Shown: positions 1 through 64,000 of the stretch, piece by piece | Layout: each line of letters opens with the position of its first letter | Numbering within the stretch: the first letter of the stretch is position 1 | Origin: a virus | IMG/VR virus record: IMGVR_UViG_3300021077_000115 | Coordinates: 110,064-174,063 of that record | Length of the DNA: 64,000 bases | Direction: 5' to 3' (one strand) | Notes under the pieces: generated by a model | Databases searched by the model: none | Told to the model about the DNA's origin: nothing | Seen by the model: only the letters and a program-made list of their open reading frames with translations | Position numbers and translations under genes: made by a program

Positions 1-211
1 CCACTGAATGAGACCATGCGTCAAATCATACGGTGAAACTCCAACCCGAACCTTATCACCAGGCATTACCTGGATGTGCATTTGCCTCATCTTTCCGCAG
101 AGAGTAGCTCTTATAGGAGTTCCACCACCAGCAGGTTCGATTGCGTATTGGCCACCACCCAATGCATCGGTTACCTTGCCCTCAACCTCAACCAAACTTT
201 CCTTCGGCATT
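1..211 (-). CDS. infA: Translation initiation factor IF-1 homologue (3' end runs off window; not in ORF track)
   Basis: Reverse-strand translation from ATG at 209-211: MPKESLVEVEGKVTDALGGGQYAIEPAGGGTPIRATLCGKMRQMHIQVMPGDKVRVGVSPYDLTHGLIQW. GKMR, GDKV and SPYDL motifs of the S1-like IF-1 fold, about 70 of about 72 aa. AAAGGA RBS lies 8 nt upstream. Confidence 0.7.
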
Positions 212-221
212 ATCAAATCCT

Positions 222-479
222 TTACTTCAAATCTTCTAACATTCTCAACTCACCACTCTCAACTACGTTTCCTCTTCGTAGTTGATGAGCTACCTCAGCG
301 AAGCAATTGGCCCTATCAAACTCACCCTCCCTCCTGGCATGCATTGCATCGGCATCAAGCATCGATGCAAAGGCATTGAGGATCTGCTGTCGCTCTTCAG
401 GAGGGCAATCGTCACCAACCAATGTTCGTTCAGCTTTACCAATCATGACCGTCTCGATTGCTTCCGGGCCAACGACCAA
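222..479 (-). CDS. hypothetical protein (start may be ATG at ~443, MIGKAERTL)
   Basis: 85-aa ORF with protein-like composition, directly upstream of the infA-like gene. Confidence 0.4.
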   Translation of the reverse strand: MVVGPEAIETVMIGKAERTLVGDDCPPEERQQILNAFASMLDADAMHARREGEFDRANCFAEVAHQLRRGNVVESGELRMLEDLK

Positions 480-561
480 TACTCACGCTGCCATATGTAA
501 ACATTACCGACAGATAAAAACCGCACCCAACCAATTATGTTTCTAATTTCCTTGAAAATAT

Positions 562-753
562 TCATGATCTTCCTCCATACACCAAATAATGGGCTGGTTG
601 TTTTCCAGTTGTGACATTTGTTATGGCCGCATCAATCACTGATCGATTAGCCCTGATGAATTTGCGCTTTGAACTTCGGCTGGAACTCCACATCCTATAG
701 AGGCCTTCATCATTGTCAATCCAATTCTCTCGCTCTCTATCGTTCATATCCAA
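562..753 (-). CDS. hypothetical small protein
   Basis: 63-aa ORF, same strand as its neighbours. Confidence 0.3.
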   Translation of the reverse strand: MDMNDRERENWIDNDEGLYRMWSSSRSSKRKFIRANRSVIDAAITNVTTGKQPAHYLVYGGRS

Positions 754-840
754 GTCCTCGGTTTCACTTGTTTATCTGTAATACGAATAAACCAGTTTTA
801 TCTGTATGGCAAATAATTTGCGAATGTAGTTAGATGTAGG

Positions 841-1098
841 TTACTGAGCGCAGGTCTTTGTATCGCGGCAGTATATAGCGGAGGGACAGATCGTGTAGCT
901 GACCTCCATCATGGTTTGGCAATCGGCTTTGGCGACGGTCGGCCCATCGCAAAGTGAAATGACCTGGCCGTTGTCGTCAGTATAGTCTGTGCATTCGGTT
1001 GACGAATCCTTGACGGGCGTACTCTGTCCAGAAGGTGCTGAGCTGCAAGCCAGGATTATCAAAAATACAAACCCTAAACGTAATCGAATTGATGTCAT
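841..1098 (-). CDS. small lipoprotein, Cys-containing
   Basis: N-terminus MTSIRLRLGFVFLIILACSS carries an ILAC lipobox. Confidence 0.5.
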   Translation of the reverse strand: MTSIRLRLGFVFLIILACSSAPSGQSTPVKDSSTECTDYTDDNGQVISLCDGPTVAKADCQTMMEVSYTICPSAIYCRDTKTCAQ

Positions 1099-1373
1099 GT
1101 GCTATCACCGATTTTGATTGAGGTCTCATGAGTCAACAATTCAATTGCATCGAGCAATTGTCCTGGTCTCCGAAGGGCACATCCCCTTCTTAGAAGAACT
1201 AGGTTGGTTGGATTGTCTCCACCCATCATCATTAGCGCTTCCAGTAAGTACCTGGCCGCGTAGGAACCTTTTAACTCATCTAGGATGGCACATAGCCTGA
1301 CTGATTTATCAGTCCACGTCTTGGACTCATCCCTCAGCAGTTCCACAATCTTTACTTTGGCAACATCACTCAT
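1095..1373 (-). CDS. hypothetical protein
   Basis: 92-aa ORF; its start overlaps the next gene's stop. Confidence 0.45.
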   Translation of the reverse strand: MSDVAKVKIVELLRDESKTWTDKSVRLCAILDELKGSYAARYLLEALMMMGGDNPTNLVLLRRGCALRRPGQLLDAIELLTHETSIKIGDST

Positions 1374-1385
1374 TTGGTATGATCC

Positions 1386-2066
1386 TTAGGTGCAGGTTCC
1401 AGCGGTAAGTGCCGTGTGCCCAGTACATGTCCCCGCGTTGCAAGTTCCGTTACTAAAACAAGAACAACCAACCGTGCCAGAAGGACATGGCTTTGCGCTG
1501 CACATTGCCAAATTGCCAACCGGAACTTGTGTGTTGCAGATGTTCGTACCATTGCATATGTTATCAAGACAACATGGTTGATTTACGCCGCCACAAGCCA
1601 AGCAGACATTGAAGTTAGCCGAACCAATCACCGTGTTGCAAATGGTTGTTTTGATATCTTGGCATTCCCCAAGACAACATGGCTGCCCAAGCGTTGCATA
1701 AGCAATAGAACAGTCAGTTGTTATCGAGGTAGAGTTGCTACCACCACCTATATTTGCAGATCCGCCATTGGGGACTGCTCCGCCGGTACTGACACTGCCG
1801 CCAGTTGCCGAGATACCCACAGTGCCGCCAGTGCTGCCAGTAGGCTGATCCCCTCCAGTAGCTGAGCTAGCAACAGAGGTTCCTTTCGAACCTCCTGTAA
1901 CATTAGAGGCGGTCGTTGTTGTGTCGCTTCCGCCTGCACTCACGCTTGTTCCTACTCCTGAACTGCCACCAGTTTCTGTTACATCAGAACTGGTTACCGT
2001 TGTGCTGCTGCAAGCAGCAATGATTGCTAAAATAATCAATGAAAATAATCTTTGTATCGTTGTCAT
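1386..2066 (-). CDS. Cys-rich secreted lipoprotein with S/T/G-rich linker
   Basis: Lipobox IAAC in MTTIQRLFSLIILAIIAAC. Long Ser/Thr/Gly-rich region, then a repeated QPCC...C...C cysteine module. Confidence 0.6.
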   Translation of the reverse strand: MTTIQRLFSLIILAIIAACSSTTVTSSDVTETGGSSGVGTSVSAGGSDTTTTASNVTGGSKGTSVASSATGGDQPTGSTGGTVGISATGGSVSTGGAVPNGGSANIGGGSNSTSITTDCSIAYATLGQPCCLGECQDIKTTICNTVIGSANFNVCLACGGVNQPCCLDNICNGTNICNTQVPVGNLAMCSAKPCPSGTVGCSCFSNGTCNAGTCTGHTALTAGTCT

Positions 2067-2070
2067 TTGT

Positions 2071-2535
2071 TCACCAGGGATTTGCTAGGTAATATTCACG
2101 AACTTCATCAATGGTCACGTCGTTATCGCAACCAACGAATTGGCGAATTGGTTTAGATCTTGCCGGAATCTTGACACCTTTATTGGTGCGCTCATCAATT
2201 GTACTGCAGTGATGATATTGAACATCATCGCTACCAGCATCAGCGATACCTTGTCGTATCTTTTCTTCAATCTCCTCGACCTCAGCTGAAGATAGATCGC
2301 TAGAGGTTACGAAATTAGTTGCTGCAAGGTGAAGCGCGTATGATGGCGTAATCTCGCAACAATTAGTTACCGAATTATGATCGAATACGTAGGTAGAAAT
2401 GATCTTTGCATCCGGCCCAATCGAAGCTAAGAATTCCTTGTTCCAATGCTCCGTTTCGTCAATCTTAATCAAGTGATAATCAGGCTTTACCACAAGCCCT
2501 CCTGTTTTGTTTGCGCCATTTAAGGTATTCAGCAT
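2071..2535 (-). CDS. hypothetical protein
   Basis: 154-aa ORF; its 5' end overlaps 2480..2755 by 56 nt, so the start is uncertain. Confidence 0.45.
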   Translation of the reverse strand: MLNTLNGANKTGGLVVKPDYHLIKIDETEHWNKEFLASIGPDAKIISTYVFDHNSVTNCCEITPSYALHLAATNFVTSSDLSSAEVEEIEEKIRQGIADAGSDDVQYHHCSTIDERTNKGVKIPARSKPIRQFVGCDNDVTIDEVREYYLANPW

Positions 2536-2755
2536 TCAATTCGGCCGCGTTTTCTAACACCGTAATCTGCTTGTAACCTCTATTGATAAGACCCCGCCAA
2601 AGTTCGAGCCAACCAGAGCCAGATAACTCAATACTTTGGCCTTCAACAGAAACACCAACAACATCATCTCTGACGATTGATGACTCCAAACACCGCTCAC
2701 CAAGTTGGTATTTACCCAACGTAGTGAATGGGTTTATAGGTTTGATGTTTTTCAT
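2480..2755 (-). CDS. hypothetical protein
   Basis: 91-aa ORF. Confidence 0.4.
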   Translation of the reverse strand: MKNIKPINPFTTLGKYQLGERCLESSIVRDDVVGVSVEGQSIELSGSGWLELWRGLINRGYKQITVLENAAELNAEYLKWRKQNRRACGKA

Positions 2756-2958
2756 TTGCTAACCACCGTACAAGCCATCATACAATCAGAATCTATTTTC
2801 ATACAGCCAGGGTCTGTGCCGTACTTCGATACACAATTGTTCAATTGCTTGCTACAACTGTCATGACAGGAGACAACCGCACTCAGCTCTGGTCGGCTAC
2901 TACAGCTTATTGTTGTTACCAAAAGAGTTATACAAAACAATGTGGATTTCATTCCCAT
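2752..2958 (-). CDS. small Cys-rich lipoprotein
   Basis: MGMKSTLFCITLLVTTISCSS with a TISC lipobox; six Cys in the mature part. Confidence 0.5.
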   Translation of the reverse strand: MGMKSTLFCITLLVTTISCSSRPELSAVVSCHDSCSKQLNNCVSKYGTDPGCMKIDSDCMMACTVVSK

Positions 2959-3172
2959 CGCCTTTCCAAATAGCTACATACCTTGAGAACCATACCACGC
3001 AAGTCTTGAACTAACATCACTAGCGCAGCGTTCTCTTGTTTGAGAAGGGTATTCTCCTTTTTTAGACTCTCAAGCTCTTCTCTTGAACCGCCAATATTTC
3101 TATACATATAAATCCCCTAGAGGTTAGGGCTGGGGAGCAACACCACGAAAACTCCCCAGCCCTTTCCAAGTC

Positions 3173-3670
3173 TTAGCCACAGCCAGTAGTGAGGCCGTCC
3201 CAACAGTTGGCAAGTTCCTTGCCAACATAGACGCGGATTGTCCAACCTCGCGGGTCGCCTTGACGTTCTGCCTTCAGCCCAAGCTCTACTCCAATTTCCG
3301 CAACTCGCGCATCCATCTCGTTATCACGCTTGGTCTCGCGTTCACTCAACTCGCGATTGCAAGTATGTTCAGCCAGCAGCGAAGAGTATGGTCCCATGGC
3401 CCAGAGTTCCCGAGCCAATATCAAGGACTTTCCTCTTGGTATCTTGCTTGCAAGCTGAATTCTTCGAATGAAATCCTGGCGTGCAGTTAGCTTCTTTGTA
3501 GCCATTATCTCATTTTCCTTACTAAATACTGCTTTCTTACCGTCCAACTTAGCGTCTCGCTGACACTCTAGTTTTCTCATCCACGGATATTCTTTTGCCC
3601 TTGAATAAACAGGACTTCCCTCTTGCAACCCTCTGTAATAGTACGTAACTGGAACTCTTGCAATTGTCAT
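3173..3670 (-). CDS. hypothetical protein
   Basis: 165-aa ORF preceded by TTTTACCAAAGAAGATATATATC-ATG initiation motif. Confidence 0.55.
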   Translation of the reverse strand: MTIARVPVTYYYRGLQEGSPVYSRAKEYPWMRKLECQRDAKLDGKKAVFSKENEIMATKKLTARQDFIRRIQLASKIPRGKSLILARELWAMGPYSSLLAEHTCNRELSERETKRDNEMDARVAEIGVELGLKAERQGDPRGWTIRVYVGKELANCWDGLTTGCG

Positions 3671-3759
3671 GATATATATCTTCTTTGGTAAAAGAAAGAA
3701 GGTCGGAGAGTCAACACCACTAAAACTCTCCGACCTTCCAAGTCCATATCAATCGCAGC

Positions 3760-4020
3760 TTACCTTCGTTCTCTGCGGAACGTTACGCCAAGCTCTCTCT
3801 CAAGTATCTCACGAACCCTATAAAAGCAAACTCCGCAGCTATCAAGCACATCAGCTACTAGGTGCGGCTCATCGCTCATGCCATCTTCTTCGGATACAAG
3901 TTCAATCGTAGCCACGCCGCAGTTTGATTGATCTTCTATTGGGTCAATCTTACTTCCGCAGACGTCACAACTATGCGTGTGAATGCTGTGATCAACTTTG
4001 ATAATTTCTGTAGTCTTCAT
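3760..4020 (-). CDS. small zinc-ribbon protein
   Basis: CDVCGS...CGVC pairs; a GC-rich hairpin (4040-4070) sits upstream. Confidence 0.45.
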   Translation of the reverse strand: MKTTEIIKVDHSIHTHSCDVCGSKIDPIEDQSNCGVATIELVSEEDGMSDEPHLVADVLDSCGVCFYRVREILERELGVTFRRERR

Positions 4021-4075
4021 AACATAACCTATTAATTGCCGAAAGGGGCCGCCCTTTCAGGCAGCCCCCTCAGCA

Positions 4076-4327
4076 TCACTCATACATCGGCATCTCTTCA
4101 TCATCCCACTCGGGGATCTTGTCGTACACCAGCAAGTCAATGATCTGTTGCTCTTCCCAATGATCTGGGTGAATGTCCCATGCGCAGACCATATAGCCCT
4201 GGGCTAGCTTCAACAGCTGGTGTATATCGAAACGCTCAGCGAATGACTCACTGCCTGTACTGAATAAATTGTCCGCACGACGAAGTAATTCAATTCCCGT
4301 TACCTTCTGTGCATCTTTTAGTTTCAT
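4076..4327 (-). CDS. hypothetical protein
   Basis: 83-aa ORF. Confidence 0.4.
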   Translation of the reverse strand: MKLKDAQKVTGIELLRRADNLFSTGSESFAERFDIHQLLKLAQGYMVCAWDIHPDHWEEQQIIDLLVYDKIPEWDDEEMPMYE

Positions 4328-4908
4328 ACAATCTCCACAACCACCTCATCGTGGCCCAAGTCATAACCGGCCGCCTTGGCTAGAGAATTCTGCAAGCCCT
4401 TGCGCATCACGAATTTTCTTGACCGTAGCTCTTCCAAGCATCGCTCGTCACTAATTTCGCTGTAGTAGTCGGCCTCCAATAGCTTGTAGAATTCCTCGCA
4501 CAACCCAGAGCGCAAACGCTCAATATCATCACCGACACTGGCATTGTTGCCAGTATACGAAACCCTCCGTGTCATTGAGTGAACGTAGTGACGATCGTAG
4601 ACCTCTATCGAGCACTCCCACTTGTTCCTGGAGCGATATGTAATTCCAAGATGCCTGCAAACCTTCTTGAGGTCCACCTTGGCATCGAAGCAAGCACCAT
4701 CGCCTTGACTTGAGAACCCAGAGTACAAAACCTCAGGTTCCATGAACCCAATCTTCTCTAACTTCTCCTTGAACTCATCAACTAAAGGATCCGGTCGCCA
4801 TATCTCGGCAAGCGCTTCGCACTCTTCGCGAAGCAACTTCTCCTGGTAGGCTGTGGATAAATTATCGTAATCCAGAACCTCACAATCAATTATTACTCTC
4901 ATGTTCAC
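4324..4908 (-). CDS. hypothetical protein with YSGFSSQGDGACFDAKVD motif
   Basis: 194-aa ORF; the conserved-looking motif is not assignable to a family by eye. Confidence 0.5.
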   Translation of the reverse strand: MNMRVIIDCEVLDYDNLSTAYQEKLLREECEALAEIWRPDPLVDEFKEKLEKIGFMEPEVLYSGFSSQGDGACFDAKVDLKKVCRHLGITYRSRNKWECSIEVYDRHYVHSMTRRVSYTGNNASVGDDIERLRSGLCEEFYKLLEADYYSEISDERCLEELRSRKFVMRKGLQNSLAKAAGYDLGHDEVVVEIV

Positions 4909-5202
4909 TCATTTCAAATTGAAAAGAATTGCCGCACACACGCGAACCTTTTCTTCATGCTTCGGCTCAAAAGAAACAATAATTGCTTTTAACATAGCAA
5001 TGCCACGCGATTGATATTCTTTATCAATACCCCCACCAACAGGAATCTTTCCACCATTGAAAAATAAACCATTGACAATATCTGAATATTCTTTTTCATC
5101 AGCATAGCTCGGAAACTCAAAGCTCAACGCCTCTTTGAAAAAATCCTTTGGATATTCAAATAGACCACCAGATATTTTGGGAATGTTTAATTTGTTTGAC
5201 AT
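4909..5202 (-). CDS. hypothetical protein (weak SUKH/SMI1-KNR4-like pattern)
   Basis: Likely starts at MSNKLNIPK inside ORF 4909..5250; the NGG motif region resembles immunity-protein folds only weakly. Confidence 0.4.
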   Translation of the reverse strand: MSNKLNIPKISGGLFEYPKDFFKEALSFEFPSYADEKEYSDIVNGLFFNGGKIPVGGGIDKEYQSRGIAMLKAIIVSFEPKHEEKVRVCAAILFNLK

Positions 5203-5447
5203 AATCCACGCCTCATGTTCGCTTCCTTCTTCCAATGCGCAGCGGATCAAAGTACCACATCACTGCGCAAACAATGAATGCGAATACTAAATTCCTAATG
5301 TCCTCACCCGCCATCATCAACGGACTAGATCGTGTTGACAACTCCAAGGGGCATTCGGCTGATAACGTTATCCCTTGTTGCTATCGCTGCAATTCAGCAC
5401 CTTGAAATATCTATTGATGTTTTTATATTGAGGGGAGGTCGAGGGGC

Positions 5448-5726
5448 TCAGGCTGCGTATACTCGACGACCATTGATCTTGATTACCCCGGGCTCGTTGC
5501 CGCAGCGGATCGACTCGTACAGCCCCTCGACGTATTGGGTAGTGTCACACCCGAGATCGGAGCTGTCCACGGTATCAGCAGTGTCGTAGTCCATCAGCAA
5601 GCAGCTATTGAGCTCAGCGCGGCAAGTGTCGATCATCTCCACGATGCCATCGTCGCCCGCTTGGATCGCGTCGGCCTTGAGTGCGGAGATTTTGGATTCC
5701 ATTGAGTTTACCATTGAGTTTACCAT
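5448..5726 (-). CDS. hypothetical protein
   Basis: 92-aa ORF; its N-terminus lies in a 12-nt tandem duplication (MVNSMVNSM). Confidence 0.4.
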   Translation of the reverse strand: MVNSMVNSMESKISALKADAIQAGDDGIVEMIDTCRAELNSCLLMDYDTADTVDSSDLGCDTTQYVEGLYESIRCGNEPGVIKINGRRVYAA

Positions 5727-5760
5727 TGTCGCTTTCCGTCAGCTCGTTGCTGACACCCCT

Positions 5761-6006
5761 TTAGCCGGCCCCGACTTGACTCGGGTTCCGGCATTGGGTC
5801 CAGGACGACTTACCTGGCTTGAGTTTGGCAAACAAGTCCTGATCAACGTAGTCATCATCTTCAGGATGTTCATGGCCAGATACAATGTTGGTTTGATACC
5901 CTACCGCATGACACTTGCTGCATATCCACTCGAAGTTATGCGGCCTCGGTGGCTGCTGATAGTTTGGCTTTCCACTGAATACCTTGTGATGTAAACATGG
6001 TTCCAT
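5761..6006 (-). CDS. small Cys/His-rich protein
   Basis: 81 aa with C...C...H...H spacing. Confidence 0.35.
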   Translation of the reverse strand: MEPCLHHKVFSGKPNYQQPPRPHNFEWICSKCHAVGYQTNIVSGHEHPEDDDYVDQDLFAKLKPGKSSWTQCRNPSQVGAG

Positions 6007-6094
6007 AAAATTCTTCTTTCTGATTTTTGATTTATCGGCCGGCCTAATGCTTGTGAAAAATTAAGGGCAGCATGAAGCTGCCCTTCCCTCGGCA

Positions 6095-6760
6095 ACAGGA
6101 AAAGAAACCGACACAAAAATTTCTTCACCCGAGGTACGGGATCTGTACCTTACCCTGAGCCGTCGCGAGACGTGAGTCAACTAACGGGCTATGCCAGAGT
6201 CTTTGAAAAGAAAATGGCAGCACAACCAGGCGAGTTTTACCTCGGGTCTTCCTTTCGGATGCCATTCCTGATTGTGCCGCCAAACCCGCTTGAGTTATCA
6301 TTAGGCCGCCGAGCGCTATTTGGCGGGCTAGAGCAACAAAGCTCAACTCAAACTTGCTAAGGGTAGATTACGTTTCCGCCTTAGCCTCGCTCGGTTGGCC
6401 TCACCAACGCTGATCCTTTCGGGGTGACGTTGTGCTGTTCAACCGGAAGCTCCGCCTGGTCTGACGAAGCATTCTTAGCGACGGGCCAAGTTTTGAGAAA
6501 TACCCTTTGCACAAAGCTCAGAGCATCCCCGACCCACTTGGCTTAGCCGGACTTGGCAGTACATCCCAGTTAAGGGTAACCTCCTACGCACCAACGCGCA
6601 ACCGCTGTGGGAAACTAAGCACACGTATATTGCGGTACGTGGCTTATGGTGGATCTTTCACGATTCGAACGTGCCTCTCTGTTACGAGCGCTCACCAAGA
6701 ACCCTGACAGGTGCACGTGTCACCCTTGCAGATTCTCATCCTTTCGGATTGAGCTTAAGA
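6095..6760 (-). ncRNA. Unassigned large structured non-coding region (~650 nt) with tRNA-like 3' element and terminator
   Basis: No ORF of 60 codons or more is consistent with the neighbouring genes. Many short GC-rich helices (e.g. GTGGCGAAAGCCAC-type). On the minus strand a canonical T-loop lies near plus 6645-6675 (CACG-TTCGAAT-CGTG) followed by AAGATCC-A-CCA. A GGGCAGC-loop-GCTGCCC hairpin plus T-run at 6065-6095 sits at the minus-strand 3' side. Confidence 0.35.
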
Positions 6761-6770
6761 CCCTAAAATA

Positions 6771-7052
6771 TTATAATTGAGTATCTGGAAAACAATTATC
6801 ATTGATACAGTCAATGACAAGTTTTTGAATGCCTTTGAGTGCGTCATCACGATTCTTGTCTAGAAAGCTCAAGCTTGGGAGCTCAGCGCAGATTCCTACA
6901 AATTCCTGATCCTCTTCTGACCATGATACTTGATAGCTATAAACTGGTTCCGCTCCCAGAGCCTTCGCTACTAGTTGTGGGTCAACCAAACGCTCTGATT
7001 TAGACTCAGTAAAAACCTCTCGCTCGCTTGGCCCGGTTGTGACAATTTTCAT
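6771..7052 (-). CDS. HicB-like (UPF0150) antitoxin-family protein
   Basis: YSYQVSWSEEDQEFVGICAELPSLSFLDKNRDDALKGIQKLV matches the HicB N-terminal pattern (acidic residues, then hydrophobic-ELPG/S-x-S/T...EA/AL). No HicA partner was seen. Confidence 0.45.
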   Translation of the reverse strand: MKIVTTGPSEREVFTESKSERLVDPQLVAKALGAEPVYSYQVSWSEEDQEFVGICAELPSLSFLDKNRDDALKGIQKLVIDCINDNCFPDTQL

Positions 7053-7179
7053 TATAGCCTCTGTATAAAATTACAGTGTAGGTGGACCCGTTACAACTCG
7101 AACGTAACTCTCATTCGGTAGCTAACCGAAAGCGCTCTTCCCTGAGCCGAGGCCCGAAACATTCATGTAGGTAAGTGTG

Positions 7180-7527
7180 GGTGGAAGTGTTCGGAATCGA
7201 ACCGAAGTCTTGCGATCCTCTCTTATTTCCATCATTCACGTGCGTAGCCACTGTATCCCCAATGGCTGAGTTCGTCAATTCGGTGGACGACCTATTCACC
7301 TGTTTGTCTCGTAAGCAACTTCGGTAACCCAAGTTACTTACCAGCCTTTGTGGTTGGCAATCCTGACCGCTACCAAGACAATCTTGCGGAGGACCGGCCG
7401 TGCTACTTATTAGGCAGCTGCGGCGTATGCATTATCATTCGCATTTAGAACGCCTAATGTTTGGGTGTATTAGGACCACCTACACGCAGGAAATATTTCA
7501 GATCCCAATCGAAAACCTTTCACTCCC
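7180..7527 (-). ncRNA. ssrA: tmRNA (ssrA)
   Basis: Minus-strand 5' end GGGAGTGAAAGGTTTTCGATTGGGATCTG resembles E. coli GGGGCUGAUUCUGGAUUCGACGGGAU. Tag frame at revcomp 7442..7407 reads GCG AAT GAT AAT GCA TAC GCC GCA GCT GCC TAA TAA = ANDNAYAAAA** (cf. ANDENYALAA). 3' end has T-arm TTCGG-TTCGATT-CCGAA, then CACTTCC-A-CC, which pairs with the 5' GGGAGTG. Confidence 0.8.
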
Positions 7528-7699
7528 ATATTTAGAAACATAAGATAGCATAAGAAATTAAGATTCGCAAGGAGCCCCAGGTAAGTACCGGAATGGCTCG
7601 GAAGCCATTCGTGGCTTTCGCCACAGCCGCGTCAGTTCAGCCGTCCGCTGGGGAACATCCTTGCTTTGGGGGCGACCACCAGGAACCTTTCGGTTCCAG

Positions 7700-7772
7700 A
7701 GCTACTGAAAGGAATTGAACCTTCAACATCTTGATTACAGGTCAAGTGCTCTGCCAATTGAGCTACAGTAGC
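7700..7772 (-). tRNA. tRNA-Thr (anticodon UGU)
   Basis: Cloverleaf read by eye: acceptor GCTACTG/CAGTAGC, D-arm GCTC-AATTGGCA-GAGC, anticodon arm CTTGA-CCTGTAA-TCAAG (C33 unusual), 5-nt variable loop, T-arm GAAGG-TTCAATT-CCTTT, discriminator T, CCA not encoded. Confidence 0.75.
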
Positions 7773-7855
7773 ATGCGGAAGTCACCGGACTCACTACGAA
7801 GTGCAATGACTCCCAAGTCTATATTTAGTTATGCATTGACATATCTCGACACAAT

Positions 7856-8065
7856 TCAGTATCCTCCACCATCTCCAACCGGCAGGCCAACCGCCAACCT
7901 CAATGGATCAGGATAGAGCTGCTTGTGAGTTACAAGATCCTCAAGCGATAATGGATTGCGCTTCATCCGCCGCGTATCGCTGAACGCGTGCAGATACGCC
8001 CGATGCTCGGGCCCCAACTGGGGCGTTACCATGAACGCCCCATCAAACTTCGTGTCGTATCCCAT
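7856..8065 (-). CDS. hypothetical small protein
   Basis: 69-aa ORF; weak. Confidence 0.3.
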   Translation of the reverse strand: MGYDTKFDGAFMVTPQLGPEHRAYLHAFSDTRRMKRNPLSLEDLVTHKQLYPDPLRLAVGLPVGDGGGY

Positions 8066-8213
8066 CGAATTTATTCAGTTGTCAATGAGCGGAGGCCCAT
8101 GTTCAAGCCCCAGCAATTCCAAGACAGTATCAGGCTTTCGCCGGGCCGTCAAGAACGGCACCACAACCTCCGCTCAAAAACAACACCTTTCTTTGGTAAA
8201 AAGAAGTAGGGAA

Positions 8214-8456
8214 TTATCCTACATTGAACACTGGCTCGGTGCTCTTCATGCTCAGGGTCACTTCAGTTGGGATGGTAAGCCCGGTAGACCTAGAATAAGT
8301 GTAGTCGATTCTTCGACCTATGACAGTGCCGCGAAGCTTACCGCCATTGGCCGCCCACACTACCTCGTCACCAATGCCCGGAACAATCTCATCTCGACTG
8401 GAAGTTAATATTGTGTTGCATTCCTGACGATAATTGGAGTTGATTATGATTTTCAT
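8214..8456 (-). CDS. hypothetical protein
   Basis: 80-aa ORF. Confidence 0.4.
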   Translation of the reverse strand: MKIIINSNYRQECNTILTSSRDEIVPGIGDEVVWAANGGKLRGTVIGRRIDYTYSRSTGLTIPTEVTLSMKSTEPVFNVG

Positions 8457-8788
8457 AACTCCTTTATACTCCTTCCAATGAATCCAGCAGCACTTGCGCT
8501 TGCCAATTCTTTTATTACGTTTTCTCTTAGTACACGTAATGCTTCAACATACGCCGTGACATCCTCTTCGTATGATGTATCAGGGTCACACCAACTAAAT
8601 GATATATCCAACTCATCGATTAGACCCCGAATGCCACGGCTCATACCGAAGATGCGGTCGTACTTATATTCCCAGGTCGCTCCGGATCCTAAAATAAGTT
8701 CGACCATTTCAATCTCACACAACAATCGCTGTGGCTTTGATGGCTCAATTGAAGTTATCGTCTGCCCACAATGCGGACACGTTATCAT
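8453..8788 (-). CDS. hypothetical protein
   Basis: 111-aa ORF with N-terminal CPHCG motif. Confidence 0.45.
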   Translation of the reverse strand: MITCPHCGQTITSIEPSKPQRLLCEIEMVELILGSGATWEYKYDRIFGMSRGIRGLIDELDISFSWCDPDTSYEEDVTAYVEALRVLRENVIKELASASAAGFIGRSIKEL

Positions 8789-8789
8789 C

Positions 8790-9362
8790 TCAACTCTCCC
8801 AACTTGGCTTCTTCACAACCTGCGGCTTGAGAACCAAGTTAGCACCAGAAGCAATTGCGTTTATCCCAATGAGAATACCGAGACACATCCATTCCAACCA
8901 GAGAATCTTGGAAAATACCATTGACCCTTCGCAGAGTAAAACAAATGCCCCAGCCTTCCACGAATCTCGGAATGCAGCCTTGCCCCATTGGTACACATTT
9001 TTGAAACTGAATCCCAGACCGCCGATGATCAGCAGTGTATGAATTGACCACCACTCTTGCCACTCAAAGTGAGAGATCATAAATGTTGTTAGTGGAATTG
9101 AGCTGCCTAAAAGGATCCCAATTACAGCCCCAATTGCACTCACACTAAAAGCTATCCGCGCTTGGTCAATTACCGAATTGGCTTCCCGCGCAGAGACAAG
9201 CTGAACCCGCTTGCTCTTGTGTGCAACCGCCTTTGGAGCAGCCTTCTTTGCAACCGGCTTCTTAACCGCTGGCTTCTTCTTGCGAATCGCTGCTGCCATC
9301 TCCGGATGAATTCTCGGAGCCGGCGCAGATGTCATCTTCTTTGCTGTTGCTGTATTTGCCAT
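8790..9362 (-). CDS. membrane protein with lysine-rich (H1-like) N-terminus
   Basis: KKPAVKKPVAKKAAPKAVAHKSKR followed by 3-4 predicted TM helices. Confidence 0.5.
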   Translation of the reverse strand: MANTATAKKMTSAPAPRIHPEMAAAIRKKKPAVKKPVAKKAAPKAVAHKSKRVQLVSAREANSVIDQARIAFSVSAIGAVIGILLGSSIPLTTFMISHFEWQEWWSIHTLLIIGGLGFSFKNVYQWGKAAFRDSWKAGAFVLLCEGSMVFSKILWLEWMCLGILIGINAIASGANLVLKPQVVKKPSWES

Positions 9363-9365
9363 TAT

Positions 9366-9596
9366 CTATCGCTTTCTTGCGCTGACCTTATAGATCAGCT
9401 CTTCAAACTCCAGATGTGACCGAGCTATCTGAAGTTCATCAATCAACTTATCAATCGCCTCAATGGTAAGCTTGACAGATACGGTACGCAAATGATTATC
9501 ACGTACCGTTATCCCAGCCAGACCACTACCAAAATCAGCAGAAACCGTGTTTCGCTGAGATTTAATCTCCTGCGTTTTTCTTTCAGCTTCTGTCAT
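9366..9596 (-). CDS. hypothetical protein
   Basis: 76-aa ORF. Confidence 0.4.
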   Translation of the reverse strand: MTEAERKTQEIKSQRNTVSADFGSGLAGITVRDNHLRTVSVKLTIEAIDKLIDELQIARSHLEFEELIYKVSARKR

Positions 9597-9840
9597 CTAG
9601 CTCTTTCAATTCCAACTTTGAAAAGTGCCAACCAGTGATTTTATTCGAACCCTCTGAACTTCTCATGGCCCATCTTTCTGCTGGCTCATCAAAGATTACG
9701 TAGCAACTACTATATACTGAAAATGATTCGACCTCGCCACACTTGCCCTCAAAAGCTTCCATGGCATCTCTATGCCATTTATCTTCACCGTCAGTGCCTT
9801 TGATTGCAACCTGCACACGTGACCCAATTTCTATTGCCAT
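9583..9840 (-). CDS. hypothetical protein
   Basis: 85-aa ORF. Confidence 0.4.
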   Translation of the reverse strand: MAIEIGSRVQVAIKGTDGEDKWHRDAMEAFEGKCGEVESFSVYSSCYVIFDEPAERWAMRSSEGSNKITGWHFSKLELKELDDRS

Positions 9841-9841
9841 G

Positions 9842-10036
9842 TTATTGGTGCCTCTCGACTGTTAGGGTGACATCGCCGCTTTCCCAGAAGTGACGATGAA
9901 TGACAGTGCCCCTGTTAGCCTTCATTTGTTCGTTGATTCCTTTATATTGCCATGACACCGTGTCACCAACGTTAGGAACCGTTTCCCAAAGAACCTTCGC
10001 TCCCTTGCCGACGTTCGGTTCAATTGTTATGCTCAT
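9842..10036 (-). CDS. hypothetical protein
   Basis: 64-aa ORF. Confidence 0.4.
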   Translation of the reverse strand: MSITIEPNVGKGAKVLWETVPNVGDTVSWQYKGINEQMKANRGTVIHRHFWESGDVTLTVERHQ

Positions 10037-10246
10037 CCAGCAGTCAACTCGGTGCCCTCTACGATATGGTCATATCCGTCCTCGTCTGCTTCGACAATTT
10101 CTTCGGCCTCGTCAAGGTCTAGACACTCACGGGTTGCGCCGTTGACCGGATAGCTACCCCAGCCCGGTGTGATGAGCGGAGATGCCCTGACGCGGCTCTT
10201 TGACACAACCTCCGGCCCATTGGTTCTAGGTGTTGATTAGCCTAGG

Positions 10247-10537
10247 CTAATCAACACCTAGCCTAGGGGATGTGAGTGGCTCAGGGTCACTGGGCTCGAT
10301 ACGGCCCATGAGGAAGGCCTCTTCGATGCCATAGACCTGGTGCTCTTCACAGGCCTCGCACTTGTACTCGCGGGCGTCGGGCTCGCAGCAGTCCCGAATC
10401 TCTCCACAGGCAAGGCACAACCCTTGATACTCGTTCATCATGTGATGAATTTCCTCGGTGGTGAACGTGAAGACCTTGGGTGCCTCGGGGGTTGCGTCTG
10501 GCATGGTTTCGACGATTACGGTGGTGGTTTTGGTCAT
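10247..10537 (-). CDS. small Cys-rich (zinc-binding) protein
   Basis: CLACGEIRDCCEPDAREYKCEACEEH. Confidence 0.45.
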   Translation of the reverse strand: MTKTTTVIVETMPDATPEAPKVFTFTTEEIHHMMNEYQGLCLACGEIRDCCEPDAREYKCEACEEHQVYGIEEAFLMGRIEPSDPEPLTSPRLGVD

Positions 10538-10604
10538 TGTAGTGTCCTTTTTCTGTGGCCTTTCTTGGCCACGTCTAGAGAATAGCAGACAAGCGGATAA
10601 TACG

Positions 10605-10787
10605 TCACCGCCTGATCATTTCGCGATGCTTGTTCGATACCTTTGCAGCTTCAATCGCAAAGAATATGTCCCAATCGCTATGATAATTTGAATCCGCCTT
10701 CAGACGTTTGACTACCTCAGCCTCTGGAACTCCCATCCCTAAAGCCAGGGCGGCTCTCTTGATTAGTTCTTCCATAGCCTTCTCCAA
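10605..10787 (-). CDS. hypothetical protein
   Basis: 60-aa ORF. Confidence 0.35.
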   Translation of the reverse strand: MEKAMEELIKRAALALGMGVPEAEVVKRLKADSNYHSDWDIFFAIEAAKVSNKHREMIRR

Positions 10788-10802
10788 AGTGCTAGTGCGA
10801 AG

Positions 10803-11138
10803 CTAGCCGGAACGCCCTTGGCGTTCAAAGTATGCCCGCAGAACTTCCATGCGGTAACGGAAAATGCACTGACGTATCATATCAGCGATATGATAAGTAA
10901 GCTTTTGCTTTATGCACAACGTTAACGCCAGCCTACGCTGGACGGCCTCAACCTCTTCGATAGTCCAAGTAAGCGAAGAGTCTTCTCCAAGCAGCTTCTC
11001 AATCTCTGGCCCAGGATTAATCTGCTTGATGCGAACCATCTCTAAGTAAGTTATTGCACGGGCCAATTGCACATCGGAACACCACACTGCCAACTCTCTT
11101 GCCGTACTATGCTCGGTTGCTGGGAGGTCGATTGACAT
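10803..11138 (-). CDS. hypothetical protein
   Basis: 111-aa ORF. Confidence 0.45.
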   Translation of the reverse strand: MSIDLPATEHSTARELAVWCSDVQLARAITYLEMVRIKQINPGPEIEKLLGEDSSLTWTIEEVEAVQRRLALTLCIKQKLTYHIADMIRQCIFRYRMEVLRAYFERQGRSG

Positions 11139-11224
11139 CGAACACTTCCGCCTTTCTTGCTAGCGCGCCAGCTCTGCTGGCCCTGCATCCTTTGGATGCG
11201 AACATGCGGATACGTTAAGAAACC

Positions 11225-11620
11225 TCAATGTGACGCCGACCAACCGGAACACTCATTAACAAACACACGGATTTCATATCCAATATCTTTGTTGAGGTCT
11301 TTCGTCAAACAGATATCACCAAGTCGGCTCGCACCAGTTACTCGATATAGTTCGCCTTGATATGTGCAGAACAACTTGTAATGCCCAATCTGATCGGTGA
11401 ACGCACTCTGCATAATTGCCGGCAACCGATGCAACATCATAAACCATCGAGCGTACTTCTCGTTTGGGTCTCGCTGATCATTCGGCTTGTTGCTTCCAAA
11501 TGATACAAAATCATCAACGTGTTGCCCTGGAGGCGGTAAGCATACCGGACACGTTAGACCTTCGTTGGTATCATAAAAATCTTGATAACCATGATCATAA
11601 CACCACTCTCTAGTAGTCAT
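11225..11620 (-). CDS. hypothetical protein
   Basis: 131-aa ORF. Confidence 0.45.
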   Translation of the reverse strand: MTTREWCYDHGYQDFYDTNEGLTCPVCLPPPGQHVDDFVSFGSNKPNDQRDPNEKYARWFMMLHRLPAIMQSAFTDQIGHYKLFCTYQGELYRVTGASRLGDICLTKDLNKDIGYEIRVFVNECSGWSASH

Positions 11621-11874
11621 GACTTTTCATCCTTTCGACATCTCGTGCACTCCGGCAAATTGCAGTGCTCTCCAACTTGCGTCCCAACTCGGTAATGATG
11701 ACCGTTCGTCAAGAACCCAACCCCATCGCCGGGACTGATTGAGAACATGTCACTTGCAAAGCTATGCGCCGAGACAGGCCGCCCCGTAGCATCCAACTCA
11801 TGGTACACAACCTTGTTAGATTGGTGCATAACCAAAACCATCTCAACAACTCTGTTATCAACTTGAACTTTCAT
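11617..11874 (-). CDS. hypothetical protein
   Basis: 85-aa ORF. Confidence 0.4.
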   Translation of the reverse strand: MKVQVDNRVVEMVLVMHQSNKVVYHELDATGRPVSAHSFASDMFSISPGDGVGFLTNGHHYRVGTQVGEHCNLPECTRCRKDEKS

Positions 11875-11875
11875 T

Positions 11876-12124
11876 TCAAACCCCAGCTTTCCCGCATAGC
11901 ACTTTCATGTGATATTTAGGAACAACCTGTAATGTGTTGGTTCGATAACTTCCTAAAATCACAAAACCATCATATTTACATTCTTCATTTGCCGCAGCTT
12001 CGCATCTTGAAAGACTCCAATTGCAAGTTATTTCAATTGGTTTTGGTCTTACATCATTAGCTCCATTGTGACGACATCCGAAAGTAAATAAAACCAATCC
12101 AGTGAGAACCAATCCTCTATTCAT
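11876..12124 (-). CDS. small lipoprotein
   Basis: Internal start MNRGLVLTGLVLFTFGC (lipobox TFGC) inside ORF 11876..12343; the upstream part of that ORF overlaps the QueC-like gene and is rejected. Confidence 0.35.
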   Translation of the reverse strand: MNRGLVLTGLVLFTFGCRHNGANDVRPKPIEITCNWSLSRCEAAANEECKYDGFVILGSYRTNTLQVVPKYHMKVLCGKAGV

Positions 12125-12176
12125 AGCGCGTTCTTTCCAGCAGTCGTAATTGCCATCGCGCCAGCCTTGTTGCGAC

Positions 12177-12845
12177 TCAACAACCCACGAACCAATGTTT
12201 ATGCAAATGATCAGCGATATCAATGAGCAATTTGCTGCGACAATCATAAACGATTTTTTTAATCTTACACTTATCACAAGAATCGCAGGGCACGATTCCG
12301 ATGGGTGTGTTACAACAAAACATACAGTCCATTGGAATTTCAAAAGACATTAGCATTTTTATAAGCTGAACATTATCAATGTTCTTCAAAGGAAAGGCAT
12401 ACCGAATAGGCCCTCTCCGCGCACCTTCTAAGTTGTCTGCAAATGAATTGAAACTATTTAGAAGCTTCAAAAAATCCTTCTCTTGATAAGGTTCTCCCTT
12501 TTTATATCCCCATGAAACAATATCTTCAGGCTGAAAATATATTTGGAATAAGCTTGGCCACAGATGATGTTGCCTAAGCATGAGATCCCCTACTGCATTG
12601 CCACTCACCGATATCTCTTGCGCCTGAATGAAATGCCCAATCGACTTCGCAAAACGCAAATACTTGTGCCTTGCAATGGATTGAGCCCGCATCTGTCCAG
12701 CATTGCAACGATGATGTTCCTTTACCGACAATGTTATTACAGGGTTTTCCTTGGTGGAAAGCATACCCGCCATGTAAAGTATCGCCGTTGAATCCAAACC
12801 GCCTGACCAGATCACCACGTTGCGAGCCATTAGCTCACCCCGCAA
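12177..12845 (-). CDS. queC: QueC-like PP-loop ATPase (7-cyano-7-deazaguanine synthase family)
   Basis: N-terminal NVVIWSGGLDSTAILYMA PP-loop (SGGxDS) and C-terminal Cys cluster CCNTPIGIVPCDSCDKC, ~220 aa as for QueC; the middle region is divergent. Confidence 0.5.
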   Translation of the reverse strand: MRGELMARNVVIWSGGLDSTAILYMAGMLSTKENPVITLSVKEHHRCNAGQMRAQSIARHKYLRFAKSIGHFIQAQEISVSGNAVGDLMLRQHHLWPSLFQIYFQPEDIVSWGYKKGEPYQEKDFLKLLNSFNSFADNLEGARRGPIRYAFPLKNIDNVQLIKMLMSFEIPMDCMFCCNTPIGIVPCDSCDKCKIKKIVYDCRSKLLIDIADHLHKHWFVGC

Positions 12846-12879
12846 TCTTCGATTACAACATTACGAGCCATGACTCACC

Positions 12880-13071
12880 TCACTTAATCCTTATCCACTC
12901 GCCATTCCAAAGATACTCTTCGGGATGTAGCGTGTGCTCAGCACAGATTTGACCATTCACATCAATAAAAAACTTGAGCGACTGATCGTTCTTGTAACAA
13001 TCAGGTAATGCTTCGTACGCAAACTCGTCATACTCAAGTAGAACCAACGGATCAGTTCCTAACTCTTTCAT
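12880..13071 (-). CDS. hypothetical protein
   Basis: 63-aa ORF. Confidence 0.35.
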   Translation of the reverse strand: MKELGTDPLVLLEYDEFAYEALPDCYKNDQSLKFFIDVNGQICAEHTLHPEEYLWNGEWIRIK

Positions 13072-13152
13072 ATCAAAACCTTTCTTATGACTTGCCTCAT
13101 CAGATGCGAGGTTGTCACCCTTCGCATGACCGCCTTGCGGCGGTTTCGGCTT

Positions 13153-13977
13153 TTATTTAGAAAGCTCCTCAATTCGAATGCGAATTATCTCGCGATCTAG
13201 CTCAAGAGATTTGATCTCAATCGAGCCTGTTCCTTCATTGTTAGCTCCCGGCCACTGGCCATCTCTCTGAATTAGCGCCGGAAGATCAAGGGATATCGCC
13301 TGCTTCCCAACCCTAATGCACCCATCAACCAGATCTTTCCTAGCTGCGAAAGCTAAGGCTGACTTTAGGGCGTTGTTGCAATCATTGTATCTTGAACGAT
13401 GACGCCGGTAATAGGCAACTGACTGTTCCCAGCTGAAGCGCTCATACTCTTTGTTGTAACTTCCGCCGGAGATTACATTCCTGTTTGGGTTCGGATCATC
13501 GCTGCGATGATATGTGACTTGCTTTCCCTTCGGTTTCCCGAATTCGATTACCGGCCGTCCGCGTTCATCAACAACTCCTTCATTTCTGGAAATGTAGTCG
13601 GAAGCAATGATATGGTTGGCCGTGAACGCATGCTTGCTAAATGCCGGCGAGCACTCAGTACACTCGCACAGTGATAACAGATTGATGTGAGCCGCCGCAT
13701 CTTCTTCTGTTGTTCCAAACGGAGGCCTTAGCCATCTGAGATACCAATCAATTGAGTCCTTGCGACCAAGCGCTCGGTACTCACCGAGCCCATGAACTCT
13801 AAAGAGAAAAACTAACTCAGACATTCGCTGCCATAGCCTCTCGGGTACGCAACTCCACAGCACGATCTTCCACCAAATCACGTACGCGGCGAATGCTATC
13901 GCCGTCAAATGATAGCAGAAGTATCCGAATGGCCTGAAGCGTATTGTCAGAGTCCGCTCCGCCTCGAAGCTGAACAA
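13153..13977 (-). CDS. hypothetical protein
   Basis: 274-aa ORF; N-terminal part hydrophobic, start uncertain. Confidence 0.4.
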   Translation of the reverse strand: MFSFEAERTLTIRFRPFGYFCYHLTAIAFAAYVIWWKIVLWSCVPERLWQRMSELVFLFRVHGLGEYRALGRKDSIDWYLRWLRPPFGTTEEDAAAHINLLSLCECTECSPAFSKHAFTANHIIASDYISRNEGVVDERGRPVIEFGKPKGKQVTYHRSDDPNPNRNVISGGSYNKEYERFSWEQSVAYYRRHRSRYNDCNNALKSALAFAARKDLVDGCIRVGKQAISLDLPALIQRDGQWPGANNEGTGSIEIKSLELDREIIRIRIEELSK

Positions 13978-14079
13978 CTTTTCCGCAACATGAGCCGGAT
14001 GATTTCCGGTTTTCAGTGACGTGCTTGCCTGCCGAGCGAACTGAGTATTCAGGTTTCAGGATTCTATCGAGCGTACGTA

Positions 14080-14310
14080 TCAAAGAACTTCTCGGCAGCC
14101 GCACCCGTTTGCGCGTCCGCCGCTCTGATGGCAACAAACCTTGAACCGAAAGTCATCTGCGCATTCCTCAGGCTCACTGCCAGCGGCTACGCATTGAAGA
14201 CACATCGTTTCACATTGCTCTTGCGCTTCGGCGCTATACCGAACCGGATGTTTTGGTTGCTCCCCCAATTCGGAGGAGCTTATGAATAAGATGACTAATA
14301 AGAATTTCAT
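14080..14310 (-). CDS. secreted Cys-rich small protein
   Basis: MKFLLVILFISSS signal peptide; nine Cys in the mature part. Confidence 0.4.
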   Translation of the reverse strand: MKFLLVILFISSSELGEQPKHPVRYSAEAQEQCETMCLQCVAAGSEPEECADDFRFKVCCHQSGGRANGCGCREVL

Positions 14311-14630
14311 AAACTCCTCCTTGCTTGGTAGCATTTTACTGCCGCAGTTCGATGCCCTTGAAGTGAGACTCAGTGTAGCCCCACTTCTTGATCATCATCT
14401 TACGATACTCTGCATCATCGCACTTGCATGAGCCATCATCCCGATAATGATCTGGATCCAAAATGAATAATGATCTGGATCCAAAATGAAATGCCGACAT
14501 TTCTGTATGTCCGAATGCTTAATCATTCTAACGTTCGTCAAAATTCCGTTAGATTGCAGATTCCCAAATATCGTCACGAATACATATCGCTGGATTCTCA
14601 CCACTCTTGTCAAGCTCAATGTGAAACATA

Positions 14631-15017
14631 TCAATCCTCAATTTCCTTGGTCAACGCCTCGTGGAAAACATCGTGGAGATAATCCTTGATGTCGTTACGA
14701 TTGCGCCCGCTAATCCGAATGTTGATTCCAAAAATCAACGATGCCGTGACCGTTATCGTATGATCGGTCCAACAACCAACGTAGTAACCGGTTCCATTCA
14801 TGTGATGAAAACTAGTGGTAAATACCAATTTCTCACTGGTACTCTTATCCAGATCAAGCTTGACACCATCATCTATCCCAGAACCGCTAGGCATCTGCTC
14901 TTTCACAAGCTTAATCAACCGTTCCTCGTGCCTCAACTTCCACTCAGTATTTTTATCTATACCGCAGTTGAAATAAGCCCATGTTGTCTGAGCGAGTACA
15001 ACGTATAGCTTCTTCAT
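14631..15017 (-). CDS. hypothetical protein
   Basis: ATG 17 nt downstream of TTTTTACCAAAGGA motif (tool start was TTG at 15029). Confidence 0.5.
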   Translation of the reverse strand: MKKLYVVLAQTTWAYFNCGIDKNTEWKLRHEERLIKLVKEQMPSGSGIDDGVKLDLDKSTSEKLVFTTSFHHMNGTGYYVGCWTDHTITVTASLIFGINIRISGRNRNDIKDYLHDVFHEALTKEIED

Positions 15018-15205
15018 GACTTGCTCCAATCCTTTGGTAAAAAGCCTCCGGACTTAAGCCAAACGTCCAAGGCTTCGAATTGCTCAGCCATTTCAATTGC
15101 TTGATCAGGCATCAGAGGGGAACCTAAAGTATGGTTCTCTTCTTCGTTTGACAGAATCCCTTTGGCCAATTCTCTCATCAGCCTCAATGCTTCTTCTGGG
15201 TCCAT
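15014..15205 (-). CDS. hypothetical protein
   Basis: 63-aa ORF. Confidence 0.4.
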   Translation of the reverse strand: MDPEEALRLMRELAKGILSNEEENHTLGSPLMPDQAIEMAEQFEALDVWLKSGGFLPKDWSKS

Positions 15206-15207
15206 TA

Positions 15208-15783
15208 TTACCCTTCCTTTCGGGGAAACAGCCCATAATAGACTGCTTCAGCCCTTTTATAGTTGGCAATGATTGCCAATTCCTCGGCAGTGAACATCCT
15301 GGAGTTTGCAACGAAGTATTCATTCAACTCCCGGAAACACATACCACGATACTGCGTTTCAATAATCCGTTGAATCTCATCCCACTTAGGATCATCAACA
15401 AGATTGGAAAGGCCCCATGATTCGACTAGCTCTTCGTATGTTCGAACAACTATCGAGTGACGTCCGTCACCATTATCCACAAGAAGAGCACCAGCCGCCA
15501 ACAACTCAGCAACCTTGGCTTTCAGAATCGTGTCATCTATATCTTCACTAACCGCTTCAGACACGACGTACAGTTCCCGAGTGGGCGATACCCGATGAAC
15601 CACCATCCCTTCTCGGAGTGTGGCATAGTCAATGGCTTCCTCGCGAGTTACAAGATGCTGGTACACCTTCCCGGGCACGAATTCGCCATCGGTTGCGTTC
15701 CAGAAGTGCTCCACATAATCAGAGCATCCATGGAAATTTAGCGCCAAAGGCGGCCCAGGTCTGACCTGGCTTACCTCTTTCAC
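15208..15783 (-). CDS. hypothetical protein
   Basis: 191-aa ORF. Confidence 0.5.
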   Translation of the reverse strand: MKEVSQVRPGPPLALNFHGCSDYVEHFWNATDGEFVPGKVYQHLVTREEAIDYATLREGMVVHRVSPTRELYVVSEAVSEDIDDTILKAKVAELLAAGALLVDNGDGRHSIVVRTYEELVESWGLSNLVDDPKWDEIQRIIETQYRGMCFRELNEYFVANSRMFTAEELAIIANYKRAEAVYYGLFPRKEG

Positions 15784-15784
15784 C

Positions 15785-16012
15785 TTACCCTGCCTTGCGA
15801 AGAGCTGGCAGATCGGAGTTGTGAAGAACTTCGTACAGACTCATGAAGCTGTTCGCCTCATGGCTTGGCAATTCATCCCAAGCTACAGCCATCGAGATTG
15901 GCCTGCCAGCGTCGTCAGTTGTATCAACCCATATCCCTGCTTCAGAGATGTTGATGGTCTTGCCATCAAACTCAACTGTAACCTCTTTGATATTGTTTGC
16001 CATAGTACACAT
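15785..16012 (-). CDS. hypothetical protein
   Basis: 75 aa; terminator plus GGCATTTAAGAG cassette lies upstream. Confidence 0.45.
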   Translation of the reverse strand: MCTMANNIKEVTVEFDGKTINISEAGIWVDTTDDAGRPISMAVAWDELPSHEANSFMSLYEVLHNSDLPALRKAG

Positions 16013-16040
16013 TTTCCTTTAGAGATAGCGAATTGCCATC

Positions 16041-16085
16041 TCTTAAATGCCGAAAGCCCACGCCCTGTTACAGGAGTGAGCTATC
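16041..16085 (-). promoter_or_regulatory. terminator hairpin + CTTTYGGCATTTAAGAG cassette (copy 1 of 7)
   Basis: Minus strand reads hairpin-CUUUCGGCAUUUAAGAG, then a 6-codon mini-ORF, then the RBS of gene 15785..16012. Confidence 0.45.
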
Positions 16086-16089
16086 AGCT

Positions 16090-16533
16090 TTAGGTATGTA
16101 TCTGACCGTCCAATTCTACTCCGTGGTAAACACCACTACGTTCGAAGTAGAAATGATCTACATTCCATTTCAGTTGCCTAGCTAGCTCAGTAGCTGACGG
16201 ACAACCATGATCATCACCCTCATGCTGCCTGGCATATCGCATAAGCGCTGCCAGTACAAGAGCTGGTAGGCGTCCCGTTCCACCACATGCCTTGCACGAA
16301 CCTTTACTTGACAATGACAACCCAATGCCCATGCAGCAAGGACAGGCTACCTTCATACACCGAGCTACGATATGATCTCGATACTCTGCCCATCGCCAAT
16401 CATCCATCGTCAAAACCCGGCTTCCAATGTACGGTACCCAACCAGCTTCTGTTGGTTGATGAGTAATTACGTTACCCTCTCTCAACTTTACATCCTCTGG
16501 CTTCTCAGCTAACGGAATTGTATTCTCATTCAT
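16090..16533 (-). CDS. hypothetical protein with CxxCxGxG zinc-finger motif
   Basis: Start MNENTIPL sits 8 nt after TTTAAGGAG; CPCC...CKACGGTGR motif. Confidence 0.5.
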   Translation of the reverse strand: MNENTIPLAEKPEDVKLREGNVITHQPTEAGWVPYIGSRVLTMDDWRWAEYRDHIVARCMKVACPCCMGIGLSLSSKGSCKACGGTGRLPALVLAALMRYARQHEGDDHGCPSATELARQLKWNVDHFYFERSGVYHGVELDGQIHT

Positions 16534-16541
16534 TGCTAACT

Positions 16542-16581
16542 CCTTAAATGCCAAAAGCTCTCGCCCATCTAAGAGCGAGAG
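16542..16581 (-). promoter_or_regulatory. terminator hairpin + CTTTTGGCATTTAAGGAG cassette (copy 2)
   Basis: Perfect hairpin CTCTCGC-loop-GCGAGAG adjacent to the motif; the motif doubles as the SD for gene 16090..16533. Confidence 0.45.
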
Positions 16582-16687
16582 CCTTCGGTTTGACAATCAC
16601 GGAATGTTCATAAGAACATATACCGCGAATGCTACCAGGAACCCTGCAGCACCTATCAGTTCCTGAATTCTGCCGCTGTTGTTACCG

Positions 16688-17098
16688 CTATTTGCTGCAA
16701 AGCGGACATGCTGGCGTGACGTACTGAACATTGGGCACCTTTGAATAATGCTTGGCTGGATTGAATTCGCGTGCTTTCGCCGTACTGAACAGCCCACCAC
16801 TCGGTGACCCAACCGGGCCATCGGCAACGAGATCTGAACTCTGCGCCGAGCTTTCGGAATCTGCATCAGCATGACGTTTGTGAGCTTTGCCTGTTATTGG
16901 AGCCCTGCCAGTGATTGCTACGGTGGCAAGACCCAATGCGTTGTTTGTCATGACGTTGGCATTCGGCGCATCATAGTTAACATTGATTGCCGAGTCTTCG
17001 GTTGTACGCAGAATGGGTGGGCTGTTGTTCACGGCGATTCCTGTTATGAATACAGCCAAGCCTAGAACCAAACTTGCGATTGCGACGATCTTGTTCAT
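16688..17098 (-). CDS. membrane-anchored protein
   Basis: N-terminal TM helix, preceded by TTTACCAAAAAAGAAAGAAG initiation motif. Confidence 0.45.
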   Translation of the reverse strand: MNKIVAIASLVLGLAVFITGIAVNNSPPILRTTEDSAINVNYDAPNANVMTNNALGLATVAITGRAPITGKAHKRHADADSESSAQSSDLVADGPVGSPSGGLFSTAKAREFNPAKHYSKVPNVQYVTPACPLCSK

Positions 17099-17143
17099 GG
17101 TGTTTCTTCTTTCTTTTTTGGTAAAGTGACAGAGTTAGATAAA

Positions 17144-17362
17144 TCAAGGAAGAGCAACGAACGTTAGAATGAATGAGCTGATTGTTATGACTGCCAACCA
17201 GCCAGTACCAATACCCATCCAATGGAAGTTCCATGCGCACCAGCAAAAGACCTGCCGGAATACGATTGCGTTGATACATGCTGCGATGAATACGCCAACC
17301 ATTCCCAGAAGCCACTTGCCAGGAACTCCGAGAACCTTGAACGGTAGTAGAAATAGTGTCAT
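17144..17362 (-). CDS. small two-TM membrane protein (holin-like topology)
   Basis: 72 aa, two hydrophobic helices; GGAGGAAAGACC-ATG RBS. Confidence 0.4.
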   Translation of the reverse strand: MTLFLLPFKVLGVPGKWLLGMVGVFIAACINAIVFRQVFCWCAWNFHWMGIGTGWLAVITISSFILTFVALP

Positions 17363-17403
17363 GGTCTTTCCTCCAGAATTTTAAGAGGTCAATTTTACCT
17401 CTT

Positions 17404-17442
17404 CTTAAATCCCGAAAGCTCAGCTCCAACTAAGGAGCCGAG
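17404..17442 (-). promoter_or_regulatory. terminator hairpin + CTTTCGGGATTTAAGAAG cassette (copy 3)
   Basis: Same cassette architecture. Confidence 0.4.
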
Positions 17443-17651
17443 CCGGGATGATTTGGCCTTCTCGATAAGGCACTTCACCTTGTCACCATTACAGTGAGCT
17501 ATCCTTTACCAGAAGAAAGGATTGTTTAATGCCCACATGCCCTGATGCAAGCACAGATTACTACGCACCAGAATACGAACTTCAGCAGCTTGACGAAACC
17601 ACTCTCGCCAGGTTCAGGTTCGAGATCAACAATGAACCTTGCCATCGCTGA

Positions 17652-18206
17652 CTACGCTGCCTTCGTCGTCTTCATTGCCTGCGCTGACTCGCCATCCACA
17701 ATGCTCATTGCGAATTGCAGAGCTTCCAACTCAGCAGCCTCAAGCTCCTTGGCTTCGGTCTCACGAGCCTTGAGAATCTGCTCGTTGATCCGAAAATGGA
17801 CTGACATATACCATTCGACGATTTCACCGATTGCTCGGACATGACCGTCACGGCAGTTGATACGAATCGAACCAATTGCCCTGTAGTTGCCCTTCTTGCT
17901 GTTGGTGCGATCCTTGTTCAGAATCCAAAGCACCGTGCCAGCTTTCTTCGCTGCCGCTTCGTGATTCCCCAGCAACGAGAGCTGAACCGTAGCTTCCAAC
18001 CCCATGGCAACGTTGCCAGCAATCCGCAACGATGTTCCACGGAAGGCCGACCTGCCATCGCTGGTCACTTCATTCTCGCACCACTTGAGCGATAGACCAG
18101 CTTGCGCCATGTCTTCACTGCCAACCTTGCGCCCACGAAGATCAATCATTGTTGATTCGGGAAGCTCAGGGCGATTGTAGGATTTGCGTGAATTGTAGTT
18201 TGACAT
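17652..18206 (-). CDS. hypothetical protein
   Basis: 184-aa ORF. Confidence 0.5.
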   Translation of the reverse strand: MSNYNSRKSYNRPELPESTMIDLRGRKVGSEDMAQAGLSLKWCENEVTSDGRSAFRGTSLRIAGNVAMGLEATVQLSLLGNHEAAAKKAGTVLWILNKDRTNSKKGNYRAIGSIRINCRDGHVRAIGEIVEWYMSVHFRINEQILKARETEAKELEAAELEALQFAMSIVDGESAQAMKTTKAA

Positions 18207-18331
18207 GATGATGTCTCCAATCGTTTACTTGATTTTACCAAAGAAGGTAGAAAGTTTATTGAACAACGATAGTGATAAGTGCGTTCGACTAGCGGCATGA
18301 GAACCGTTGATCACGTACTGTATGAATCCTC

Positions 18332-18706
18332 TCAATACAACCCAGCTCGAACTAGGCGAGCAATCGCCGCCATTTGGCGGGCTCGATACAGAGCGACCGC
18401 GCTGGGGTGTAGGCTACAGCCGCGAGGTTGGCCCGGGTGAGGATCTTTCCACCAGGGATGCGCGTGCGTCCCTGTTCTCCGCTGGATTGCCCTCGCCCGA
18501 CGACAGCCTGGCCTATTGGGATTTGCGGCATCGCGAGCCGCGCGTATGTCTGACACTGAGTAGGTAGTCATTGGTTCGCTTTCAGAAACCCGTATGGTCT
18601 CTCGTACGTCAGTGATCCTCAATGAGGTTTTACCTACAGTCAGGAAAACCTCTCCGCTGCCGTTGGTTTCAATTGTGAAATTGCCTACTTGAGCTATGTG
18701 TCTCAT
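18332..18706 (-). CDS. hypothetical protein
   Basis: 124-aa ORF. Confidence 0.35.
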   Translation of the reverse strand: MRHIAQVGNFTIETNGSGEVFLTVGKTSLRITDVRETIRVSESEPMTTYSVSDIRAARDAANPNRPGCRRARAIQRRTGTHAHPWWKDPHPGQPRGCSLHPSAVALYRARQMAAIARLVRAGLY

Positions 18707-18716
18707 TGCAAACTCC

Positions 18717-18941
18717 TTATGCAGCCAACTTGATCGTATCTTCGGTTGGAGTGATGTGATGCTTGTGCCCGTCCCAATGCGTTAGCACCAGTCCGTTATT
18801 TACAGCATCAGTTATGAACTTCACAAATGTTTCAGATGGAAATGTTTCCGTAACATACTCGCCGTTCGTTAGCGGCAATGTTATGTACATTCCATCATCC
18901 TTCATGATGACTAGCCCAACTCGATTGATATAGCTTTTCAT
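18717..18941 (-). CDS. hypothetical protein
   Basis: Starts at MKSYINR; cassette copy 4 lies upstream. Confidence 0.4.
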   Translation of the reverse strand: MKSYINRVGLVIMKDDGMYITLPLTNGEYVTETFPSETFVKFITDAVNNGLVLTHWDGHKHHITPTEDTIKLAA

Positions 18942-18973
18942 TTTCAAAATCTCCAAGAGTTGCGAAATGCAGC

Positions 18974-19018
18974 CTCTTAAATGCCAAAAGATCGCGCCTC
19001 TCCATAAGGAACGATCTT
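18974..19018 (-). promoter_or_regulatory. terminator hairpin + CTTTTGGCATTTAAGAG cassette (copy 4)
   Basis: AGATCG-loop-CGATCT hairpin adjacent to the motif. Confidence 0.45.
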
Positions 19019-19037
19019 CTGGTCTTAGAGTTTCCCC

Positions 19038-19232
19038 TCAATCTTTCTTGACCCTCAGTACACCATCAACTCCTTTGATGAGAATTACGGATGGTGTTGG
19101 TTTCGAACTGACGCGGATACGTGCAACTGATTTGCGAAGATTGGCAGTCTGTTCTAGTAGACTTGCCGCTCGTTGTAGCGAATCGCTTGCACGTTCGCAT
19201 CGTTCATGTGCTGTCTTCGTTTTGTCTGACAT
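19038..19232 (-). CDS. hypothetical protein
   Basis: 64-aa ORF. Confidence 0.35.
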   Translation of the reverse strand: MSDKTKTAHERCERASDSLQRAASLLEQTANLRKSVARIRVSSKPTPSVILIKGVDGVLRVKKD

Positions 19233-19299
19233 GATTCCCCCTTTGGGTTGTGCTTAGGGATACGTGGATAAGCTGTCCATGAAAAGCTCTTGCAACTCA

Positions 19300-19716
19300 T
19301 CAACATCTGATCCCCAAATGTCGTTTTGTATCAGCTCTGACCAAGTCAGCGTACTGATCGATGTTCTTGTAGTGATGAGCATTAGTGATCTGAGTCACTG
19401 CGTCATCAAGATCACGCTTACTTGCGAACTGAGCGATCATACCTTCGAAGTGGCATCGCTCAGCATTCAGAATCGTTGTTCCTTCGATTGCGAGATGGTA
19501 ACAACCGAACAGCTCAGGATTGGTTGTATGGAACTTCCATTGGGCTTCGTGCCTCACAACCTCGAATGCCCATGGTGTGCCTTCTTGGCAATCCTTCACC
19601 AGCCCCTTGCGCTGCATTTGATTGCAGATATTTTTTGGAACCGATGAGGCGTATGCACTGAACATCACATCTAACATTAGAAGCGCCAGTAGCACCGGCA
19701 AAACAATCTTTCGCAT
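19300..19716 (-). CDS. secreted protein
   Basis: Signal peptide MRKIVLPVLLALLMLDVMFSAYA; conserved C-rich leader element lies upstream. Confidence 0.5.
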   Translation of the reverse strand: MRKIVLPVLLALLMLDVMFSAYASSVPKNICNQMQRKGLVKDCQEGTPWAFEVVRHEAQWKFHTTNPELFGCYHLAIEGTTILNAERCHFEGMIAQFASKRDLDDAVTQITNAHHYKNIDQYADLVRADTKRHLGIRC

Positions 19717-19754
19717 ACATCCCTCCTGGATAGGGGTTTAAGCGTTGGGGTTCT

Positions 19755-19967
19755 CTAGTGAGGTACCCGGGAATTTTCTGGGGGACTTGAAGGTGTTTCC
19801 TTTTCGTCTTTGAGAAGCCTCTCTCGGAACTTGGCCATGGCCACAAGAGCACATGCATGTGCCATGTTCTCTGAAAGTGCTGGATTCTCTGCCATGATTG
19901 CGTCAACTACGGATTGAATTGAGTAGCTGGCAGCTAAGGGCTGCCCTGCAAGCTTTGCTTGATACAT
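19755..19967 (-). CDS. hypothetical protein
   Basis: 70-aa ORF. Confidence 0.35.
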   Translation of the reverse strand: MYQAKLAGQPLAASYSIQSVVDAIMAENPALSENMAHACALVAMAKFRERLLKDEKETPSSPPENSRVPH

Positions 19968-19985
19968 GTTACGCTCCCGTCACAT

Positions 19986-20426
19986 TCATGTGACGATATG
20001 TAGCGCTCGAAGAATTCTTGCGAGCAGCGTGTTGTGAGTAAGAACAACAGAAGATTGACTAGTGACGTGCTTGCAATAAATACGTTTCATTGCCTGCTCT
20101 TCCAACTGTTGCTCAATCGTGCTTTCTTCCACCCAACCCATCTCGCCCTTCGTGCCCAGTAAGCCTAGGCTCAACAACATGGAGCGACAGATCAGTAGGT
20201 CCGCCCAGATGCCCATGCGCCTGTCTAGGGTCACACGTTGACGGCTCAACGAGAATCGAATCTGCCTTGAGATGCGCGCTAGCTCTTGCTCAAGTCGAAA
20301 AATCTCGTCGCACAATGCAACCCGGCTGCGGTGCGTAGCGTCAAACCATGAAAGAGTCTTTTCAGGTTTTGGACATGGAATTGTTGGACAGCGAGATTCG
20401 TCTCGCACGTTGATGGATGATTGCAT
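19986..20426 (-). CDS. hypothetical protein
   Basis: GGGAGGAAATC-ATG RBS; conserved C-rich leader element lies upstream. Confidence 0.5.
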   Translation of the reverse strand: MQSSINVRDESRCPTIPCPKPEKTLSWFDATHRSRVALCDEIFRLEQELARISRQIRFSLSRQRVTLDRRMGIWADLLICRSMLLSLGLLGTKGEMGWVEESTIEQQLEEQAMKRIYCKHVTSQSSVVLTHNTLLARILRALHIVT

Positions 20427-20600
20427 GATTTCCTCCCTGTGTTTTTACCTACATCTACCCTCATAGTGGATATGGGGTTTAAGGTTTGGGGTGCCCGCTG
20501 TAGGTACCTGGGATCTACGGGGCAAAAAACGAAACTTTTCCTTTCGTTCACCCACACTCAGCCCTAGCACCGGAGTTTCTATCTCCGGCCCAGCACTCTC

Positions 20601-20637
20601 TCTTAAATGCCAAAAGCCCATCCAATCAAGGAGTGGG
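20601..20637 (-). promoter_or_regulatory. terminator hairpin + CTTTTGGCATTTAAGAG cassette (copy 5)
   Basis: Same architecture. Confidence 0.4.
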
Positions 20638-20884
20638 CGAGTTAGGTTTGACTAAAACAATCTGGTGAGTGCGTCCAATCAAGAGCAGTGGCCCATGCCT
20701 CAACTACCTTTGGTAAAAACCAACTGTTCAGTATTGACAGCCGCACGTGATTGTGTTTGTTCGACAAACGTTAGTGGATGAAGAGCCGGATATCTGTTCA
20801 GTATCACAACACGCTAAGTGTTTGATATCTGGTAGATTGAAGTTCGCATAACACACGTTATGTAAACTCCGGCCACTCAGTCTT

Positions 20885-20925
20885 CTTAAATGCCAAAAGC
20901 CCACACTCCGAAAAGTGCAGGCTCA
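20885..20925 (-). promoter_or_regulatory. terminator hairpin + CTTTTGGCATTTAAGAAG cassette (copy 6)
   Basis: Same architecture. Confidence 0.4.
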
Positions 20926-20953
20926 GGCATCACTCAACTCAGGACGAAAAATT

Positions 20954-22114
20954 TCAGGCGCTCTCAACTGCTTTATTTTGCTCGTTGCAATACCAAATGA
21001 TGTCAGCCTCTGTCACACCCGCGTCAACAAGCTGGCGTTCGTACTCGGCATGAACCTCGCCTAGGTTCCGATAAGTTGCACAGTAAGCCCACTTGTAATC
21101 GCGCTCAGCCGTTGTTTCGTTCTCGCCATTCTTGATGGCAATCTGCTTGGCAGCTTTACCAGCCGCATGCGCTTGCCCGCGCTTGACTTCGCGCTCGGTC
21201 TTCTGGCCAACCGTCTTGGCTGTGCCGTTGGTTCCAACGAAACGGCGCGCTGCCTTACGCTCACGCCATGCTACCAATCGTTCGGCATCATCAGGAAAGG
21301 CCGGCAAACCTGATAGAGTCTTGTAGTGAGCCTTGCGTGACTCTCCAAGCCCAGCACGGAATGGAGGAGTTGTAGGATCAGGTAGGTGGATTGCTCGAAT
21401 CCACGGCATCTCGGTTGCGCCATTCGTACCCAAGGCCCATGGATCAACCGCGCAAGCTGGAATGCCAACTGCTGCGCCGGCTTCGCCGCTCATCATAACG
21501 GCTGCAATGTCCTTCCGAAGGTCACGGCCAGCTGGGCCGTGCAAGTTCTTGTCAACCGTGTAGGCACTCATGTGCGTGGTTGCGACTGCGAAGGCTGCGA
21601 GATACACAGCCCGGTATGCATCAGGGTCACTGACCGGCGTGAGCCAAGACTTGTCCAGCTTCGGGAGATAGACAGTCAGCCCATGGATCGGAGCTTCGTG
21701 CTCACCCGGTTCTTCGACCGCATCATCAGGCTCATCGGCCGCATCATCCAGCTCGTTGAGCGGAAGGGGCAACTGCTCCGGTTCATCGTCCGGATGTGAT
21801 TCAAGTACGGTGTTGAATGCTGTCCAGATTGGCTCGTAGCCGAGCATTCGAACCTGCTCCTGTAGGCTGTTGTGAGCAGCAAACTGTGTTCCCGCTACTG
21901 CTGAAACATTTCGGCCGAGCAGTTCGGTCGAGCAGATAAACCGGCGCGGGATGACAACTCCGCTTGCATCGGTTGCGCGTTGCACAGTCAAAGCTAAGTG
22001 TGCCGATGTGAGTTCCTTGGTAACTTCGGCCTCTGTGTCGGCGATTAGAGCTAAAGTCTCTGGGGAAAGAGCTATGTTTTGGTTGACGTTCTGGTGAGCG
22101 AACGGTCTTGCCAT
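20954..22114 (-). CDS. hypothetical protein (386 aa, higher GC than surroundings)
   Basis: Long ORF, acidic central linker, composition noticeably more GC-rich than neighbours. Confidence 0.55.
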   Translation of the reverse strand: MARPFAHQNVNQNIALSPETLALIADTEAEVTKELTSAHLALTVQRATDASGVVIPRRFICSTELLGRNVSAVAGTQFAAHNSLQEQVRMLGYEPIWTAFNTVLESHPDDEPEQLPLPLNELDDAADEPDDAVEEPGEHEAPIHGLTVYLPKLDKSWLTPVSDPDAYRAVYLAAFAVATTHMSAYTVDKNLHGPAGRDLRKDIAAVMMSGEAGAAVGIPACAVDPWALGTNGATEMPWIRAIHLPDPTTPPFRAGLGESRKAHYKTLSGLPAFPDDAERLVAWRERKAARRFVGTNGTAKTVGQKTEREVKRGQAHAAGKAAKQIAIKNGENETTAERDYKWAYCATYRNLGEVHAEYERQLVDAGVTEADIIWYCNEQNKAVESA

Positions 22115-22148
22115 GTGAGTTCTCCTGAGCGAATGGGCGAGTGAGGCC

Positions 22149-22187
22149 CTTTAAACGCCAAAAGCCCCACGGCTTGTGACCGTGGGG
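22149..22187 (-). promoter_or_regulatory. terminator hairpin + CTTTTGGCGTTTAAAG cassette (copy 7)
   Basis: CCCCACGG-loop-CCGTGGGG hairpin adjacent to the motif. Confidence 0.4.
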
Positions 22188-22204
22188 TTCCTAGCGTGCG
22201 TTAC

Positions 22205-22660
22205 TTACTCGGCTGACTTGCGGGTTCGGACTGGGAGGCCGATCTCGGTGGCCTTCGCATTGAAGCCGGCCCAGAACGCGGAGTAGTATGCTTCGCGGTT
22301 CAAGCCGAACTTACCACCGGTCTTGGTCTGCGGGTCGTATGCCAGGCCAGCAGCCTTAGTAGCAGCGCGGGCTGCCTTGAAACACTCGGTCTCCTTGGCT
22401 TTGGCCACGAAGTCAATGGGTTCCGACTTGGTAGCCGGAGCAGTAACCACTGGGGCCGCCTTGGCCTTGACGACTGCCGGCTTGGTAGCCGCAGCGGGCT
22501 TGACTTCTGAGCCGGCCAAGATATCCAGGATCATCTGGCGCGATCCAGAAACAACCTTGCCGTTGATTGTGACGCTAACCACGTCAGAAACTGGAGCGGT
22601 CAGGGTGGGGACGATGCTGTTGGCGAACGTGTTACGAGCGGTAGCTTTGCGAGTTGTCAT
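22205..22660 (-). CDS. hypothetical protein with Ala/Lys/Pro-rich linker
   Basis: 151 aa; last gene of the minus block. Confidence 0.5.
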   Translation of the reverse strand: MTTRKATARNTFANSIVPTLTAPVSDVVSVTINGKVVSGSRQMILDILAGSEVKPAAATKPAVVKAKAAPVVTAPATKSEPIDFVAKAKETECFKAARAATKAAGLAYDPQTKTGGKFGLNREAYYSAFWAGFNAKATEIGLPVRTRKSAE

Positions 22661-23150
22661 GGTGTTTTCTCCTAACGAAACGTGATGTTATTGAGCGAAA
22701 CGATTCAGGTAATTAGTAAAAACGAATCAAACGAACCGTCGTCTCACCAATTCAAATCCCTCGGAATCTCCGGTCGAAGAATCGGATATAGTGTCTCCGG
22801 CTGGCTAGGCGGATTGTAGGGGGTATGGGCTGGTTGGGTCAGGCGGCCGGCCGGGCCACCTCAAAAGGTACATCTGGCAGATTCAGCTCTGGCAGATTCA
22901 GATATGCACGCCCTGGCAGGCTTTTTAGTTACGCGCCGCCAATGTTCAAGCATACCACACCTGATTCATGTAGATTCTCATCCCCTAGTCTATCTTCTAT
23001 CTTCTTGTTCTGGTTTATGATAGAGTTCATTTCTATCCCTTCTATTCTTTATTCGGCCTCTTGGCTGATTTTTTCTAGGCTGAATTGGGATAGTTTGATT
23101 ATGACGATGGTGTGATTTATCTCACCTATTTTTACCAAAGAGTAAATATT
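22661..23150. promoter_or_regulatory. divergent-transcription switch region (candidate divergent promoters/origin)
   Basis: About 490 bp without credible ORFs between the minus and plus blocks. Direct repeat CTGGCAGATTCAG x2 (22873-22905), AT-rich pyrimidine tract 22960-23060, ends with TTTTTACCAAAGAGTAAATATTTT motif. Confidence 0.4.
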
Positions 23151-23486
23151 TTATGTTGAAAAGGAACTCGGTGAGTTGAGTACTCGATTGGTTAGTGGAG
23201 CTAAATGGTTCAAAGTGGAAGGAAGTGGTGTGAAATTCCAGGAAGAACTAACTCTTTTTTCTTAAAAGAGCTGGGTAATTTGATTTGTACAATATCTCCC
23301 AATAGATAATTTATCACCTATAACTACGTTATGAGGGAGATCTTAGAAATTAGATCTGATATAGAAAAATCCAATGATTTCGCGTAGTTGAATGTGGGTA
23401 TTGACTGAAAGCGGTGTAGAGGGGTAAGATGGGCAGATTTTTGATTGGAGAAATAGTTTAGATGAAATATTACAAGCGATTGAAGA

Positions 23487-23708
23487 ATGAGTATGCTTTC
23501 TTGCTTGGGGAAGAGGGTAAGGATTGCCGGAGTGGTACGGGTATTGGGATGTTTGATAGCGTTGCTAAAGGGGATACGTGAAATCGAGGGAGTAACGGAT
23601 GATTGGAGTGAGAAGGAGGCGTGCAAGTGGCACGATTACTTGTTGGCGTTTGAGGGATGGGTGGAGGCGATGCCGCGGATGGAGTTTTTTATAGGGAAGG
23701 GGAGATAA
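23487..23708 (+). CDS. hypothetical protein
   Basis: 73 aa within a purine-rich stretch. Confidence 0.3.
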   Translation: MSMLSCLGKRVRIAGVVRVLGCLIALLKGIREIEGVTDDWSEKEACKWHDYLLAFEGWVEAMPRMEFFIGKGR

Positions 23709-23712
23709 TTCG

Positions 23713-24054
23713 GTGTACTTACCATGTAAGCTACCGATTATATCATTGCTTGAGTGGAGTCCATTCGAGAATTCGGTATGGAGTTTCAGGCGGCCGATTA
23801 CGCGGTTGGGGGTGACGGAGAGTATTGAGCGTGGTGAATTGGAAGGGCGGCCGTACAGTTGGAAGGGTAAATGGAAGCGGATCGATCATATTCGGCGGAT
23901 AGCGTATTTGGTAGTGGATGATAATCATGAACTGCGTGGTTTATGTGTAGGTTTGAAGATGGCTTTGCGTAGAAGTAGGGATGTATTATCGGAACAAGAC
24001 TCTGTAATTAAGAAGTTGGCAATGTCTGGTGGGAAGTCCCAAATATCTTGTTGA
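23713..24054 (+). CDS. paralog family member 1 (C-terminal LSEQDSVIKKL...SGGKSQISC)
   Basis: Shares its C-terminal coiled-coil module with the next three ORFs. Confidence 0.5.
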   Translation: MYLPCKLPIISLLEWSPFENSVWSFRRPITRLGVTESIERGELEGRPYSWKGKWKRIDHIRRIAYLVVDDNHELRGLCVGLKMALRRSRDVLSEQDSVIKKLAMSGGKSQISC

Positions 24055-24352
24055 TATGTATACATCGATTGGTTTCATTATTCTGGGTATCTTTTTGGGC
24101 AATGTGTTCAAGAGATCTAAGAAGACCAAGCTAGAAGATATAGAAGAAGAGAAGAATAATTATTACGCAGAGTTAATTTCAGCTAAAAATGATATTTCTG
24201 AACTGAGAAATCAGAATTTAAATCTTCGCAAGATGATTCGTATCATGAAGATAGCTTTACTTCGTAGCAAATCTACGTTATCAGAGCAGGATGTAGTTAT
24301 TAGGAAATTGGTATCTGGTAGTTCTTCATCTGGAAAGACTCCATCATGTTGA
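24029..24352 (+). CDS. paralog family member 2 (N-terminal TM helix)
   Basis: C-terminus LSEQDVVIRKLVSGSSSSGKTPSC. Confidence 0.5.
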   Translation: MGSPKYLVDMYTSIGFIILGIFLGNVFKRSKKTKLEDIEEEKNNYYAELISAKNDISELRNQNLNLRKMIRIMKIALLRSKSTLSEQDVVIRKLVSGSSSSGKTPSC

Positions 24353-24837
24353 ATAGGAAGAAGAATTTAGGTTTACCTGAAGAACAAAGGATGGCCATTC
24401 TTGATCGGGCCATTGGGCGTGTCAACCATGGCGGCCATGTGGTGACCGCCATTCAGCAAGCGTTGGAGATACTAGCGAGGGGTGAGGCTGAGTTTTTACA
24501 TAAGCCAGCTTTACCTACGATAGAGTTAGAGATAAATGAGGCTAGGGCACAGCGTATTGGGTGGAGGCAAGAGGCCCGCCTTGAGGCGGAGATGAATAAG
24601 GCTGGTTGGGTTAGGAAATACAAAGCCGATAATGATGTTAGGTATTTCCAAGAACAAGTTAATGTTCTGAATCAAAATAGACATCTTATGCTCAAAGATA
24701 TTGGCACTCTGCAAGACTTGAATGATCAATTGCGGGAAGTTGTAGAGAAGCTGCGTTCTAAACTGGTTGAACAAGATGAAGTAATCGGGAAGTTGGCAAT
24801 TCTTCTGGCAAGAAGACTTCATTATGTTGAAGTTTGA
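24346..24837 (+). CDS. paralog family member 3
   Basis: C-terminus LRSKLVEQDEVIGKLAILLARRL. Confidence 0.5.
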   Translation: MLNRKKNLGLPEEQRMAILDRAIGRVNHGGHVVTAIQQALEILARGEAEFLHKPALPTIELEINEARAQRIGWRQEARLEAEMNKAGWVRKYKADNDVRYFQEQVNVLNQNRHLMLKDIGTLQDLNDQLREVVEKLRSKLVEQDEVIGKLAILLARRLHYVEV

Positions 24838-25285
24838 GAAGAGGAAGTTTGGAGTTCCGATTTATGGAAGGCCTATTTCATCTGGGATAGAGCCAACGCC
24901 GGCATTGACTTACATTAGGAGAACTCAGAGGATAAGAGAGAAAGATGAAATTGAGGCCAAGGAATTAGATAAAAGGCTGGCCAGAGTATTCGGAGAAGAA
25001 TCTTCTTGGGAGCAGCGTTTCAACTTCAAATATCCTCAAGATTCAATTATGATGAGTGATGATACTACCTTTTATAGTAGGTCTCCTACCCGTCGCGCGT
25101 TGGATGAGAGTTGGAGTGAAAGGGAAAGAGTTCGCCTTATAGGTTACTCTAATGATCTTGAATCTTTGAATATTGAATTGCGCTCTATGATAGATAAGCT
25201 TCGTGCCAAACTGGTTGAACAAGACGAAGTAATAGGAAAGTTGATTAGTGGTAATTCTTCTGGAAAGAAGGTATCTATATGTTGA
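24824..25285 (+). CDS. paralog family member 4
   Basis: C-terminus LRAKLVEQDEVIGKLISGNSSGKKVSIC. Confidence 0.5.
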   Translation: MLKFEKRKFGVPIYGRPISSGIEPTPALTYIRRTQRIREKDEIEAKELDKRLARVFGEESSWEQRFNFKYPQDSIMMSDDTTFYSRSPTRRALDESWSERERVRLIGYSNDLESLNIELRSMIDKLRAKLVEQDEVIGKLISGNSSGKKVSIC

Positions 25286-25593
25286 ATATATTTGATTTGG
25301 TTGCCAAGAGATTTAGGAGACCCAATAAAGAATCTTCTATTAAGGCATCTTCTAGTGTTCCTATTAGGGCGTCTTCTAATGTACCTATTAAGGAACCATC
25401 GCAATTGGAATTATTACGATGGATTATTGGGATACGGTTAGATACTGTATCAGTCAATCTTCGTTTAATTGACATGTTGCTTGAGAAGTTACCTGAGAAA
25501 CCTGACAATATGGATTCTGCGAGATCTAATATTGACAGTGCAATTGAGACATTGGAGTTGGTACTGGAAGATTTGAAGAATTACGGGTCCTAA
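25279..25593 (+). CDS. hypothetical protein
   Basis: 104 aa; internal repeat ASSSVPIRASSNVPIK. Confidence 0.45.
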   Translation: MLNIFDLVAKRFRRPNKESSIKASSSVPIRASSNVPIKEPSQLELLRWIIGIRLDTVSVNLRLIDMLLEKLPEKPDNMDSARSNIDSAIETLELVLEDLKNYGS

Positions 25594-25603
25594 GGAAGGT
25601 ATT

Positions 25604-25801
25604 ATGATGTCACCGCAACAAGAAGAGATACGTGAACGCCGAAGGACTCCGCACAATCCTATTCATATAGTTCCGCCGATTCCAACGCCGAGTATTCCTA
25701 CACCTGAGATACGGGCACCGAAGATAGATGATCTATTGGAAGAGATAGATGATTTACTGCGCAAGAAGTTGCCTGACAGGTATGATCCATGTAAGTGTTG
25801 A
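25604..25801 (+). CDS. hypothetical protein
   Basis: 65 aa, Pro-rich, DDLLEEIDDLL repeat. Confidence 0.4.
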   Translation: MMSPQQEEIRERRRTPHNPIHIVPPIPTPSIPTPEIRAPKIDDLLEEIDDLLRKKLPDRYDPCKC

Positions 25802-25987
25802 GGTTGAGTAATGGAACCTGTAAAAATCATCTTGAGCCATGATGAATTTGTTATAATCATGGGTAATATTGCATGCGGTAGGCTTGGGATTCCAGATAAA
25901 AGGGTTCATGCTGAATTGAATATCGTAAACAAGAGTGGTCGTGTTGAGGTTGTTGAGATTACGATATCGGATTGGGAAGGATGAATT

Positions 25988-26170
25988 ATGATAAAGCATT
26001 TACCTATCCACATTGGTGTAACAACATGTGCGGCAAATGATGGTAGTGGTAAGGAATGTCCTTGTTTCGTAAATGATCAAGGGTGGAAATGCCAGAATTA
26101 TTATACAGACCTTACGGTTGGCTCTAATGGAGTTGAGCGTTGTGAGGAATGTCTTAAAGAATTAGGTTGA
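25988..26170 (+). CDS. small Cys-rich protein
   Basis: 60 aa, 7 Cys. Confidence 0.35.
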   Translation: MIKHLPIHIGVTTCAANDGSGKECPCFVNDQGWKCQNYYTDLTVGSNGVERCEECLKELG

Positions 26171-26208
26171 TACATTATCTGAGTTATTTTTACCAAAGAG
26201 TATATTTT

Positions 26209-26436
26209 ATGAAAATTCAAGTTTTGACATTTCAGCGGTTAGAGACAACGATAGACGTACCTGATCCATGGGTGGCGATTGCTCTTGATATGCCATGGCC
26301 GGTTCCAGTGCAATGGAAGCGTTATTACGGTAATACACCTGAGGCGGCCAAGGCTAGTTTGATAAGTGATATCAGGCGATGGCTAGCTGAGCACATTAAT
26401 CCTAGTATTACTGAAGTTGAGATAACTAAAGGATAG
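26209..26436 (+). CDS. hypothetical protein
   Basis: ATG directly after TTTTTACCAAAGAGTATATTTT motif. Confidence 0.5.
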   Translation: MKIQVLTFQRLETTIDVPDPWVAIALDMPWPVPVQWKRYYGNTPEAAKASLISDIRRWLAEHINPSITEVEITKG

Positions 26437-26439
26437 AGA

Positions 26440-26802
26440 ATGTCATTTGAGAATATAGGTAAAGATGTGCTTAGTGATGCTTTCGAGGAGAAGGTGAAGG
26501 AGGCTCATGATTCCATCCTTAAGGCATTGAAGTTGGCGGCGGCGCGTAAAGAAGATTTGGCCAAAACATATTTGGTATGTGATTTCGCCAACGCCAGAAT
26601 AATGACAATCACCAAGGAGAACTTGGAGGGTTTGTTTGATAAGCTTGAAGAGATGTTGGAGGCAGCGAAAGATCTGGCAGCTATGCAGGGAGTTGATGGA
26701 TTTATGCGGATCTTATATTTCGATAATGATGAATGGGCAACGGCGTATTTTGCATTGCCAGTGCTGTATCTATCTGGTTCGCAGACGATAGGGAGCGCCT
26801 GA
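26440..26802 (+). CDS. hypothetical protein
   Basis: 120-aa ORF. Confidence 0.5.
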   Translation: MSFENIGKDVLSDAFEEKVKEAHDSILKALKLAAARKEDLAKTYLVCDFANARIMTITKENLEGLFDKLEEMLEAAKDLAAMQGVDGFMRILYFDNDEWATAYFALPVLYLSGSQTIGSA

Positions 26803-26886
26803 TATGTTTTGGTTTTTTTGTTCCCTTTTACTTGTTTGGGTAGTTCTGATGTTTAATGCCACTGAGGGCAACTACGGGGATCCATT

Positions 26887-27276
26887 TTGATGTTGAAGTT
26901 ACTAGAACTCGGGTTAGTGGTTGGAGTGATTACGGTGACAATCACGCGCGGGAGTATCTTCTCATTTTTTCGTAACTGGATGTCTTCGTATGGGGAATGG
27001 ATAGGTAATCTATTCTCCTGTCCATATTGTTTGGCGCATTGGTTGGCGCTGGTGATGGTTCTCTGGGGAAATCCTGGATTGATACATCATCCTTATGAAT
27101 TAGTGATCTCGGTATTCTCGGTGATTGGGATATCGATGGTATGTGGGTGGGTTGTCTACAAGAGCTACAAGGGGATAGTTGATGCGCCGGATTTGAGTGG
27201 GGAGAATGTGGTATTGAGGGAAGCGTTGGGGAAGGCGCGGGCGATGTTGGAGGAGATGAGGGGGAAGGTAGAATGA
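26887..27276 (+). CDS. membrane protein
   Basis: 3-4 TM helices. Confidence 0.5.
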   Translation: MMLKLLELGLVVGVITVTITRGSIFSFFRNWMSSYGEWIGNLFSCPYCLAHWLALVMVLWGNPGLIHHPYELVISVFSVIGISMVCGWVVYKSYKGIVDAPDLSGENVVLREALGKARAMLEEMRGKVE

Positions 27277-27618
27277 TTACGCGGCTTCTTTTGGTGGCAG
27301 TTCTTACATTGTTGTCCTGTGCATTGATTGGGGCAACTAGGAGTCAGGCAACATCTGCTTTATGGGTAAGCTTGGCCATTACATTGGTGTTGCCGAGATT
27401 TTCTAGTTCTGAGAAGCCGAGTGAATAATGGCTCAGTGGCAATTCAGGACAGACGTACACATTCCGATGTATTTGAAGGCATTGGATTGTCTTCGGGTAA
27501 TTACTCAGCGCCCAATAGGGAAGCGTCAGTTACCTTTACATGGGGTGATAGTTGATCTTGAGATTTGGTTGATTCAGAGGAATGGATTGATTTAGGGTTT
27601 TTACCAAAGGAATAGATT

Positions 27619-27873
27619 ATGTATTATGAGAGACGTCCATCGGCAATCAAGCGTGCGGCCATGGCTGTTTGGGGCTTCATTACTGGAGTCTTGGCGGTCG
27701 TAATCGTGCTGGTGGTAAATGCCATTGGGTTTGGGTTGGCGGTGGCCTTGCCGGTACAGTGGTTATGGAACCTGTGTTTTGCGGAAATCTTTACTAGTAT
27801 GCCGCAGGTAGGTTTTGTATCTGTTTTTGGGACGATAGTTATGTTGAAGATATTGAAGGGAGCGATATCGTAG
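27619..27873 (+). CDS. small membrane protein
   Basis: ATG directly after GGTTTTTACCAAAGGAATAGATT motif. Confidence 0.45.
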   Translation: MYYERRPSAIKRAAMAVWGFITGVLAVVIVLVVNAIGFGLAVALPVQWLWNLCFAEIFTSMPQVGFVSVFGTIVMLKILKGAIS

Positions 27874-27876
27874 TTT

Positions 27877-28131
27877 ATGGTAACTTGGTATCGTGACTTA
27901 ACTACACTGAAGGCGGATTTGATATCCGGCGGTATAGTTGGGTTGTTCTACGATTCACACAGCAAATTACGGCATATCGCTCACTACGAACCTTACAAGA
28001 AGTGCCCAACAAAGTCATTATGTGGGGAAGCTATCAACTTTAGTTCTACGGGAAGTCAAGATAGGATGTGTCCAAAGTGTCTATTATTGGTACATGGATT
28101 AGTTACAGAGAAGAGAAGCGGAAAAAGGTAG
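27877..28131 (+). CDS. hypothetical protein
   Basis: 84-aa ORF. Confidence 0.4.
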   Translation: MVTWYRDLTTLKADLISGGIVGLFYDSHSKLRHIAHYEPYKKCPTKSLCGEAINFSSTGSQDRMCPKCLLLVHGLVTEKRSGKR

Positions 28132-28183
28132 TCTTAATCATCTTTGGCATTTTCGTCTTTGGGTCTATCGTGGCAAAGTTTCT

Positions 28184-28408
28184 GTGAGATCGCTCATGAT
28201 TATTTCAATATGTGATTGGTGTGCATGTGGTGGCCTTCAGGGAACTGAGTGGGAATACATGCACAACAAGCCATTCGAGGGCACTCTCGATCAGGCCAAA
28301 GCAATAGCGCACAAGCTCTTTGATGAGCACAAGCTGAATGTGATGATGTTGCACAGGACTGATGGTATCATTATTGCGATTGACACTCGAAGCTTTGGGC
28401 AGAGGTAG
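28184..28408 (+). CDS. hypothetical protein
   Basis: 74-aa ORF. Confidence 0.4.
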   Translation: MRSLMIISICDWCACGGLQGTEWEYMHNKPFEGTLDQAKAIAHKLFDEHKLNVMMLHRTDGIIIAIDTRSFGQR

Positions 28409-28410
28409 TT

Positions 28411-28653
28411 ATGAAGCATTTGTTGATTGGGTTGATGTTGTTTGGGTGCCAGCGATTGACGCCCGATCAACAAATTGCGCAGAAGGATCATTTAACCAAG
28501 TGGAGTAGGTACTTGATAGACTGTCCGACGGCGCAAGTAACGATGACGTCCAAGAGTGATGAAGGGTTTACATTCTTCATTACAGGATGTGGGTTGAAGG
28601 TTTGTTGTGCTGGGACTTCTTGTTTTTCATGTCTCAAGAAGGATTGGTATTAA
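28411..28653 (+). CDS. small lipoprotein
   Basis: MKHLLIGLMLFGCQ with an LFGC lipobox. Confidence 0.45.
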   Translation: MKHLLIGLMLFGCQRLTPDQQIAQKDHLTKWSRYLIDCPTAQVTMTSKSDEGFTFFITGCGLKVCCAGTSCFSCLKKDWY

Positions 28654-29258
28654 TGTCTACCAAACCAAAAGCTATAGGATACATTCGCAATCTAACCGAT
28701 GGAAGTATGGTTCATCTGGTTTATCCTGGTGCTCAACTATCATTCGCATTTCCTATTGGTCATGTGTACGAGATGGTAGCTGATGGTAATGTTCCGCTGA
28801 AGGAATTCGAGGAGAAGGATTTAGAGGGGCTAATGCCGAAGGAAACTGTGAAGTTTTCTACTGGGGATTTGGTGAAGGTCGTGAAGCAACCTCCGAATCA
28901 ACACGTACATCTTGTTGGTGAGGTTGGTTTCATAGATGAGATTGCAGATTGTAAAGAAGGAGATATTCCATACGCCCAAATTCAGACATTACGTTTGGAA
29001 AGACCATCCTTTGCCGGCGGTCATAGTTCTCTTGGTGGTTGCGGAGCCGTACCACTTGATTGTTTAAAACCGGAGACTCAACAGTGCTGGATTGATGCTA
29101 AGAGAAAGCACGATGAGCACATTGCCGAGGTACGAGCCGAAGGTGAAGCGTTTAGCAGACATGTGAATGAGGGCATCGCAAAAATCGCCGAGAAACACGG
29201 ACTTAGTGTAGAGGAAGTTGAAACAATCAGTTCGGAAGTTAGGGGCTTGTATCCATGA
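28653..29258 (+). CDS. hypothetical protein
   Basis: Start MSTKPK with TAATG overlap to the previous gene. Confidence 0.5.
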   Translation: MSTKPKAIGYIRNLTDGSMVHLVYPGAQLSFAFPIGHVYEMVADGNVPLKEFEEKDLEGLMPKETVKFSTGDLVKVVKQPPNQHVHLVGEVGFIDEIADCKEGDIPYAQIQTLRLERPSFAGGHSSLGGCGAVPLDCLKPETQQCWIDAKRKHDEHIAEVRAEGEAFSRHVNEGIAKIAEKHGLSVEEVETISSEVRGLYP

Positions 29259-29449
29259 TCAAGATATTCCAAGTAGTTAAGTTTTCGATGCGAGATGAGT
29301 GGTCTGTTGTTGCTACACATTCGACGCACGAGAAAGCGGAGAAGGTGATTGAGAGGGCAATTCAACCTGACTTGATGTCTACGGTCTACTACACCATCAT
29401 CGAGTCTTATACGAATGCAACGCCCAAACCTGAATGGGATGAGGATTGA
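29255..29449 (+). CDS. hypothetical protein
   Basis: 64-aa ORF. Confidence 0.4.
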   Translation: MIKIFQVVKFSMRDEWSVVATHSTHEKAEKVIERAIQPDLMSTVYYTIIESYTNATPKPEWDED

Positions 29450-29499
29450 TATGACCGATAGCGCTCCGCCCCCAGATCGTCACTCTCCTGGATGCGTCA

Positions 29500-30012
29500 A
29501 TGAAGCCTCTGGTTGAGAAATGGTCATCTCCGGCGAAGGCCATCGAGATCCTGGAGGTCTTGGATTGGTGCATTAACGGATCGTTGGCATCGGGTTTGGT
29601 AGTCACGTTGCTCCAAAAGCTGTATGATGCCGCCTTAGAAACCGAGGGCGTGACTCATGCCGATATGGAGAAGTTGGCTACTTGGCGTGGGCCTCCACCG
29701 GCCGATAAAGGGCCTGTGCCCGAAGCTCCACCGTCTCCTCCAGAAGAGCTGTGCGCATTGCCGGAAGGCAGCGGCTTGTCCTGGGTTGCCGGCGATTTTC
29801 TTGGCATCGGCCTTCCGGCTCTCCACCTGAACGGCAAGAAGGTTGGTTGGCTAACTCCTGGAATGTATGGTGACAATGACGAGATTTTGTGGACGGCATT
29901 TGATAACCGAACACAAGAGAATGGGTGCAATCCAATTGTGAAGATTGGTGATAAGGCACGAGCCCCATTGCTAGAGGCGTCTAGGGCGCTGGTTGAGGCA
30001 ATACTACAATGA
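29500..30012 (+). CDS. hypothetical protein
   Basis: 170-aa ORF. Confidence 0.5.
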   Translation: MKPLVEKWSSPAKAIEILEVLDWCINGSLASGLVVTLLQKLYDAALETEGVTHADMEKLATWRGPPPADKGPVPEAPPSPPEELCALPEGSGLSWVAGDFLGIGLPALHLNGKKVGWLTPGMYGDNDEILWTAFDNRTQENGCNPIVKIGDKARAPLLEASRALVEAILQ

Positions 30013-30070
30013 AGGCATTTATTTGGTTATTGGTTCTTTCTAGTTTTGCCATTGCAGGTCTGGTAATCCT

Positions 30071-30508
30071 TTGGTGTATTGGTCCATAATGAACACCGTA
30101 GCTCTCACAACCCCGGCGATGCTATTCCCGGCAATCTCTTTGCTGTTCCTGGCGTACACCCAACGCTTCTTGGCGTTAGCTAATTTGATTAGGAATCTTC
30201 GCAAGGTAGAGCTTGGGGTACGCTTCGGGGAAACTACCTGTCCCAGCGATCATTCCATCAACAATCGTCAGATAGCCAGTTTGCGTCGAAGACTTCATCT
30301 AATGAAGAGGATGCAGTTGTTTGGTGTGATTGCCTTCATTCTTTGTAGCATGTCGATGATGTCAATGTTCCTTGAGTGGAATATTGCTGGGCGGATTATC
30401 TTTGGTGCAAGTATTTGTAGTTTGATAGTATCATTACTCATATCTCTGTACGAGGTATGGTTGTCAACTGGGGCTATTGATATAGCTCTGTCTGACATGG
30501 AGCGATGA
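30071..30508 (+). CDS. membrane protein
   Basis: 4 TM helices. Confidence 0.5.
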   Translation: MVYWSIMNTVALTTPAMLFPAISLLFLAYTQRFLALANLIRNLRKVELGVRFGETTCPSDHSINNRQIASLRRRLHLMKRMQLFGVIAFILCSMSMMSMFLEWNIAGRIIFGASICSLIVSLLISLYEVWLSTGAIDIALSDMER

Positions 30509-31251
30509 TGAATGTACTTATAGTTCCAGTTTATATTAAGAAGATAAAGGAAATTGCGATGCTAAGGAAGTTGGTTTCCTTGGTGGAGAATGATCCTGGA
30601 ATTGACCATGTGATTATAGTGGATGACTGCAGTCCGCTTAAGTACGACCTACACCCATACGTTAAAATTGGAAGAGAGCAGATTAAGTTACGAAGCAATC
30701 GTGGCCCAGCACACGCTCGCAACATTGGAATAGAGCGGTCATTTGAGCTTGGGGCAACCAATTTGTTCTTTACAGATCATGATTGTGAATTGATGCCTGG
30801 GTGGGGAATGGCATTTGAGAATTTCCTGGCTAATAATCCATATTCGATAGCTGGTGGAATAACTTTATCAGCAGGCAATACTATACTTGATCGTTACCAC
30901 AATATAAATGGTACATTGAATGGGCGTTTGGTTATTGGGAAAGATGAGCTTTTGTACGCTCCATCTTGCAATTTAGCCATGCGTGCTTGTGTATCTATGG
31001 ACTTTAGGTTTGATGAGTCATTTCCAAACGCAGCAGGAGAGGATGTTGATTTCTGTTTGCGCGCTAGGAATATGTACAATATAGGATTGTGTCGAGAGGC
31101 AGTTGTACATCATAACTGGGGATACAGATCAACTATTAGTGGGCTACCAAAGTTCGTTCAGACGTTTAGTAAGTATAAAGCGGCTAACTCTTTACTTCGC
31201 AGTAAGCATAGTCGTATCAAATGGGGATCTGAAGCGATTCCATCCATATAA
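30505..31251 (+). CDS. family-2 (GT-A fold) glycosyltransferase
   Basis: VIIVDDCSP...RSNRGPAHARNIGI...FFTDHDCEL pattern (DxD-type); start may be M at 30562. Confidence 0.6.
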   Translation: MMNVLIVPVYIKKIKEIAMLRKLVSLVENDPGIDHVIIVDDCSPLKYDLHPYVKIGREQIKLRSNRGPAHARNIGIERSFELGATNLFFTDHDCELMPGWGMAFENFLANNPYSIAGGITLSAGNTILDRYHNINGTLNGRLVIGKDELLYAPSCNLAMRACVSMDFRFDESFPNAAGEDVDFCLRARNMYNIGLCREAVVHHNWGYRSTISGLPKFVQTFSKYKAANSLLRSKHSRIKWGSEAIPSI

Positions 31252-31389
31252 TTATGACCCTTCTAGATACATTGCAACATCATCCTTACCTTGGTGGTTT
31301 GGTGAGTGACTACAAGAAAGCCGTACTTCCATTTGCTTGGAGGGTACATCCTTGGTACTTGATCCCGGCGATGGTTGCTTTGAAGACCA

Positions 31390-31596
31390 TTGAGTTTTCA
31401 ATTTACCGTTGGGGGAGAGAAGATGGATCCTCTTGAGCCGCAGAAATGTGCGAAGTGTAAGGAACCTCTATCTGGTTTTGTAACTGGGAAGAATCCGAGC
31501 CCAGATGGGTTGGTGTGCGATGACTGCCATTACGAAGCCATTGGAGAAGAACTTGATCAGTTCCCAATCGGCCCTTCAACAAGAACTAACAGATGA
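31390..31596 (+). CDS. small zinc-ribbon protein
   Basis: CAKC...CDDC. Confidence 0.35.
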   Translation: MSFQFTVGGEKMDPLEPQKCAKCKEPLSGFVTGKNPSPDGLVCDDCHYEAIGEELDQFPIGPSTRTNR

Positions 31597-31732
31597 AGAT
31601 TGGACCTGTATGTCGTGCCCGTTTTGTACACCATCTCTATGCAGCATTTACGAACTTCAAGTGAGTCGCGCTAGAGAAGAGCGAGCACGAAACGCTCCAC
31701 CTTACGTAGATCCTAACGAGTTTTGGTGATAT

Positions 31733-31915
31733 ATGTCTAGAAAGATTATTGTAGAACACAGATACATAACCCCAGAGTCTGGAACTGGGATAGGTGTTGG
31801 TAGTGTGCTTGCTGCGCTGCTATCATGGACAGTGAATCACTCGTTTGTATGGGCAATAATTCACGGAATCCTTAATTGGTTTTATGTAGTATATTGGGTA
31901 TTATTCAAATGGTAG
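31733..31915 (+). CDS. small membrane protein
   Basis: 60 aa, 2 TM helices. Confidence 0.35.
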   Translation: MSRKIIVEHRYITPESGTGIGVGSVLAALLSWTVNHSFVWAIIHGILNWFYVVYWVLFKW

Positions 31916-32247
31916 ATCTTTCACCAGAAGATAGAAACGCGATAATGAGGCTTTGGGATCACGCCACTCCAAAACTAACCAAGAAGGAGAGGGAGGAAGG
32001 TAATATCCGCATCGATAATCAATTGCATATGAAGTATGCTAAGAAGGATGTTGAGACAACCCTTGCTTTATATACAAGGAACTCCAGATTCGAAGCGCTT
32101 GATGATACTTGTGGGATTGCTATAGGTGCCTTCCTCGATCCTGCGCGGCGTCATGACAATCCGATGTTTGATGTCCAGCCAATTACTCTTGAGTTTCTAG
32201 ATCGATTGGAGTTAGAACATAGAAAGAATTCAGTATGGTCGATGTGA
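31876..32247 (+). CDS. hypothetical protein
   Basis: 123-aa ORF. Confidence 0.45.
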   Translation: MVLCSILGIIQMVDLSPEDRNAIMRLWDHATPKLTKKEREEGNIRIDNQLHMKYAKKDVETTLALYTRNSRFEALDDTCGIAIGAFLDPARRHDNPMFDVQPITLEFLDRLELEHRKNSVWSM

Positions 32248-32861
32248 AGAGGATTAGCTACGACTTAGAACTTAGCGGTTCTAAGAAACGCCTATCTGTA
32301 GCCATCAGCACAATTGTAACTGCATTTGATCAGGTTACAATTGGTACTAAAGTAACCAGTGCCGGCAAGTTCATGGACTGCGTAACTCTGGCCATGTTGG
32401 ATCATGACTTTGGGGCAGAGCGTATTCCTGGGCAAGCATTAATTCATGTGCCAAAAGCCGTTCCGTTTGTATCTGGAGGAATGGGGCGCAATCGAAATAA
32501 CCCTGGTGATTACGTACTGTGTTCATATCGAGGAAAGGTTCATGCGTATCTAAAGCGTGAGTTTGCAGAACCTGTGACTGATTGTCATGTGGTGGTGTAT
32601 ACTCGGGATGCGTACTTGGCAGATCCGGACATTGATGAAGATCCTGATGAGGCCGAGCGAATACGGAGCGGTTCATGCACTCACGTTTTGGTGGCTGTGT
32701 TGGCAGATTCTGGAGTGCCTTCCACTTTATCGCCGTACCGATTCGTGAAGAACTTGGCCGGCGGAAACTACGAGGCTTTAGCCTGGAGTGTGGATGAGAT
32801 TCGAACTAAGGCGCGAGAGATCGCGGCCAACGTAGATGATTGGAATGTAGTAGCAGATTGA
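32235..32861 (+). CDS. hypothetical protein
   Basis: 208-aa ORF. Confidence 0.5.
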   Translation: MVDVKRISYDLELSGSKKRLSVAISTIVTAFDQVTIGTKVTSAGKFMDCVTLAMLDHDFGAERIPGQALIHVPKAVPFVSGGMGRNRNNPGDYVLCSYRGKVHAYLKREFAEPVTDCHVVVYTRDAYLADPDIDEDPDEAERIRSGSCTHVLVAVLADSGVPSTLSPYRFVKNLAGGNYEALAWSVDEIRTKAREIAANVDDWNVVAD

Positions 32862-33237
32862 AGGAGAAGATATGGCAATAGCAAAGACTGTAAAGAAGAA
32901 GAGTGTTGTAAGGAAAGCAGTGGATATGGTTCTTGGTAAGGATGTCAGGCTTGGCGTTTTGTGCCGAGATATCGTTACTGGATTCGAAGGAATTGCCATT
33001 GCTCGTACGGACTGGTTGAACGGAAGGTACTCCTAAGGAGTCAACCTCCTTTGATGTCGAGCAGCTTGTGGTGGTTGGCAAGGGCGTGCAGATCAAGAAG
33101 CAAGAAACCGGCGGACCCAAACCTGAGGTTTGCAGAGCCAAGGATCCTTCTCGTTAGGATGTATTCGAAGGTGATATTTGGGTGGTAGTAGCTCGTCACC
33201 CAAATATCACCCCTGTATGAAGAAAGTCTAAGTTGAT

Positions 33238-33618
33238 ATGAAAGATTTATCTAATTCAATAGCAGAGTTGGTGGATTCTATTAATCATGGAGCGAAGGCT
33301 ATAGGCACTTCGATTCAGAACATTTCACCAGCAGCTTGGAAGATTGCTGTTTATCAAGCTAAATTGACAGCATGGATACATATGGGTATTTGGGTGTTCA
33401 TTGCCAGTATTGTTGCATATGTAGCTTATAAGATGCATCTTTATGGCAAGAAGAACCCAAATGTATCTGATATTTTCGAGTCATGGTGCTGGATATTGTT
33501 GTGCGTAGCTTTTCTTGTTGCTATAATTGCAATTGGTGAAGGTGCTATTGTTATCCTGAATCCAGAATATACAGCGGGTACTGAAATATTACAGATGTTA
33601 GTAAAACACGATAATTGA
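33238..33618 (+). CDS. membrane protein
   Basis: 3 TM helices. Confidence 0.5.
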   Translation: MKDLSNSIAELVDSINHGAKAIGTSIQNISPAAWKIAVYQAKLTAWIHMGIWVFIASIVAYVAYKMHLYGKKNPNVSDIFESWCWILLCVAFLVAIIAIGEGAIVILNPEYTAGTEILQMLVKHDN

Positions 33619-33637
33619 TTACCAAAGGAGTAGATTT

Positions 33638-34117
33638 ATGTCTTTGATTTCGTTGGCTCGTGAAGCTGCTAATAAGAGAGATTTGGAATTGGCTGAGAAG
33701 AATAAAGCTGATATTCAATATGATCTTGATCTACAATCTCGCCTTGCTAAATTGAGAGATGTTGTCTCGGCAGAGATTCTTCAAATGGATCGGGAGATGT
33801 CTAAGTTCGGCAGGCTGTTAGTTAGCGGCGGGCATGAAATACGTTTTGCTACTGTCGGTCAAACATTTATGACTGTCACCATACCAAGTTCTGATGAGAA
33901 CAAAGTGGTATTGGAACTAAGCTTGGGGATAGATGTTGGTGAACATAAATACAGTGACGAAAGTGACCCTGTAAAATACAGAGACCCAACAGTATGGGCA
34001 AGGATGTACTTACCTAATGGTAGGTTTTATGGTCTTACATTATCTTGCGATGATGGTAAGAAATCTATAAAAAAATTCTTTGATGACTTAGGCAAACAAC
34101 TATCTGTATGGTTTTGA
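33638..34117 (+). CDS. hypothetical protein
   Basis: ATG after ATTACCAAAGGAGTAGATTT motif. Confidence 0.55.
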   Translation: MSLISLAREAANKRDLELAEKNKADIQYDLDLQSRLAKLRDVVSAEILQMDREMSKFGRLLVSGGHEIRFATVGQTFMTVTIPSSDENKVVLELSLGIDVGEHKYSDESDPVKYRDPTVWARMYLPNGRFYGLTLSCDDGKKSIKKFFDDLGKQLSVWF

Positions 34118-34123
34118 GAAATT

Positions 34124-34369
34124 ATGTCTTGCGATAAATTTGATCCACAATGTAAAGGTTGCCGTCCAGCATTAGTCGATGCTAATACCGGGGAGGTATT
34201 TTCTAGTACTCATCCATTAATGATGATTGTCAATTCTGTTTGGGATGCCGCTTCAATCGAAGAGCAAGAGGCTTTTTGGAAAGTAACTGTAAAGAACAGC
34301 CGCGATCCGGAAGACTTAGCTCTGACAGAGGTTCTCAATACACGCATTCAAGATAAGATGAGGAACTGA
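34124..34369 (+). CDS. hypothetical protein
   Basis: 81-aa ORF. Confidence 0.45.
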   Translation: MSCDKFDPQCKGCRPALVDANTGEVFSSTHPLMMIVNSVWDAASIEEQEAFWKVTVKNSRDPEDLALTEVLNTRIQDKMRN

Positions 34370-34372
34370 ATT

Positions 34373-34660
34373 ATGATGGTCAATGCGCATTGCACAAAGT
34401 GCGGAGGCGGTTGGGATCGTCGTGGTGTTCATATCTGCCCAAATCATCAGGAACTACAACCCATTAACGAAGTTAGGCCAGCTATCTTTGCTCAAATTAC
34501 AAGGGGTAATGAAGAAGAAGTTAGAGAGAGTGTAAGACGCATCTTGCAAGATATGGTTTGCACGATCGTTGAACATGTACCGGTTCGTATTGATGATAGA
34601 GTCGAAGAGATAATGATTGCTTGTGGATTCAAATATCCAAATTACCGAAGGCAAGGATAA
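34373..34660 (+). CDS. hypothetical protein
   Basis: 95 aa; N-terminal CTKCGGGW...HICPNH. Confidence 0.45.
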   Translation: MMVNAHCTKCGGGWDRRGVHICPNHQELQPINEVRPAIFAQITRGNEEEVRESVRRILQDMVCTIVEHVPVRIDDRVEEIMIACGFKYPNYRRQG

Positions 34661-34845
34661 TGGGATTTTTATATCACGTCAAAAATGATACTAGCACTCC
34701 AATTGATCCGGATGCGAAATATCTTCTTGATTCTGATTCTCACTGGTCTGATGTTGATGACGACTCATTTAAGATGTTCATATGCATCTCTGGACTTATT
34801 GTTTCTTTGGGTGTAGCGGCACTTGTTTACTGGTTAGCAAAATGA
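34660..34845 (+). CDS. small membrane protein
   Basis: TAATG overlap; C-terminal TM helix. Confidence 0.4.
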   Translation: MGFLYHVKNDTSTPIDPDAKYLLDSDSHWSDVDDDSFKMFICISGLIVSLGVAALVYWLAK

Positions 34846-35168
34846 ATCTTTGGCTAGATGATGAACGCAATCCTCCCGATGGATGGGTATTGGTAAAGAC
34901 AGCCCTTGAGGCTATTGCTGCGTTGCGACGAAATGAATACGAAGCGATCTCTTTAGATCACGATCTTGGAGATGGCGGAACTGGTTACGATGTGCTTTTG
35001 TATATCGAAGCCGAAGTACATCGAAATCCAGACTACAAGTGCCCAAGGATATGGATTCACTCGGCGAACCCTGTTGGTCGTCAGAGAATGCAGCGAGCAA
35101 TAGATAGTATCTTCAGATATGTTGAAGATACGGCTGCTGATAATAGGACATTTGGTAAACAAGACTGA
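34842..35168 (+). CDS. receiver (REC)-like domain protein
   Basis: MNLWLDDERNPPDGWVLVKTALEAIAAL...ISLDHDLGDG pattern. Confidence 0.4.
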   Translation: MNLWLDDERNPPDGWVLVKTALEAIAALRRNEYEAISLDHDLGDGGTGYDVLLYIEAEVHRNPDYKCPRIWIHSANPVGRQRMQRAIDSIFRYVEDTAADNRTFGKQD

Positions 35169-35505
35169 ATACTTACACTTGACATCGGTGAATAGAATGT
35201 GGTAGGCTGGCCCTACGGTCAGAGATCATCCATCTTGACATCGTCCTTGCCTGCTGGTAGATTGTCTTCGCTGTCCCCAACTTGTGTCCAACACGAGCGG
35301 GCGGCAAGCGGTCGAGAACTTACCCCTGAGATTCCCGTTCTTCACCAGGGACTTTCGGCCGCGCCCAAAAGCTCATTCCGGGATTGAGTAAGTAGGGAAT
35401 CCGGGCAAGTCCGGTAAATTACCGGGTCGGAAGGGCATCAATCGCATTGCAAGGTGGTTGGTGCCCCTTGCACTTTAATGGGGTTTGGTGTAGCCTGTTT
35501 CGGCT

Positions 35506-35736
35506 ATGGACACAGTTCTATTCATCATAATTGCTGTTCTGTTATCGATCATTGGGCTTTTGCTCCACGCCGCAGAGTCATTAGGGAAAGGCTTTGATGG
35601 CATGTTGTCGTGGCTCACACAAAATATGGGCCCCGGTGTATCTTACAAAGCAAAGAAGTCATTCCCCACTACTCCTGTAGTATTCTACGGGCTATCTTTG
35701 TTTGCTATTATATTGGCCTTTGTAAGTGTAAGATGA
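35506..35736 (+). CDS. small membrane protein
   Basis: 2 TM helices. Confidence 0.4.
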   Translation: MDTVLFIIIAVLLSIIGLLLHAAESLGKGFDGMLSWLTQNMGPGVSYKAKKSFPTTPVVFYGLSLFAIILAFVSVR

Positions 35737-36038
35737 AACCAGCTGATGTATATGCCTTAGTTCAGGCAAAGGTTGGAGATTCGTTTGTTAGTTTCCAATC
35801 CATTGTCACAGATGGTAAGAAGTCAGTAGATATCAAGACTCATAGTGTAGTTAAGGTTTTTACTGATATTATCAAACTAGATAATGGAATTGCGATCTCT
35901 AGGACTAGTGGGAAAGTATTAGGTTTGCATTATAAGAGACATAAGGCAACTCTTCCAACTTACTTTCCAGCTACAAAAGCAAACCTAGAGCGAGCAAAGA
36001 TAGCAAAGGCAAAATACACAGAGATGAATATACCATGA
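35733..36038 (+). CDS. hypothetical protein
   Basis: Starts at MKPADVYAL with ATGA overlap. Confidence 0.45.
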   Translation: MKPADVYALVQAKVGDSFVSFQSIVTDGKKSVDIKTHSVVKVFTDIIKLDNGIAISRTSGKVLGLHYKRHKATLPTYFPATKANLERAKIAKAKYTEMNIP

Positions 36039-36187
36039 AGTTTGCATGTGTTATCTGTTTCATGTTATTTGGTTGCAACAGAATATATGAGAAAGTGCGC
36101 TTCAAATACGATTGTCCAGAGAATCAGTTGAAATGCGTGCACATCATGATGGCAGTTCAATGTGAGTGTCTTGATGGTGGTAAGTAA
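36035..36187 (+). CDS. small lipoprotein (50 aa; below ORF-track cutoff)
   Basis: MKFACVICFMLFGC lipobox. Confidence 0.35.
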   Translation: MKFACVICFMLFGCNRIYEKVRFKYDCPENQLKCVHIMMAVQCECLDGGK

Positions 36188-36891
36188 TGTTCAAAGCATT
36201 CTACTCAGATCCCCATATTGGGCACGCCAACATCATAGAATATTGTTCGCGCCCATTCCAAGATGTTGATGAAATGACCAATACCTTGGTAACAAACTAC
36301 AATCGACTCATCAATTCAGATGACTGCGTATTGTGGTTGGGTGACTGTTTCTTCAAAGGCAACTTTGCTCGACACCAGAAGCTCTTGAGTCAGATGAAGG
36401 GCCGTAAGGTTTTGATTGTTGGCAACCACGATCAGGGCGATGGACGCATGGCGGCAATGGGCTTTGAGCTTGTGATGAAAGAGGCTGTGCTCAACATCGG
36501 GGGAATCACGTGCCGCCTCAATCACTACCCATACATCGGCCCAAGCGGACATGATAAATACGCATCGCGTAGACCTCGGAAAAATCCAGGTGAGATTCTA
36601 CTTCATGGCCACAGCCACAGCTTTGAAAAGGTGACTGGTAGAGACTCGATTAGTGTTGGTGTGGACGCTTGGGATTTTGGTCCAGCACTGTATGGCGAAG
36701 TTGCCAAACTTGTATGGGAGTTATCAAAAGTTGAAGGTGCTGGCATTCAGAAAGCTGGGCCATATGAAGATAGCGAAGCAGAACTGCAGCTAAAAGATAT
36801 TGCTGGATACGAAGGTGTTAGTAATGTTTATTTAGTTGAGGCAACTGATGATGCTGAGCCTGCGATGTTTAATCCAATAGGATTTATTTGA
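36187..36891 (+). CDS. calcineurin-like metallophosphoesterase
   Basis: YSDPHIGH, LWLGDCF, VGNHD and HGHSH motifs of the MPP superfamily. Confidence 0.7.
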   Translation: MFKAFYSDPHIGHANIIEYCSRPFQDVDEMTNTLVTNYNRLINSDDCVLWLGDCFFKGNFARHQKLLSQMKGRKVLIVGNHDQGDGRMAAMGFELVMKEAVLNIGGITCRLNHYPYIGPSGHDKYASRRPRKNPGEILLHGHSHSFEKVTGRDSISVGVDAWDFGPALYGEVAKLVWELSKVEGAGIQKAGPYEDSEAELQLKDIAGYEGVSNVYLVEATDDAEPAMFNPIGFI

Positions 36892-36892
36892 T

Positions 36893-37495
36893 ATGGAAAA
36901 CATAGATAGCCGGTGGGATCAACAAACTCTTGGGGATATAATAGGAGCTTTCAATCATATAGATGAGATAGGTGATAGCCAGTGGGAAGATAGATGTAGG
37001 AAGTGCGAGCAATTATTCACGTCCGGAGTTGCGACTCTGCGTATGATGAAGATTCTTCCAGTAATTAGCGATCTAATGGCTAATGTTTGGGATATTTACC
37101 ATTATCGACATGTTGTATTGGGAATGGGCCCAAATGTTCCAACTCTTTGCTTCGCAATCGTAGAGAAGAATAAAATGCTTCAGGCTCTAACTTTCGCTCC
37201 ATATGTTTGGCCCGAAATGATTGAAGCAGATTCTTCACATGAGCTTGGGTCTATTATAACCGTAGGATCTCAGGCAGTTGATTTCTATAACAACAAGATA
37301 CTATCATTTGATGATAGCAAAGTATCCAAAGAGAGATCTCTGTCATACGAAGCCGAGTTTATTCACATGTTGGCGCGTAATGGACATACTCTAAACGAAT
37401 ACCAGAAGGGTGTCCTTTCCAAGTATCCAAATGGATTTGATAGTTCTTTTGCCTATCCAAAGAAAGCTGTGGCTGTGCCCAGCAATGCAAGTTGA
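36893..37495 (+). CDS. hypothetical protein
   Basis: 200-aa ORF. Confidence 0.5.
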   Translation: MENIDSRWDQQTLGDIIGAFNHIDEIGDSQWEDRCRKCEQLFTSGVATLRMMKILPVISDLMANVWDIYHYRHVVLGMGPNVPTLCFAIVEKNKMLQALTFAPYVWPEMIEADSSHELGSIITVGSQAVDFYNNKILSFDDSKVSKERSLSYEAEFIHMLARNGHTLNEYQKGVLSKYPNGFDSSFAYPKKAVAVPSNAS

Positions 37496-37501
37496 GGAAA
37501 A

Positions 37502-37726
37502 ATGAAAGCTCTCTATATAATGGGTGTTCTGCTTGTGATTCTTTGTTGCATTGTGGCTGCAGTGAGGCTTGATCTTCGTTCGCAGTTTACCAAATGTCAG
37601 GAATCTGTTCTTGGACAAGAGTCAGTTGCTGGGCACTGTGGCTATCCGGCGCGTATTATGAGAATCAAAGGCGTTTGGGTTTGTAGCTGCCGAAGCGAAG
37701 AAGAGACTAAGAAAGGCATCGAATGA
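37502..37726 (+). CDS. small secreted/membrane protein
   Basis: Signal/TM helix; 5 Cys. Confidence 0.4.
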   Translation: MKALYIMGVLLVILCCIVAAVRLDLRSQFTKCQESVLGQESVAGHCGYPARIMRIKGVWVCSCRSEEETKKGIE

Positions 37727-38478
37727 AAAAGCTATTGATATGTGCTCTCATCTTTTGCGGATGTGATGATAGATCATCTGTCAAAAAAGTTCATATGGAA
37801 TCAACAAATACCATTCAGGCAGAAGACTTTGCCTTGAATGCCGTGGGCGGTCTGATCAAGGGAGGTATGGCAGACTCTGATGCGCTGCAGAATGAGATCA
37901 ACAAACCTGGCGATGACAATCCCTATACTCGCGTTGATATTGATGACGATGGCAAGCGGGACATTATCCTAATCAATGAGGTTGAGCCGCATTCGAAGTT
38001 CGAATTCATTGCTCATCCTGGTAATGATGTTCCTGATCAATCGATTGCAGTAGCCACATTCACAACTGGTGATGATGGTGGTATTCAATATCGCGCCAAC
38101 TACACAAGCTACGTGAATGGCTACGACAATCCAGATTATAGGTACTACGATAACTTCACACGTGATGTATTGTGGACGGCATGGTTGCTATCCCCCTCTC
38201 GGCCGTTGTACCTTGGTGTGCCTCGATACGGATACTATCGCTCCGTTCCGCGCCAGCAATTCATCATCAAGCAGACAACGGTATTTCGCACAACGAATAT
38301 CCGAGTAACTCCGCCGGCACCTCGAAGCGTGGCATTTAGCTCCTCCAGCTTCTCTTCGAAATCTACCCCACGGGCTCAAACGCAAACGCAATCTCGCTCT
38401 GTATCAACCCCACCATCGCGACCTGCACCAGTCTCTAGGCCTACGGTTAGCAGGTCGTATTCTTCTAAGCGGCGATGA
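37723..38478 (+). CDS. lipoprotein with C-terminal Ser/Pro/Thr-rich tail
   Basis: MKKLLICALIFCGC N-terminus; low-complexity C-terminus. Confidence 0.5.
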   Translation: MKKLLICALIFCGCDDRSSVKKVHMESTNTIQAEDFALNAVGGLIKGGMADSDALQNEINKPGDDNPYTRVDIDDDGKRDIILINEVEPHSKFEFIAHPGNDVPDQSIAVATFTTGDDGGIQYRANYTSYVNGYDNPDYRYYDNFTRDVLWTAWLLSPSRPLYLGVPRYGYYRSVPRQQFIIKQTTVFRTTNIRVTPPAPRSVAFSSSSFSSKSTPRAQTQTQSRSVSTPPSRPAPVSRPTVSRSYSSKRR

Positions 38479-38936
38479 AAAAGGTCACTCCCATCAGTAT
38501 AAATGGTATTTGCACTGGCTCTGAGAGAACAATTCCATTTGGAATGTTTGGAAGAATCGAGGCTAAGGCTACGCATGGGGGCGTGGGCCAGCGTGCAGTA
38601 TCATGGATAGCTAATGAAGAGACAGATGAGAATGGAAATACTACACACAGCATAACGGTTACTTTGTTCACTTTTAGAGGTAAAGGTCGTGGCAAGATTT
38701 TATCTGATGAAGTAACTTTAGTAGCACGCCGCAATACATATGATAAGTGCAACTCGGCAATGTTACAAATGTTGTATGAACGTAATATTGCTATAAGAAA
38801 CTCCGCAACACATGGGTTATTGGGCTGGCGCTTGGGATGTGGGTTGGTGCTGCTTTTCGACCTTTCAGTCTTTGCCTTTGATATGGCAATTGGATTTAGC
38901 ATTATCTGCTTTATATTTTGCGTAAATAGAAAATGA
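38475..38936 (+). CDS. hypothetical protein
   Basis: 153 aa; C-terminal TM helix. Confidence 0.45.
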   Translation: MKKVTPISINGICTGSERTIPFGMFGRIEAKATHGGVGQRAVSWIANEETDENGNTTHSITVTLFTFRGKGRGKILSDEVTLVARRNTYDKCNSAMLQMLYERNIAIRNSATHGLLGWRLGCGLVLLFDLSVFAFDMAIGFSIICFIFCVNRK

Positions 38937-39313
38937 CTATATTTGGACTTACTGGTGGGATAGCATGCGGCAAGAGTTCGGTAGCTGAAATCTTTCGTAA
39001 TGCCGGAGTTCCCATGGTGGGTGCCGATGAGGTTGCCCGTTCGCTGGTCTATCCTGGATCTCCTGTGCTGCAGGAGATTGTGCGGCACTTCGGGGCAGAC
39101 CTCTTGTTGGAAGATGGCAACTTGAATCGTCACAAGCTTGGGGCGTTGGTGTTCGGCGATCCTAAGAAGATGGATTTGTTGAATGACATCAATCGCAAGC
39201 CTGTTTTGGCGGCGATTGATTCTACCCTCAAGGAAGCTAATAAGACTGCTAGCTTGGTTGGGTACGATTGCGCACTGATCGTTGAGACGGGGCAGCAGGG
39301 AGCAGGTTATTGA
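38933..39313 (+). CDS. coaE: dephospho-CoA kinase-like P-loop protein (N-terminal ~60% only)
   Basis: MTIFGLTGGIACGKSS Walker A typical of CoaE; alignable with E. coli CoaE to about residue 125, then a stop, so lid and C-terminal part are absent. Confidence 0.5.
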   Translation: MTIFGLTGGIACGKSSVAEIFRNAGVPMVGADEVARSLVYPGSPVLQEIVRHFGADLLLEDGNLNRHKLGALVFGDPKKMDLLNDINRKPVLAAIDSTLKEANKTASLVGYDCALIVETGQQGAGY

Positions 39314-39457
39314 GGAATAATGCTCACTCGTAAACGTTATTTTATTAATAGATCTATGGGCTCTAAAAGATCGAGTTACCAAACTTGAATCTTTGATTGA
39401 AGAGCTTCGTAAGAAATAGAATTTCCCAGGTCGAGAGAGCTTGTGTGTGCGCCATAA

Positions 39458-40045
39458 TTGCGCATGGGCGATATAGTAACTGGAAACGGTTTGTGTTTAT
39501 TTTGGACATCATGGCCATCTAATTGGCAATCTTCACCGATGACAATTGATAGCGTTCGCTATAGTTGCGTTGAACAATACATGATGTCTATGAAGGCTAG
39601 GTTATTTGGGGATCTGTTTAATCTGAAAAGGATTATGTCAACCCAAATTCCCAAATTGCAAAAACAATACGGAAGAGAAGTAAAGGGATTCAATCCGGAG
39701 ATATGGGGTGATGTTGCATATGAAGTTGTTCTTCGTGCAACAGTAGAGAAATACAGGCAGAATCCTAAGCTTCTAATTCTCCTTCAAAAAGCTGGTGACT
39801 TGGAATTTGTTGAGGCAAGTCCTGAAGATGTAATTTGGGGAATTGGATTGGGGACTGGTGATCCTGACGCACTCGATAAGTCCAAGTGGCGCGGACAGAA
39901 TCTGCTTGGGAAAGCAATCACCGAAGCCAAGAAGCTGATCGAAGATCTGGAGGCTACCGGCGTAACGCCTGGTGGCGGCGTCAACAAGATCTGGCGGCCA
40001 GGAACAATTGGAAAGTTCCTGATTGGGCTTGAAGAGGCTGGGTGA
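39458..40045 (+). CDS. NADAR-domain protein (YbiA/DUF1768 family)
   Basis: FWTSWPSNWQSSPMTIDSVRYSCVEQYMMSMKARLFGD...EASPEDVIWGIGLG pattern of the NADAR fold. Confidence 0.6.
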   Translation: MRMGDIVTGNGLCLFWTSWPSNWQSSPMTIDSVRYSCVEQYMMSMKARLFGDLFNLKRIMSTQIPKLQKQYGREVKGFNPEIWGDVAYEVVLRATVEKYRQNPKLLILLQKAGDLEFVEASPEDVIWGIGLGTGDPDALDKSKWRGQNLLGKAITEAKKLIEDLEATGVTPGGGVNKIWRPGTIGKFLIGLEEAG

Positions 40046-40248
40046 TGACGCCGGAGCAAGCCGAAGAGCTGCGCACGAAAGCGGAGCGTGCTGTCCTGGC
40101 CTATTCGCGGGTTGACTGGGGAGGGTCGCACCATTCCCTTGAGCGAAGCCACAACGCATTCAAGGCGGCTATGCGAGATCTTGAGGCCTTTTCGAAGAAG
40201 ATAAAGGAACCAGAAAAAGATGTTGTGGTCCTTGATTTTGTGATATGA
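40042..40248 (+). CDS. hypothetical protein
   Basis: 68-aa ORF. Confidence 0.4.
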   Translation: MMTPEQAEELRTKAERAVLAYSRVDWGGSHHSLERSHNAFKAAMRDLEAFSKKIKEPEKDVVVLDFVI

Positions 40249-40374
40249 TTGACTCCTCGTCTGGTTTCCATTTCCCTTGAGTACCTCCTGGAAGCAATTT
40301 CAATTGGACCAAAGGGGAAATGAGGATCAGCCTGCCATCATCAGTCGCTAGGGAAGCCTTGCGAGATAACCGGC

Positions 40375-41058
40375 TTGAGCGGACCGTCAAAAGCGGTCCG
40401 TTCGCTTTTAAGTGTTGACGAATTTGGCGTGTTTAGGTACAGTGGCCTGTTCATTGCTATTTTATGGGTTTGTATGTCTGAATTATTACCTGGCAATGCT
40501 AAATTAGTAAAAATGGAATTTGCATTTATAGATGCGATAGTTCACATGTCGCAATCTTGGATGGACACATTCAAGAAGATAGCTTCTGATTGTGGTATTC
40601 CTTATTTGGAGAACCGTCAAGGTAGAAGTAAACACGGTCCTCCAATTATAGAGAAGTGGAAAGGCGGTTCAATTTCAAGACCCGGCGAACTCTTGCCGGG
40701 AGAAACTGAAAATTCACCATCTCACTGTTTTGATGTACCAAAAGCACTTGATAAACTAAAGGGGCAAAGATTAAGGGCGATGTATTTCCATGGTCCAAGT
40801 CTTTGCCTTGTATTGGTTACAGATTACGATTCAATTGGTATTCGATCAACAACGTTGAGAAGTGGCATTATCCCTTTGATGACTGAGCTTTATCAAAGGA
40901 AACGACTGAGGGATTCAATCTGTGTTCGCGCCTACGAGATCTGGCAAGAGAATGGATGTCCAGAAGGCGCAGATGAGCAGAATTGGATTGAAGCTGAGCA
41001 ACAGCTTGATCCACAACCAAGCTTTGATGAGTGGTGTATCAAAGAGAATTTGCAATGA
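40375..41058 (+). CDS. protein with C-terminal DUF2934-like motif
   Basis: C-terminus RAYEIWQENGCPEGADEQNWIEAEQQL. Confidence 0.45.
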   Translation: MSGPSKAVRSLLSVDEFGVFRYSGLFIAILWVCMSELLPGNAKLVKMEFAFIDAIVHMSQSWMDTFKKIASDCGIPYLENRQGRSKHGPPIIEKWKGGSISRPGELLPGETENSPSHCFDVPKALDKLKGQRLRAMYFHGPSLCLVLVTDYDSIGIRSTTLRSGIIPLMTELYQRKRLRDSICVRAYEIWQENGCPEGADEQNWIEAEQQLDPQPSFDEWCIKENLQ

Positions 41059-41405
41059 TCAAGTTTAAGATCCTAGACACTACTACCGGTCTGTATTCTG
41101 ATGGAGAATATACTCCAACTTGGAGTGACCGAGGAAAGAGCTGGGACTCTTGGAAGAATGTAATTTCTCATTTAAATAAGTATAGAATTCGTCTTAAGCG
41201 CGGTAATAAGATTCCTACTTCTTGGGCAGTAGTTGAACTAAAGGTAACACTAACTGAAATCAACCGCACTTCTGTTAAAGATTTGCCTGTAAAACCTGAA
41301 CTTCCTATAGCTCTACATGTAAGTGGAAAAGACATATGTCGAAAAAATCTAAAAAGGTCAAAATACAAATCTCAAAAGAAGACTGGAAAGCGATCAAAGG
41401 AATAA
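41055..41405 (+). CDS. hypothetical protein
   Basis: Starts at MIKFKILD with ATGA overlap. Confidence 0.45.
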   Translation: MIKFKILDTTTGLYSDGEYTPTWSDRGKSWDSWKNVISHLNKYRIRLKRGNKIPTSWAVVELKVTLTEINRTSVKDLPVKPELPIALHVSGKDICRKNLKRSKYKSQKKTGKRSKE

Positions 41406-41557
41406 CCAAGGCGCACAACCACTCCATCTTTGATTTTTTGGATTGGATTAATCCGCGCGAAGTAACTGCGATAATTTTGCACTTATCACTGAGTAAACTT
41501 ACTGTCAGCGATATTAGAGAAGAAATTAATAGCAAAATAAAAGTAGGTGTTTTGTAA
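41336..41557 (+). CDS. hypothetical protein
   Basis: 73-aa ORF. Confidence 0.4.
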   Translation: MSKKSKKVKIQISKEDWKAIKGITKAHNHSIFDFLDWINPREVTAIILHLSLSKLTVSDIREEINSKIKVGVL

Positions 41558-41559
41558 AT

Positions 41560-41828
41560 CATGAGAGCATTAGCGCTGTTTCTTTTGATTGGCATTGTTT
41601 CATGTACAGATGATTCTGGGACTCGAAAAGAGTTGCAGAAAAAAGGATACACCAATATTCAGATTGTTGGCCCCAGGAAGTCCGTTTGATTGCTGGGACG
41701 AAGATGATGTTGTTACTGAGTTCATCGCCGAAAGGGATAATGCCAAATGGACCGGGACAACTTGTTGTGATCTGTTTAGGTGTAGTGTAAACAAGGTTAA
41801 GCGGTTTGTGCCAAAGAAGGGCTTATGA
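41560..41828 (+). pseudogene. lipoprotein gene split over two frames (possible frameshift at A6 run)
   Basis: MRALALFLLIGIVSC...(stop 41688) and a +1 frame continuing ...LLAPGSPFDCWDEDDVV... to 41828; both frames span aaaaaa at 41638-41643. Confidence 0.3.
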
Positions 41829-42070
41829 ATTTTCTATTTAATTTCCTTTACAAATGTAAAACGTTTGTAATTCCCACTCTTCTGGTAATGATATTAACAA
41901 CTGTTATTTACGTCAAGTACGGATACAATACAGCATGGTGGTTTAGTAATCTTGGAATGTTTTTGGTTTGTGTTGGTAATGTAATATACATTATCGGTTG
42001 GTATACACAAGATTCCAAGTTACCTTGGGAGCGCAAATTGGTCAATTTGCTGACTTTCAAGAGATGGTAA
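41825..42070 (+). CDS. membrane protein
   Basis: 3 TM helices. Confidence 0.45.
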   Translation: MNFLFNFLYKCKTFVIPTLLVMILTTVIYVKYGYNTAWWFSNLGMFLVCVGNVIYIIGWYTQDSKLPWERKLVNLLTFKRW

Positions 42071-42189
42071 TAGTCAGATATTAAATTTGAACGAGAAATC
42101 AGATAACAACATAGAGAGCACCAGTTGCTGCTGTTGGATGGTTTCTCAATAAAGACGGTATCTTGTTTTGATACCGAAGGCAGATTTAT

Positions 42190-42465
42190 ATGAGAACGTT
42201 AAAGGAGATGATTGTTAACAATCAGAAGGTTAGGTTTTTGCATTACCAGGATAAGGAACTTTGGTATGTAACAGAGTGCGGCTTTGAATTTCCTGTTCCA
42301 ATAAGTGATACTGGTAGTGGCATCTTTTTACCTGAAGATAAGGCCATTGCATTTATGCGATGGATCCGAAAACACATCGCTCTCATAGAGAAGAGCAAGA
42401 CTCAAGCGAACAGTTTGGAGGCCGCGCCCGAGCGCGTTCAAACGACAGTCATCGGCAGTCAATGA
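42190..42465 (+). CDS. hypothetical protein
   Basis: 91-aa ORF. Confidence 0.45.
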   Translation: MRTLKEMIVNNQKVRFLHYQDKELWYVTECGFEFPVPISDTGSGIFLPEDKAIAFMRWIRKHIALIEKSKTQANSLEAAPERVQTTVIGSQ

Positions 42466-42963
42466 TTGACTCTGCTGGCTAATCTTGCTAGATTCTCATC
42501 AGGCCATGGTGACGCGGGAGAGCCGCGTACGGTGTTTTTTCGGGCCTGCTTGACCATTTAGCAGCCTGTTGTGTCACTTCATGAAACAGCCTAGCTAGTA
42601 GGCCGGTGAAATATCCGGCCTATTGACTTTAAGTTCAAAATAGTAATTGATGAGCACGGATCTGTAAGGCTTGTTGCGGCAGATATTCGTATTTCACGCA
42701 CCACATCAGAAGATGGCCAGTACAGAGTATATGATAATGTCGTTACCCTAACAGAACGTGGACAAGAGGATCATGATAAACTAGTCAAGGCTGGATTGGA
42801 GAAAATCCAAAATGGTTTTGACTGGAACGTTAATCTGCGAACAACCATGCTGTTTTTCTAGAAATAGATTCTTTCCAGTTCCTCGGGATCAGGTAAAAGA
42901 AACTGTTCCGGGTTACGCCGGAGACCCTCCTTAATAGTTGATATATTGTATTGAGGAGTTTTT

Positions 42964-43314
42964 ATGAATGATTCGAATTCTTCTTGGACATGTACGACTA
43001 CAGTAGCTTACGGCTGCCTTCCTTTTGATCGGCAATTTCCTGACTTTGTTCCTCCATGGTATCCAAATCTGGAACCAAATCCTTTTCTACCAAATCCACT
43101 TGATCCTAATCCATATGATCCGAATCGCGTAGTAATTGGCCCATATACATGGCCTCCCAAAACTACCGAGCAGATAATTTTCGAACTCGAACAACGATGT
43201 GCAATGTTTGAGAGGCGCTTGGCAGCCTTGGAAGCACATGGCCGGCCTGAGGTAAGCGGGCCAACTGAGTTGAGTGTCGAAGACAAGCCGTACGAGCCGG
43301 CGCGTCTACCATGA
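42964..43314 (+). CDS. hypothetical protein (Pro-rich repeats PNLEPNPFLPNPLDPNPYDPN)
   Basis: 116-aa ORF. Confidence 0.45.
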   Translation: MNDSNSSWTCTTTVAYGCLPFDRQFPDFVPPWYPNLEPNPFLPNPLDPNPYDPNRVVIGPYTWPPKTTEQIIFELEQRCAMFERRLAALEAHGRPEVSGPTELSVEDKPYEPARLP

Positions 43315-43456
43315 GAAGCCATGATGATGGATTGGAATTTCTCCGGGTATGGATAGATGGACACTTTGATAATCTTGAACTTGATTCTCCAACACTTTCC
43401 AAGATCAAGCAAATGATAGATGTTATTGGAACTAAGATGAGAAGGCGCAAAGCAAA

Positions 43457-43741
43457 ATGAAGAAACATCCAGTACAAGCGCTTCTAGAATCAGAAGGCAT
43501 CAGAACATTCTCATACAACAAGTCTGGTGATAAATGCTTAGGTGCATATTGTACGTTAGGAGGTTTGTTAAGAGCGGTTAGTGCGGCTTCATCAAATTTC
43601 AAAAATAGTGATTCTGATCTGAGTTTGTTTATAACAGAAATATCTGGGGCAACAACAAACTCAGGAAGATTATTCTATTGGCCCAATGTAAGGTTTACTG
43701 AACCAGAAGTGGTAGTAATGTCAAATGCACTTACTACATAA
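43457..43741 (+). CDS. hypothetical protein
   Basis: 94-aa ORF. Confidence 0.4.
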   Translation: MKKHPVQALLESEGIRTFSYNKSGDKCLGAYCTLGGLLRAVSAASSNFKNSDSDLSLFITEISGATTNSGRLFYWPNVRFTEPEVVVMSNALTT

Positions 43742-44393
43742 TCCAAGATCTGCCAAAATAAGACTGCTTATAGCGATAGCATTATCCATCACAGCTTACT
43801 TCATAACCCCAAATATGAAGAGCGATATTCTGCGAGCATTGATCGCTTGGAATGTTGGTACTTGGTCAGAAATCATAATGACCTGGACCATTATTCTAAC
43901 GTCTAATTCTAGGACTACAAAGGTTCGAGCAGCCGGCAATGACCCTGGGCGGTTCTTCGTTCATCTGATCGTATTGTTGTCGGCAGCAATCTCGTTGCTA
44001 GCTTCGATTGTTTTGATGCGTGAACATGAAGCCAAAGCTGCGCACCAGATTTTGTGGTGGATTGTTTGCTTGGCCGGAGTTGGTGGTTCTTGGATTTTGA
44101 ATCATACTAGCTGGACATTACGCTACGCTCGGATGTATTATCGCCGGACACGCCGAAATGGCGAGGAGCGTATCGTTGGCGGTCTGGCATTTCCAGGCGA
44201 TCAAGAACCAGACGATTTAGATTTCGCGTATTTCGCATTCACAATTGGCTCTTGTTTCCAAACTTCTGACATTGCTATTACCAGCAGATCAATTAGACGA
44301 GTTGCTCTAATTCACGCAATACAATCATTCGCATACAACACAACGGTAATAGCATTTATGTTGAATGCAATATTCAGTTTGATGAGTGGATAA
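43725..44393 (+). CDS. integral membrane protein (DUF1345-like)
   Basis: 5-6 TM helices; LDFAYFAFTIGSCFQTSDI motif. Confidence 0.45.
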   Translation: MHLLHNPRSAKIRLLIAIALSITAYFITPNMKSDILRALIAWNVGTWSEIIMTWTIILTSNSRTTKVRAAGNDPGRFFVHLIVLLSAAISLLASIVLMREHEAKAAHQILWWIVCLAGVGGSWILNHTSWTLRYARMYYRRTRRNGEERIVGGLAFPGDQEPDDLDFAYFAFTIGSCFQTSDIAITSRSIRRVALIHAIQSFAYNTTVIAFMLNAIFSLMSG

Positions 44394-45348
44394 TATGGAT
44401 ATTTCATTACTAAAAAGTGTTACTAAGATTTGCGTTCATGATAATTGCCCAGATGGAACTGCATCTGCAATAATCTTGAAGGAAGCGCTAAACCTAGATC
44501 CAGAACAGATTGTGTTTGCCCAATACCAAAGCTCTGAGTACAAGGAGATGAAGGCGGAAGCAGGACTTCTGTTCTGCGATTGCACTCCGCCATTCGATCG
44601 CATTCAAGAGTTCGTGGATGCCGGAACTATTGTGCTCGATCACCACAAGGAAGCGCGTGATATTGTGGCCGCTTTCGGAGAGCGTGGAGTCTTTGCTGAC
44701 AAGAAAACTGAACCAACGGTCAGCGGCGCAGGCCTGGCGTATCGTGAAGCGTGGCAGCCAATGCTTGGTAAGCTGACTTGTTTTTCTCGTTCATTTGCCG
44801 AAGAGTTCTCATTGCTAGCTGGGGTTAGAGATAATTGGCAACTGGAAAATCCCTTGTGGAAAAAAGCCCGTGAACATGCAGCCATCCTAATGTTCTTTTC
44901 AAATGAAATGTGGAAGGGTATTTGGCTGTCTCAGTTGGCGTCTCAATGGGATGATAAATATGGTTGGCTTGGAAAGATCTTGGTAGATAAAGATAATGAG
45001 AGAGCCGCTAGTATCGCAGAGAAGCGATGGACTTATCGAACAGATAGCGGGCTTGTCATTGCAATTGTCCCAAGCAGATTCATTTCTGATGTGTCCGATC
45101 GTCTAGAAGATGAATGTGAATTAGTGATTGGGTTCTCTTACACAAAGAACGATCCTGGTTGCTATCCTGGATTGCTGTTGTCATTGAGAAGTTTCGGCAA
45201 CTCATTTGATTGTGGTAAATTCTGCAAGTCCTATGGCGGAGGTGGACACTTGAATGCCGCTGGCTGTAAGCTTGAAACTACTGATACAACTTTGAATCCG
45301 TACAAATTACTGTGCGAGAAATTTGATGAATACCTATCCAAAGGATAA
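44386..45348 (+). CDS. DHH-DHHA1 family phosphoesterase (NrnA/RecJ-like)
   Basis: N-terminal VHDNCPDGTASAIIL...VLDHH; C-terminal SYGGGGHLNAAGCKL DHHA1 GGGH motif. Confidence 0.7.
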   Translation: MDNMDISLLKSVTKICVHDNCPDGTASAIILKEALNLDPEQIVFAQYQSSEYKEMKAEAGLLFCDCTPPFDRIQEFVDAGTIVLDHHKEARDIVAAFGERGVFADKKTEPTVSGAGLAYREAWQPMLGKLTCFSRSFAEEFSLLAGVRDNWQLENPLWKKAREHAAILMFFSNEMWKGIWLSQLASQWDDKYGWLGKILVDKDNERAASIAEKRWTYRTDSGLVIAIVPSRFISDVSDRLEDECELVIGFSYTKNDPGCYPGLLLSLRSFGNSFDCGKFCKSYGGGGHLNAAGCKLETTDTTLNPYKLLCEKFDEYLSKG

Positions 45349-45493
45349 TAATAAACTGGAGATTGATCCAGATCTTGAATTAGATCCTGAAGCACTGGGT
45401 GAGGACGAAGATCTAGATGAGAATGAATTGGTAACTCCATCTGGATCTTAGGTAATAAGAAGAATAGAAATTTTTGGTAATTGGAGAATTAAT

Positions 45494-45718
45494 ATGACTA
45501 CAGAAAAAAAGTATGACAAACCATTATTGACACTAAACTGTGCTGATCATAAGTGGATAGTCCACGAGGGTCATTGGGTATCAGATAATGGAGAAATGAT
45601 ACTGATGACTGATGGAAATCCATCTCGTCAGATAGTTGGAAGTGGTAGAGTTGTGTTTGCTGTGCATTTGCTAGATATGTATCTAGCTATGGAAAAAGAG
45701 CTAAGAGCGCTAAAATGA
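45494..45718 (+). CDS. hypothetical protein
   Basis: 74-aa ORF. Confidence 0.4.
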   Translation: MTTEKKYDKPLLTLNCADHKWIVHEGHWVSDNGEMILMTDGNPSRQIVGSGRVVFAVHLLDMYLAMEKELRALK

Positions 45719-46626
45719 TTACTCGCGATGGAAAGCTTGAGATTTTTGAAAACTTCATTGTAGATGCTAGTCTACCAAAACATTTTGGAAAGAAACGCTC
45801 AGAGCTTTCCAAAATGGTAAATGCTTGGGTTGATTATCACAGAGATAGCGACAGCGAGTCCAAGAATGATGGTGATGTTGGGTTTATCCAGGCATGGAGA
45901 GAACCCGAAGAAATGGATATTCCTGGTCTTGTTAAGACCGAAGGTGACGGATTTATAATTGGGAATAGAAAATATCGCAATAAGAAGGTTTGGTCTTTCT
46001 TATTATTCCCGATATTATGGATGGTTGGATTATTCAGAAAAAAGAAGATGGCAAAGATTGAAGCAGCAAGAATGTCCGTAAAGGACTTCTTCGCCTCAAT
46101 AAAAAACTCTGCCAGAGAGCTTGAGATTGTTGCCGAGCGCGCTGCCGGATACGAGAAAGCCTTGATCAACGCCACCAAAGCCGGACAGGTTGCCCTTAAG
46201 GAGCGTCTGTTGAGTGGCTTGGATGCGCACCGCTCTGAGACCCAACTATTTGCTTCAGATCATAAGAAATACGTCACTGAAGAAGATGTGGTGAAATTTG
46301 TCAAGCAAGCCAAACGTGGATTGCGGCTTGATTGGATTAAGAACTTTACTAGAATTATTCCTAATGAAGTAATTTTTACCAAAGTAAGTCTTGATGAATT
46401 GACTGTGTTTGATAACTACGTTGTCATGCACTACGATCCAAACAAGAATTCTTGGGCGGAAACTCAAGAGGAAGCAAATAGGAGAAGAGACCCTATATTG
46501 TTTGGTGTAATTCTTGGTAGTAGAAAACTGTATTTCGTTGGTGATTGGGTTGATGATCTATGCGACCTGACACTTGAGCAGATAGCCGCTGAGCTTGGGC
46601 AGCAAGCCATAAAGGAAATTGTATAA
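45715..46626 (+). CDS. hypothetical protein
   Basis: 303 aa; internal TM segment. Confidence 0.5.
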   Translation: MITRDGKLEIFENFIVDASLPKHFGKKRSELSKMVNAWVDYHRDSDSESKNDGDVGFIQAWREPEEMDIPGLVKTEGDGFIIGNRKYRNKKVWSFLLFPILWMVGLFRKKKMAKIEAARMSVKDFFASIKNSARELEIVAERAAGYEKALINATKAGQVALKERLLSGLDAHRSETQLFASDHKKYVTEEDVVKFVKQAKRGLRLDWIKNFTRIIPNEVIFTKVSLDELTVFDNYVVMHYDPNKNSWAETQEEANRRRDPILFGVILGSRKLYFVGDWVDDLCDLTLEQIAAELGQQAIKEIV

Positions 46627-46958
46627 TGAAAACTAGGGAGCTTGATGATTGTGTCTCTGGTTTAGTGCCAGCCTTAATGGATCATCTTACTGATGACAAA
46701 CTTAGCGATCGAGACACTCATTTATTAAGAAGGCTATCTGATAAAATTCACGAAGTCCTTGGCGATGATTGTGGGGAGGATAGCGAAACCGAAAATGAAG
46801 ATAGCGGAGACGAACAGGAAGAAAAGTTTTCTATCAGGAGCGGTTGTCATGTATTGACGAGAGAACTTCAAAGACACAGTGGGGAACTTACTTCTTACGA
46901 AAGAACCTGTCTTCTTGAATTAATCGAATCTGCAGCAAAAGTAATGAGATTTTACTGA
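46626..46958 (+). CDS. acidic small protein
   Basis: 110 aa; DSETENEDSGDEQEE acidic run. Confidence 0.45.
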   Translation: MKTRELDDCVSGLVPALMDHLTDDKLSDRDTHLLRRLSDKIHEVLGDDCGEDSETENEDSGDEQEEKFSIRSGCHVLTRELQRHSGELTSYERTCLLELIESAAKVMRFY

Positions 46959-46970
46959 AAGGAAGCCAAA

Positions 46971-47482
46971 ATGTTATGTATTGGTCTGTTTGGTACGTGT
47001 GATAAAAATAGATGGAGAGATCCGTTTATGGCCAAGTATGATGAGCTTGGTATTTCATACTTTAATCCGATGGTGGATGATTGGAATCCAGGAATGGTCC
47101 CCCTCCAGAACCAGTGCTAGGCGATCCTAAATTCGAGCTGCGGCTCACAGAGTTCAAGTCTGATGTGGGTTCTATTCCAATCACCTGGTGCGTTGATCGT
47201 GATTGGCTGTTCAAGAACAGTGATTCGGAACAATACGTTCTACTTAGTGTAGCTCCCCCAGAGAAGGGTGGAGACAAAGCTGAATGGCGCGGCTGGGCCA
47301 AGTTGTCAGATATGATGGCCTACGTCACCTTCTATCGTCCTGGTAAAAATAGGATCCTTGCGCGCGTCACACCAACCAAGAAGCAGATTGGATGGAGCGC
47401 ACCCGTGACGGTGGTAACTGGCAAGGGCGTGCTATGGATTTTCCAGAGTCATACTATGAAGAAAATTGCAAGTATCTATTAG
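46971..47482 (+). pseudogene. gene split over two frames at a C5 run (possible frameshift)
   Basis: MLCIGLFGTCDKNRWRDPF...GMVPLQNQC* (46971-47120) and the overlapping ORF 47081..47482; both frames span ccccc at 47098-47102. Confidence 0.3.
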
Positions 47483-48222
47483 CAAAGCACTGGATGTTCG
47501 AAGATAGGCTGTGGAACTACATTGACATTGATATGCCTAGTGGATGCTTTGCCAAAGAACCATCTGATTGGGAAAAGAATTGGGTAAATTTCTTCTTCAA
47601 GAACAAAGCTGTTGATCAGTGTGAATTCCGACGAAGAAGAATGTTGGCGTACCCGGTACAGCCGTTTGTATTCGCGGTCATCTTCTTGTTCTTCGCTTTG
47701 ATAATTTCATTAGTTCAGATATTCAACCTAATGATTGGGCGTTGGACAATTTGGGAAGAGGTTTCAGCGTTTAAGATTGATAGAAAAGTTGACTTCTTGA
47801 CCATTGAAAAATTTGGCAACCTTAAATGGTTATTGTTGCCAATGCCATGGTTAATTACAGTCGCATTCGTTCTTTTGAAAATCACCCATTTGAAGGTATG
47901 GATGCTGATACCTCCAGCATTCCTATTACTTATTCCAATTGCTTACTTGATTTTAGCTATAGTCATAATTGGTTGTGAAGCTTTTGGTAAATGGATAACG
48001 CGGAGAAGTCCCAGAATACAAGAGGCGCGTAAGAAGAAGCTTGAGAAAGAGCGTCAACGCCAATTAGCCCTCCGCAAAGCAGAGCTTGAAGCGCTCGATC
48101 TACTACTGTGTTCTTCTGGTAAAAGAATAACCAAGATCAAAGATCTGCCAAAGAATAAGCGAACTATCAAATTGAAGTTTAATGCTGTAAAGAGCCGTGT
48201 ATGTAGGCCATTTGCCAGATAA
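47392..48222 (+). CDS. membrane protein with C-terminal basic coiled coil
   Basis: 4-5 TM helices; start uncertain. Confidence 0.45.
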   Translation: MERTRDGGNWQGRAMDFPESYYEENCKYLLAKHWMFEDRLWNYIDIDMPSGCFAKEPSDWEKNWVNFFFKNKAVDQCEFRRRRMLAYPVQPFVFAVIFLFFALIISLVQIFNLMIGRWTIWEEVSAFKIDRKVDFLTIEKFGNLKWLLLPMPWLITVAFVLLKITHLKVWMLIPPAFLLLIPIAYLILAIVIIGCEAFGKWITRRSPRIQEARKKKLEKERQRQLALRKAELEALDLLLCSSGKRITKIKDLPKNKRTIKLKFNAVKSRVCRPFAR

Positions 48223-48313
48223 GTAACACAACAGCGCACATCTATATTACCAAAGAAATGTATTGATTTTTTTTATAGATCGTGCATGAATATCCTCCAC
48301 ACTGAGGTGGCGG

Positions 48314-48595
48314 ATGTTAGTAAAATCAGCGAACTTATTTGGTAGTCCCGTAGAACTTGATGACGCTTGGATAGCAGATCATAAAGATCATTCTTTGTGC
48401 TGGATGAATCATACTGTATTCGATAAGAAAAAGAATATTAGCCATATATTCAAAGAATGCATATGTTACTCTTGCACAAAGATAGCTCGGAAGTTGATTG
48501 GAGATATTGGTCAGATTAAAGCTCCAGTAACTTCCGATAAGAAGGCGAAAGTAATAAAGGGTAGGCGAAGTAAAATTGAGAGTGTATTCTTTTAG
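48314..48595 (+). CDS. hypothetical protein
   Basis: 93-aa ORF. Confidence 0.4.
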   Translation: MLVKSANLFGSPVELDDAWIADHKDHSLCWMNHTVFDKKKNISHIFKECICYSCTKIARKLIGDIGQIKAPVTSDKKAKVIKGRRSKIESVFF

Positions 48596-48683
48596 GTCGA
48601 GAGTCTTAGCCAGAAAAACTTAATAACCCAGTCCTAGTTTGCCTTCCCGTAGTTCTAGGACTGGGTTAATTTATTGGGACAAA

Positions 48684-49022
48684 ATGAAACGCCAAATATT
48701 CAAGTCAAAGATCCATCGAGCAACCGTAACTGGATCAAATATAGACTACGAAGGTAGTGTTACGATTGACTCTAATTTAATGCGAGCGGCTGATATTGTT
48801 CCATATGAGGCAGTTCATATTTGGAACATAACTAACGGTTCACGCCTTTTCACATACGCCATTCAGGGTGATAATGACAGCGGAGAAATTTGTATCAATG
48901 GCGCTGGGGCAAAGCTGTGCAATGTTGGAGATCTAGTTATTATCGCAACATTTACCGAGATGACAAACAAAGTAGCCCGCAAGTGGATACCAAGGGTTGC
49001 CAGCAGTTCAACGGAAACTTGA
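48684..49022 (+). CDS. panD: aspartate 1-decarboxylase (pyruvoyl-dependent)
   Basis: [78 protein letters not shown]; the [10 protein letters not shown]...YEGS(pyruvoyl Ser)...ICINGAAA pattern is diagnostic. Confidence 0.7.
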
Positions 49023-49032
49023 CTAAAGTTAC

Positions 49033-49269
49033 TTGACTCCGCTCAACCCGTGGGTAATCCTTTTATCAGATCGGATGTACATGAAGATGAAAGTGGTTCG
49101 AGTTTCGGCCACTGAGTTCGAATTGGAAGACGGTAGGGTATTTCCCCACGTCACCCCACTCGAACCGGTTCCGACTCCCGAAGAGTTTCAAGTACATTAC
49201 GACCTGTGGTCAGATCGGTTGAAGTCCAAGGATGTCCAGTGGCCTCGTTTCGCTCAAAAAAGCGGCTGA
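49033..49269 (+). CDS. hypothetical protein (overlaps tnpA start)
   Basis: 78 aa; weak. Confidence 0.3.
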   Translation: MTPLNPWVILLSDRMYMKMKVVRVSATEFELEDGRVFPHVTPLEPVPTPEEFQVHYDLWSDRLKSKDVQWPRFAQKSG

Positions 49270-49855
49270 AATCCTTGGTTGTGGTACCTCGACGCTTCGG
49301 ACTTGGGACAAGAACAAGAGCCTCGTAGCCGTTAGAACCCCAGGTGGTCAGCGCCGGTACCGCACTGAAGACCTAGACCGCTTCCAAGGGATCATCAAAA
49401 AGACCTCCAAGATGTCGGAAAATGTCGCTGTCTACGCTCGGGTTTCGAGCCATGAGCAGAAGGCTAAGGGCGACCTTGACCGTCAAAAGGGAAGGCTTCT
49501 AGAGCATTGCGTCAAGCAGAGCTACTCGGTGACGCATGTCATGGAGGAAGTCGGATCTGGGATGACGGACACTCGGCCGAAGATGCTCCGCCTTCTTGAG
49601 TTGGCCACGAGGGGCGAGATTGGGCGGGTGGTTATCGAGCACAAGGATCGACTCGCGAGGTTCAACTTCAACATATTCCAAAAGTTCTTCGAGAGTCATG
49701 GTGTACAGGTTGAGTGGCTGGAAAACGTGCTCCCAAAGTCCTACGAGGCCGAACTAGTCGAGGATATGGTCAGCCTCATGTCCAGCTTCTCAGCCAAAGT
49801 TTACGGAAAACGGAGCGCTGAGAACCGCCGAAAGAAGAAGCAAGAGGCCGCCTGA
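49232..49855 (+). CDS. tnpA: IS607-type serine recombinase/transposase TnpA (MerR-like HTH + resolvase catalytic domain)
   Basis: LKKAAEILGCGTSTLRTWDKNKSLVAVRTPGGQRRYRTEDL HTH, then VAVYARVSSHEQK catalytic-Ser motif. Confidence 0.8.
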   Translation: MSSGLVSLKKAAEILGCGTSTLRTWDKNKSLVAVRTPGGQRRYRTEDLDRFQGIIKKTSKMSENVAVYARVSSHEQKAKGDLDRQKGRLLEHCVKQSYSVTHVMEEVGSGMTDTRPKMLRLLELATRGEIGRVVIEHKDRLARFNFNIFQKFFESHGVQVEWLENVLPKSYEAELVEDMVSLMSSFSAKVYGKRSAENRRKKKQEAA

Positions 49856-50190
49856 TGGAACCTAATGAGTCAAAGATTGAGGTTTTCGCAAGGTGGTACG
49901 GGTATCCGTCTGTCTACTGTCAAGCGAGCACACCAGATTACCGATATGTCGTAGCTATCCCTAGACTCCCCTACAACATACTGGAAGAATTCAAGAAGGA
50001 ACTGGACTCTCACTCCTCCGATGGTGATCCATACTTCGTGTTTGAATACTCAGATCAGTTCCTCAGTATAGCCGGTACCTTTGATATTCCGCGTAACCAC
50101 TGTGAGAGTTGGGTGCAATGCTACTTGACTGCCCGCCCTGAGGGTGGGCTCAGATTCAAAAACGAGCCATGGTCAGAAAGGAACCCATGA
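49855..50190 (+). CDS. hypothetical protein between tnpA and tnpB
   Basis: 111-aa ORF. Confidence 0.4.
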   Translation: MEPNESKIEVFARWYGYPSVYCQASTPDYRYVVAIPRLPYNILEEFKKELDSHSSDGDPYFVFEYSDQFLSIAGTFDIPRNHCESWVQCYLTARPEGGLRFKNEPWSERNP

Positions 50191-50603
50191 CAAGTTACTC
50201 CAACTTCTTTGAGATGCTGGACGCTATTGAAGCGAAGATGCAAGACCCACGTTGTAAGGAGGCTGGACTCACCCCTTACACAGGGGAGCCTCTACTAACG
50301 AGTATGGATCTTGGGTGGATCGTTGCGCTTCCCCTAAGCGAACGGGACGAAACATTCCAGTTCAGTGTGAGTCTACGTCAGATAAAGATTGACCGGCAAG
50401 ATCCTAGATGGGCCGATGCTTATGCCAGGCTCCAATCATTTACGACCCACTTCATTACATGTCCAAAGCATGGGGTGGTTAAAGGCATCCCGATACACAA
50501 GCTTCAAGGCAAGAAAGAGGGATCTGAGACGCTGGTATGCATACCTTGTGTGGCTGAGCGCATGGTGAATCCTGTTCGAACTTCAGCCAATCTCTCGATA
50601 TGA
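50169..50603 (+). CDS. hypothetical protein between tnpA and tnpB (C..H...C..C)
   Basis: 144-aa ORF. Confidence 0.4.
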   Translation: MVRKEPMTSYSNFFEMLDAIEAKMQDPRCKEAGLTPYTGEPLLTSMDLGWIVALPLSERDETFQFSVSLRQIKIDRQDPRWADAYARLQSFTTHFITCPKHGVVKGIPIHKLQGKKEGSETLVCIPCVAERMVNPVRTSANLSI

Positions 50604-52027
50604 AGAAATGTCGGTTCTTCATGCTGCATCCTGAGTGCAACCCTGGGAAGATTCAATCCCTGGAAGCTCTTCACGTCGAGTACATAGCTTATGTCCGGAT
50701 CTGCGTTCAGACGATGCTCAAAGCCCATAGGCTGACTTTGCCCCGCTCGGAGAAGCAGGACTTCTTCCCCAGGGCTGAGAAGCTTACGTCTCAGATTGAG
50801 AAAAACGCCCGCGACCATGCCATCCAGATTGTGAGCACTTGGGCTAAGTCGGTTTATGCCAGGAAGATCAAGACTTTCATCAGGTTATCTTTCAAAGAGG
50901 GGAACTTTGACGAGGACTTCTGTAAGCAGCTTTACACGGTGGGTAAGTACTTGATTCATGAGCCGAAGGAAACCGTGTCCCAGGAAGCAATTGATCTGTA
51001 TTGGTCTTGGCTCTCTGACCCAGAAGTAGTGGGGAACCCGCCTTCCATATCCAGTCGGATTCCAATGAGGATGTCGGAGAACACCTGCTCATTGGAAGAC
51101 CCAGAAGAGGCTACCCACGCGGATCTTTGGCTCAAGATCTCAACTTTGATTTCTCGGAAGCTTGCTTGGCTACCACTGGTTGGGAACCCATACGTCAAGA
51201 AGTCATCTGACGTAAGTAAGGGAATCCACGCTAGAAAAGACCGAAAGGGCCGTTGGCGGTTCGAAGCCGTTGATACCAAAGAGTGGTTGGTCTGCGAGGC
51301 CGAACCTGACTTACCCAGGATTGGAGTCGATGTAGGACTAAACGTGGTAGCGGCTACTTCGAGCGGACACGTGTTTGGGGCCTACCTAAAACCCAAGTTC
51401 AACAGGCTCTACGACAAGGTCAGGGAAGTCAGGGCGAACCGCCAAAGGCAGGATCTCAAGGAGAACAGTCCTAGGCTAGACCGACTAGAATCACGCCTCT
51501 CTGGCTTGACCAAGAGCTTCACGGGACGGGTATCCAATGAACTGATCCGAACGTACTCTGAGTCCGTCTTCGTCTTAGAAGACCTAGATCTTCGTGGTTG
51601 TCGTGGGCAAAAACGCTTCTGTTACAGGGAATTAGCTCATGCCCTTGAATCAAAGGCTCCAACTGAAAAGGTGAATCCGGCCTACAGTTCTCAGACATGC
51701 CCTTCGTGTGGGCATGTCTCTAGATACAATCGGGCTGGAATAGATTTCATCTGTCGCCAGTGCGGCAGGATTTCACATGCCGACGTGGTAGGAGGGATCA
51801 ATTTGCTCGGACGTTCCGAGAGCAAACAGATTGGCCTCGATGATCATCCGTCGGAAGTGAAGGGAGTGCTTGTGAGGCTATACTGGTCTAGGAGGAATCC
51901 GGATCAGGACTGTCCACAAGACTTCTTGAATAAATACGCGCCATTACCGTATGGCCGAAGGCTTACTACCAGGGGACTCTCTCGAAAGAGAAGCACTGGC
52001 ATAGCTTTTAATCAGGTAGCTGCTTGA
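50600..52027 (+). CDS. tnpB: TnpB (OrfB_IS605/RuvC-like RNA-guided nuclease family)
   Basis: RuvC-I IGVDVGLN, RuvC-II VFVLEDLDL, zinc finger CPSCGH...CRQCG, RuvC-III HADVVGGINLL. Confidence 0.8.
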   Translation: MKKCRFFMLHPECNPGKIQSLEALHVEYIAYVRICVQTMLKAHRLTLPRSEKQDFFPRAEKLTSQIEKNARDHAIQIVSTWAKSVYARKIKTFIRLSFKEGNFDEDFCKQLYTVGKYLIHEPKETVSQEAIDLYWSWLSDPEVVGNPPSISSRIPMRMSENTCSLEDPEEATHADLWLKISTLISRKLAWLPLVGNPYVKKSSDVSKGIHARKDRKGRWRFEAVDTKEWLVCEAEPDLPRIGVDVGLNVVAATSSGHVFGAYLKPKFNRLYDKVREVRANRQRQDLKENSPRLDRLESRLSGLTKSFTGRVSNELIRTYSESVFVLEDLDLRGCRGQKRFCYRELAHALESKAPTEKVNPAYSSQTCPSCGHVSRYNRAGIDFICRQCGRISHADVVGGINLLGRSESKQIGLDDHPSEVKGVLVRLYWSRRNPDQDCPQDFLNKYAPLPYGRRLTTRGLSRKRSTGIAFNQVAA

Positions 52028-52221
52028 CTACACGTAAGTTTGAGCAACTTCTTGAGTACGGTAATCCTGGTTGATGAAAAAAACAAGATAACACCCATTG
52101 TTGGTATTGCTATCGATCTGGAAACCGCACCCATTAGGCCTGATGAAAAAAAACCAACTACAATAATGGTGAACACTAATTACTGGCAGAACCCTATCGG
52201 AACTAATAGCACAGGTATCGG

Positions 52222-52506
52222 ATGAAATCTTTCATACCTCAAGCCTGGGCAATTCCGCCAGGTAGACATAGATCACAATTCAGAGTTGTAACTAAGTTCT
52301 TTGTATTCAAATATGTTTTACCAACTATTGTTGATGGATATTATCTTCAACAACGGCGATGGAAGCAAAATATTATACAGGAATATAAGGTAATTGGTGA
52401 TTTGTATTGCGGATGTAGAGAAGTTCATAAATGGATTGATGTTTCTTGGTACGATAACTGCCTAGAAGCATGTGGTGATACCTGCGACCTGCGACCCAGG
52501 CCATAG
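52222..52506 (+). CDS. hypothetical protein
   Basis: 94-aa ORF. Confidence 0.35.
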   Translation: MKSFIPQAWAIPPGRHRSQFRVVTKFFVFKYVLPTIVDGYYLQQRRWKQNIIQEYKVIGDLYCGCREVHKWIDVSWYDNCLEACGDTCDLRPRP

Positions 52507-52884
52507 ATGAGAAGTATCGTAAAAGTACGCTGTGATTTTTGTAACGCAAAGATGGCCACGTGGGAATATATGCCACGTGATTTCGAATACTATTGCGATG
52601 ATTGCGTACCGCGCGGATGCTCTTGTAATCTAATCGGCGATGTAGATGATGAGTCTGGAATTGAGGCTACCGATGAGCTCGGTAGACTTCTTCCATGCTG
52701 TGAGTTTTTATATTCTAAGAATGGATGGACGGCTAATTACCTTCTGAAAAAAGGATGTCAATTTCCATTCAAACACAATTACCAACACCCTAAGTGGGTC
52801 AATATTGTAGATCAAAAATACATGTTAGCTTTCATGAGGAGGCTATATGCTACGAGAAGCAAGAGAAGCATTTCTGAAACATGA
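52507..52884 (+). CDS. Cys-rich hypothetical protein
   Basis: CDFC...CDDC...CSC. Confidence 0.4.
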   Translation: MRSIVKVRCDFCNAKMATWEYMPRDFEYYCDDCVPRGCSCNLIGDVDDESGIEATDELGRLLPCCEFLYSKNGWTANYLLKKGCQFPFKHNYQHPKWVNIVDQKYMLAFMRRLYATRSKRSISET

Positions 52885-53164
52885 TCTTTATAGAATAATA
52901 TTGCCACCTGAGGCTTGGGATGGGGCATACAAACTTGAAGATCTTCCAGTTCCAACACACAAAAAGGTTGCATCTAAAGGTGCTCGCTTTGTATATTGCG
53001 AGACCGATAGAAAAGACGCTGGAATGGGTTGGTTCGCAGATGCCGGTAATGGTAATTACAGAGCTGGTAATTGCGGGTTTGGAAAGATGGGTGGTGCTTG
53101 GGCCAAAGAACATCTAACTGAACCAGTCGATATTGTAGGCACCAGGTTTAGGAATCAGTGGTAA
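52847..53164 (+). CDS. hypothetical protein
   Basis: 105-aa ORF. Confidence 0.4.
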   Translation: MLREAREAFLKHDLYRIILPPEAWDGAYKLEDLPVPTHKKVASKGARFVYCETDRKDAGMGWFADAGNGNYRAGNCGFGKMGGAWAKEHLTEPVDIVGTRFRNQW

Positions 53165-53208
53165 ATCCTCCTGAGTAAAGAGATTATGACTACTATCACG
53201 AGTTTATA

Positions 53209-53754
53209 TTGATACATAGCAACACCTCTAAAAGAGACAAGGTTTATAAATCCCTTGGTAAAATCATGACTAATCTATTCCCAACTCCAAGTGATTTGAA
53301 ATATGGACACTCCAAAACTCTATGCCCTCATGACGATGTCTTATCATTATTCAATAATGAAGCCCAACATAAATCCGAATGCATAAACAAGGCTGTGGTA
53401 GATTGGATTGAATCAGAAGCTTCGAGGCGTGGGTGGAGTAGCGTTGAGTGGTTTAATGATTCTTTCACTGGTCGTGGTTGTTGGTTATCATTAACTCCAC
53501 ATCCAATTCCGTCAATTGGAGAGGCACTTTCAAGAGCATTCACTCGCATTGCTCATCATGCTTGCCGGCAAGGTGAATCTAACAATAGATGCTGGCCAGA
53601 TATTTCGGAGCTTCCAGAACCAGAAGATTGGAAGATGGTTGGAAATAAATACTCAAAAGAATTCGCAATAGAATTAATGACTATATATTTCTCAAAGGAA
53701 AACTTCTTACAAGACTTAGTCATGATTGGTCATTTTCGAGAAAGCGGATTCTAG
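53209..53754 (+). CDS. hypothetical protein
   Basis: 181-aa ORF. Confidence 0.45.
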   Translation: MIHSNTSKRDKVYKSLGKIMTNLFPTPSDLKYGHSKTLCPHDDVLSLFNNEAQHKSECINKAVVDWIESEASRRGWSSVEWFNDSFTGRGCWLSLTPHPIPSIGEALSRAFTRIAHHACRQGESNNRCWPDISELPEPEDWKMVGNKYSKEFAIELMTIYFSKENFLQDLVMIGHFRESGF

Positions 53755-53763
53755 GAGTATACA

Positions 53764-54027
53764 ATGCGAACATATACATTGTCACGAATTTATATTGATA
53801 CAGAACACCAGAGAGATTGCTGTGGGGATATAAATTATACAAATAGTGAGCCATTTCTTATTATAAAGTGCAATGATGTCCCAATTAGATTTGCATCTGT
53901 TAAGAGCATTGAATCTAGTAGAGATATTTTTGAGAAACTAGACACTAACATCTTTACAGTTGAAGATATATTAGATGTTTTGTGTAAAAGTAAATTAACT
54001 ATCTCACACGATATGGAAACATTATGA
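53764..54027 (+). CDS. hypothetical protein
   Basis: 87-aa ORF. Confidence 0.4.
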   Translation: MRTYTLSRIYIDTEHQRDCCGDINYTNSEPFLIIKCNDVPIRFASVKSIESSRDIFEKLDTNIFTVEDILDVLCKSKLTISHDMETL

Positions 54028-55286
54028 CTAGAACATTTGAATTAGGCGGCGAAGTAAACACTAGCAAAATAAGTTCTACTGTTAGTGTTCGTGACCAAAT
54101 CATACAAAAAGTTGGTGGGGATATTGAACAGGTTTGCGAGCTTGGTCATCCTCTAATCGGCGGAAAACCAGGATATCGTGATGAATCGTATATATCAAAT
54201 CTAGTTGGTCTAGCCCACCTTTCATTCTCTAGTCACCGCCATATGATATTGGATCCAGATGCAGTCTGGATTACAATCGAACATGGGCTGGCAACTCACA
54301 TCAAAGAGAATGCCGAAGCTCTTCGTGACAAGTTCGTTTCATTCAAGGGCAAACGAACAATCGATATCAGGCGAGACGAATTTAGGCGCGGCTCAATCAA
54401 TAATTGGGAGGGATGCTTTGATGAGTTCTCGGAGAAGATTGGGGAATTTATCGGCCCAAAGAAAGATTTGATTGTCGGAAATTTCTCGACCACAGGACAG
54501 CTACAAAGAGTATCCTCCGAAATTGTTCTGATGGATGCTATGAGTAAATACTTCGATTACTCAGTCAAAACATGTTGTCACATTCCTGTGATAACCCTCA
54601 CTGGTACTGTGGAAGATTGGGAACGCATCCGTGATAAGGTGAATTCATTTGATGAATTTGGTTTGTCTTGGTGGGCAGATCACCTGAAGCCAGTCCTTGA
54701 TCAATTAGTTCTAGCCGCTAAGGGAGAGGTTGATATTGACTTCTGGAAGAGCTGGTATAAAGAGGGCGGCGGTAGTGGTGGCCCATTTATCTCAGGACAT
54801 GTCAACGCATTCTTTCCATATTTAGGAAGAGATAATAGTAAAAACAAGTATATGGGTACTTGTCCGTCTCATCACGGGAATACTCTATCCTCTTTCAACC
54901 AATCTATTTCTAAGGTTCCATTCATTTGGGATTACTATAACCAGGAATATCCTATGGAGTTTGTTGGTGGATTGATTGGGCTAACACAAGATGACTCTGG
55001 CCGTGTTCAATGTTCCTTTGGCTGGGCTGTTCGAGATGAGTCAGTTCCACTCTCTAATTACCCAATCGAGAAGCTTGTGAAGGATATGGTCATCCACAAC
55101 AAAGATGGAGAGGCCGGATTATTGAAGAGAGCTGAGGCAGAGCATTGGGATAATGCTCCAGATGACAAGCAGCTTTACGAAGTTCAAATCGAATGGAAAG
55201 ACGGTTTGAAGACTTATAAGCAATGGGATTTTAATAATTTGTTCGTCAAAGAACCTGCTAATGGAGAGCAGATGGTGGTAGAGTAA
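54024..55286 (+). CDS. hypothetical 420-aa protein (no family assignable by eye)
   Basis: Long ORF; GGGSGGPFISGHVNAFFPY glycine-rich motif; stops and starts overlap across 54024-57292. Confidence 0.55.
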   Translation: MTRTFELGGEVNTSKISSTVSVRDQIIQKVGGDIEQVCELGHPLIGGKPGYRDESYISNLVGLAHLSFSSHRHMILDPDAVWITIEHGLATHIKENAEALRDKFVSFKGKRTIDIRRDEFRRGSINNWEGCFDEFSEKIGEFIGPKKDLIVGNFSTTGQLQRVSSEIVLMDAMSKYFDYSVKTCCHIPVITLTGTVEDWERIRDKVNSFDEFGLSWWADHLKPVLDQLVLAAKGEVDIDFWKSWYKEGGGSGGPFISGHVNAFFPYLGRDNSKNKYMGTCPSHHGNTLSSFNQSISKVPFIWDYYNQEYPMEFVGGLIGLTQDDSGRVQCSFGWAVRDESVPLSNYPIEKLVKDMVIHNKDGEAGLLKRAEAEHWDNAPDDKQLYEVQIEWKDGLKTYKQWDFNNLFVKEPANGEQMVVE

Positions 55287-55287
55287 T

Positions 55288-56166
55288 ATGCCAACAAGAA
55301 TCATTGCATTAGGTACAGGCTCTGCCTTCACAATGAACAACTACCAAACTAACTTTGTCATCAAAAGAAATGGCAAGTATCTTTTGGTAGATTGTGGTGG
55401 CGATGTCAGATTTAGCCTTAGAGATCAGGGCCTGTCTGCCAAGGATATAGATGCTGTCTATATTTCACATGCTCACGCAGATCATGTGGGCGGCATGGAG
55501 TTCTTGGCATTCACACGCTACTTTACAAAGAGATCAATGGAAAATGCTAGGGCCCTCGCGCGAACTGTCGATCCTGAGCATTCCCCAGAGCCACTTCAAT
55601 TACCAGTGCTATTCTGTGAGCATGGGATGATTCGAACACTTTGGGATCACTCATTACGAGGAGGTCTCGAAGGACTTGAGGGAATCGACGCCAACATCGA
55701 CACCTATTTCAGGGTACATCCAGTGCCAAAAAACGGATCGTTCGAGTGGGAGGGCTTGAAGTTCGATATCGTTCAAAGCCTTCATGTCTCTGCTAAATAT
55801 AGTATTGTTGATTCATTCGGGCTGATGTTTACTGATGATATTGGGTATCGAATATTCATCACTACAGATGTTCAGTTCGCCCCAGAGACATCTATGAAAG
55901 CCTATTACAAAGAGGCTGATGTCATAATTCATGACTGCGAAACAGGATTCAAAAGCGGAGTTCACGCCCATTACGATCAGCTAAGGACATTGGATAATAG
56001 CATTAAGAATAAGATGCTTTTGGTTCACTACCAAGACAATGTCTTGGAAGATTGGAATGCGTGGGTGGACAAGGCCAACCAGGACGGCTTCGACGGATTC
56101 GTCAAGCCTGGGCCGATTTGGTCTGATGAACCACCTGACGTAATCGCAGCAACAACGAATGTTTGA
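55288..56166 (+). CDS. metallo-beta-lactamase-fold hydrolase (RNase Z / cyclic-nucleotide phosphodiesterase-like)
   Basis: ISHAHADHVGG (HxHxDH), downstream ITTDVQ and IIHDCE, then HAHYD metal-ligand-like residues. Confidence 0.6.
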   Translation: MPTRIIALGTGSAFTMNNYQTNFVIKRNGKYLLVDCGGDVRFSLRDQGLSAKDIDAVYISHAHADHVGGMEFLAFTRYFTKRSMENARALARTVDPEHSPEPLQLPVLFCEHGMIRTLWDHSLRGGLEGLEGIDANIDTYFRVHPVPKNGSFEWEGLKFDIVQSLHVSAKYSIVDSFGLMFTDDIGYRIFITTDVQFAPETSMKAYYKEADVIIHDCETGFKSGVHAHYDQLRTLDNSIKNKMLLVHYQDNVLEDWNAWVDKANQDGFDGFVKPGPIWSDEPPDVIAATTNV

Positions 56167-56242
56167 CATCGGGCGGACAGCCTGATACGATGTCGGCAAC
56201 CTTCTCACGGAGAGAAGAAGTCGGTACAACACGGAGAGTGTT

Positions 56243-57292
56243 ATGAAGAAAATGAAGATTGGTGTTTTCATTGCTCGGCTACAACCGTTTCATCTTGCCC
56301 ACGTTGATATTGTAAAGTTGGCAATGAAAGATAACGATCATGTGGTTATAATTCTTGGCTCTGCATGTCAGGCTAAGACAATCAAGAATCCATGGACTAC
56401 TGACGAGCGCGAATTGATGATTCGCAAATGTCTTACGTCAGAAGGAAATACCCACATAAGTGTTGTTGCTGCTAAAGACTATTTCTATAATGACAACATG
56501 TGGCTATCTTCATTGCAGTCTGCATTGGGGTCTGTAAAGGTCAATGGCGTTGAAGTTGACCTTGATGATTGTGACGTAACGCTTTATGGTCATGATAAGG
56601 ATAGGTCAACATTCTATCTCCACTTATTTCCTAAGTGGAAGCTCAATGATGTTGGAAACTTACGCACAGAGTTTCCTAGGCTAGATGCAACGTTGGTCAG
56701 ATCATTTTTCTTCAAAGGTAATACGGCTGAGTTAAGAAAGTTTATACCACAACCTGTATATGATATGTTGCTATCAGAAATGGGAACTAGTACATACCAA
56801 AATCTTGTTGCAGAATTCGACCACATTACTGAGTATAGAGCGCTATGGGCCTCATCTCCGTATCCAGTTCAATTTGTGACAACCGATGCTCTTGTGATAA
56901 AGTCCGGACACGTACTAATGACGGTGCGTGGCGGATATCCAGGCAAAGGTCTAATCGCGCTACCTGGCGGATACTTGAATCCAGATGAGCGTATAGTTGA
57001 CGGATGCCTTCGTGAGTTAAAAGAAGAAACGCAAATCGCTGTTAGCAAAGATGAGTTGAGGAAGGCAATTGTTGATCAGAGGGTCTTCGATCATCCAGAA
57101 CGTTCTTTGCGCGGACGAACTATTACACATGGTTATTGCATAAATCTCGGTGCCGGAGACCTTCCAAAAGTAAAGCGCGGTGACGATGCCGCTGAAGCGT
57201 TTTGGATGCCACTTCGAGATGTTTATCGTAGAGAAGAAGATTTCTTCGAGGATCACTTCCACATCATATTCTTTTTTACTTCGAAATTTTAG
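56243..57292 (+). CDS. nadM: bifunctional NMN adenylyltransferase (NadM-type) / Nudix ADP-ribose pyrophosphatase
   Basis: N-terminal MKIGVFIARLQPFHLAHVDIV (archaeal-type NMNAT (H/T)xGH); C-terminal GGYLNPDERIVDGCLRELKEETQI Nudix box. Confidence 0.8.
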   Translation: MKKMKIGVFIARLQPFHLAHVDIVKLAMKDNDHVVIILGSACQAKTIKNPWTTDERELMIRKCLTSEGNTHISVVAAKDYFYNDNMWLSSLQSALGSVKVNGVEVDLDDCDVTLYGHDKDRSTFYLHLFPKWKLNDVGNLRTEFPRLDATLVRSFFFKGNTAELRKFIPQPVYDMLLSEMGTSTYQNLVAEFDHITEYRALWASSPYPVQFVTTDALVIKSGHVLMTVRGGYPGKGLIALPGGYLNPDERIVDGCLRELKEETQIAVSKDELRKAIVDQRVFDHPERSLRGRTITHGYCINLGAGDLPKVKRGDDAAEAFWMPLRDVYRREEDFFEDHFHIIFFFTSKF

Positions 57293-57345
57293 AATAACTA
57301 AAGTTCGGCGTCGAGAACGCCAAGGGGCGTGGCGTTCTCTACGCT

Positions 57346-58680
57346 ATGAATCGCGTTCAAGAAGTAAAAAAAGCCTTTCCTGAATTTGCCAGTTTAGCTA
57401 TCGAGACGGCAGACCCAAAACATAAGAACAAATACCTTATGTGGATTGCCTCTCAATTGGCTAAGAAATACAGCCCGGAAGATATCCGATCAACGATATC
57501 GTCCTTTCATAAAGACTCAAGGCGTCTTCGAAAATCTGACATATATTCATATCCAGATTTGAAAGTTCTTGATAACGAGATCAAAGACCTAGCGATGAGC
57601 AAGCGGCAGGTTGAGATCTTCTCTAAAGAAATGGGCGCTGTGAAGATATTCGGCGATGAGTCTTGCACACTCGTGAGGATAAATAGCAAGACCGCCATGC
57701 TGTACTACGGTAAAGCATCTAAGTGGTGTATTGCCATGGAATCTGAAGAGTATTGGGAAGACTATAGCTCTAGCGGGAATGTCTTCTATGTCCTTTTGGA
57801 TAAAGAAAATCAGCGCAAGTATGCCATCCAGAAAAAAGGACTGATGGATGTTACAATCTGGGAAGAGGATGACGACGAAGTAGATGATATTGATGATTGG
57901 GTTAAGCGCAACGACAAGTTCGAATCTGCAGTATTTGCATGTCTTCACGATCGTGAAGAACCAATGCTTTACCGTATAAAGAGAGGTCTCACCACTCGCC
58001 AAGAAGTATCTGAATGGATAAAGTACCAGAATCAAAACACCATTAAGTTCTTGCATAATATGACTGGTGTTGGGTATTATCTCTTTGATCCTGCATCGGT
58101 AACTAGAAAAACAATCAAGTTATTATCCACACTCAATATTAAGTACCTTGAAGCTATCAGTGCAGAGTATCCTAACTTCATTACTGATGTTGCTAATTTC
58201 TTGGCAGCAAATCCCAAGGTAGTTTTTAAAAGCTTTAGATTTAGATTGGCCCATCTACTTCCAGATCCAGATCTCATTCTAAATGAAGAAGATGCAAACT
58301 TCATTAAGATGAATACAGATCCTTCAATAGCGTCTAAACTTCTTACAAGTAAAAAGCAAGAAGTGTGGAGTAAGGCGCTTCTGGTTGCAAAGCCATCAAC
58401 AATCGTCTCTATATTACCCTCAGTAAAGAGAACTCAAAAGAGAGAGTTCATTCGCAGATTGAAAATGCGAACAGATTATGCCAAATTAATAGAATGGCTG
58501 GCTGCTACAAATCTTCAAATACCCAATGAAGTTTGGCTGAGTAAAGCAAAGGGACAATACGGCGAATACGCCGAAGAAGACAAGTGCACTGAAGAAGATG
58601 AAGAGTGTGATGAGGAAGAAGACTCGGAAGTAATCGTTGGTGTCACCGGTTCCCAACCGATGACCGATGCCTTCCACTGA
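57346..58680 (+). CDS. hypothetical 444-aa protein with acidic C-terminus
   Basis: C-terminus EEDKCTEEDEECDEEEDSE. Confidence 0.5.
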   Translation: MNRVQEVKKAFPEFASLAIETADPKHKNKYLMWIASQLAKKYSPEDIRSTISSFHKDSRRLRKSDIYSYPDLKVLDNEIKDLAMSKRQVEIFSKEMGAVKIFGDESCTLVRINSKTAMLYYGKASKWCIAMESEEYWEDYSSSGNVFYVLLDKENQRKYAIQKKGLMDVTIWEEDDDEVDDIDDWVKRNDKFESAVFACLHDREEPMLYRIKRGLTTRQEVSEWIKYQNQNTIKFLHNMTGVGYYLFDPASVTRKTIKLLSTLNIKYLEAISAEYPNFITDVANFLAANPKVVFKSFRFRLAHLLPDPDLILNEEDANFIKMNTDPSIASKLLTSKKQEVWSKALLVAKPSTIVSILPSVKRTQKREFIRRLKMRTDYAKLIEWLAATNLQIPNEVWLSKAKGQYGEYAEEDKCTEEDEECDEEEDSEVIVGVTGSQPMTDAFH

Positions 58681-58875
58681 TCATTGGTCGAACATACGGC
58701 CGCAACGGCATAAATGCTGGACAATTCCTGACGACGATGTTATCGTGGCGGGCTGGTGACAGTGGCATGAAGTTTGGTTTAGAACAACAGGTGAACAATG
58801 AGATAGTGTTTGCAAAATTAAATTAGCAGGTGGATATTCCGCCATATTAATTTGTCCAATTGAAACGGAAGAAAC

Positions 58876-59700
58876 ATGATTCTACAGGCTTTATTGTTGC
58901 AAACAATATTGAAAGTCGCACCTCCTGGATATACAAAATTTTCAGTTACTCCGATAGAGTGTCATGGAGATGCGTGCTCAGATTACCAATGGTCAACCTT
59001 CTATGGTGCCTATGTCACAAAGGAATCGAAGGAAGATGGAAAGGAAAGGTATTCAGTTATCACGGAAGAAATTGTCACATTAGCACAAAACAAACTGTGC
59101 ATTGATGATAATTTGAGTACCGTAAAAGACTGCAAGAGAAGTCCTTTGTTCAAAGGATTTACGTTCATTGAACTTGTATCTCTTGAAAGCGCTGCTGCAA
59201 TTGCAGAAAGCGGACTTCGAGAAGATGTGGAGGTTGGTCGAGGGCGTTCAGGACGCACTAAGCCAACAGATCCATTAGCAGATGATGCTGGAGGCGAAGG
59301 AATTGGTCCGGGCGGTGAAGTGTGCTTGGTACAGGTTCATCCAGCTGTTCTCGTGAAGTTCAAAATTGATCCACAGACATTCTTGGGTGCAAATAGCGAA
59401 GCATTAGAAAACTGTTTTGGCTTTGGTATGGATATGTTTGGCCGCGCCAGAAACATGTGCGCGTACCAAGCAACTAAAACTCCAGACCTTGAACATGATT
59501 GGGTTTTTGAAACATTCTCAGCTTATGGAACTGGCAGCACTTGTGCCAGTGCTAATAATGGAAAGACGGCTTATAGGAGATCCTTGTATACAGCGATATC
59601 TTCAGACTTCGGTGCTAGAATAAAGAAGGAGAAAAAAAGAGAAGCTAAAGAAGCAAAAAACTCTCCAACACTTCCTCTTCCTCCTCCATCTAAAATATAA
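58876..59700 (+). CDS. secreted protein
   Basis: Signal-peptide-like N-terminus; basic KKEKKREAKEAK then PLPPPSKI tail. Confidence 0.5.
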   Translation: MILQALLLQTILKVAPPGYTKFSVTPIECHGDACSDYQWSTFYGAYVTKESKEDGKERYSVITEEIVTLAQNKLCIDDNLSTVKDCKRSPLFKGFTFIELVSLESAAAIAESGLREDVEVGRGRSGRTKPTDPLADDAGGEGIGPGGEVCLVQVHPAVLVKFKIDPQTFLGANSEALENCFGFGMDMFGRARNMCAYQATKTPDLEHDWVFETFSAYGTGSTCASANNGKTAYRRSLYTAISSDFGARIKKEKKREAKEAKNSPTLPLPPPSKI

Positions 59701-59715
59701 TCAGAAAGATAATTT

Positions 59716-60315
59716 ATGTCAAAAGAATCTGGTGTTGACCGTTATGGAAGGGCAAAGATTAGGTCTGCTCCGCCAGAAAATCCACTTGTTCAAAGGATAA
59801 AGATGGCAGCTGATGACTGCCCTCCAATAGATTCTTTGAAACGTGTTACGAATGATTTCCCAACGGGCTGCCCGTCAACAGCAATATCATTGAAGTTCGA
59901 AGAGAAACATCCAGATGTGCTTGTCATCCAGTGCAGTGATGGCAGGTACACCTCGATAGTCTCCGAGCTCATGCAGAGCAACGGGATCACGCGCTATGAT
60001 GTGATGGCAATGCCAGGAGGCCCAGCGCTGGCGAACGCTTCCATTCTACAATCAGAGGCTTGCAAGACTGGTACGTCTTTCTTAATCAAAGGCCATAACA
60101 CAAGAAAAGTATGGCTGTTAACTCACTCTGAATGTGGGTACTATAAGTATAATCTCAATGGTATGCCAAGAGAGACAATTACTAATAGACAGATTAGAGA
60201 TCTTCAAATGGCAGCCATCTGGCTTCGTAATGTAAATAAAAGCCTTGAGGTTTACGCATCATACATTATCAACAATAATGGTATTGCGTCTTTCAAAACC
60301 ATAGAGATTGAATAG
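59716..60315 (+). CDS. hypothetical protein with beta-carbonic-anhydrase-like motifs
   Basis: VLVIQCSDGR and LTHSECGY resemble the beta-CA C(S/A)DSR and HxxCG zinc-ligand motifs. Confidence 0.4.
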   Translation: MSKESGVDRYGRAKIRSAPPENPLVQRIKMAADDCPPIDSLKRVTNDFPTGCPSTAISLKFEEKHPDVLVIQCSDGRYTSIVSELMQSNGITRYDVMAMPGGPALANASILQSEACKTGTSFLIKGHNTRKVWLLTHSECGYYKYNLNGMPRETITNRQIRDLQMAAIWLRNVNKSLEVYASYIINNNGIASFKTIEIE

Positions 60316-60317
60316 TC

Positions 60318-60770
60318 ATGCCTATCGAACCAAATCCTTTTGATGACGAACGCCTTGCAAAGATTAGAGCTGAGCAAGGAGACCCTCTAATTCAATACTA
60401 CATCGTAAGAACTGACTTGAACATGAGCGCAGGAAAGATGGGAGCCCAAATAGCTCACGGCGCTCAGATGTTCGTTATACGATCTGGAACTCTGGCAGAA
60501 CGTCACAAAAACGATATGACTCCACTGAAGCCAGAGTATGAAGAGATCTTGGGGGTTGTGGCAGAGTGGATGAATGGAAGTTTCCGCAAGGTTGTGCTCG
60601 GCGGCAAGAAGAAGGACTTCGAGAAGATCATTGCTGAGCTGCGGGTCTTCCTCGTGCGCGATGCCGGCCTGACCGAAGTGGAGCCCAACTCCGAGACAGT
60701 GTTGGTGACATGGCCAATTAGGCGATCTGAATGTCCTAAAATATTGAAAAGACTTCAAACTCTAAAGTAA
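60318..60770 (+). CDS. pth2: peptidyl-tRNA hydrolase, PTH2 family
   Basis: QYYIVRTDLNMSAGKMGAQIAHGA and the C-terminal ETVLVTWP...ILKRLQTL match PTH2 ([21 protein letters not shown]...TVLGIGP...HLKL). Confidence 0.65.
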   Translation: MPIEPNPFDDERLAKIRAEQGDPLIQYYIVRTDLNMSAGKMGAQIAHGAQMFVIRSGTLAERHKNDMTPLKPEYEEILGVVAEWMNGSFRKVVLGGKKKDFEKIIAELRVFLVRDAGLTEVEPNSETVLVTWPIRRSECPKILKRLQTLK

Positions 60771-60836
60771 GTTTTTAAATGATTGCTCATCCATATGCAT
60801 TTTGGTTTGCAATAGGAGTATTCGTAGGTCTGCTTA

Positions 60837-61202
60837 TTGGTTGGGTGTCACGCGGCCTGCAAGAAGCGTCACTACGCCGAGCCTATTTACGCGGACTACA
60901 AGACAGATGACAATATGATAATGAAAAACCTGCCACTCAAGAAGATGTCCCTAGACATTCGAACTGGTCGATGCTCTGGCATCCACTGGTGTTGCATCGC
61001 CTTTTACGTTATCGTCTGGCAACCGCTCTGTCATTGTTCAAAATTCAGCAAAGCCTATATCAACTTTGTACTCAAACACGGCAATGGAAATCTTCCGGGT
61101 TATGTTCCATGCCCTCGTTGCATTAAACATCCCATCCACGTCAAACGATGTACTACCTGCGGTCACACCCTTGAATGGGATCAGCTTACTAAGGGTAGTT
61201 GA
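60837..61202 (+). CDS. Cys-rich hypothetical protein
   Basis: 121 aa; CPRC...CTTCGH. Confidence 0.35.
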   Translation: MVGCHAACKKRHYAEPIYADYKTDDNMIMKNLPLKKMSLDIRTGRCSGIHWCCIAFYVIVWQPLCHCSKFSKAYINFVLKHGNGNLPGYVPCPRCIKHPIHVKRCTTCGHTLEWDQLTKGS

Positions 61203-61437
61203 AGTAAGTTTTGACAGAAGCCTCTAAGCTATGCCAACCATCAGGTCTGATGGTTTCGTGCGCACATAACATCAAATGGTAGTCCTTCACTTCTCTATGG
61301 TGAAGGTATGGCCAACAGCATTGTCCATTGTAGCAGCTGAATTTGCCACTCGCTAATACTGGTAAATTGTTCTTCGTCGTAATTGTTGGGGTGCAACACG
61401 ACAAGCACAACAATAGGATAGCTAAATACTTTTTCAT
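61189..61437 (-). CDS. secreted/lipoprotein-like small protein
   Basis: MKKYLAILLLCLSCC N-terminus. Confidence 0.4.
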   Translation of the reverse strand: MKKYLAILLLCLSCCTPTITTKNNLPVLASGKFSCYNGQCCWPYLHHREVKDYHLMLCAHETIRPDGWHSLEASVKTYFNYP

Positions 61438-61919
61438 TTATTACCTAGCTGCTGATAGCTTGGAAGACTTTCTATTCTCTGCATACCACCGGACTTCAAC
61501 CAATTTTCAAAATCTTGTTCCTGGCCTTTGGCTGGAGTTTCTCCGCCGACAAATCCTTGCTGTGGATTGAACGAAGCCACATGACCTTTCTCATGTGCAA
61601 TGACCTTGGCTGTTGCTAAGGCCGCTTCTTGTCCACCTTGTTTCCCGCCGGCTTCGGCAACAATTCTATCTGCATTCAGATAGATGACAGTTGGATCTTT
61701 ATCTGGTCCGGATTCTACATGGCCATAGTCAGCAGATGGTCCAATCACCACCGATCTAACTCCTATAAAATAGTTTGGCTGCCATAACTTAAGAATCTCC
61801 AAAGCACAATTTGCTTCAGGTTTACCAGGCTGAATAGTTATATTTGGAGTATTGATTGTATTATCCTGAGCACGCCTAAAAAATACATCAGCGTACATAG
61901 CTAACTTCTTAAGATTCAT
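61434..61919 (-). CDS. putative zinc metallopeptidase-like protein (HExxH)
   Basis: VIAHEKGH motif. Confidence 0.4.
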   Translation of the reverse strand: MNLKKLAMYADVFFRRAQDNTINTPNITIQPGKPEANCALEILKLWQPNYFIGVRSVVIGPSADYGHVESGPDKDPTVIYLNADRIVAEAGGKQGGQEAALATAKVIAHEKGHVASFNPQQGFVGGETPAKGQEQDFENWLKSGGMQRIESLPSYQQLGNK

Positions 61920-61977
61920 AATTCAATACCAAATAATTGTAAGATGTGGATATATCAGTATAAACGTAGAGGTTTAG

Positions 61978-63276
61978 GTGAAGAAAAACTACATTCTTGA
62001 TACTAACGTGCTGATTCATGACCCACAATCGATATTCAAATTTGAGGACAACAACCTATACATTCCAATTTACGTATTAGAAGAACTAGATAAATTGAAG
62101 AGCGAGCTTTCCCTTCGTGGACGAAATTCACGCGAAGTTTGCCGATTGCTCGATGACCTGCGCTGCCAAGGCTCATTACCAGAAGGGGTTCCGGTAGGAG
62201 ATGGTAAGCTAATCATTTACGTCCCCCAAGAGCGGAAGGTCATCAAGGTTGCTCTCGATTCAAAAAGCATGGACAACGCAATACTTCAGTGCGCTGTTGA
62301 AATCAAGGAATCTTCCGAACTTATATCCATCATGGTAACCATGGATGTTAACCTTCGCATCCGCGCTGAATGCATAGGAGTTCAAACAGCTTCATACGAA
62401 TTCCAATCAGTAGACACTTCGCATATGATTACTGGTCACACCAATATGAATGTGGATCTTGAAGACATTGATAGGCTATTCAGTGAAGGATCTATTTTAC
62501 CAAAAGAATCTGATGAGGAGTTGTTTGATAACATCTGCATCATGCTAAAAGATCCAAGTGGCAAAACTGCTATTGGAAGATACAATAAGAAAAAGAACAT
62601 CGTAACTCCAATTCGTCCACATGGCGATGTGATGGGTATCAAGCCAAGGAACGTAGAACAGAAATTCGCATTGGATTTGCTACTCGATGATAATGTCAAA
62701 ATCGTAACCCTATCTGGTACCGCTGGTGGTGGTAAAACACTACTTGCTTTGTGTGTTGGTTTACAAAAGACGCTTGACGGCAAATATTCAAGACTACTTG
62801 TCAGTAGACCAATCATGCCTCTAGGTAAAGATATTGGATATCTAAAGGGAACTCTTGAAGAGAAGATGAATCCTTGGATGCAACCAATTTATGACAATCT
62901 AGAATTGCTCATGATGCAGGGCGGCGGAAAACGCAAAGGTCTCAAGTATGATGATTTGTTTGAACAAGACATTATTCGCGTAGAGCCTCTGACGTATATC
63001 CGAGGAAGAAGCTTACCTGGCCAATTCATTATTATTGATGAGGCACAGAACCTAACTAGTCATGAAATTAAAACAATCATTACAAGATGCGGTGAAGGCT
63101 CGAAGATAGTATTAACTGGTGATCCTGAACAGATTGATAGCCCGTACATGGATAAGGGATCTTGTGGATTAAGTGTTGCGGTCGAGAAACTTCATGATAA
63201 TCCTATTGTAGGTCATCTCACCTTATCTAAGGGCGAGCGTTCTGAGCTGGCAAATCTAGCAGCTAATCTGATGTAG
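61978..63276 (+). CDS. phoH: PhoH2 (N-terminal PIN domain + PhoH-like ATPase)
   Basis: PIN ILDTNVLIHD; Walker A LSGTAGGGKTLLA; Walker B/DEAQ IIIDEAQN. Confidence 0.8.
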   Translation: MKKNYILDTNVLIHDPQSIFKFEDNNLYIPIYVLEELDKLKSELSLRGRNSREVCRLLDDLRCQGSLPEGVPVGDGKLIIYVPQERKVIKVALDSKSMDNAILQCAVEIKESSELISIMVTMDVNLRIRAECIGVQTASYEFQSVDTSHMITGHTNMNVDLEDIDRLFSEGSILPKESDEELFDNICIMLKDPSGKTAIGRYNKKKNIVTPIRPHGDVMGIKPRNVEQKFALDLLLDDNVKIVTLSGTAGGGKTLLALCVGLQKTLDGKYSRLLVSRPIMPLGKDIGYLKGTLEEKMNPWMQPIYDNLELLMMQGGGKRKGLKYDDLFEQDIIRVEPLTYIRGRSLPGQFIIIDEAQNLTSHEIKTIITRCGEGSKIVLTGDPEQIDSPYMDKGSCGLSVAVEKLHDNPIVGHLTLSKGERSELANLAANLM

Positions 63277-63326
63277 GAAGTAGAACATAAAAACTCAACA
63301 TTATATGAATACCTTCCCATTACTAT

Positions 63327-63989
63327 ATGGGTATATGTGGATTTTGTAATGGTGAAAATCATAGGGTAAGATCTGAGTTTTGTTCGCGGACATGTGATAA
63401 AGGGGCTAAGTATGAGAAGTATAAGTTATTGTGTTTGTGCGTAAATTGTGGAGAGAATAACACTTCTGACTTTTATACTTGTGCTAAGTGCAGAACTAAA
63501 AGAAAATCTCACGATGATAGCTGTAAAGAACAACGTCAAAATTATCAAAAGCAAAAGCGACAAGACGCTAGACAAAATGGATTTTGCATTATATGTTGTA
63601 AAGTGAGACCGAAAGAAAATAGATTGGTTTGCGATGTGTGTAATGAACGAGCCAAACAAACAGCCAAGAGATTTACTGATAGTCCTCACTATCCACAACA
63701 GCTTCTTTTGAGAAACGCCAAGGCACGTGCAAAAAAGTTTAATCTTCCATTTAATCTAACCATAAATGATATAGTGATCCCAAAGGAATGCCCGATTCTT
63801 GGAATTACATTAGTGCCCGGCAAAGGTAAGCCGCTGCCATCATCCCCATCTCTTGATAGAATTATTCCAGCTCTTGGGTATGTTCCTGGTAATGTTTGTG
63901 TTATCTCTTATAAAGCTAACTCTATAAAATCAAACCTTACCAAAGATATGCTTATTAAATTGACGGAATATGTCAGTAAAGAGAGATAA
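63327..63989 (+). CDS. Cys-rich protein with HNH-like C-terminal region
   Basis: N-terminal CxxC clusters; C-terminal PSLDRIIPALGYVPGNVCVISYKANSIKSN resembles HNH_3-type endonuclease cores but lacks the catalytic His. Confidence 0.4.
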   Translation: MGICGFCNGENHRVRSEFCSRTCDKGAKYEKYKLLCLCVNCGENNTSDFYTCAKCRTKRKSHDDSCKEQRQNYQKQKRQDARQNGFCIICCKVRPKENRLVCDVCNERAKQTAKRFTDSPHYPQQLLLRNAKARAKKFNLPFNLTINDIVIPKECPILGITLVPGKGKPLPSSPSLDRIIPALGYVPGNVCVISYKANSIKSNLTKDMLIKLTEYVSKER

Positions 63990-64000
63990 TATGACTTATG

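Follow-up and report, generated by a model that had tools for sequence, protein, structure and literature searches.

Insertion sequences are defined as carrying only what their movement needs, and the locus described here raises the question of what two further genes are doing inside one of them. It lies in a 64,000-nucleotide stretch of viral DNA (IMG/VR record IMGVR_UViG_3300021077_000115, positions 110,064 to 174,063), hereafter the window, which belongs to the genome of a large, probably huge, phage. An initial annotation had described, at 49232-52230, a single IS607-like TnpA-TnpB element with two open reading frames (ORFs) between the recombinase and the nuclease. The reading as one IS607-family element stands, since the same five-gene block recurs elsewhere with identical ends. 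Its limits, on the other hand, have to be redrawn, as homology to more than ten sibling copies bounds a panD-borne element of 3069 bp at 48994-52062 instead. On the left, the true end is about 240 bp further upstream than the annotated 49232, and a conserved small gene, ORF0, is thereby included. The features of the region are listed below.

48684..48993, + strand: 5' part of panD (aspartate 1-decarboxylase), cut by the insertion (Pfam Asp_decarbox; synteny with the relative L031)
48992..48995, + strand: left junction AAGG, target/TAM-like motif with the shared GG (8 contexts; L031 empty site)
48994..52062, + strand: whole IS607-family element (homology start and stop in siblings, unrelated flanks; GC)
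48994..49074, + strand: left end, non-coding (nucleotides highly conserved between copies)
49075..49269, + strand: ORF0, small accessory protein, 64 aa (62 aa if started at ATG 49081; conservation)
49232..49855, + strand: tnpA, IS607-type serine recombinase, 207 aa (NCBIfam NF033518; Pfam)
49855..50190, + strand: ORF2, cargo gene 1, orphan all-beta small-barrel protein, 111 aa
50187..50603, + strand: ORF3, cargo gene 2, 138 aa, CxxH...CxxC C-terminus (this sub-lineage only)
50600..52027, + strand: tnpB, RNA-guided nuclease homolog, 475 aa (Pfam PF07282; invariant residues)
51823..52062, + strand: candidate omegaRNA scaffold, from within the tnpB 3' end to the right end (5' limit approximate)
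52063..52082, + strand: predicted guide segment of the omegaRNA, AATCCTGGTTGATGAAAAAA (position only)
52063..52225, + strand: displaced 3' part of panD (alignment to L031 PanD and to the L031 empty site)

The ends were placed with the siblings L002, L005, L011/L018, L015, L017, L020, and L022, which come from metagenome assemblies, where repeats can produce chimeric joins; homology to the window starts at 48992-48994 and stops at 52062, next to 8 different left flanks and 12 different right flanks. The right end is thus found 35 nt past the tnpB stop. Within these limits, ORF0, tnpA, ORF2, ORF3, and tnpB follow one another with overlapping starts and stops (TGATG, ATGA, and ATGA), and the two middle ORFs are arranged in this respect as first annotated. 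At 51%, the GC content of the element exceeds that of the remaining window (44.8%) and that of its immediate surroundings (about 40%). No copies were found in species-representative bacterial and archaeal genomes, and all those found are on phage or metagenome contigs. L015 and L017 have the element and the right flank in common, with different left flanks.

The comparison with an insertion-free relative, which had been proposed earlier, was provided by the syntenic locus L031. It lacks the whole block, ORF2 and ORF3 included, and fixes the target site: the empty site reads GAAGG^TGATC, AAGGT is present once, and the target is, judging from this synteny, AAGG^T within panD. The crossover position at the left junction is ambiguous by 1-2 nt. 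The five bases preceding GTTGCC in the 8 contexts are CAAGG, GGGGG, GAAGG, GAAGG, TAGGG, AAAGG, GAAGG, and CAAGG. Their consensus, NAAGG, resembles the AG-rich TAMs published for IS607 elements, AGGAG and GAGGG (PMC11061315). GG is present at both junctions in 8/8 contexts, with no flanking direct repeat and no target duplication, and integration at a GG dinucleotide is the rule described for IS607 (PMC13565253).

Both parts of panD can still be recognised. The listed 5' ORF begins at TTG 48639 and now extends into the left end of the transposon, which supplies its last 8-9 codons (VASSSTET) before the stop at 49022; the ORF covers positions 1-107/115 of Pfam Asp_decarbox, versus 1-114/115 for the uninterrupted L031 homolog. 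The displaced 3' part aligns with residues 100-151 of the uninterrupted L031 PanD at 53% identity (E = 9e-15), and when the flanks are rejoined across the insertion, a 1-nt frame discrepancy remains in the gene. An ORF listed at 52040-52225 takes its TTG start from the right end of the element and holds two exact copies of TGATGAAAAAAA (52072 and 52141), previously seen as repeats that could mark the right end or the omegaRNA scaffold. The copies are indeed there, but they belong to the panD coding sequence: they encode (V)DEK(N) and (P)DEKK, outside the element, and were rejected as a transposon end for being Asp-Glu-Lys codons in the displaced panD tail. The string is not significantly enriched, with 3 matches at up to one mismatch versus 1.24 expected, and 9/100 shuffles reach 3.

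Inside the element, the non-coding left end contains two direct CTTGAC motifs (49018 and 49032), which are candidate TnpA-binding subterminal repeats. More generally, two direct CTTGA[CG] motifs lie near each element end, where they may serve such a role, and no terminal inverted repeat linking the left and right ends is present among the repeats found in the element. ORF0, the 3' end of which overlaps the tnpA start by 38 nt, is intact in all full element copies. Its homologs form 17 clusters (53-98% identity), an alignment reaching down to 48% identity retains 17 invariant columns, and ORF0 is followed by an IS607-type tnpA wherever the contig reaches far enough. Searches of Pfam, PHROG, and PADLOC gave no match for it. 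On this pattern of conservation, ORF0 is best regarded as a conserved small accessory protein of this IS607 subfamily, newly noticed and previously undescribed. TnpA is, as annotated, a serine recombinase with an N-terminal MerR-type helix-turn-helix (HTH): it scores 190.8 bits against NCBIfam NF033518 (IS607 family transposase; cutoff 110) over profile positions 1-187/187, and matches Pfam MerR_1 (aa 7-56), Resolvase (aa 65-205), and HTH_17. The YARVSSHEQ catalytic motif, with Ser72, can be read from the sequence, and the gene has a dN/dS of 0.03-0.08.

TnpB is matched by Pfam PF07282 (Cas12f1-like_TNB) at 50.6 bits (cutoff 26.3), and was aligned to Cas12f and Cas-Phi structures. The RuvC domain and zinc finger, already described as intact, are confirmed by residues D244/E327/D395 and C367/C370/C385/C388, invariant in 5/5 aligned family members, and tnpB dN/dS is 0.08-0.10. 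The protein remains under the cutoffs of NCBIfam NF040570 (guided_TnpB; 86.1 bits, cutoff 100) and NF038280 (IS607_TnpB; 35.7 bits, cutoff 350), the curated TnpB models matching aa 205-407 only, while the N-terminal 200 aa have no profile match. By these curated-score criteria, it is to be classed as a divergent member. Because it shares about 60% identity with Cas-Phi3 over a 41-aa zinc-finger/RuvC-III segment, this TnpB lineage of a huge phage might, more weakly, stand near the stock that gave rise to Cas-Phi (Cas12j).

The omegaRNA scaffold and right end had been expected in 52030-52230; with the right end at 52062, the scaffold candidate is mostly within the tnpB 3' coding region. On 8 fairly similar and partly coding sequences, RNAalifold predicts 69 pairs there, 8 of which show compensatory changes (0-2 in slid controls), with 96% of paired cells, versus 30-49% in the slid controls. 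The fold has a z of -2.77, and 0/200 shuffles were equally stable. Part of the region is coding, so that conservation there has two possible causes. The covariance search suggested at the outset, made with the Rfam 15 families over 48800-52400, returned no match at E<=1. RAGATH-18 is one of the Rfam families. It is the guide RNA of other IS607 TnpBs (PMC11061315), whereas none was detected here, the 3' RNA having no Rfam match. The sequence directly after ...GAGTACGGT differs in every context, and the guide is placed there, 3' of the right end, on the basis of what is published on TnpB (PMC8612924, PMC11061315). Like the activities of TnpA and TnpB, the limits of the omegaRNA, its guide, and the TAM are given here as predictions.

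The origin of the two middle ORFs is best approached through siblings in which they are missing. The canonical order, with tnpA directly followed by or overlapping tnpB, is seen as expected in L011/L018, L015, and L017, which match 48992-49840 and 50600-52062 without any intervening sequence and encode a complete TnpA (207 aa) and TnpB (476 aa), the tnpA TGA overlapping the tnpB ATG. ORF2 and ORF3 are, therefore, cargo at that boundary, a segment of about 760 bp located exactly between the two genes. The homology search proposed for them gave a different answer for each. ORF2 is under strong purifying selection (dN/dS = 0.05-0.14) and belongs to a tiny orphan family of otherwise stand-alone genes, with homologs (P0002, P0009, and P0011) outside any IS; in L004, the homology block is the ORF only, and this stand-alone locus shares no flanking sequence with the IS copies. 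ORF3 homologs were found only in the sub-lineage of this element. Its start is likely ATG 50187 (138 aa), as called on sibling contigs, the alternative start at 50169 giving 144 aa (50169-50603). Compared with L002, where the gene is broken by a 5-nt deletion, the ORF3 substitutions by codon position (13/16/34) show a third-position bias. A separate small gene in the flank of L005 matches the ORF3 C-terminus at 62% identity.

The left cargo boundary is identical in all three cargo lineages, and the load varies: the window copy has ORF3, L002 has a frameshifted ORF3 together with genes of 84 and 132 aa, and L005 has a 153-aa gene, a nucleoside deoxyribosyltransferase gene being also inserted cleanly into its tnpB. 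No DNA-binding or other recognisable domain was found in the cargo ORFs. Since their start and stop codons still overlap, they are likely to be translated within the operon of the transposon. The earlier idea of passengers is borne out by the intact cargo-free siblings and by the independent ORF2 homologs under purifying selection. ORF2 and ORF3 would then be hitch-hikers from an orphan gene pool of phage-like contexts, rather than parts of TnpA or TnpB, and, on the explanation proposed here, would be dispensable for mobility.

The segment 48994-52062 is present in L020 (99.77% identity) and in L022 (99.94%), between unrelated flanks of 51-53% GC. With these near-identical cargo-bearing copies between two other pairs of flanks, the element appears to move as one unit, and 48994-52062 is very probably a single autonomous, recently mobile IS607-family transposon inside the phage panD at AAGG^T. 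Like other members of this family (H. pylori IS607, or ISFba1 in PMC11061315), it combines a MerR-HTH serine recombinase with a tnpB that lies downstream in the same orientation, asymmetric ends that lack inverted repeats, GG insertion without target duplication, an AG-rich motif beside the left end, and a predicted structured RNA at the tnpB 3' end/right end. In contrast to them, it adds the conserved ORF0 over the tnpA start, and its tnpB does not adjoin tnpA, 760 bp (ORF2 and ORF3) lying between, which makes it a derived variant of 3.07 kb, versus about 2.3 kb in its own cargo-free siblings. Its TnpB has 475 aa, versus 387 aa in ISFba1. Cargo-carrying serine-recombinase TnpB transposons were the subject of a survey-level remark on a 'Ser-3' branch (Altae-Tran et al. 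2023, PMC10691335), whereas here one family offers a cargo-free form, a capture point, cargo turnover, an empty site, and copies at multiple sites. Arc-encoding IS605-family elements (10.64898/2026.09.24.754181) and IS91, with Orf121, likewise have a small accessory ORF overlapping the transposase start, but ORF0 has no ribbon-helix-helix or other recognisable domain, and its host element is of the IS607, not IS605, type. The kind of element is, thus, already known (IS607 with TnpB), and the novelty is the orphan cargo at the tnpA/tnpB boundary, together with ORF0.

Other explanations of the middle segment can be considered. From the outset, it was envisaged that tnpA and tnpB could be two separate insertions around resident genes, or that the middle ORFs could be frameshifted TnpA/TnpB. 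Solo tnpB derivatives of the same family do exist (L007, L008/L009). Nevertheless, these scenarios, the probability of which is close to nil, are ruled out by the five-gene block, which recurs between unrelated flanks with the same outer ends and 99.8-99.9% identity, by the absence of this entire block from L031, and by canonical siblings with full-length TnpA and TnpB without the middle segment; ORF2, moreover, has a homolog family of its own. It is also very unlikely that the 760-bp segment is an independent small mobile cassette nested in the IS, varying through its own insertion activity. Content that changes between copies at an always identical gene boundary would suit such a cassette, as would the clean insertion into the L005 tnpB and the L004 homology confined to ORF2, but no repeats, ends, or recombinase go with the segment, the stand-alone ORF2 locus and the IS copies have no common flanking sequence, and gene-sized mosaic blocks are ordinary in phage genomes.

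A functional role is harder to set aside, although we consider it unlikely that ORF2 and/or ORF3 are accessory factors (regulators or modulators of TnpA or TnpB) instead of passive hitch-hikers. They sit in the operon with coupled start and stop codons, and none of the three cargo lineages has lost ORF2, on which purifying selection is strong. Accessory regulators are known from related IS families (10.64898/2026.09.24.754181), and an analogy can be drawn with Arc in IS605 elements and Orf121 in IS91. However, the cargo-free canonical siblings are intact in several contexts, ORF2-family genes stand alone without an IS nearby, L002 has a frameshift in ORF3, L005 has another gene in its place, and no recognisable domain, DNA-binding included, is found in the cargo.

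Under the preferred reading, that of captured cargo, ORF2 would have been acquired in one sub-lineage, at the exact point where tnpA stops and tnpB begins, followed by further cargo turnover downstream of it. Following published IS607 biology, TnpA would excise the element as a double-stranded circle, with the predicted junction ...GAGTACGG/GTTGCC..., and integrate it at a GG dinucleotide. TnpB and its omegaRNA, with the 3' flank as guide, could then cut uninserted alleles beside the AG-rich TAM (~NAAGG), and recombination would copy the element plus its cargo into the cut alleles, a process that would work particularly well among phage genomes that are replicating or co-infecting. The expected logic is that of homing by element-encoded nucleases, in which, within a replicon that is multicopy and proficient in recombination, the allele lacking the element is cut and then receives a copy of it through repair, with the difference that an RNA guide, given by the 3' flank, would set the specificity, and that the driven unit would include unrelated cargo. 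A bolder and rather doubtful proposal is that the tnpA-tnpB boundary acts as a gene-capture site, and TnpB/omegaRNA homing as a gene drive between co-infecting large phages, the retained cargo being selectable. The composition fits this proposal, with an element of 51% GC in a 45% GC phage, and copies in genomes of 51-53% GC.

The locus offers a phage auxiliary metabolic gene, panD, split by a TnpB-type element, and a compact TnpB whose clearly defined right end and predicted flank-derived guide position are of practical interest in the search for nucleases. Cargo in TnpB-type elements has so far been mentioned only as a rare case, whereas this family contains a natural series, with a cargo-free form, three cargo loads at one capture point, a derivative that lacks tnpA, copies in decay, an unoccupied target site, and near-identical cargo-bearing copies in different genomes. 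It constitutes a tractable system for studying how a minimal RNA-guided transposon gains and spreads genes, TnpB homing as a gene drive among phage genomes, and the role of ORF0. If the gene-drive proposal is true, captured orphan genes (ORF2, ORF3, and their alternatives) would spread between large phages of different lineages, and the retained cargo, above all ORF2, would benefit the phage or the element, for example through anti-defence or nuclease control.

The IS607-family transposon lying within panD is a single element with defined ends. Homology of sibling copies to the window starts at 48992-48994 (A[A/G]GGGTTGCCAGCAG...) and stops at 52062 (...CTTGAGTACGGT), and outside these limits the copies differ, with eight distinct sequences on the left and 12 on the right; the element therefore corresponds to 48994-52062 (3069 bp). 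The initial annotation had set the limits at 49232-52230, but the true start lies about 240 bp further upstream and the true end 35 nt past the tnpB stop, while the four ORFs that it had named were all recovered at the same positions. The sibling copies were reached via ORF2 homologs, and the conserved right-end motif then gave 13 further loci, on viral and metagenome contigs. This motif had no match in species-representative bacterial and archaeal genomes, nor did a megablast of 46000-55000 match GenBank phages. The GC content reaches 50-55% over approximately 49000-52050, versus approximately 40% locally. The features of the interrupted locus are as follows.

48684-49022: 5' part of panD
49075-49269: ORF0, 64 aa, in the additional left part, overlapping the tnpA start by 38 nt
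49232-49855: tnpA, 207 aa, MerR-type HTH (aa 7-56) and resolvase catalytic domain (aa 65-205)
49855-50190: ORF2
50169 or 50187 to 50603: ORF3
50600-52027: tnpB, 475 aa, Pfam Cas12f1-like_TNB above cutoff
52040-52225: 61-aa ORF, displaced PanD C-terminus

The gene split by the transposon, panD (aspartate 1-decarboxylase), is a phage auxiliary metabolic gene. Searching IMG/VR for the empty site with exact or gapped joined-flank patterns returned no match, and the site was reached through a neighbouring protein, in the syntenic IMG/VR viral contig L031. The comparison with a genome lacking the insertion, proposed from the outset as a check, thus yielded the empty target site: L031 keeps the gene order up276-up93-panD-dn94-dn125-dn105, with the element absent. 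It reads ...TGGATGCCGAAGGTGATCTTGGTTGATAATAAG... at the site, and joining the window flanks through one GGT gives ...TGGATACC-AAGGTAATCCTGGTTGATGAAAAAAAC...; this identifies AAGG^T as the target, in which the GG is shared and nothing is duplicated, as described for IS607 (PMC13565253). The L031 PanD (151 aa) covers positions 1-114 of the 115 of the Asp_decarbox profile, and the 5' part in the window covers positions 1-107, followed by 8-9 residues that derive from left-end sequence. The displaced C-terminus is 53% identical to residues 100-151 of the L031 protein (E = 9e-15), and its panD portion (52063-52225) remains an open frame; the rejoined flanks show a 1-nt frame discrepancy beside the junction. 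The TGATGAAAAAAA-containing repeats, for which a role as right-end/omegaRNA scaffold had been suggested, fall outside the homology boundary, in the coding sequence of this panD tail, where both strings encode Asp-Glu-Lys and show no significant enrichment.

The two ORFs between the recombinase and the nuclease, suggested earlier to be passenger genes, are indeed cargo, judging from the cargo-free siblings and the selection on ORF2. The canonical siblings (L011/L018, L015, and L017) align to window positions 48992-49840 and 50600-52062, with nothing between, and in them the stop codon of tnpA overlaps the start of tnpB (...GCGGCATGAAGAAG); window positions 49841-50599 are therefore an insertion at the tnpA/tnpB boundary. 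Two other readings, namely separate insertions for tnpA and tnpB, and middle ORFs created as frameshift artefacts, were rejected. The left cargo boundary (...GCCGCYTGATG, then ORF2) is common to all three cargo-bearing lineages, which points to a single capture of ORF2, followed by downstream turnover. The genes found after ORF2 are the following.

Window: ORF3
L002 (another cargo lineage): ORF3 disrupted by a deletion of 5 nt, followed by genes of 84 aa and 132 aa
L005 (another cargo lineage): a 153-aa gene

Selection is detected on the genes, with similar dN/dS values for ORF2 (0.05-0.14), tnpA (0.03-0.08), and tnpB (0.08-0.10), in a set leaving out the L005 tnpA and the L009 tnpB, of which the alignments were misregistered. 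ORF2 is thus a real gene. Its family is tiny, with 10 cluster representatives among 1.84 billion proteins; three members (P0002, P0009, and P0011) are stand-alone genes surrounded by small orphan ORFs and have no IS in their vicinity. For ORF3, substitutions relative to L002 are distributed 13/16/34 over the three codon positions, a bias showing that it evolved as a coding sequence. Its C-terminus, which carries a CxxH...CxxC motif, has a relative in a small gene that lies separately in the flank of L005. Neither ORF2 nor ORF3 matched any family in Pfam, NCBIfam, PHROGs, or PADLOC, and the first AlphaFold2 model of ORF2, built from seven sequences, was poor (pLDDT 57). In the same databases, with the alternative cargo genes also searched, the only match came from the insert in the L005 tnpB. 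This L005 copy (L005:5140-8904) is a decaying sibling, with a nonsense codon at position 140 of tnpA, a 50-aa N-terminal extension of ORF2, and a tnpB into which a phage nucleoside deoxyribosyltransferase gene (phrog_12607, 164 bits) has inserted cleanly, splitting it.

The cargo-bearing element occurs in several contexts. The whole 48994-52062 stretch is also present in L020 (99.77% identity) and L022 (99.94%), with flanks unrelated to those of the window on both sides, although multi-site claims from such contigs are limited by the fact that metagenome assemblies can mis-join at repeats. The GC content of the element is 51%, and that of its flanks in every other context 49-53%, versus 44.8% for the window and 43% for L031. 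Sequence comparison thus indicates that the five-gene unit moved recently between sites, and probably between genomes. The canonical copies L015 and L017 show 100% identity over the right flank and the entire element, and their sequences separate exactly at the left end; this is either a second context or a repeat at which the assembly branched.

ORF0, located in the left part, is intact in every full copy of the element. Its homologs form 17 clusters, with identities down to 53%, and 17 columns are invariant in an alignment with identities down to 48%. Wherever the contig is long enough, an IS607-type tnpA follows, including in more distant canonical ORF0-TnpA-TnpB elements. ORF0 is an accessory gene that is conserved in this IS607 subfamily; it had no match in Pfam, NCBIfam, PHROGs, or PADLOC. 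Its dS is low, so the DNA there must also be constrained, in line with a transposon end. A sigma-70-type promoter in the left end was considered and dropped, as a consensus scan found none inside the element. At the other end, the right-end terminus (GTTTGAGCAACTTCTTGAGTACGGT) recurs as isolated stretches of 27-29 nt, with no adjoining tnpB, just past an RNase HII-like gene (L010:1167-1193) and just past a CYTH-like gene (L012:1790-1818); these may be relics or something else.

TnpA passes the NCBIfam IS607 transposase model (190.8 bits, cutoff 110). TnpB matches the curated TnpB models over aa 205-407 only, with scores below their cutoffs, and can be regarded on these scores as a divergent member. 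Throughout the family, residues D244, E327, and D395 and the four cysteines of the zinc finger do not vary, a 47%-identical solo homolog (484 aa) from a 485-kb uncultured huge phage (LR745208.1) included. This record contains, besides the solo TnpB locus (L001, LR745208.1:176734-188020), two more TnpB-like places, and a CYTH-like gene lies near the solo TnpB, as in L012. The tnpA-less derivatives of the family include L009:1886-3432 (= L008), with a degenerate left-end-like stretch kept about 85 nt upstream of tnpB, and L007, in which the shared sequence extends no more than about 20 nt upstream of the start. The best solved-structure match for TnpB, ahead of Cas12f and TnpB entries, is Cas-Phi3 (Cas12j, PDB 7odf), about 60% identical over the zinc-finger/RuvC-III segment (aa 357-398; 51668-51793); spanning 41 residues only, this match may hint that huge-phage TnpBs and Cas-Phi are related.

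Conservation is higher over the last ~240 nt of the element than over the remainder of tnpB, and this stretch gives, from an alignment of few divergent right ends, a consensus fold of 69 pairs, eight with compensatory changes, and 96% of cells paired; slid controls gave 0-2 such changes and 30-49% of cells paired. The window sequence itself has a fold z of -2.77. Rfam detected only tmRNA and tRNA in the whole window at the gathering threshold, and no family over 48800-52400 at E<=1; no CRISPR-like array was found near the element. The five bases preceding GTTGCC at eight left junctions give the consensus NAAGG, similar to the published IS607 TAMs, which are AG-rich (AGGAG and GAGGG) and adjoin the left end (PMC11061315). 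Judged from its position, 52063-52082 (AATCCTGGTTGATGAAAAAA) would serve as the guide. Conservation, 3' fold, and NAAGG are together compatible with TnpB and its candidate omegaRNA being functional.

The window appears to come from a large phage genome, with a tmRNA, a tRNA, panD, and Apyc1-like and PIN-PhoH proteins; the exact ORF3 sequence is on record in a ~392-kb contig. The neighbouring features are listed below.

7180-7527 (-): tmRNA, tag peptide ANDNAYAAAA, Rfam 96 bits
7699-7772 (-): tRNA-Thr(TGT), adjoining the tmRNA
43725-44393: DUF1345 protein
54024-55286: DUF4419 protein
55288-56166 (+): metallo-beta-lactamase-fold protein, anti-Pycsar Apyc1 family PF23023, 109 bits, 3 kb downstream of the element; likely an anti-defence gene
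56243-57292: cytidylyltransferase-like and NUDIX protein
61978-63276: PIN and PhoH fusion

From family knowledge, TnpA would excise a double-stranded circle joining the right end to the left end (...CTTGAGTACGG/GTTGCCAGC...) and integrate it at GG, and TnpB with its omegaRNA would cut element-free alleles, recombination then restoring or spreading the element. Among replicating or co-infecting phage genomes, such cutting and recombination could act as a drive, with the cargo carried along; drive of this type has been shown for plasmids (10.1101/2025.02.20.638934).

Compared with the IS607 family, the element displays the testable defining features except tnpA/tnpB adjacency, which its canonical siblings possess. 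That phages often carry TnpB genes was known before (PMC12607003), and earlier work recorded that serine-recombinase TnpB transposons rarely hold cargo (PMC10691335). New here are the natural series documented for one family, the conserved ORF0, the empty site, the exact capture point together with the turnover of cargo, and evidence for continued mobility of the loaded element.

Follow-up and report, generated by a model that had tools for sequence, protein, structure and literature searches.

Three consecutive plus-strand genes in a huge-phage genome fragment raise the question of whether they encode successive steps of one pathway for rebuilding NAD+ or are separable neighbors with functions of their own. 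The genes lie within a 64-kb window (the whole stretch of viral DNA analyzed here), and the ORF list bears out the positions claimed for them in an earlier note on this DNA: 54024-55286 (420 aa), 55288-56166 (292 aa), and 56243-57292 (349 aa). We deduce the huge-phage origin from a 391,957-bp contig that carries a 100%-identical copy of the 292-aa protein, from the 60-460 kb IMG/VR contigs on which related loci are found, and from the tmRNA, tRNA, and 111 small, packed ORFs of the window, which also encodes PTH2; none of 50,697 phage records matched the 3.3-kb region by blastn. Family memberships, conserved catalytic residues, synteny, and indels, from which all enzyme activities discussed below are predicted, are best explained if the locus belongs to an accessory gene island of the counter-defense type, and we consider it probable that its genes are separable and do not form one pathway. 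They look like a mosaic of familiar gene types to which one true unknown, the 420-aa product of the first gene, is added.

Directly upstream of the locus, an 87-aa ORF (53764-54027, plus strand), whose stop overlaps the start of the first gene (ATGA), has neither a Pfam nor a PHROG match and cannot be aligned to the 86-aa ORF found at the same place in the related locus L006. Directly downstream, a 444-aa protein with an acidic C-terminal tail (57346-58680, plus strand) matches no Pfam family above cut-off and is a syntenic partner that comes after the NAD+ genes in every close relative, with homologs after NadM in L011 and L013 and after Nampt in L006. On the same strand and 14 kb upstream of the locus, a NADAR-domain protein of the ADP-ribose/NAD+ network is encoded at 39464-40045 (PF08719, 130.9 bits; PADLOC PDC-M42C, E 6.6e-36).

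The third gene (56243-57292, plus strand) had been rightly identified as a fusion of an NadM-type NMN adenylyltransferase (residues ~1-190) with a Nudix ADP-ribose pyrophosphatase (~200-349). Its product aligns over its full length with the bifunctional NMNAT/Nudix model of NCBIfam (NF003791, 366.7 bits, below the equivalog cut-off of 409) and with the Synechocystis slr0787 and Francisella enzymes (PDB 2QJO, E 2.5e-90, and 2QJT, 2e-60, respectively), matches phrog_395 (E 1.2e-68), and has homologs in 484 phage records; the family is common in phages. Like the two bacterial proteins it retains an intact Nudix box, but its nucleotidyltransferase motifs deviate slightly, with HLAH in place of HxGH and DATxxR in place of SSTxxR. 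As its homologs do, it would make NAD+ from NMN and ATP and split ADP-ribose to AMP and ribose-5-phosphate. As judged from its sequence, the protein corresponds to the Nmnat half of NARP2, the published pathway (phage Nampt plus Nmnat, as in NadV/NatV of Vibrio phage KVP40) that restores NAD+ and thereby overcomes defenses depleting it. It has the Nmnat and Nudix architecture of the NARP2 component, and Nampt is encoded 3-4 kb downstream in the relatives L006, L007, and L014; NARP3 (PnuC and NadR) is a different gene set.

In contrast to NARP2, no Nampt is found in the 64-kb window, as had been stated earlier and as tblastn searches with two phage Nampt probes confirm, and the pathway is incomplete unless another part of the ~392-kb genome encodes a Nampt; among the 120 Nampt homologs listed, with more than 8,000 matches beyond these, none is on a 391,957-bp contig. 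The gene is missing here because of a 5-kb indel relative to L006 (75% identity), which has a canonical Nampt 3 kb downstream. By blastn, L006 10936-11286 corresponds to window 56931-57278 and L006 16336-16973 to window 57345-57982, and the intervening L006 11305-16335, with a radical-SAM gene containing an intein, three small ORFs, the Nampt, and a 149-aa ORF, has no counterpart between window positions 57292 and 57346, so that the synteny places the junction at 57293-57345. Since the gene is missing, NAD+ rebuilding would need either a Nampt encoded outside the window or NMN made by the host.

The first gene (54024-55286, plus strand) encodes a predicted enzyme that had been left unassigned and that is in fact assignable to the Pfam family DUF4419 (PF14388; E 1.3e-65), the whole profile of which (3-303 of 303) is matched by a domain at residues 60-336. 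The phage clade adds an N-terminal stretch of ~55 residues and a beta-rich C-terminal domain of ~80 residues (~341-420), the latter specific to the huge-phage clade. The family comprises about 8,700 clusters, is present in huge phages, giant eukaryotic viruses, Myxococcota, and Planctomycetota, has an invariant H71/R101/C185/D198 core, and is fused only to LRR, FHA, ankyrin, HEAT, and SUKH-1 partners. A Nampt or type II phosphoribosyltransferase was considered and rejected, as DUF4419 is the sole Pfam match and neither sequence nor fold searches of the PDB link the protein to NAMPT_N/NAPRTase. Run as a profile against the sequences in the PDB, the DUF4419 alignment returned nothing below E 0.14, a fold search found no solved structural relative, and the confidently predicted structure would thus apparently represent a new fold. 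BFVD returned two entomopoxvirus proteins labeled "apoptosis inhibitor," a label for which we found no support in the literature, and otherwise only uncharacterized giant-virus DUF4419 proteins; the two mentions of DUF4419/PF14388 found in the literature are incidental and contain nothing functional, and no PADLOC model matches the family. The invariant His/Cys/Asp/Arg core and the LRR, FHA, and ankyrin fusions, which are the basis for this proposal, suggest an enzyme acting on protein targets, and DUF4419 would work as a protein independent of the other two.

The middle gene (55288-56166, plus strand) had been called a metallo-beta-lactamase (MBL)-fold hydrolase, with Apyc1 named among the possibilities, and profile and PDB searches sharpen this call to the Apyc1 family itself (PF23023; Bacillus phage SBSphiJ gene 147; PDB 7t28, 7u2r, and 7u2s), of which the 292-aa protein is, by sequence criteria, a member and hence a putative di-metal, phage-encoded MBL class II phosphodiesterase. 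It scores 109.3 bits against PF23023, twice the Pfam cut-off of 50, and its best PDB matches are all Apyc1 (7u2s, 2.6e-30; 7u2r, 2.1e-26; 7t28, 3.1e-22), outscoring the nearest other MBL by 16-24 orders of magnitude (YhfI-like 1zkp, 1e-6, and 6kns, 5e-5; ELAC, ~1e-4). In an alignment that is full length bar one insertion, H61/H63/D65/H66, D175, H215/D216, H226, and H247 align with the metal ligands of SBSphiJ Apyc1, where H64, H66, and H69 of the HxHxDH motif are among the ligands that hold two Zn2+ ions; H61, H63, D65, H66, D216, H226, and H247 are invariant across 41 homologs. SBSphiJ E74 and Y112 are catalytic and supplied by the opposing protomer: the former aligns with E71 here, the latter with a gap or Glu-Gly. 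Y112 is also unaligned in the Apyc1 structure 7u2s, which has Asn there, and we therefore take it that this residue may not define the family. PF23023 is carried by all 120 of the MBL homologs listed, and the 614 homologs at E<=1e-10 form a large huge-phage subfamily; no PADLOC model matches the protein.

Characterized Apyc1 homologs cleave cyclic mononucleotides (PMC9117128). Acting likewise, the MBL homodimer would bind the phosphate of 3',5'-cyclic mononucleotides at its HxHxDH di-zinc site and open them to 5'-NMPs, and the cCMP and cUMP alarm signals of Pycsar would be destroyed before their effectors, TIR NADases included, become active. Apyc1 itself is defined by a homodimer whose extended loop enters the nucleotide pocket, by cCMP and cUMP hydrolysis with relaxed base specificity, and by inhibition of Pycsar in vivo. 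Several differences from Apyc1 may count against this activity assignment, namely an identity of only 28-31% to homologs from SPO1-like Bacillus phages, SBSphiJ included, a variable insertion of ~20 aa past the HxHxDH helix, a C-terminal extension of ~35 aa, and the lack of an aligned counterpart for Y112.

As an RNase Z or RNase BN the protein was rejected, with 58.9 and 55.4 bits against equivalog cut-offs of 252 and 293 and matches confined to residues 4-83. JGI names its family "ribonuclease BN," and the NCBIfam RNase Z models do match its N-terminal 80 residues; DUF4419 neighbors KptA/Tpt1 (L007 and L014), Thg1 and a PNK-like gene (L009), and HAD_SAK_2, and tmRNA, tRNA, and PTH2 all lie in the window. 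An RNA repair or tRNA-processing module, with the MBL as an RNase Z/BN-like nuclease and DUF4419 as an RNA-end-processing factor, would accommodate these neighbors but strikes us as improbable.

We return to the predicted phosphodiesterase and its two neighbors as separate genes. The overlapping stops and starts once ascribed to all three hold at the upstream end, where the 87-aa ORF and DUF4419 overlap by 4 nt and DUF4419 and the MBL gene are 1 nt apart, but not between the MBL and NadM genes, which are separated by 76 nt. It is important to note that tight junctions are the local norm, and because 37 of 94 same-strand junctions measure <=5 nt, those seen here are no evidence of shared function beyond background. 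The 76-nt spacer or leader (56167-56242, plus strand) contains CACGGAGAG twice (0.37 expected) and folds only modestly better than shuffles (z = -2.19). A sigma-70-like promoter match (56163-56191, plus strand; TTGACA, 17 nt, TACGAT, extended -10 TG) spans the MBL stop codon upstream of NadM-Nudix and is the top such match within 53-59 kb, although the 18 sigma-70-like matches in the region are not above the 13.9+/-3.2 of shuffles. In L011, the closest relative (85% identity), the MBL gene has been deleted down to its start codon and about 8 codons, and alignment shows the spacer conserved there despite this loss, as are both DUF4419 and NadM; in more distant relatives the position behind DUF4419 is taken by Tpt1 or an unrelated 278-aa ORF, or is empty. 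The deletion, the variable slot, and the spacer with its promoter-like site all speak for separable genes, which do not form a conserved unit.

These observations bear directly on the possibility, raised in the earlier note, of one non-canonical NAD+-reconstitution or ADP-ribose-processing operon, a model in which DUF4419 would take the missing Nampt-like step and the MBL would process an ADP-ribose-derived intermediate for NadM-Nudix. The three genes are indeed consecutive and co-oriented, the window lacks a Nampt, and in six related loci (55-85% identity) DUF4419 precedes NadM-Nudix, but these loci are syntenic relatives, so that the linkage is largely inherited, and a simple indel of 5 kb accounts for the absent Nampt. 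Furthermore, DUF4419 has no similarity in sequence or fold to Nampt or any PRTase and is no Nampt replacement, because it coexists with a canonical Nampt in L006, L007, and L014; its fusion partners are protein-recognition repeats and not nucleotide or NAD+ domains, and L011 has dispensed with the MBL gene while retaining the other two. We therefore regard the single pathway as highly improbable. What stands is the counter-defense and NAD+ flavor of the region, carried by the Apyc1-family MBL and by the Nmnat half of NARP2.

That flavor extends to the wider Apyc1-like subfamily, which differs from the characterized enzymes in recurring beside NadM, Nampt, and NADAR genes and in being sometimes fused to Nudix. 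In an independent set, 15 of 77 viral loci have NadM, Nampt, NADAR, or Nudix genes <=5 kb from the Apyc1-like gene (P = 2e-5 against a 5% background and 0.018 against 10%; distance decay, P = 0.036), with the order MBL, NadM-like, Nampt in L077-L079. The Apyc1-like gene adjoins NadM-Nudix in the window, L006, L077, and L079 and NADAR in eight loci, and three homolog clusters at ~50% identity are Nudix-MBL fusions; the gene context of one such fusion (L069/L070) is uninformative. Fusions and neighborhood alike could point to a substrate other than cyclic mononucleotides: the MBL and Nudix chemistries might act on ADP-ribose-containing or dinucleotide-type signals or by-products, such as Thoeris/TIR products or ADP-ribose cyclic phosphate, instead of serving a cNMP-specific anti-Pycsar role. 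We consider this unlikely, as the active-site residues match those of Apyc1, whose studied homologs cleave cyclic mononucleotides, the Nudix part of the fusions is a small domain of the generic MutT-like kind and not of the NadM ADPR type (best PDB E 1.5e-7, to MutT/DIPP proteins), and anti-defense islands account equally well for the co-location. For the favored anti-Pycsar reading the neighborhood has a ready sense: PycTIR is an NADase activated by cUMP (PMC9117128), and therefore signal destruction and NAD+ rebuilding would counter the same defense.

DUF4419, too, is found suggestively often near NAD+/ADP-ribose genes, and the family may be connected to NAD+/ADP-ribose conflict biology. A PARP gene is directly beside it in L021 and 1.6 kb off in L015, SIR2 immediately precedes it in two Myxococcus genomes and lies 3.8 kb off in L031, and ARH (L025 and L029) and NADAR (L018) are nearby, with no match beyond 6 kb; a supposed "ADP-ribose-binding protein" beside DUF4419 in Virus Rctr197k was rejected, having an in-frame stop and no Pfam match. 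Conversely, such genes are lacking from the vicinity in 15 of about 22 independent lineages among viruses and in the majority of the 34 bacterial loci, and the bacterial loci show no conserved operon (LysR and Metallophos neighbors, apart from SIR2 in the two Myxococcus genomes). The background for NAD+-ADPr neighbors is also high, because such network genes occur in >85% of jumbo phages (PMC9503650). It is thus about an even call whether DUF4419 has no relation to NAD+/ADP-ribose and acts as a host-takeover or effector enzyme, placed by chance in a variable accessory region: the sparse neighborhoods, the high background, and the exclusively LRR, FHA, ankyrin, HEAT, and SUKH-1 fusions speak for it, the PARP, SIR2, ARH, and NADAR neighbors and their confinement to 6 kb against. 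More tentatively, DUF4419 could be a previously unrecognized enzyme family of NAD+/ADP-ribose conflict biology, for example a hydrolase or transferase of the Cys/His/Asp type whose targets are proteins bearing ADP-ribose or some other modification.

Together, these data reveal no new NAD+ pathway, two of the three genes being recognizable as counter-defense or NAD+-salvage genes. The tendency of the huge-phage Apyc1 branch to adjoin NARP2 and NADAR genes suggests that phages pair alarm-signal destruction with NAD+ repair, and the pairing yields a testable prediction on substrate range. DUF4419, with thousands of clusters, a confidently predicted structure, an apparently new fold, and a clear candidate active site, is a tractable target for biochemistry; should it prove to be an enzyme of NAD+/ADP-ribose conflict, its recurrent placement by NadM-Nudix, Tpt1, PARP, SIR2, ARH, and NADAR would reflect function.

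The earlier note on this DNA proposed a three-gene operon for NAD+ salvage and ADP-ribose processing, and its three ORFs are indeed present on the plus strand as gene 1 (54024-55286, 420 aa), gene 2 (55288-56166, 292 aa) and gene 3 (56243-57292, 349 aa). From sequence comparison, the locus is best described as a mosaic of a predicted Apyc1-family phosphodiesterase and the predicted Nmnat half of NARP2, the phage Nampt (NadV) plus Nmnat pathway for NAD+ reconstitution, both known phage accessory kinds, together with a DUF4419 gene; no new NAD+ pathway emerges from it. The NadM-Nudix and metallo-β-lactamase (MBL) assignments and the presence of anti-defence and NAD+ gene kinds thus stand, whereas an unassigned 420-aa protein, gene overlaps throughout, a common unit and a novel pathway do not.

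The surrounding window carries ~111 small, closely packed ORFs with a divergent strand switch at ~22.7 kb (~22700), where GC skew flips from negative to positive. That the source is a huge phage follows from a 391,957-bp contig (JGI sample 3300046484) encoding a protein 100% identical to that of gene 2, and from the size of the syntenic relatives, viral contigs in IMG/VR that span 60-460 kb. The minus strand encodes a tmRNA at 7179-7527, scoring 96 bits in Rfam and with ANDNAYAAAA as its tag peptide, and an adjoining tRNA-Thr(TGT) at 7700-7772. On the plus strand lies a NADAR-domain protein (39464-40045, 131 bits), which also scores E 6.6e-36 against PDC-M42C, a candidate defence model of PADLOC. 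The same strand carries an IS607-like element (49232-52027; GC 0.51 against 0.39-0.46 in its flanks), in which genes for a MerR-HTH/serine resolvase (49232-49855) and a TnpB/Cas12f-like protein (50600-52027) enclose two small ORFs. The block containing the element, 48997-52424, is missing from the syntenic locus L006, which suggests a recent insertion. Further along the same strand, 59716-60770 and 62269-63276 encode a putative β-carbonic-anhydrase-like protein (Pro_CA_2), an archaeal/eukaryotic-type PTH2 and a PIN-PhoH protein, whose synteny with the NAD+ genes is kept in relatives L011 and L013; in L068, from the same genome, the PhoH call runs further upstream and takes in the PIN domain. 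L068 also places a 2H/LigT-type phosphoesterase with a faint match to the Pfam Acb1 (anti-CBASS) family at 9214-9819, equivalent to window ~64176-64781, just beyond the window end and ~8 kb downstream of the three-gene locus.

DUF4419, MBL and NadM-Nudix are not a unit. Stops and starts had been said to overlap across the genes: an 87-aa ORF and DUF4419 share 4 nt and the DUF4419-MBL gap is 1 nt, but 76 nt separate MBL from NadM, and the best promoter-like site of the region falls inside that gap. Moreover, 39% of same-strand junctions in the window are ≤5 nt, so that close spacing tells little. L011/L012, whose DUF4419 is 85% identical, is the closest relative and has lost the MBL gene by deletion: alignment finds its start codon and ~8 codons after the DUF4419 stop, followed by the conserved NadM leader. 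In the window the leader contains CACGGAGAG twice, spaced 24 nt, at 56206-56238 (+), against 0.37 occurrences expected per window; the ribosome-binding site is the second of these copies. Elsewhere the slot after DUF4419 varies: L006 (75%) retains the DUF4419-MBL-NadM order, L013 (61%) has an unrelated 278-aa ORF, and L007 and L014 (55%) have KptA/Tpt1.

The NadM-Nudix identity of gene 3 is borne out by end-to-end alignment to the NCBIfam bifunctional NMN adenylyltransferase/Nudix models (best score 366.7 bits, under the 409-bit equivalog cut-off) and by matches to Synechocystis slr0787 (2QJO, E 2.5e-90) and Francisella NadM (2QJT, 2e-60). Its Nudix box is intact and its nucleotidyltransferase motifs (HLAH; DATxxR) are slightly off consensus; homologues match in 484 of 50,697 phage records. 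We assign it as the predicted Nmnat component of NARP2, a pathway defined by Nampt and Nmnat within one phage genome (10.1101/2024.02.11.579819); in a viral NAD+ survey NadV accompanies NadM in every NadM phage (PMC9503650). In L006 a canonical Nampt lies 3 kb downstream of NadM, immediately before the homologue of a 444-aa window gene, and L007 and L014 carry NadM, (NADAR), a radical-SAM gene and Nampt. Nampt is missing from the window, where the segment L006 11305-16335 lacks any counterpart between 57292 and 57346; the segment is likewise absent from L011 and L013. That DUF4419 might substitute for Nampt is ruled out because the two coexist in three relatives (L006, L007, L014), and the 420-aa protein shares nothing with Nampt by Pfam or Nampt probes, in line with the absence of Nampt motifs stated in the earlier note. 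The radical-SAM gene goes with Nampt in the same three loci; in L006 it (11305-13107) and an NAD-dependent epimerase gene (3141-6320) bear inteins with LAGLIDADG homing-endonuclease remnants.

The MBL-fold assignment of gene 2 can be narrowed to the Apyc1 family by Pfam (Anti-Pycsar_Apyc1, 109.3 bits against a curated cut-off of 50) and by solved structures, the three best matches being Apyc1 crystal structures (E 2.6e-30, 2.1e-26 and 3.1e-22) and the nearest other MBL structures, YhfI-like and ELAC/RNase Z, reaching 1e-6 to 1e-4. An RNase Z identity was rejected: its models cover only the first 80 residues, with scores far under cut-off. Aligned to SBSphiJ gene 147, a characterised Apyc1 whose ORF numbering agrees with the published H64/H66/H69/E74/Y112 (PMC9117128), gene 2 conserves H61/H63/D65/H66, D175, H215/D216, H226, H247 and E71 (=E74); Y112 has no aligned counterpart in gene 2 and is likewise unaligned in Apyc1 7u2s. 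Unlike Apyc1, gene 2 carries ~20 extra aa behind its HxHxDH helix, a stretch variable even among close relatives, and a C-terminal tail. It is a new family member and a predicted phosphodiesterase.

A test independent of probe discovery took 77 viral loci that encode an MBL of this family; in 15 of them NadM, Nampt, NADAR or Nudix genes lie ≤5 kb from the Apyc1-like gene (P = 2e-5 against a rough 5% background, P = 0.018 against 10%), and 14 of 17 matches fall ≤2.5 kb away, a zone holding 58% of ORFs (P = 0.036). L077/L078 and L079 show the order MBL, NadM-like, Nampt, and NADAR lies within ~2 kb in eight loci. The simplest reading of this linkage is an anti-defence island, in which signal destruction by the Apyc1-like enzyme would complement NAD+ rebuilding, because certain Pycsar effectors are TIR NADases activated by cUMP (PMC9117128). 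Alternatively, this Apyc1-like subfamily may act on a different, ADPR-related substrate: three homologue clusters (P0198, P0201 and P0212, the last at L069 8001-9287) fuse a small N-terminal Nudix domain to a C-terminal Apyc1-like MBL phosphodiesterase, but that Nudix domain is of a generic MutT-like kind.

Gene 1 can be placed in a family, as it matches the Pfam DUF4419 profile over its full length (E 1.3e-65). At E≤0.001 the family counts 8,666 representative clusters, of which 3,788 remain at E≤1e-30, and a literature search turned up two papers that mention it, both in passing. An AlphaFold model with 88 homologues as input is confident (pLDDT 93.5); in BFVD its fold recurs only in giant-eukaryotic-virus, LbFV and entomopoxvirus proteins, all of them uncharacterised. 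Two alignments agree on invariant H71, R101, C185 and D198, also W128, P188, G194, W217 and others, and a GGSGGP loop is conserved; by homologue coverage, residues ~341-420 form an extension confined to the huge-phage clade. In a set of 50 long members, the fusions involve LRR (5), FHA (3), ankyrin (2), HEAT, SUKH-1, DUF2750 and TonB_C domains, and none involves a nucleotide or NAD+ domain. On these sequence features DUF4419 is probably an enzyme, with probable protein targets. Tandem paralogues (2-3 adjacent copies) occur at L022 7080-9131 and at L032 8001-11342, the latter on a contig binned as giant virus, and the 759-aa protein P0241 contains two copies.

A place for DUF4419 in NAD+/ADP-ribose biology is suggested by its neighbours outside the clade of the window. 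Full eukaryote-type PARPs (WGR, PARP regulatory and catalytic domains) lie directly downstream in L021 (9168-10646) and 1.6 kb upstream in L015 (6869-8395, equivalent to L016 4698-6221), on 120-kb and 219-kb viral contigs. L025 and L029 have ADP-ribosylglycohydrolase at a distance of 3-4 kb, L031 has SIR2 at 3.8 kb and L018 has NADAR at 4.7 kb. Two Myxococcus genomes have SIR2 directly upstream; more broadly, a SIR2-family protein or calcineurin-like metallophosphoesterase lies on the same strand just upstream of Myxococcus DUF4419 (L061 3921-4733, L062 3885-4733, L055, L057, L059, L063). Match density is 4.6% at 0-2 kb and 0% past 6 kb. Against such a place, a single syntenic clade supplies 12 of the 18 matches, and the probes were themselves found near DUF4419. 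Of 22 viral lineages, ~15 lack such genes near DUF4419, as do the majority of the bacterial loci, and NAD+-ADPr network genes occur in >85% of jumbo phages (PMC9503650). The 'ADP-ribose-binding' neighbour in Virus Rctr197k did not stand up to checking, having an in-frame stop and no Pfam match.

The main value of the locus lies in DUF4419, a large family with an apparently new fold and a candidate active site, and in the repeated linkage of Apyc1-like genes to those of NAD+ salvage.
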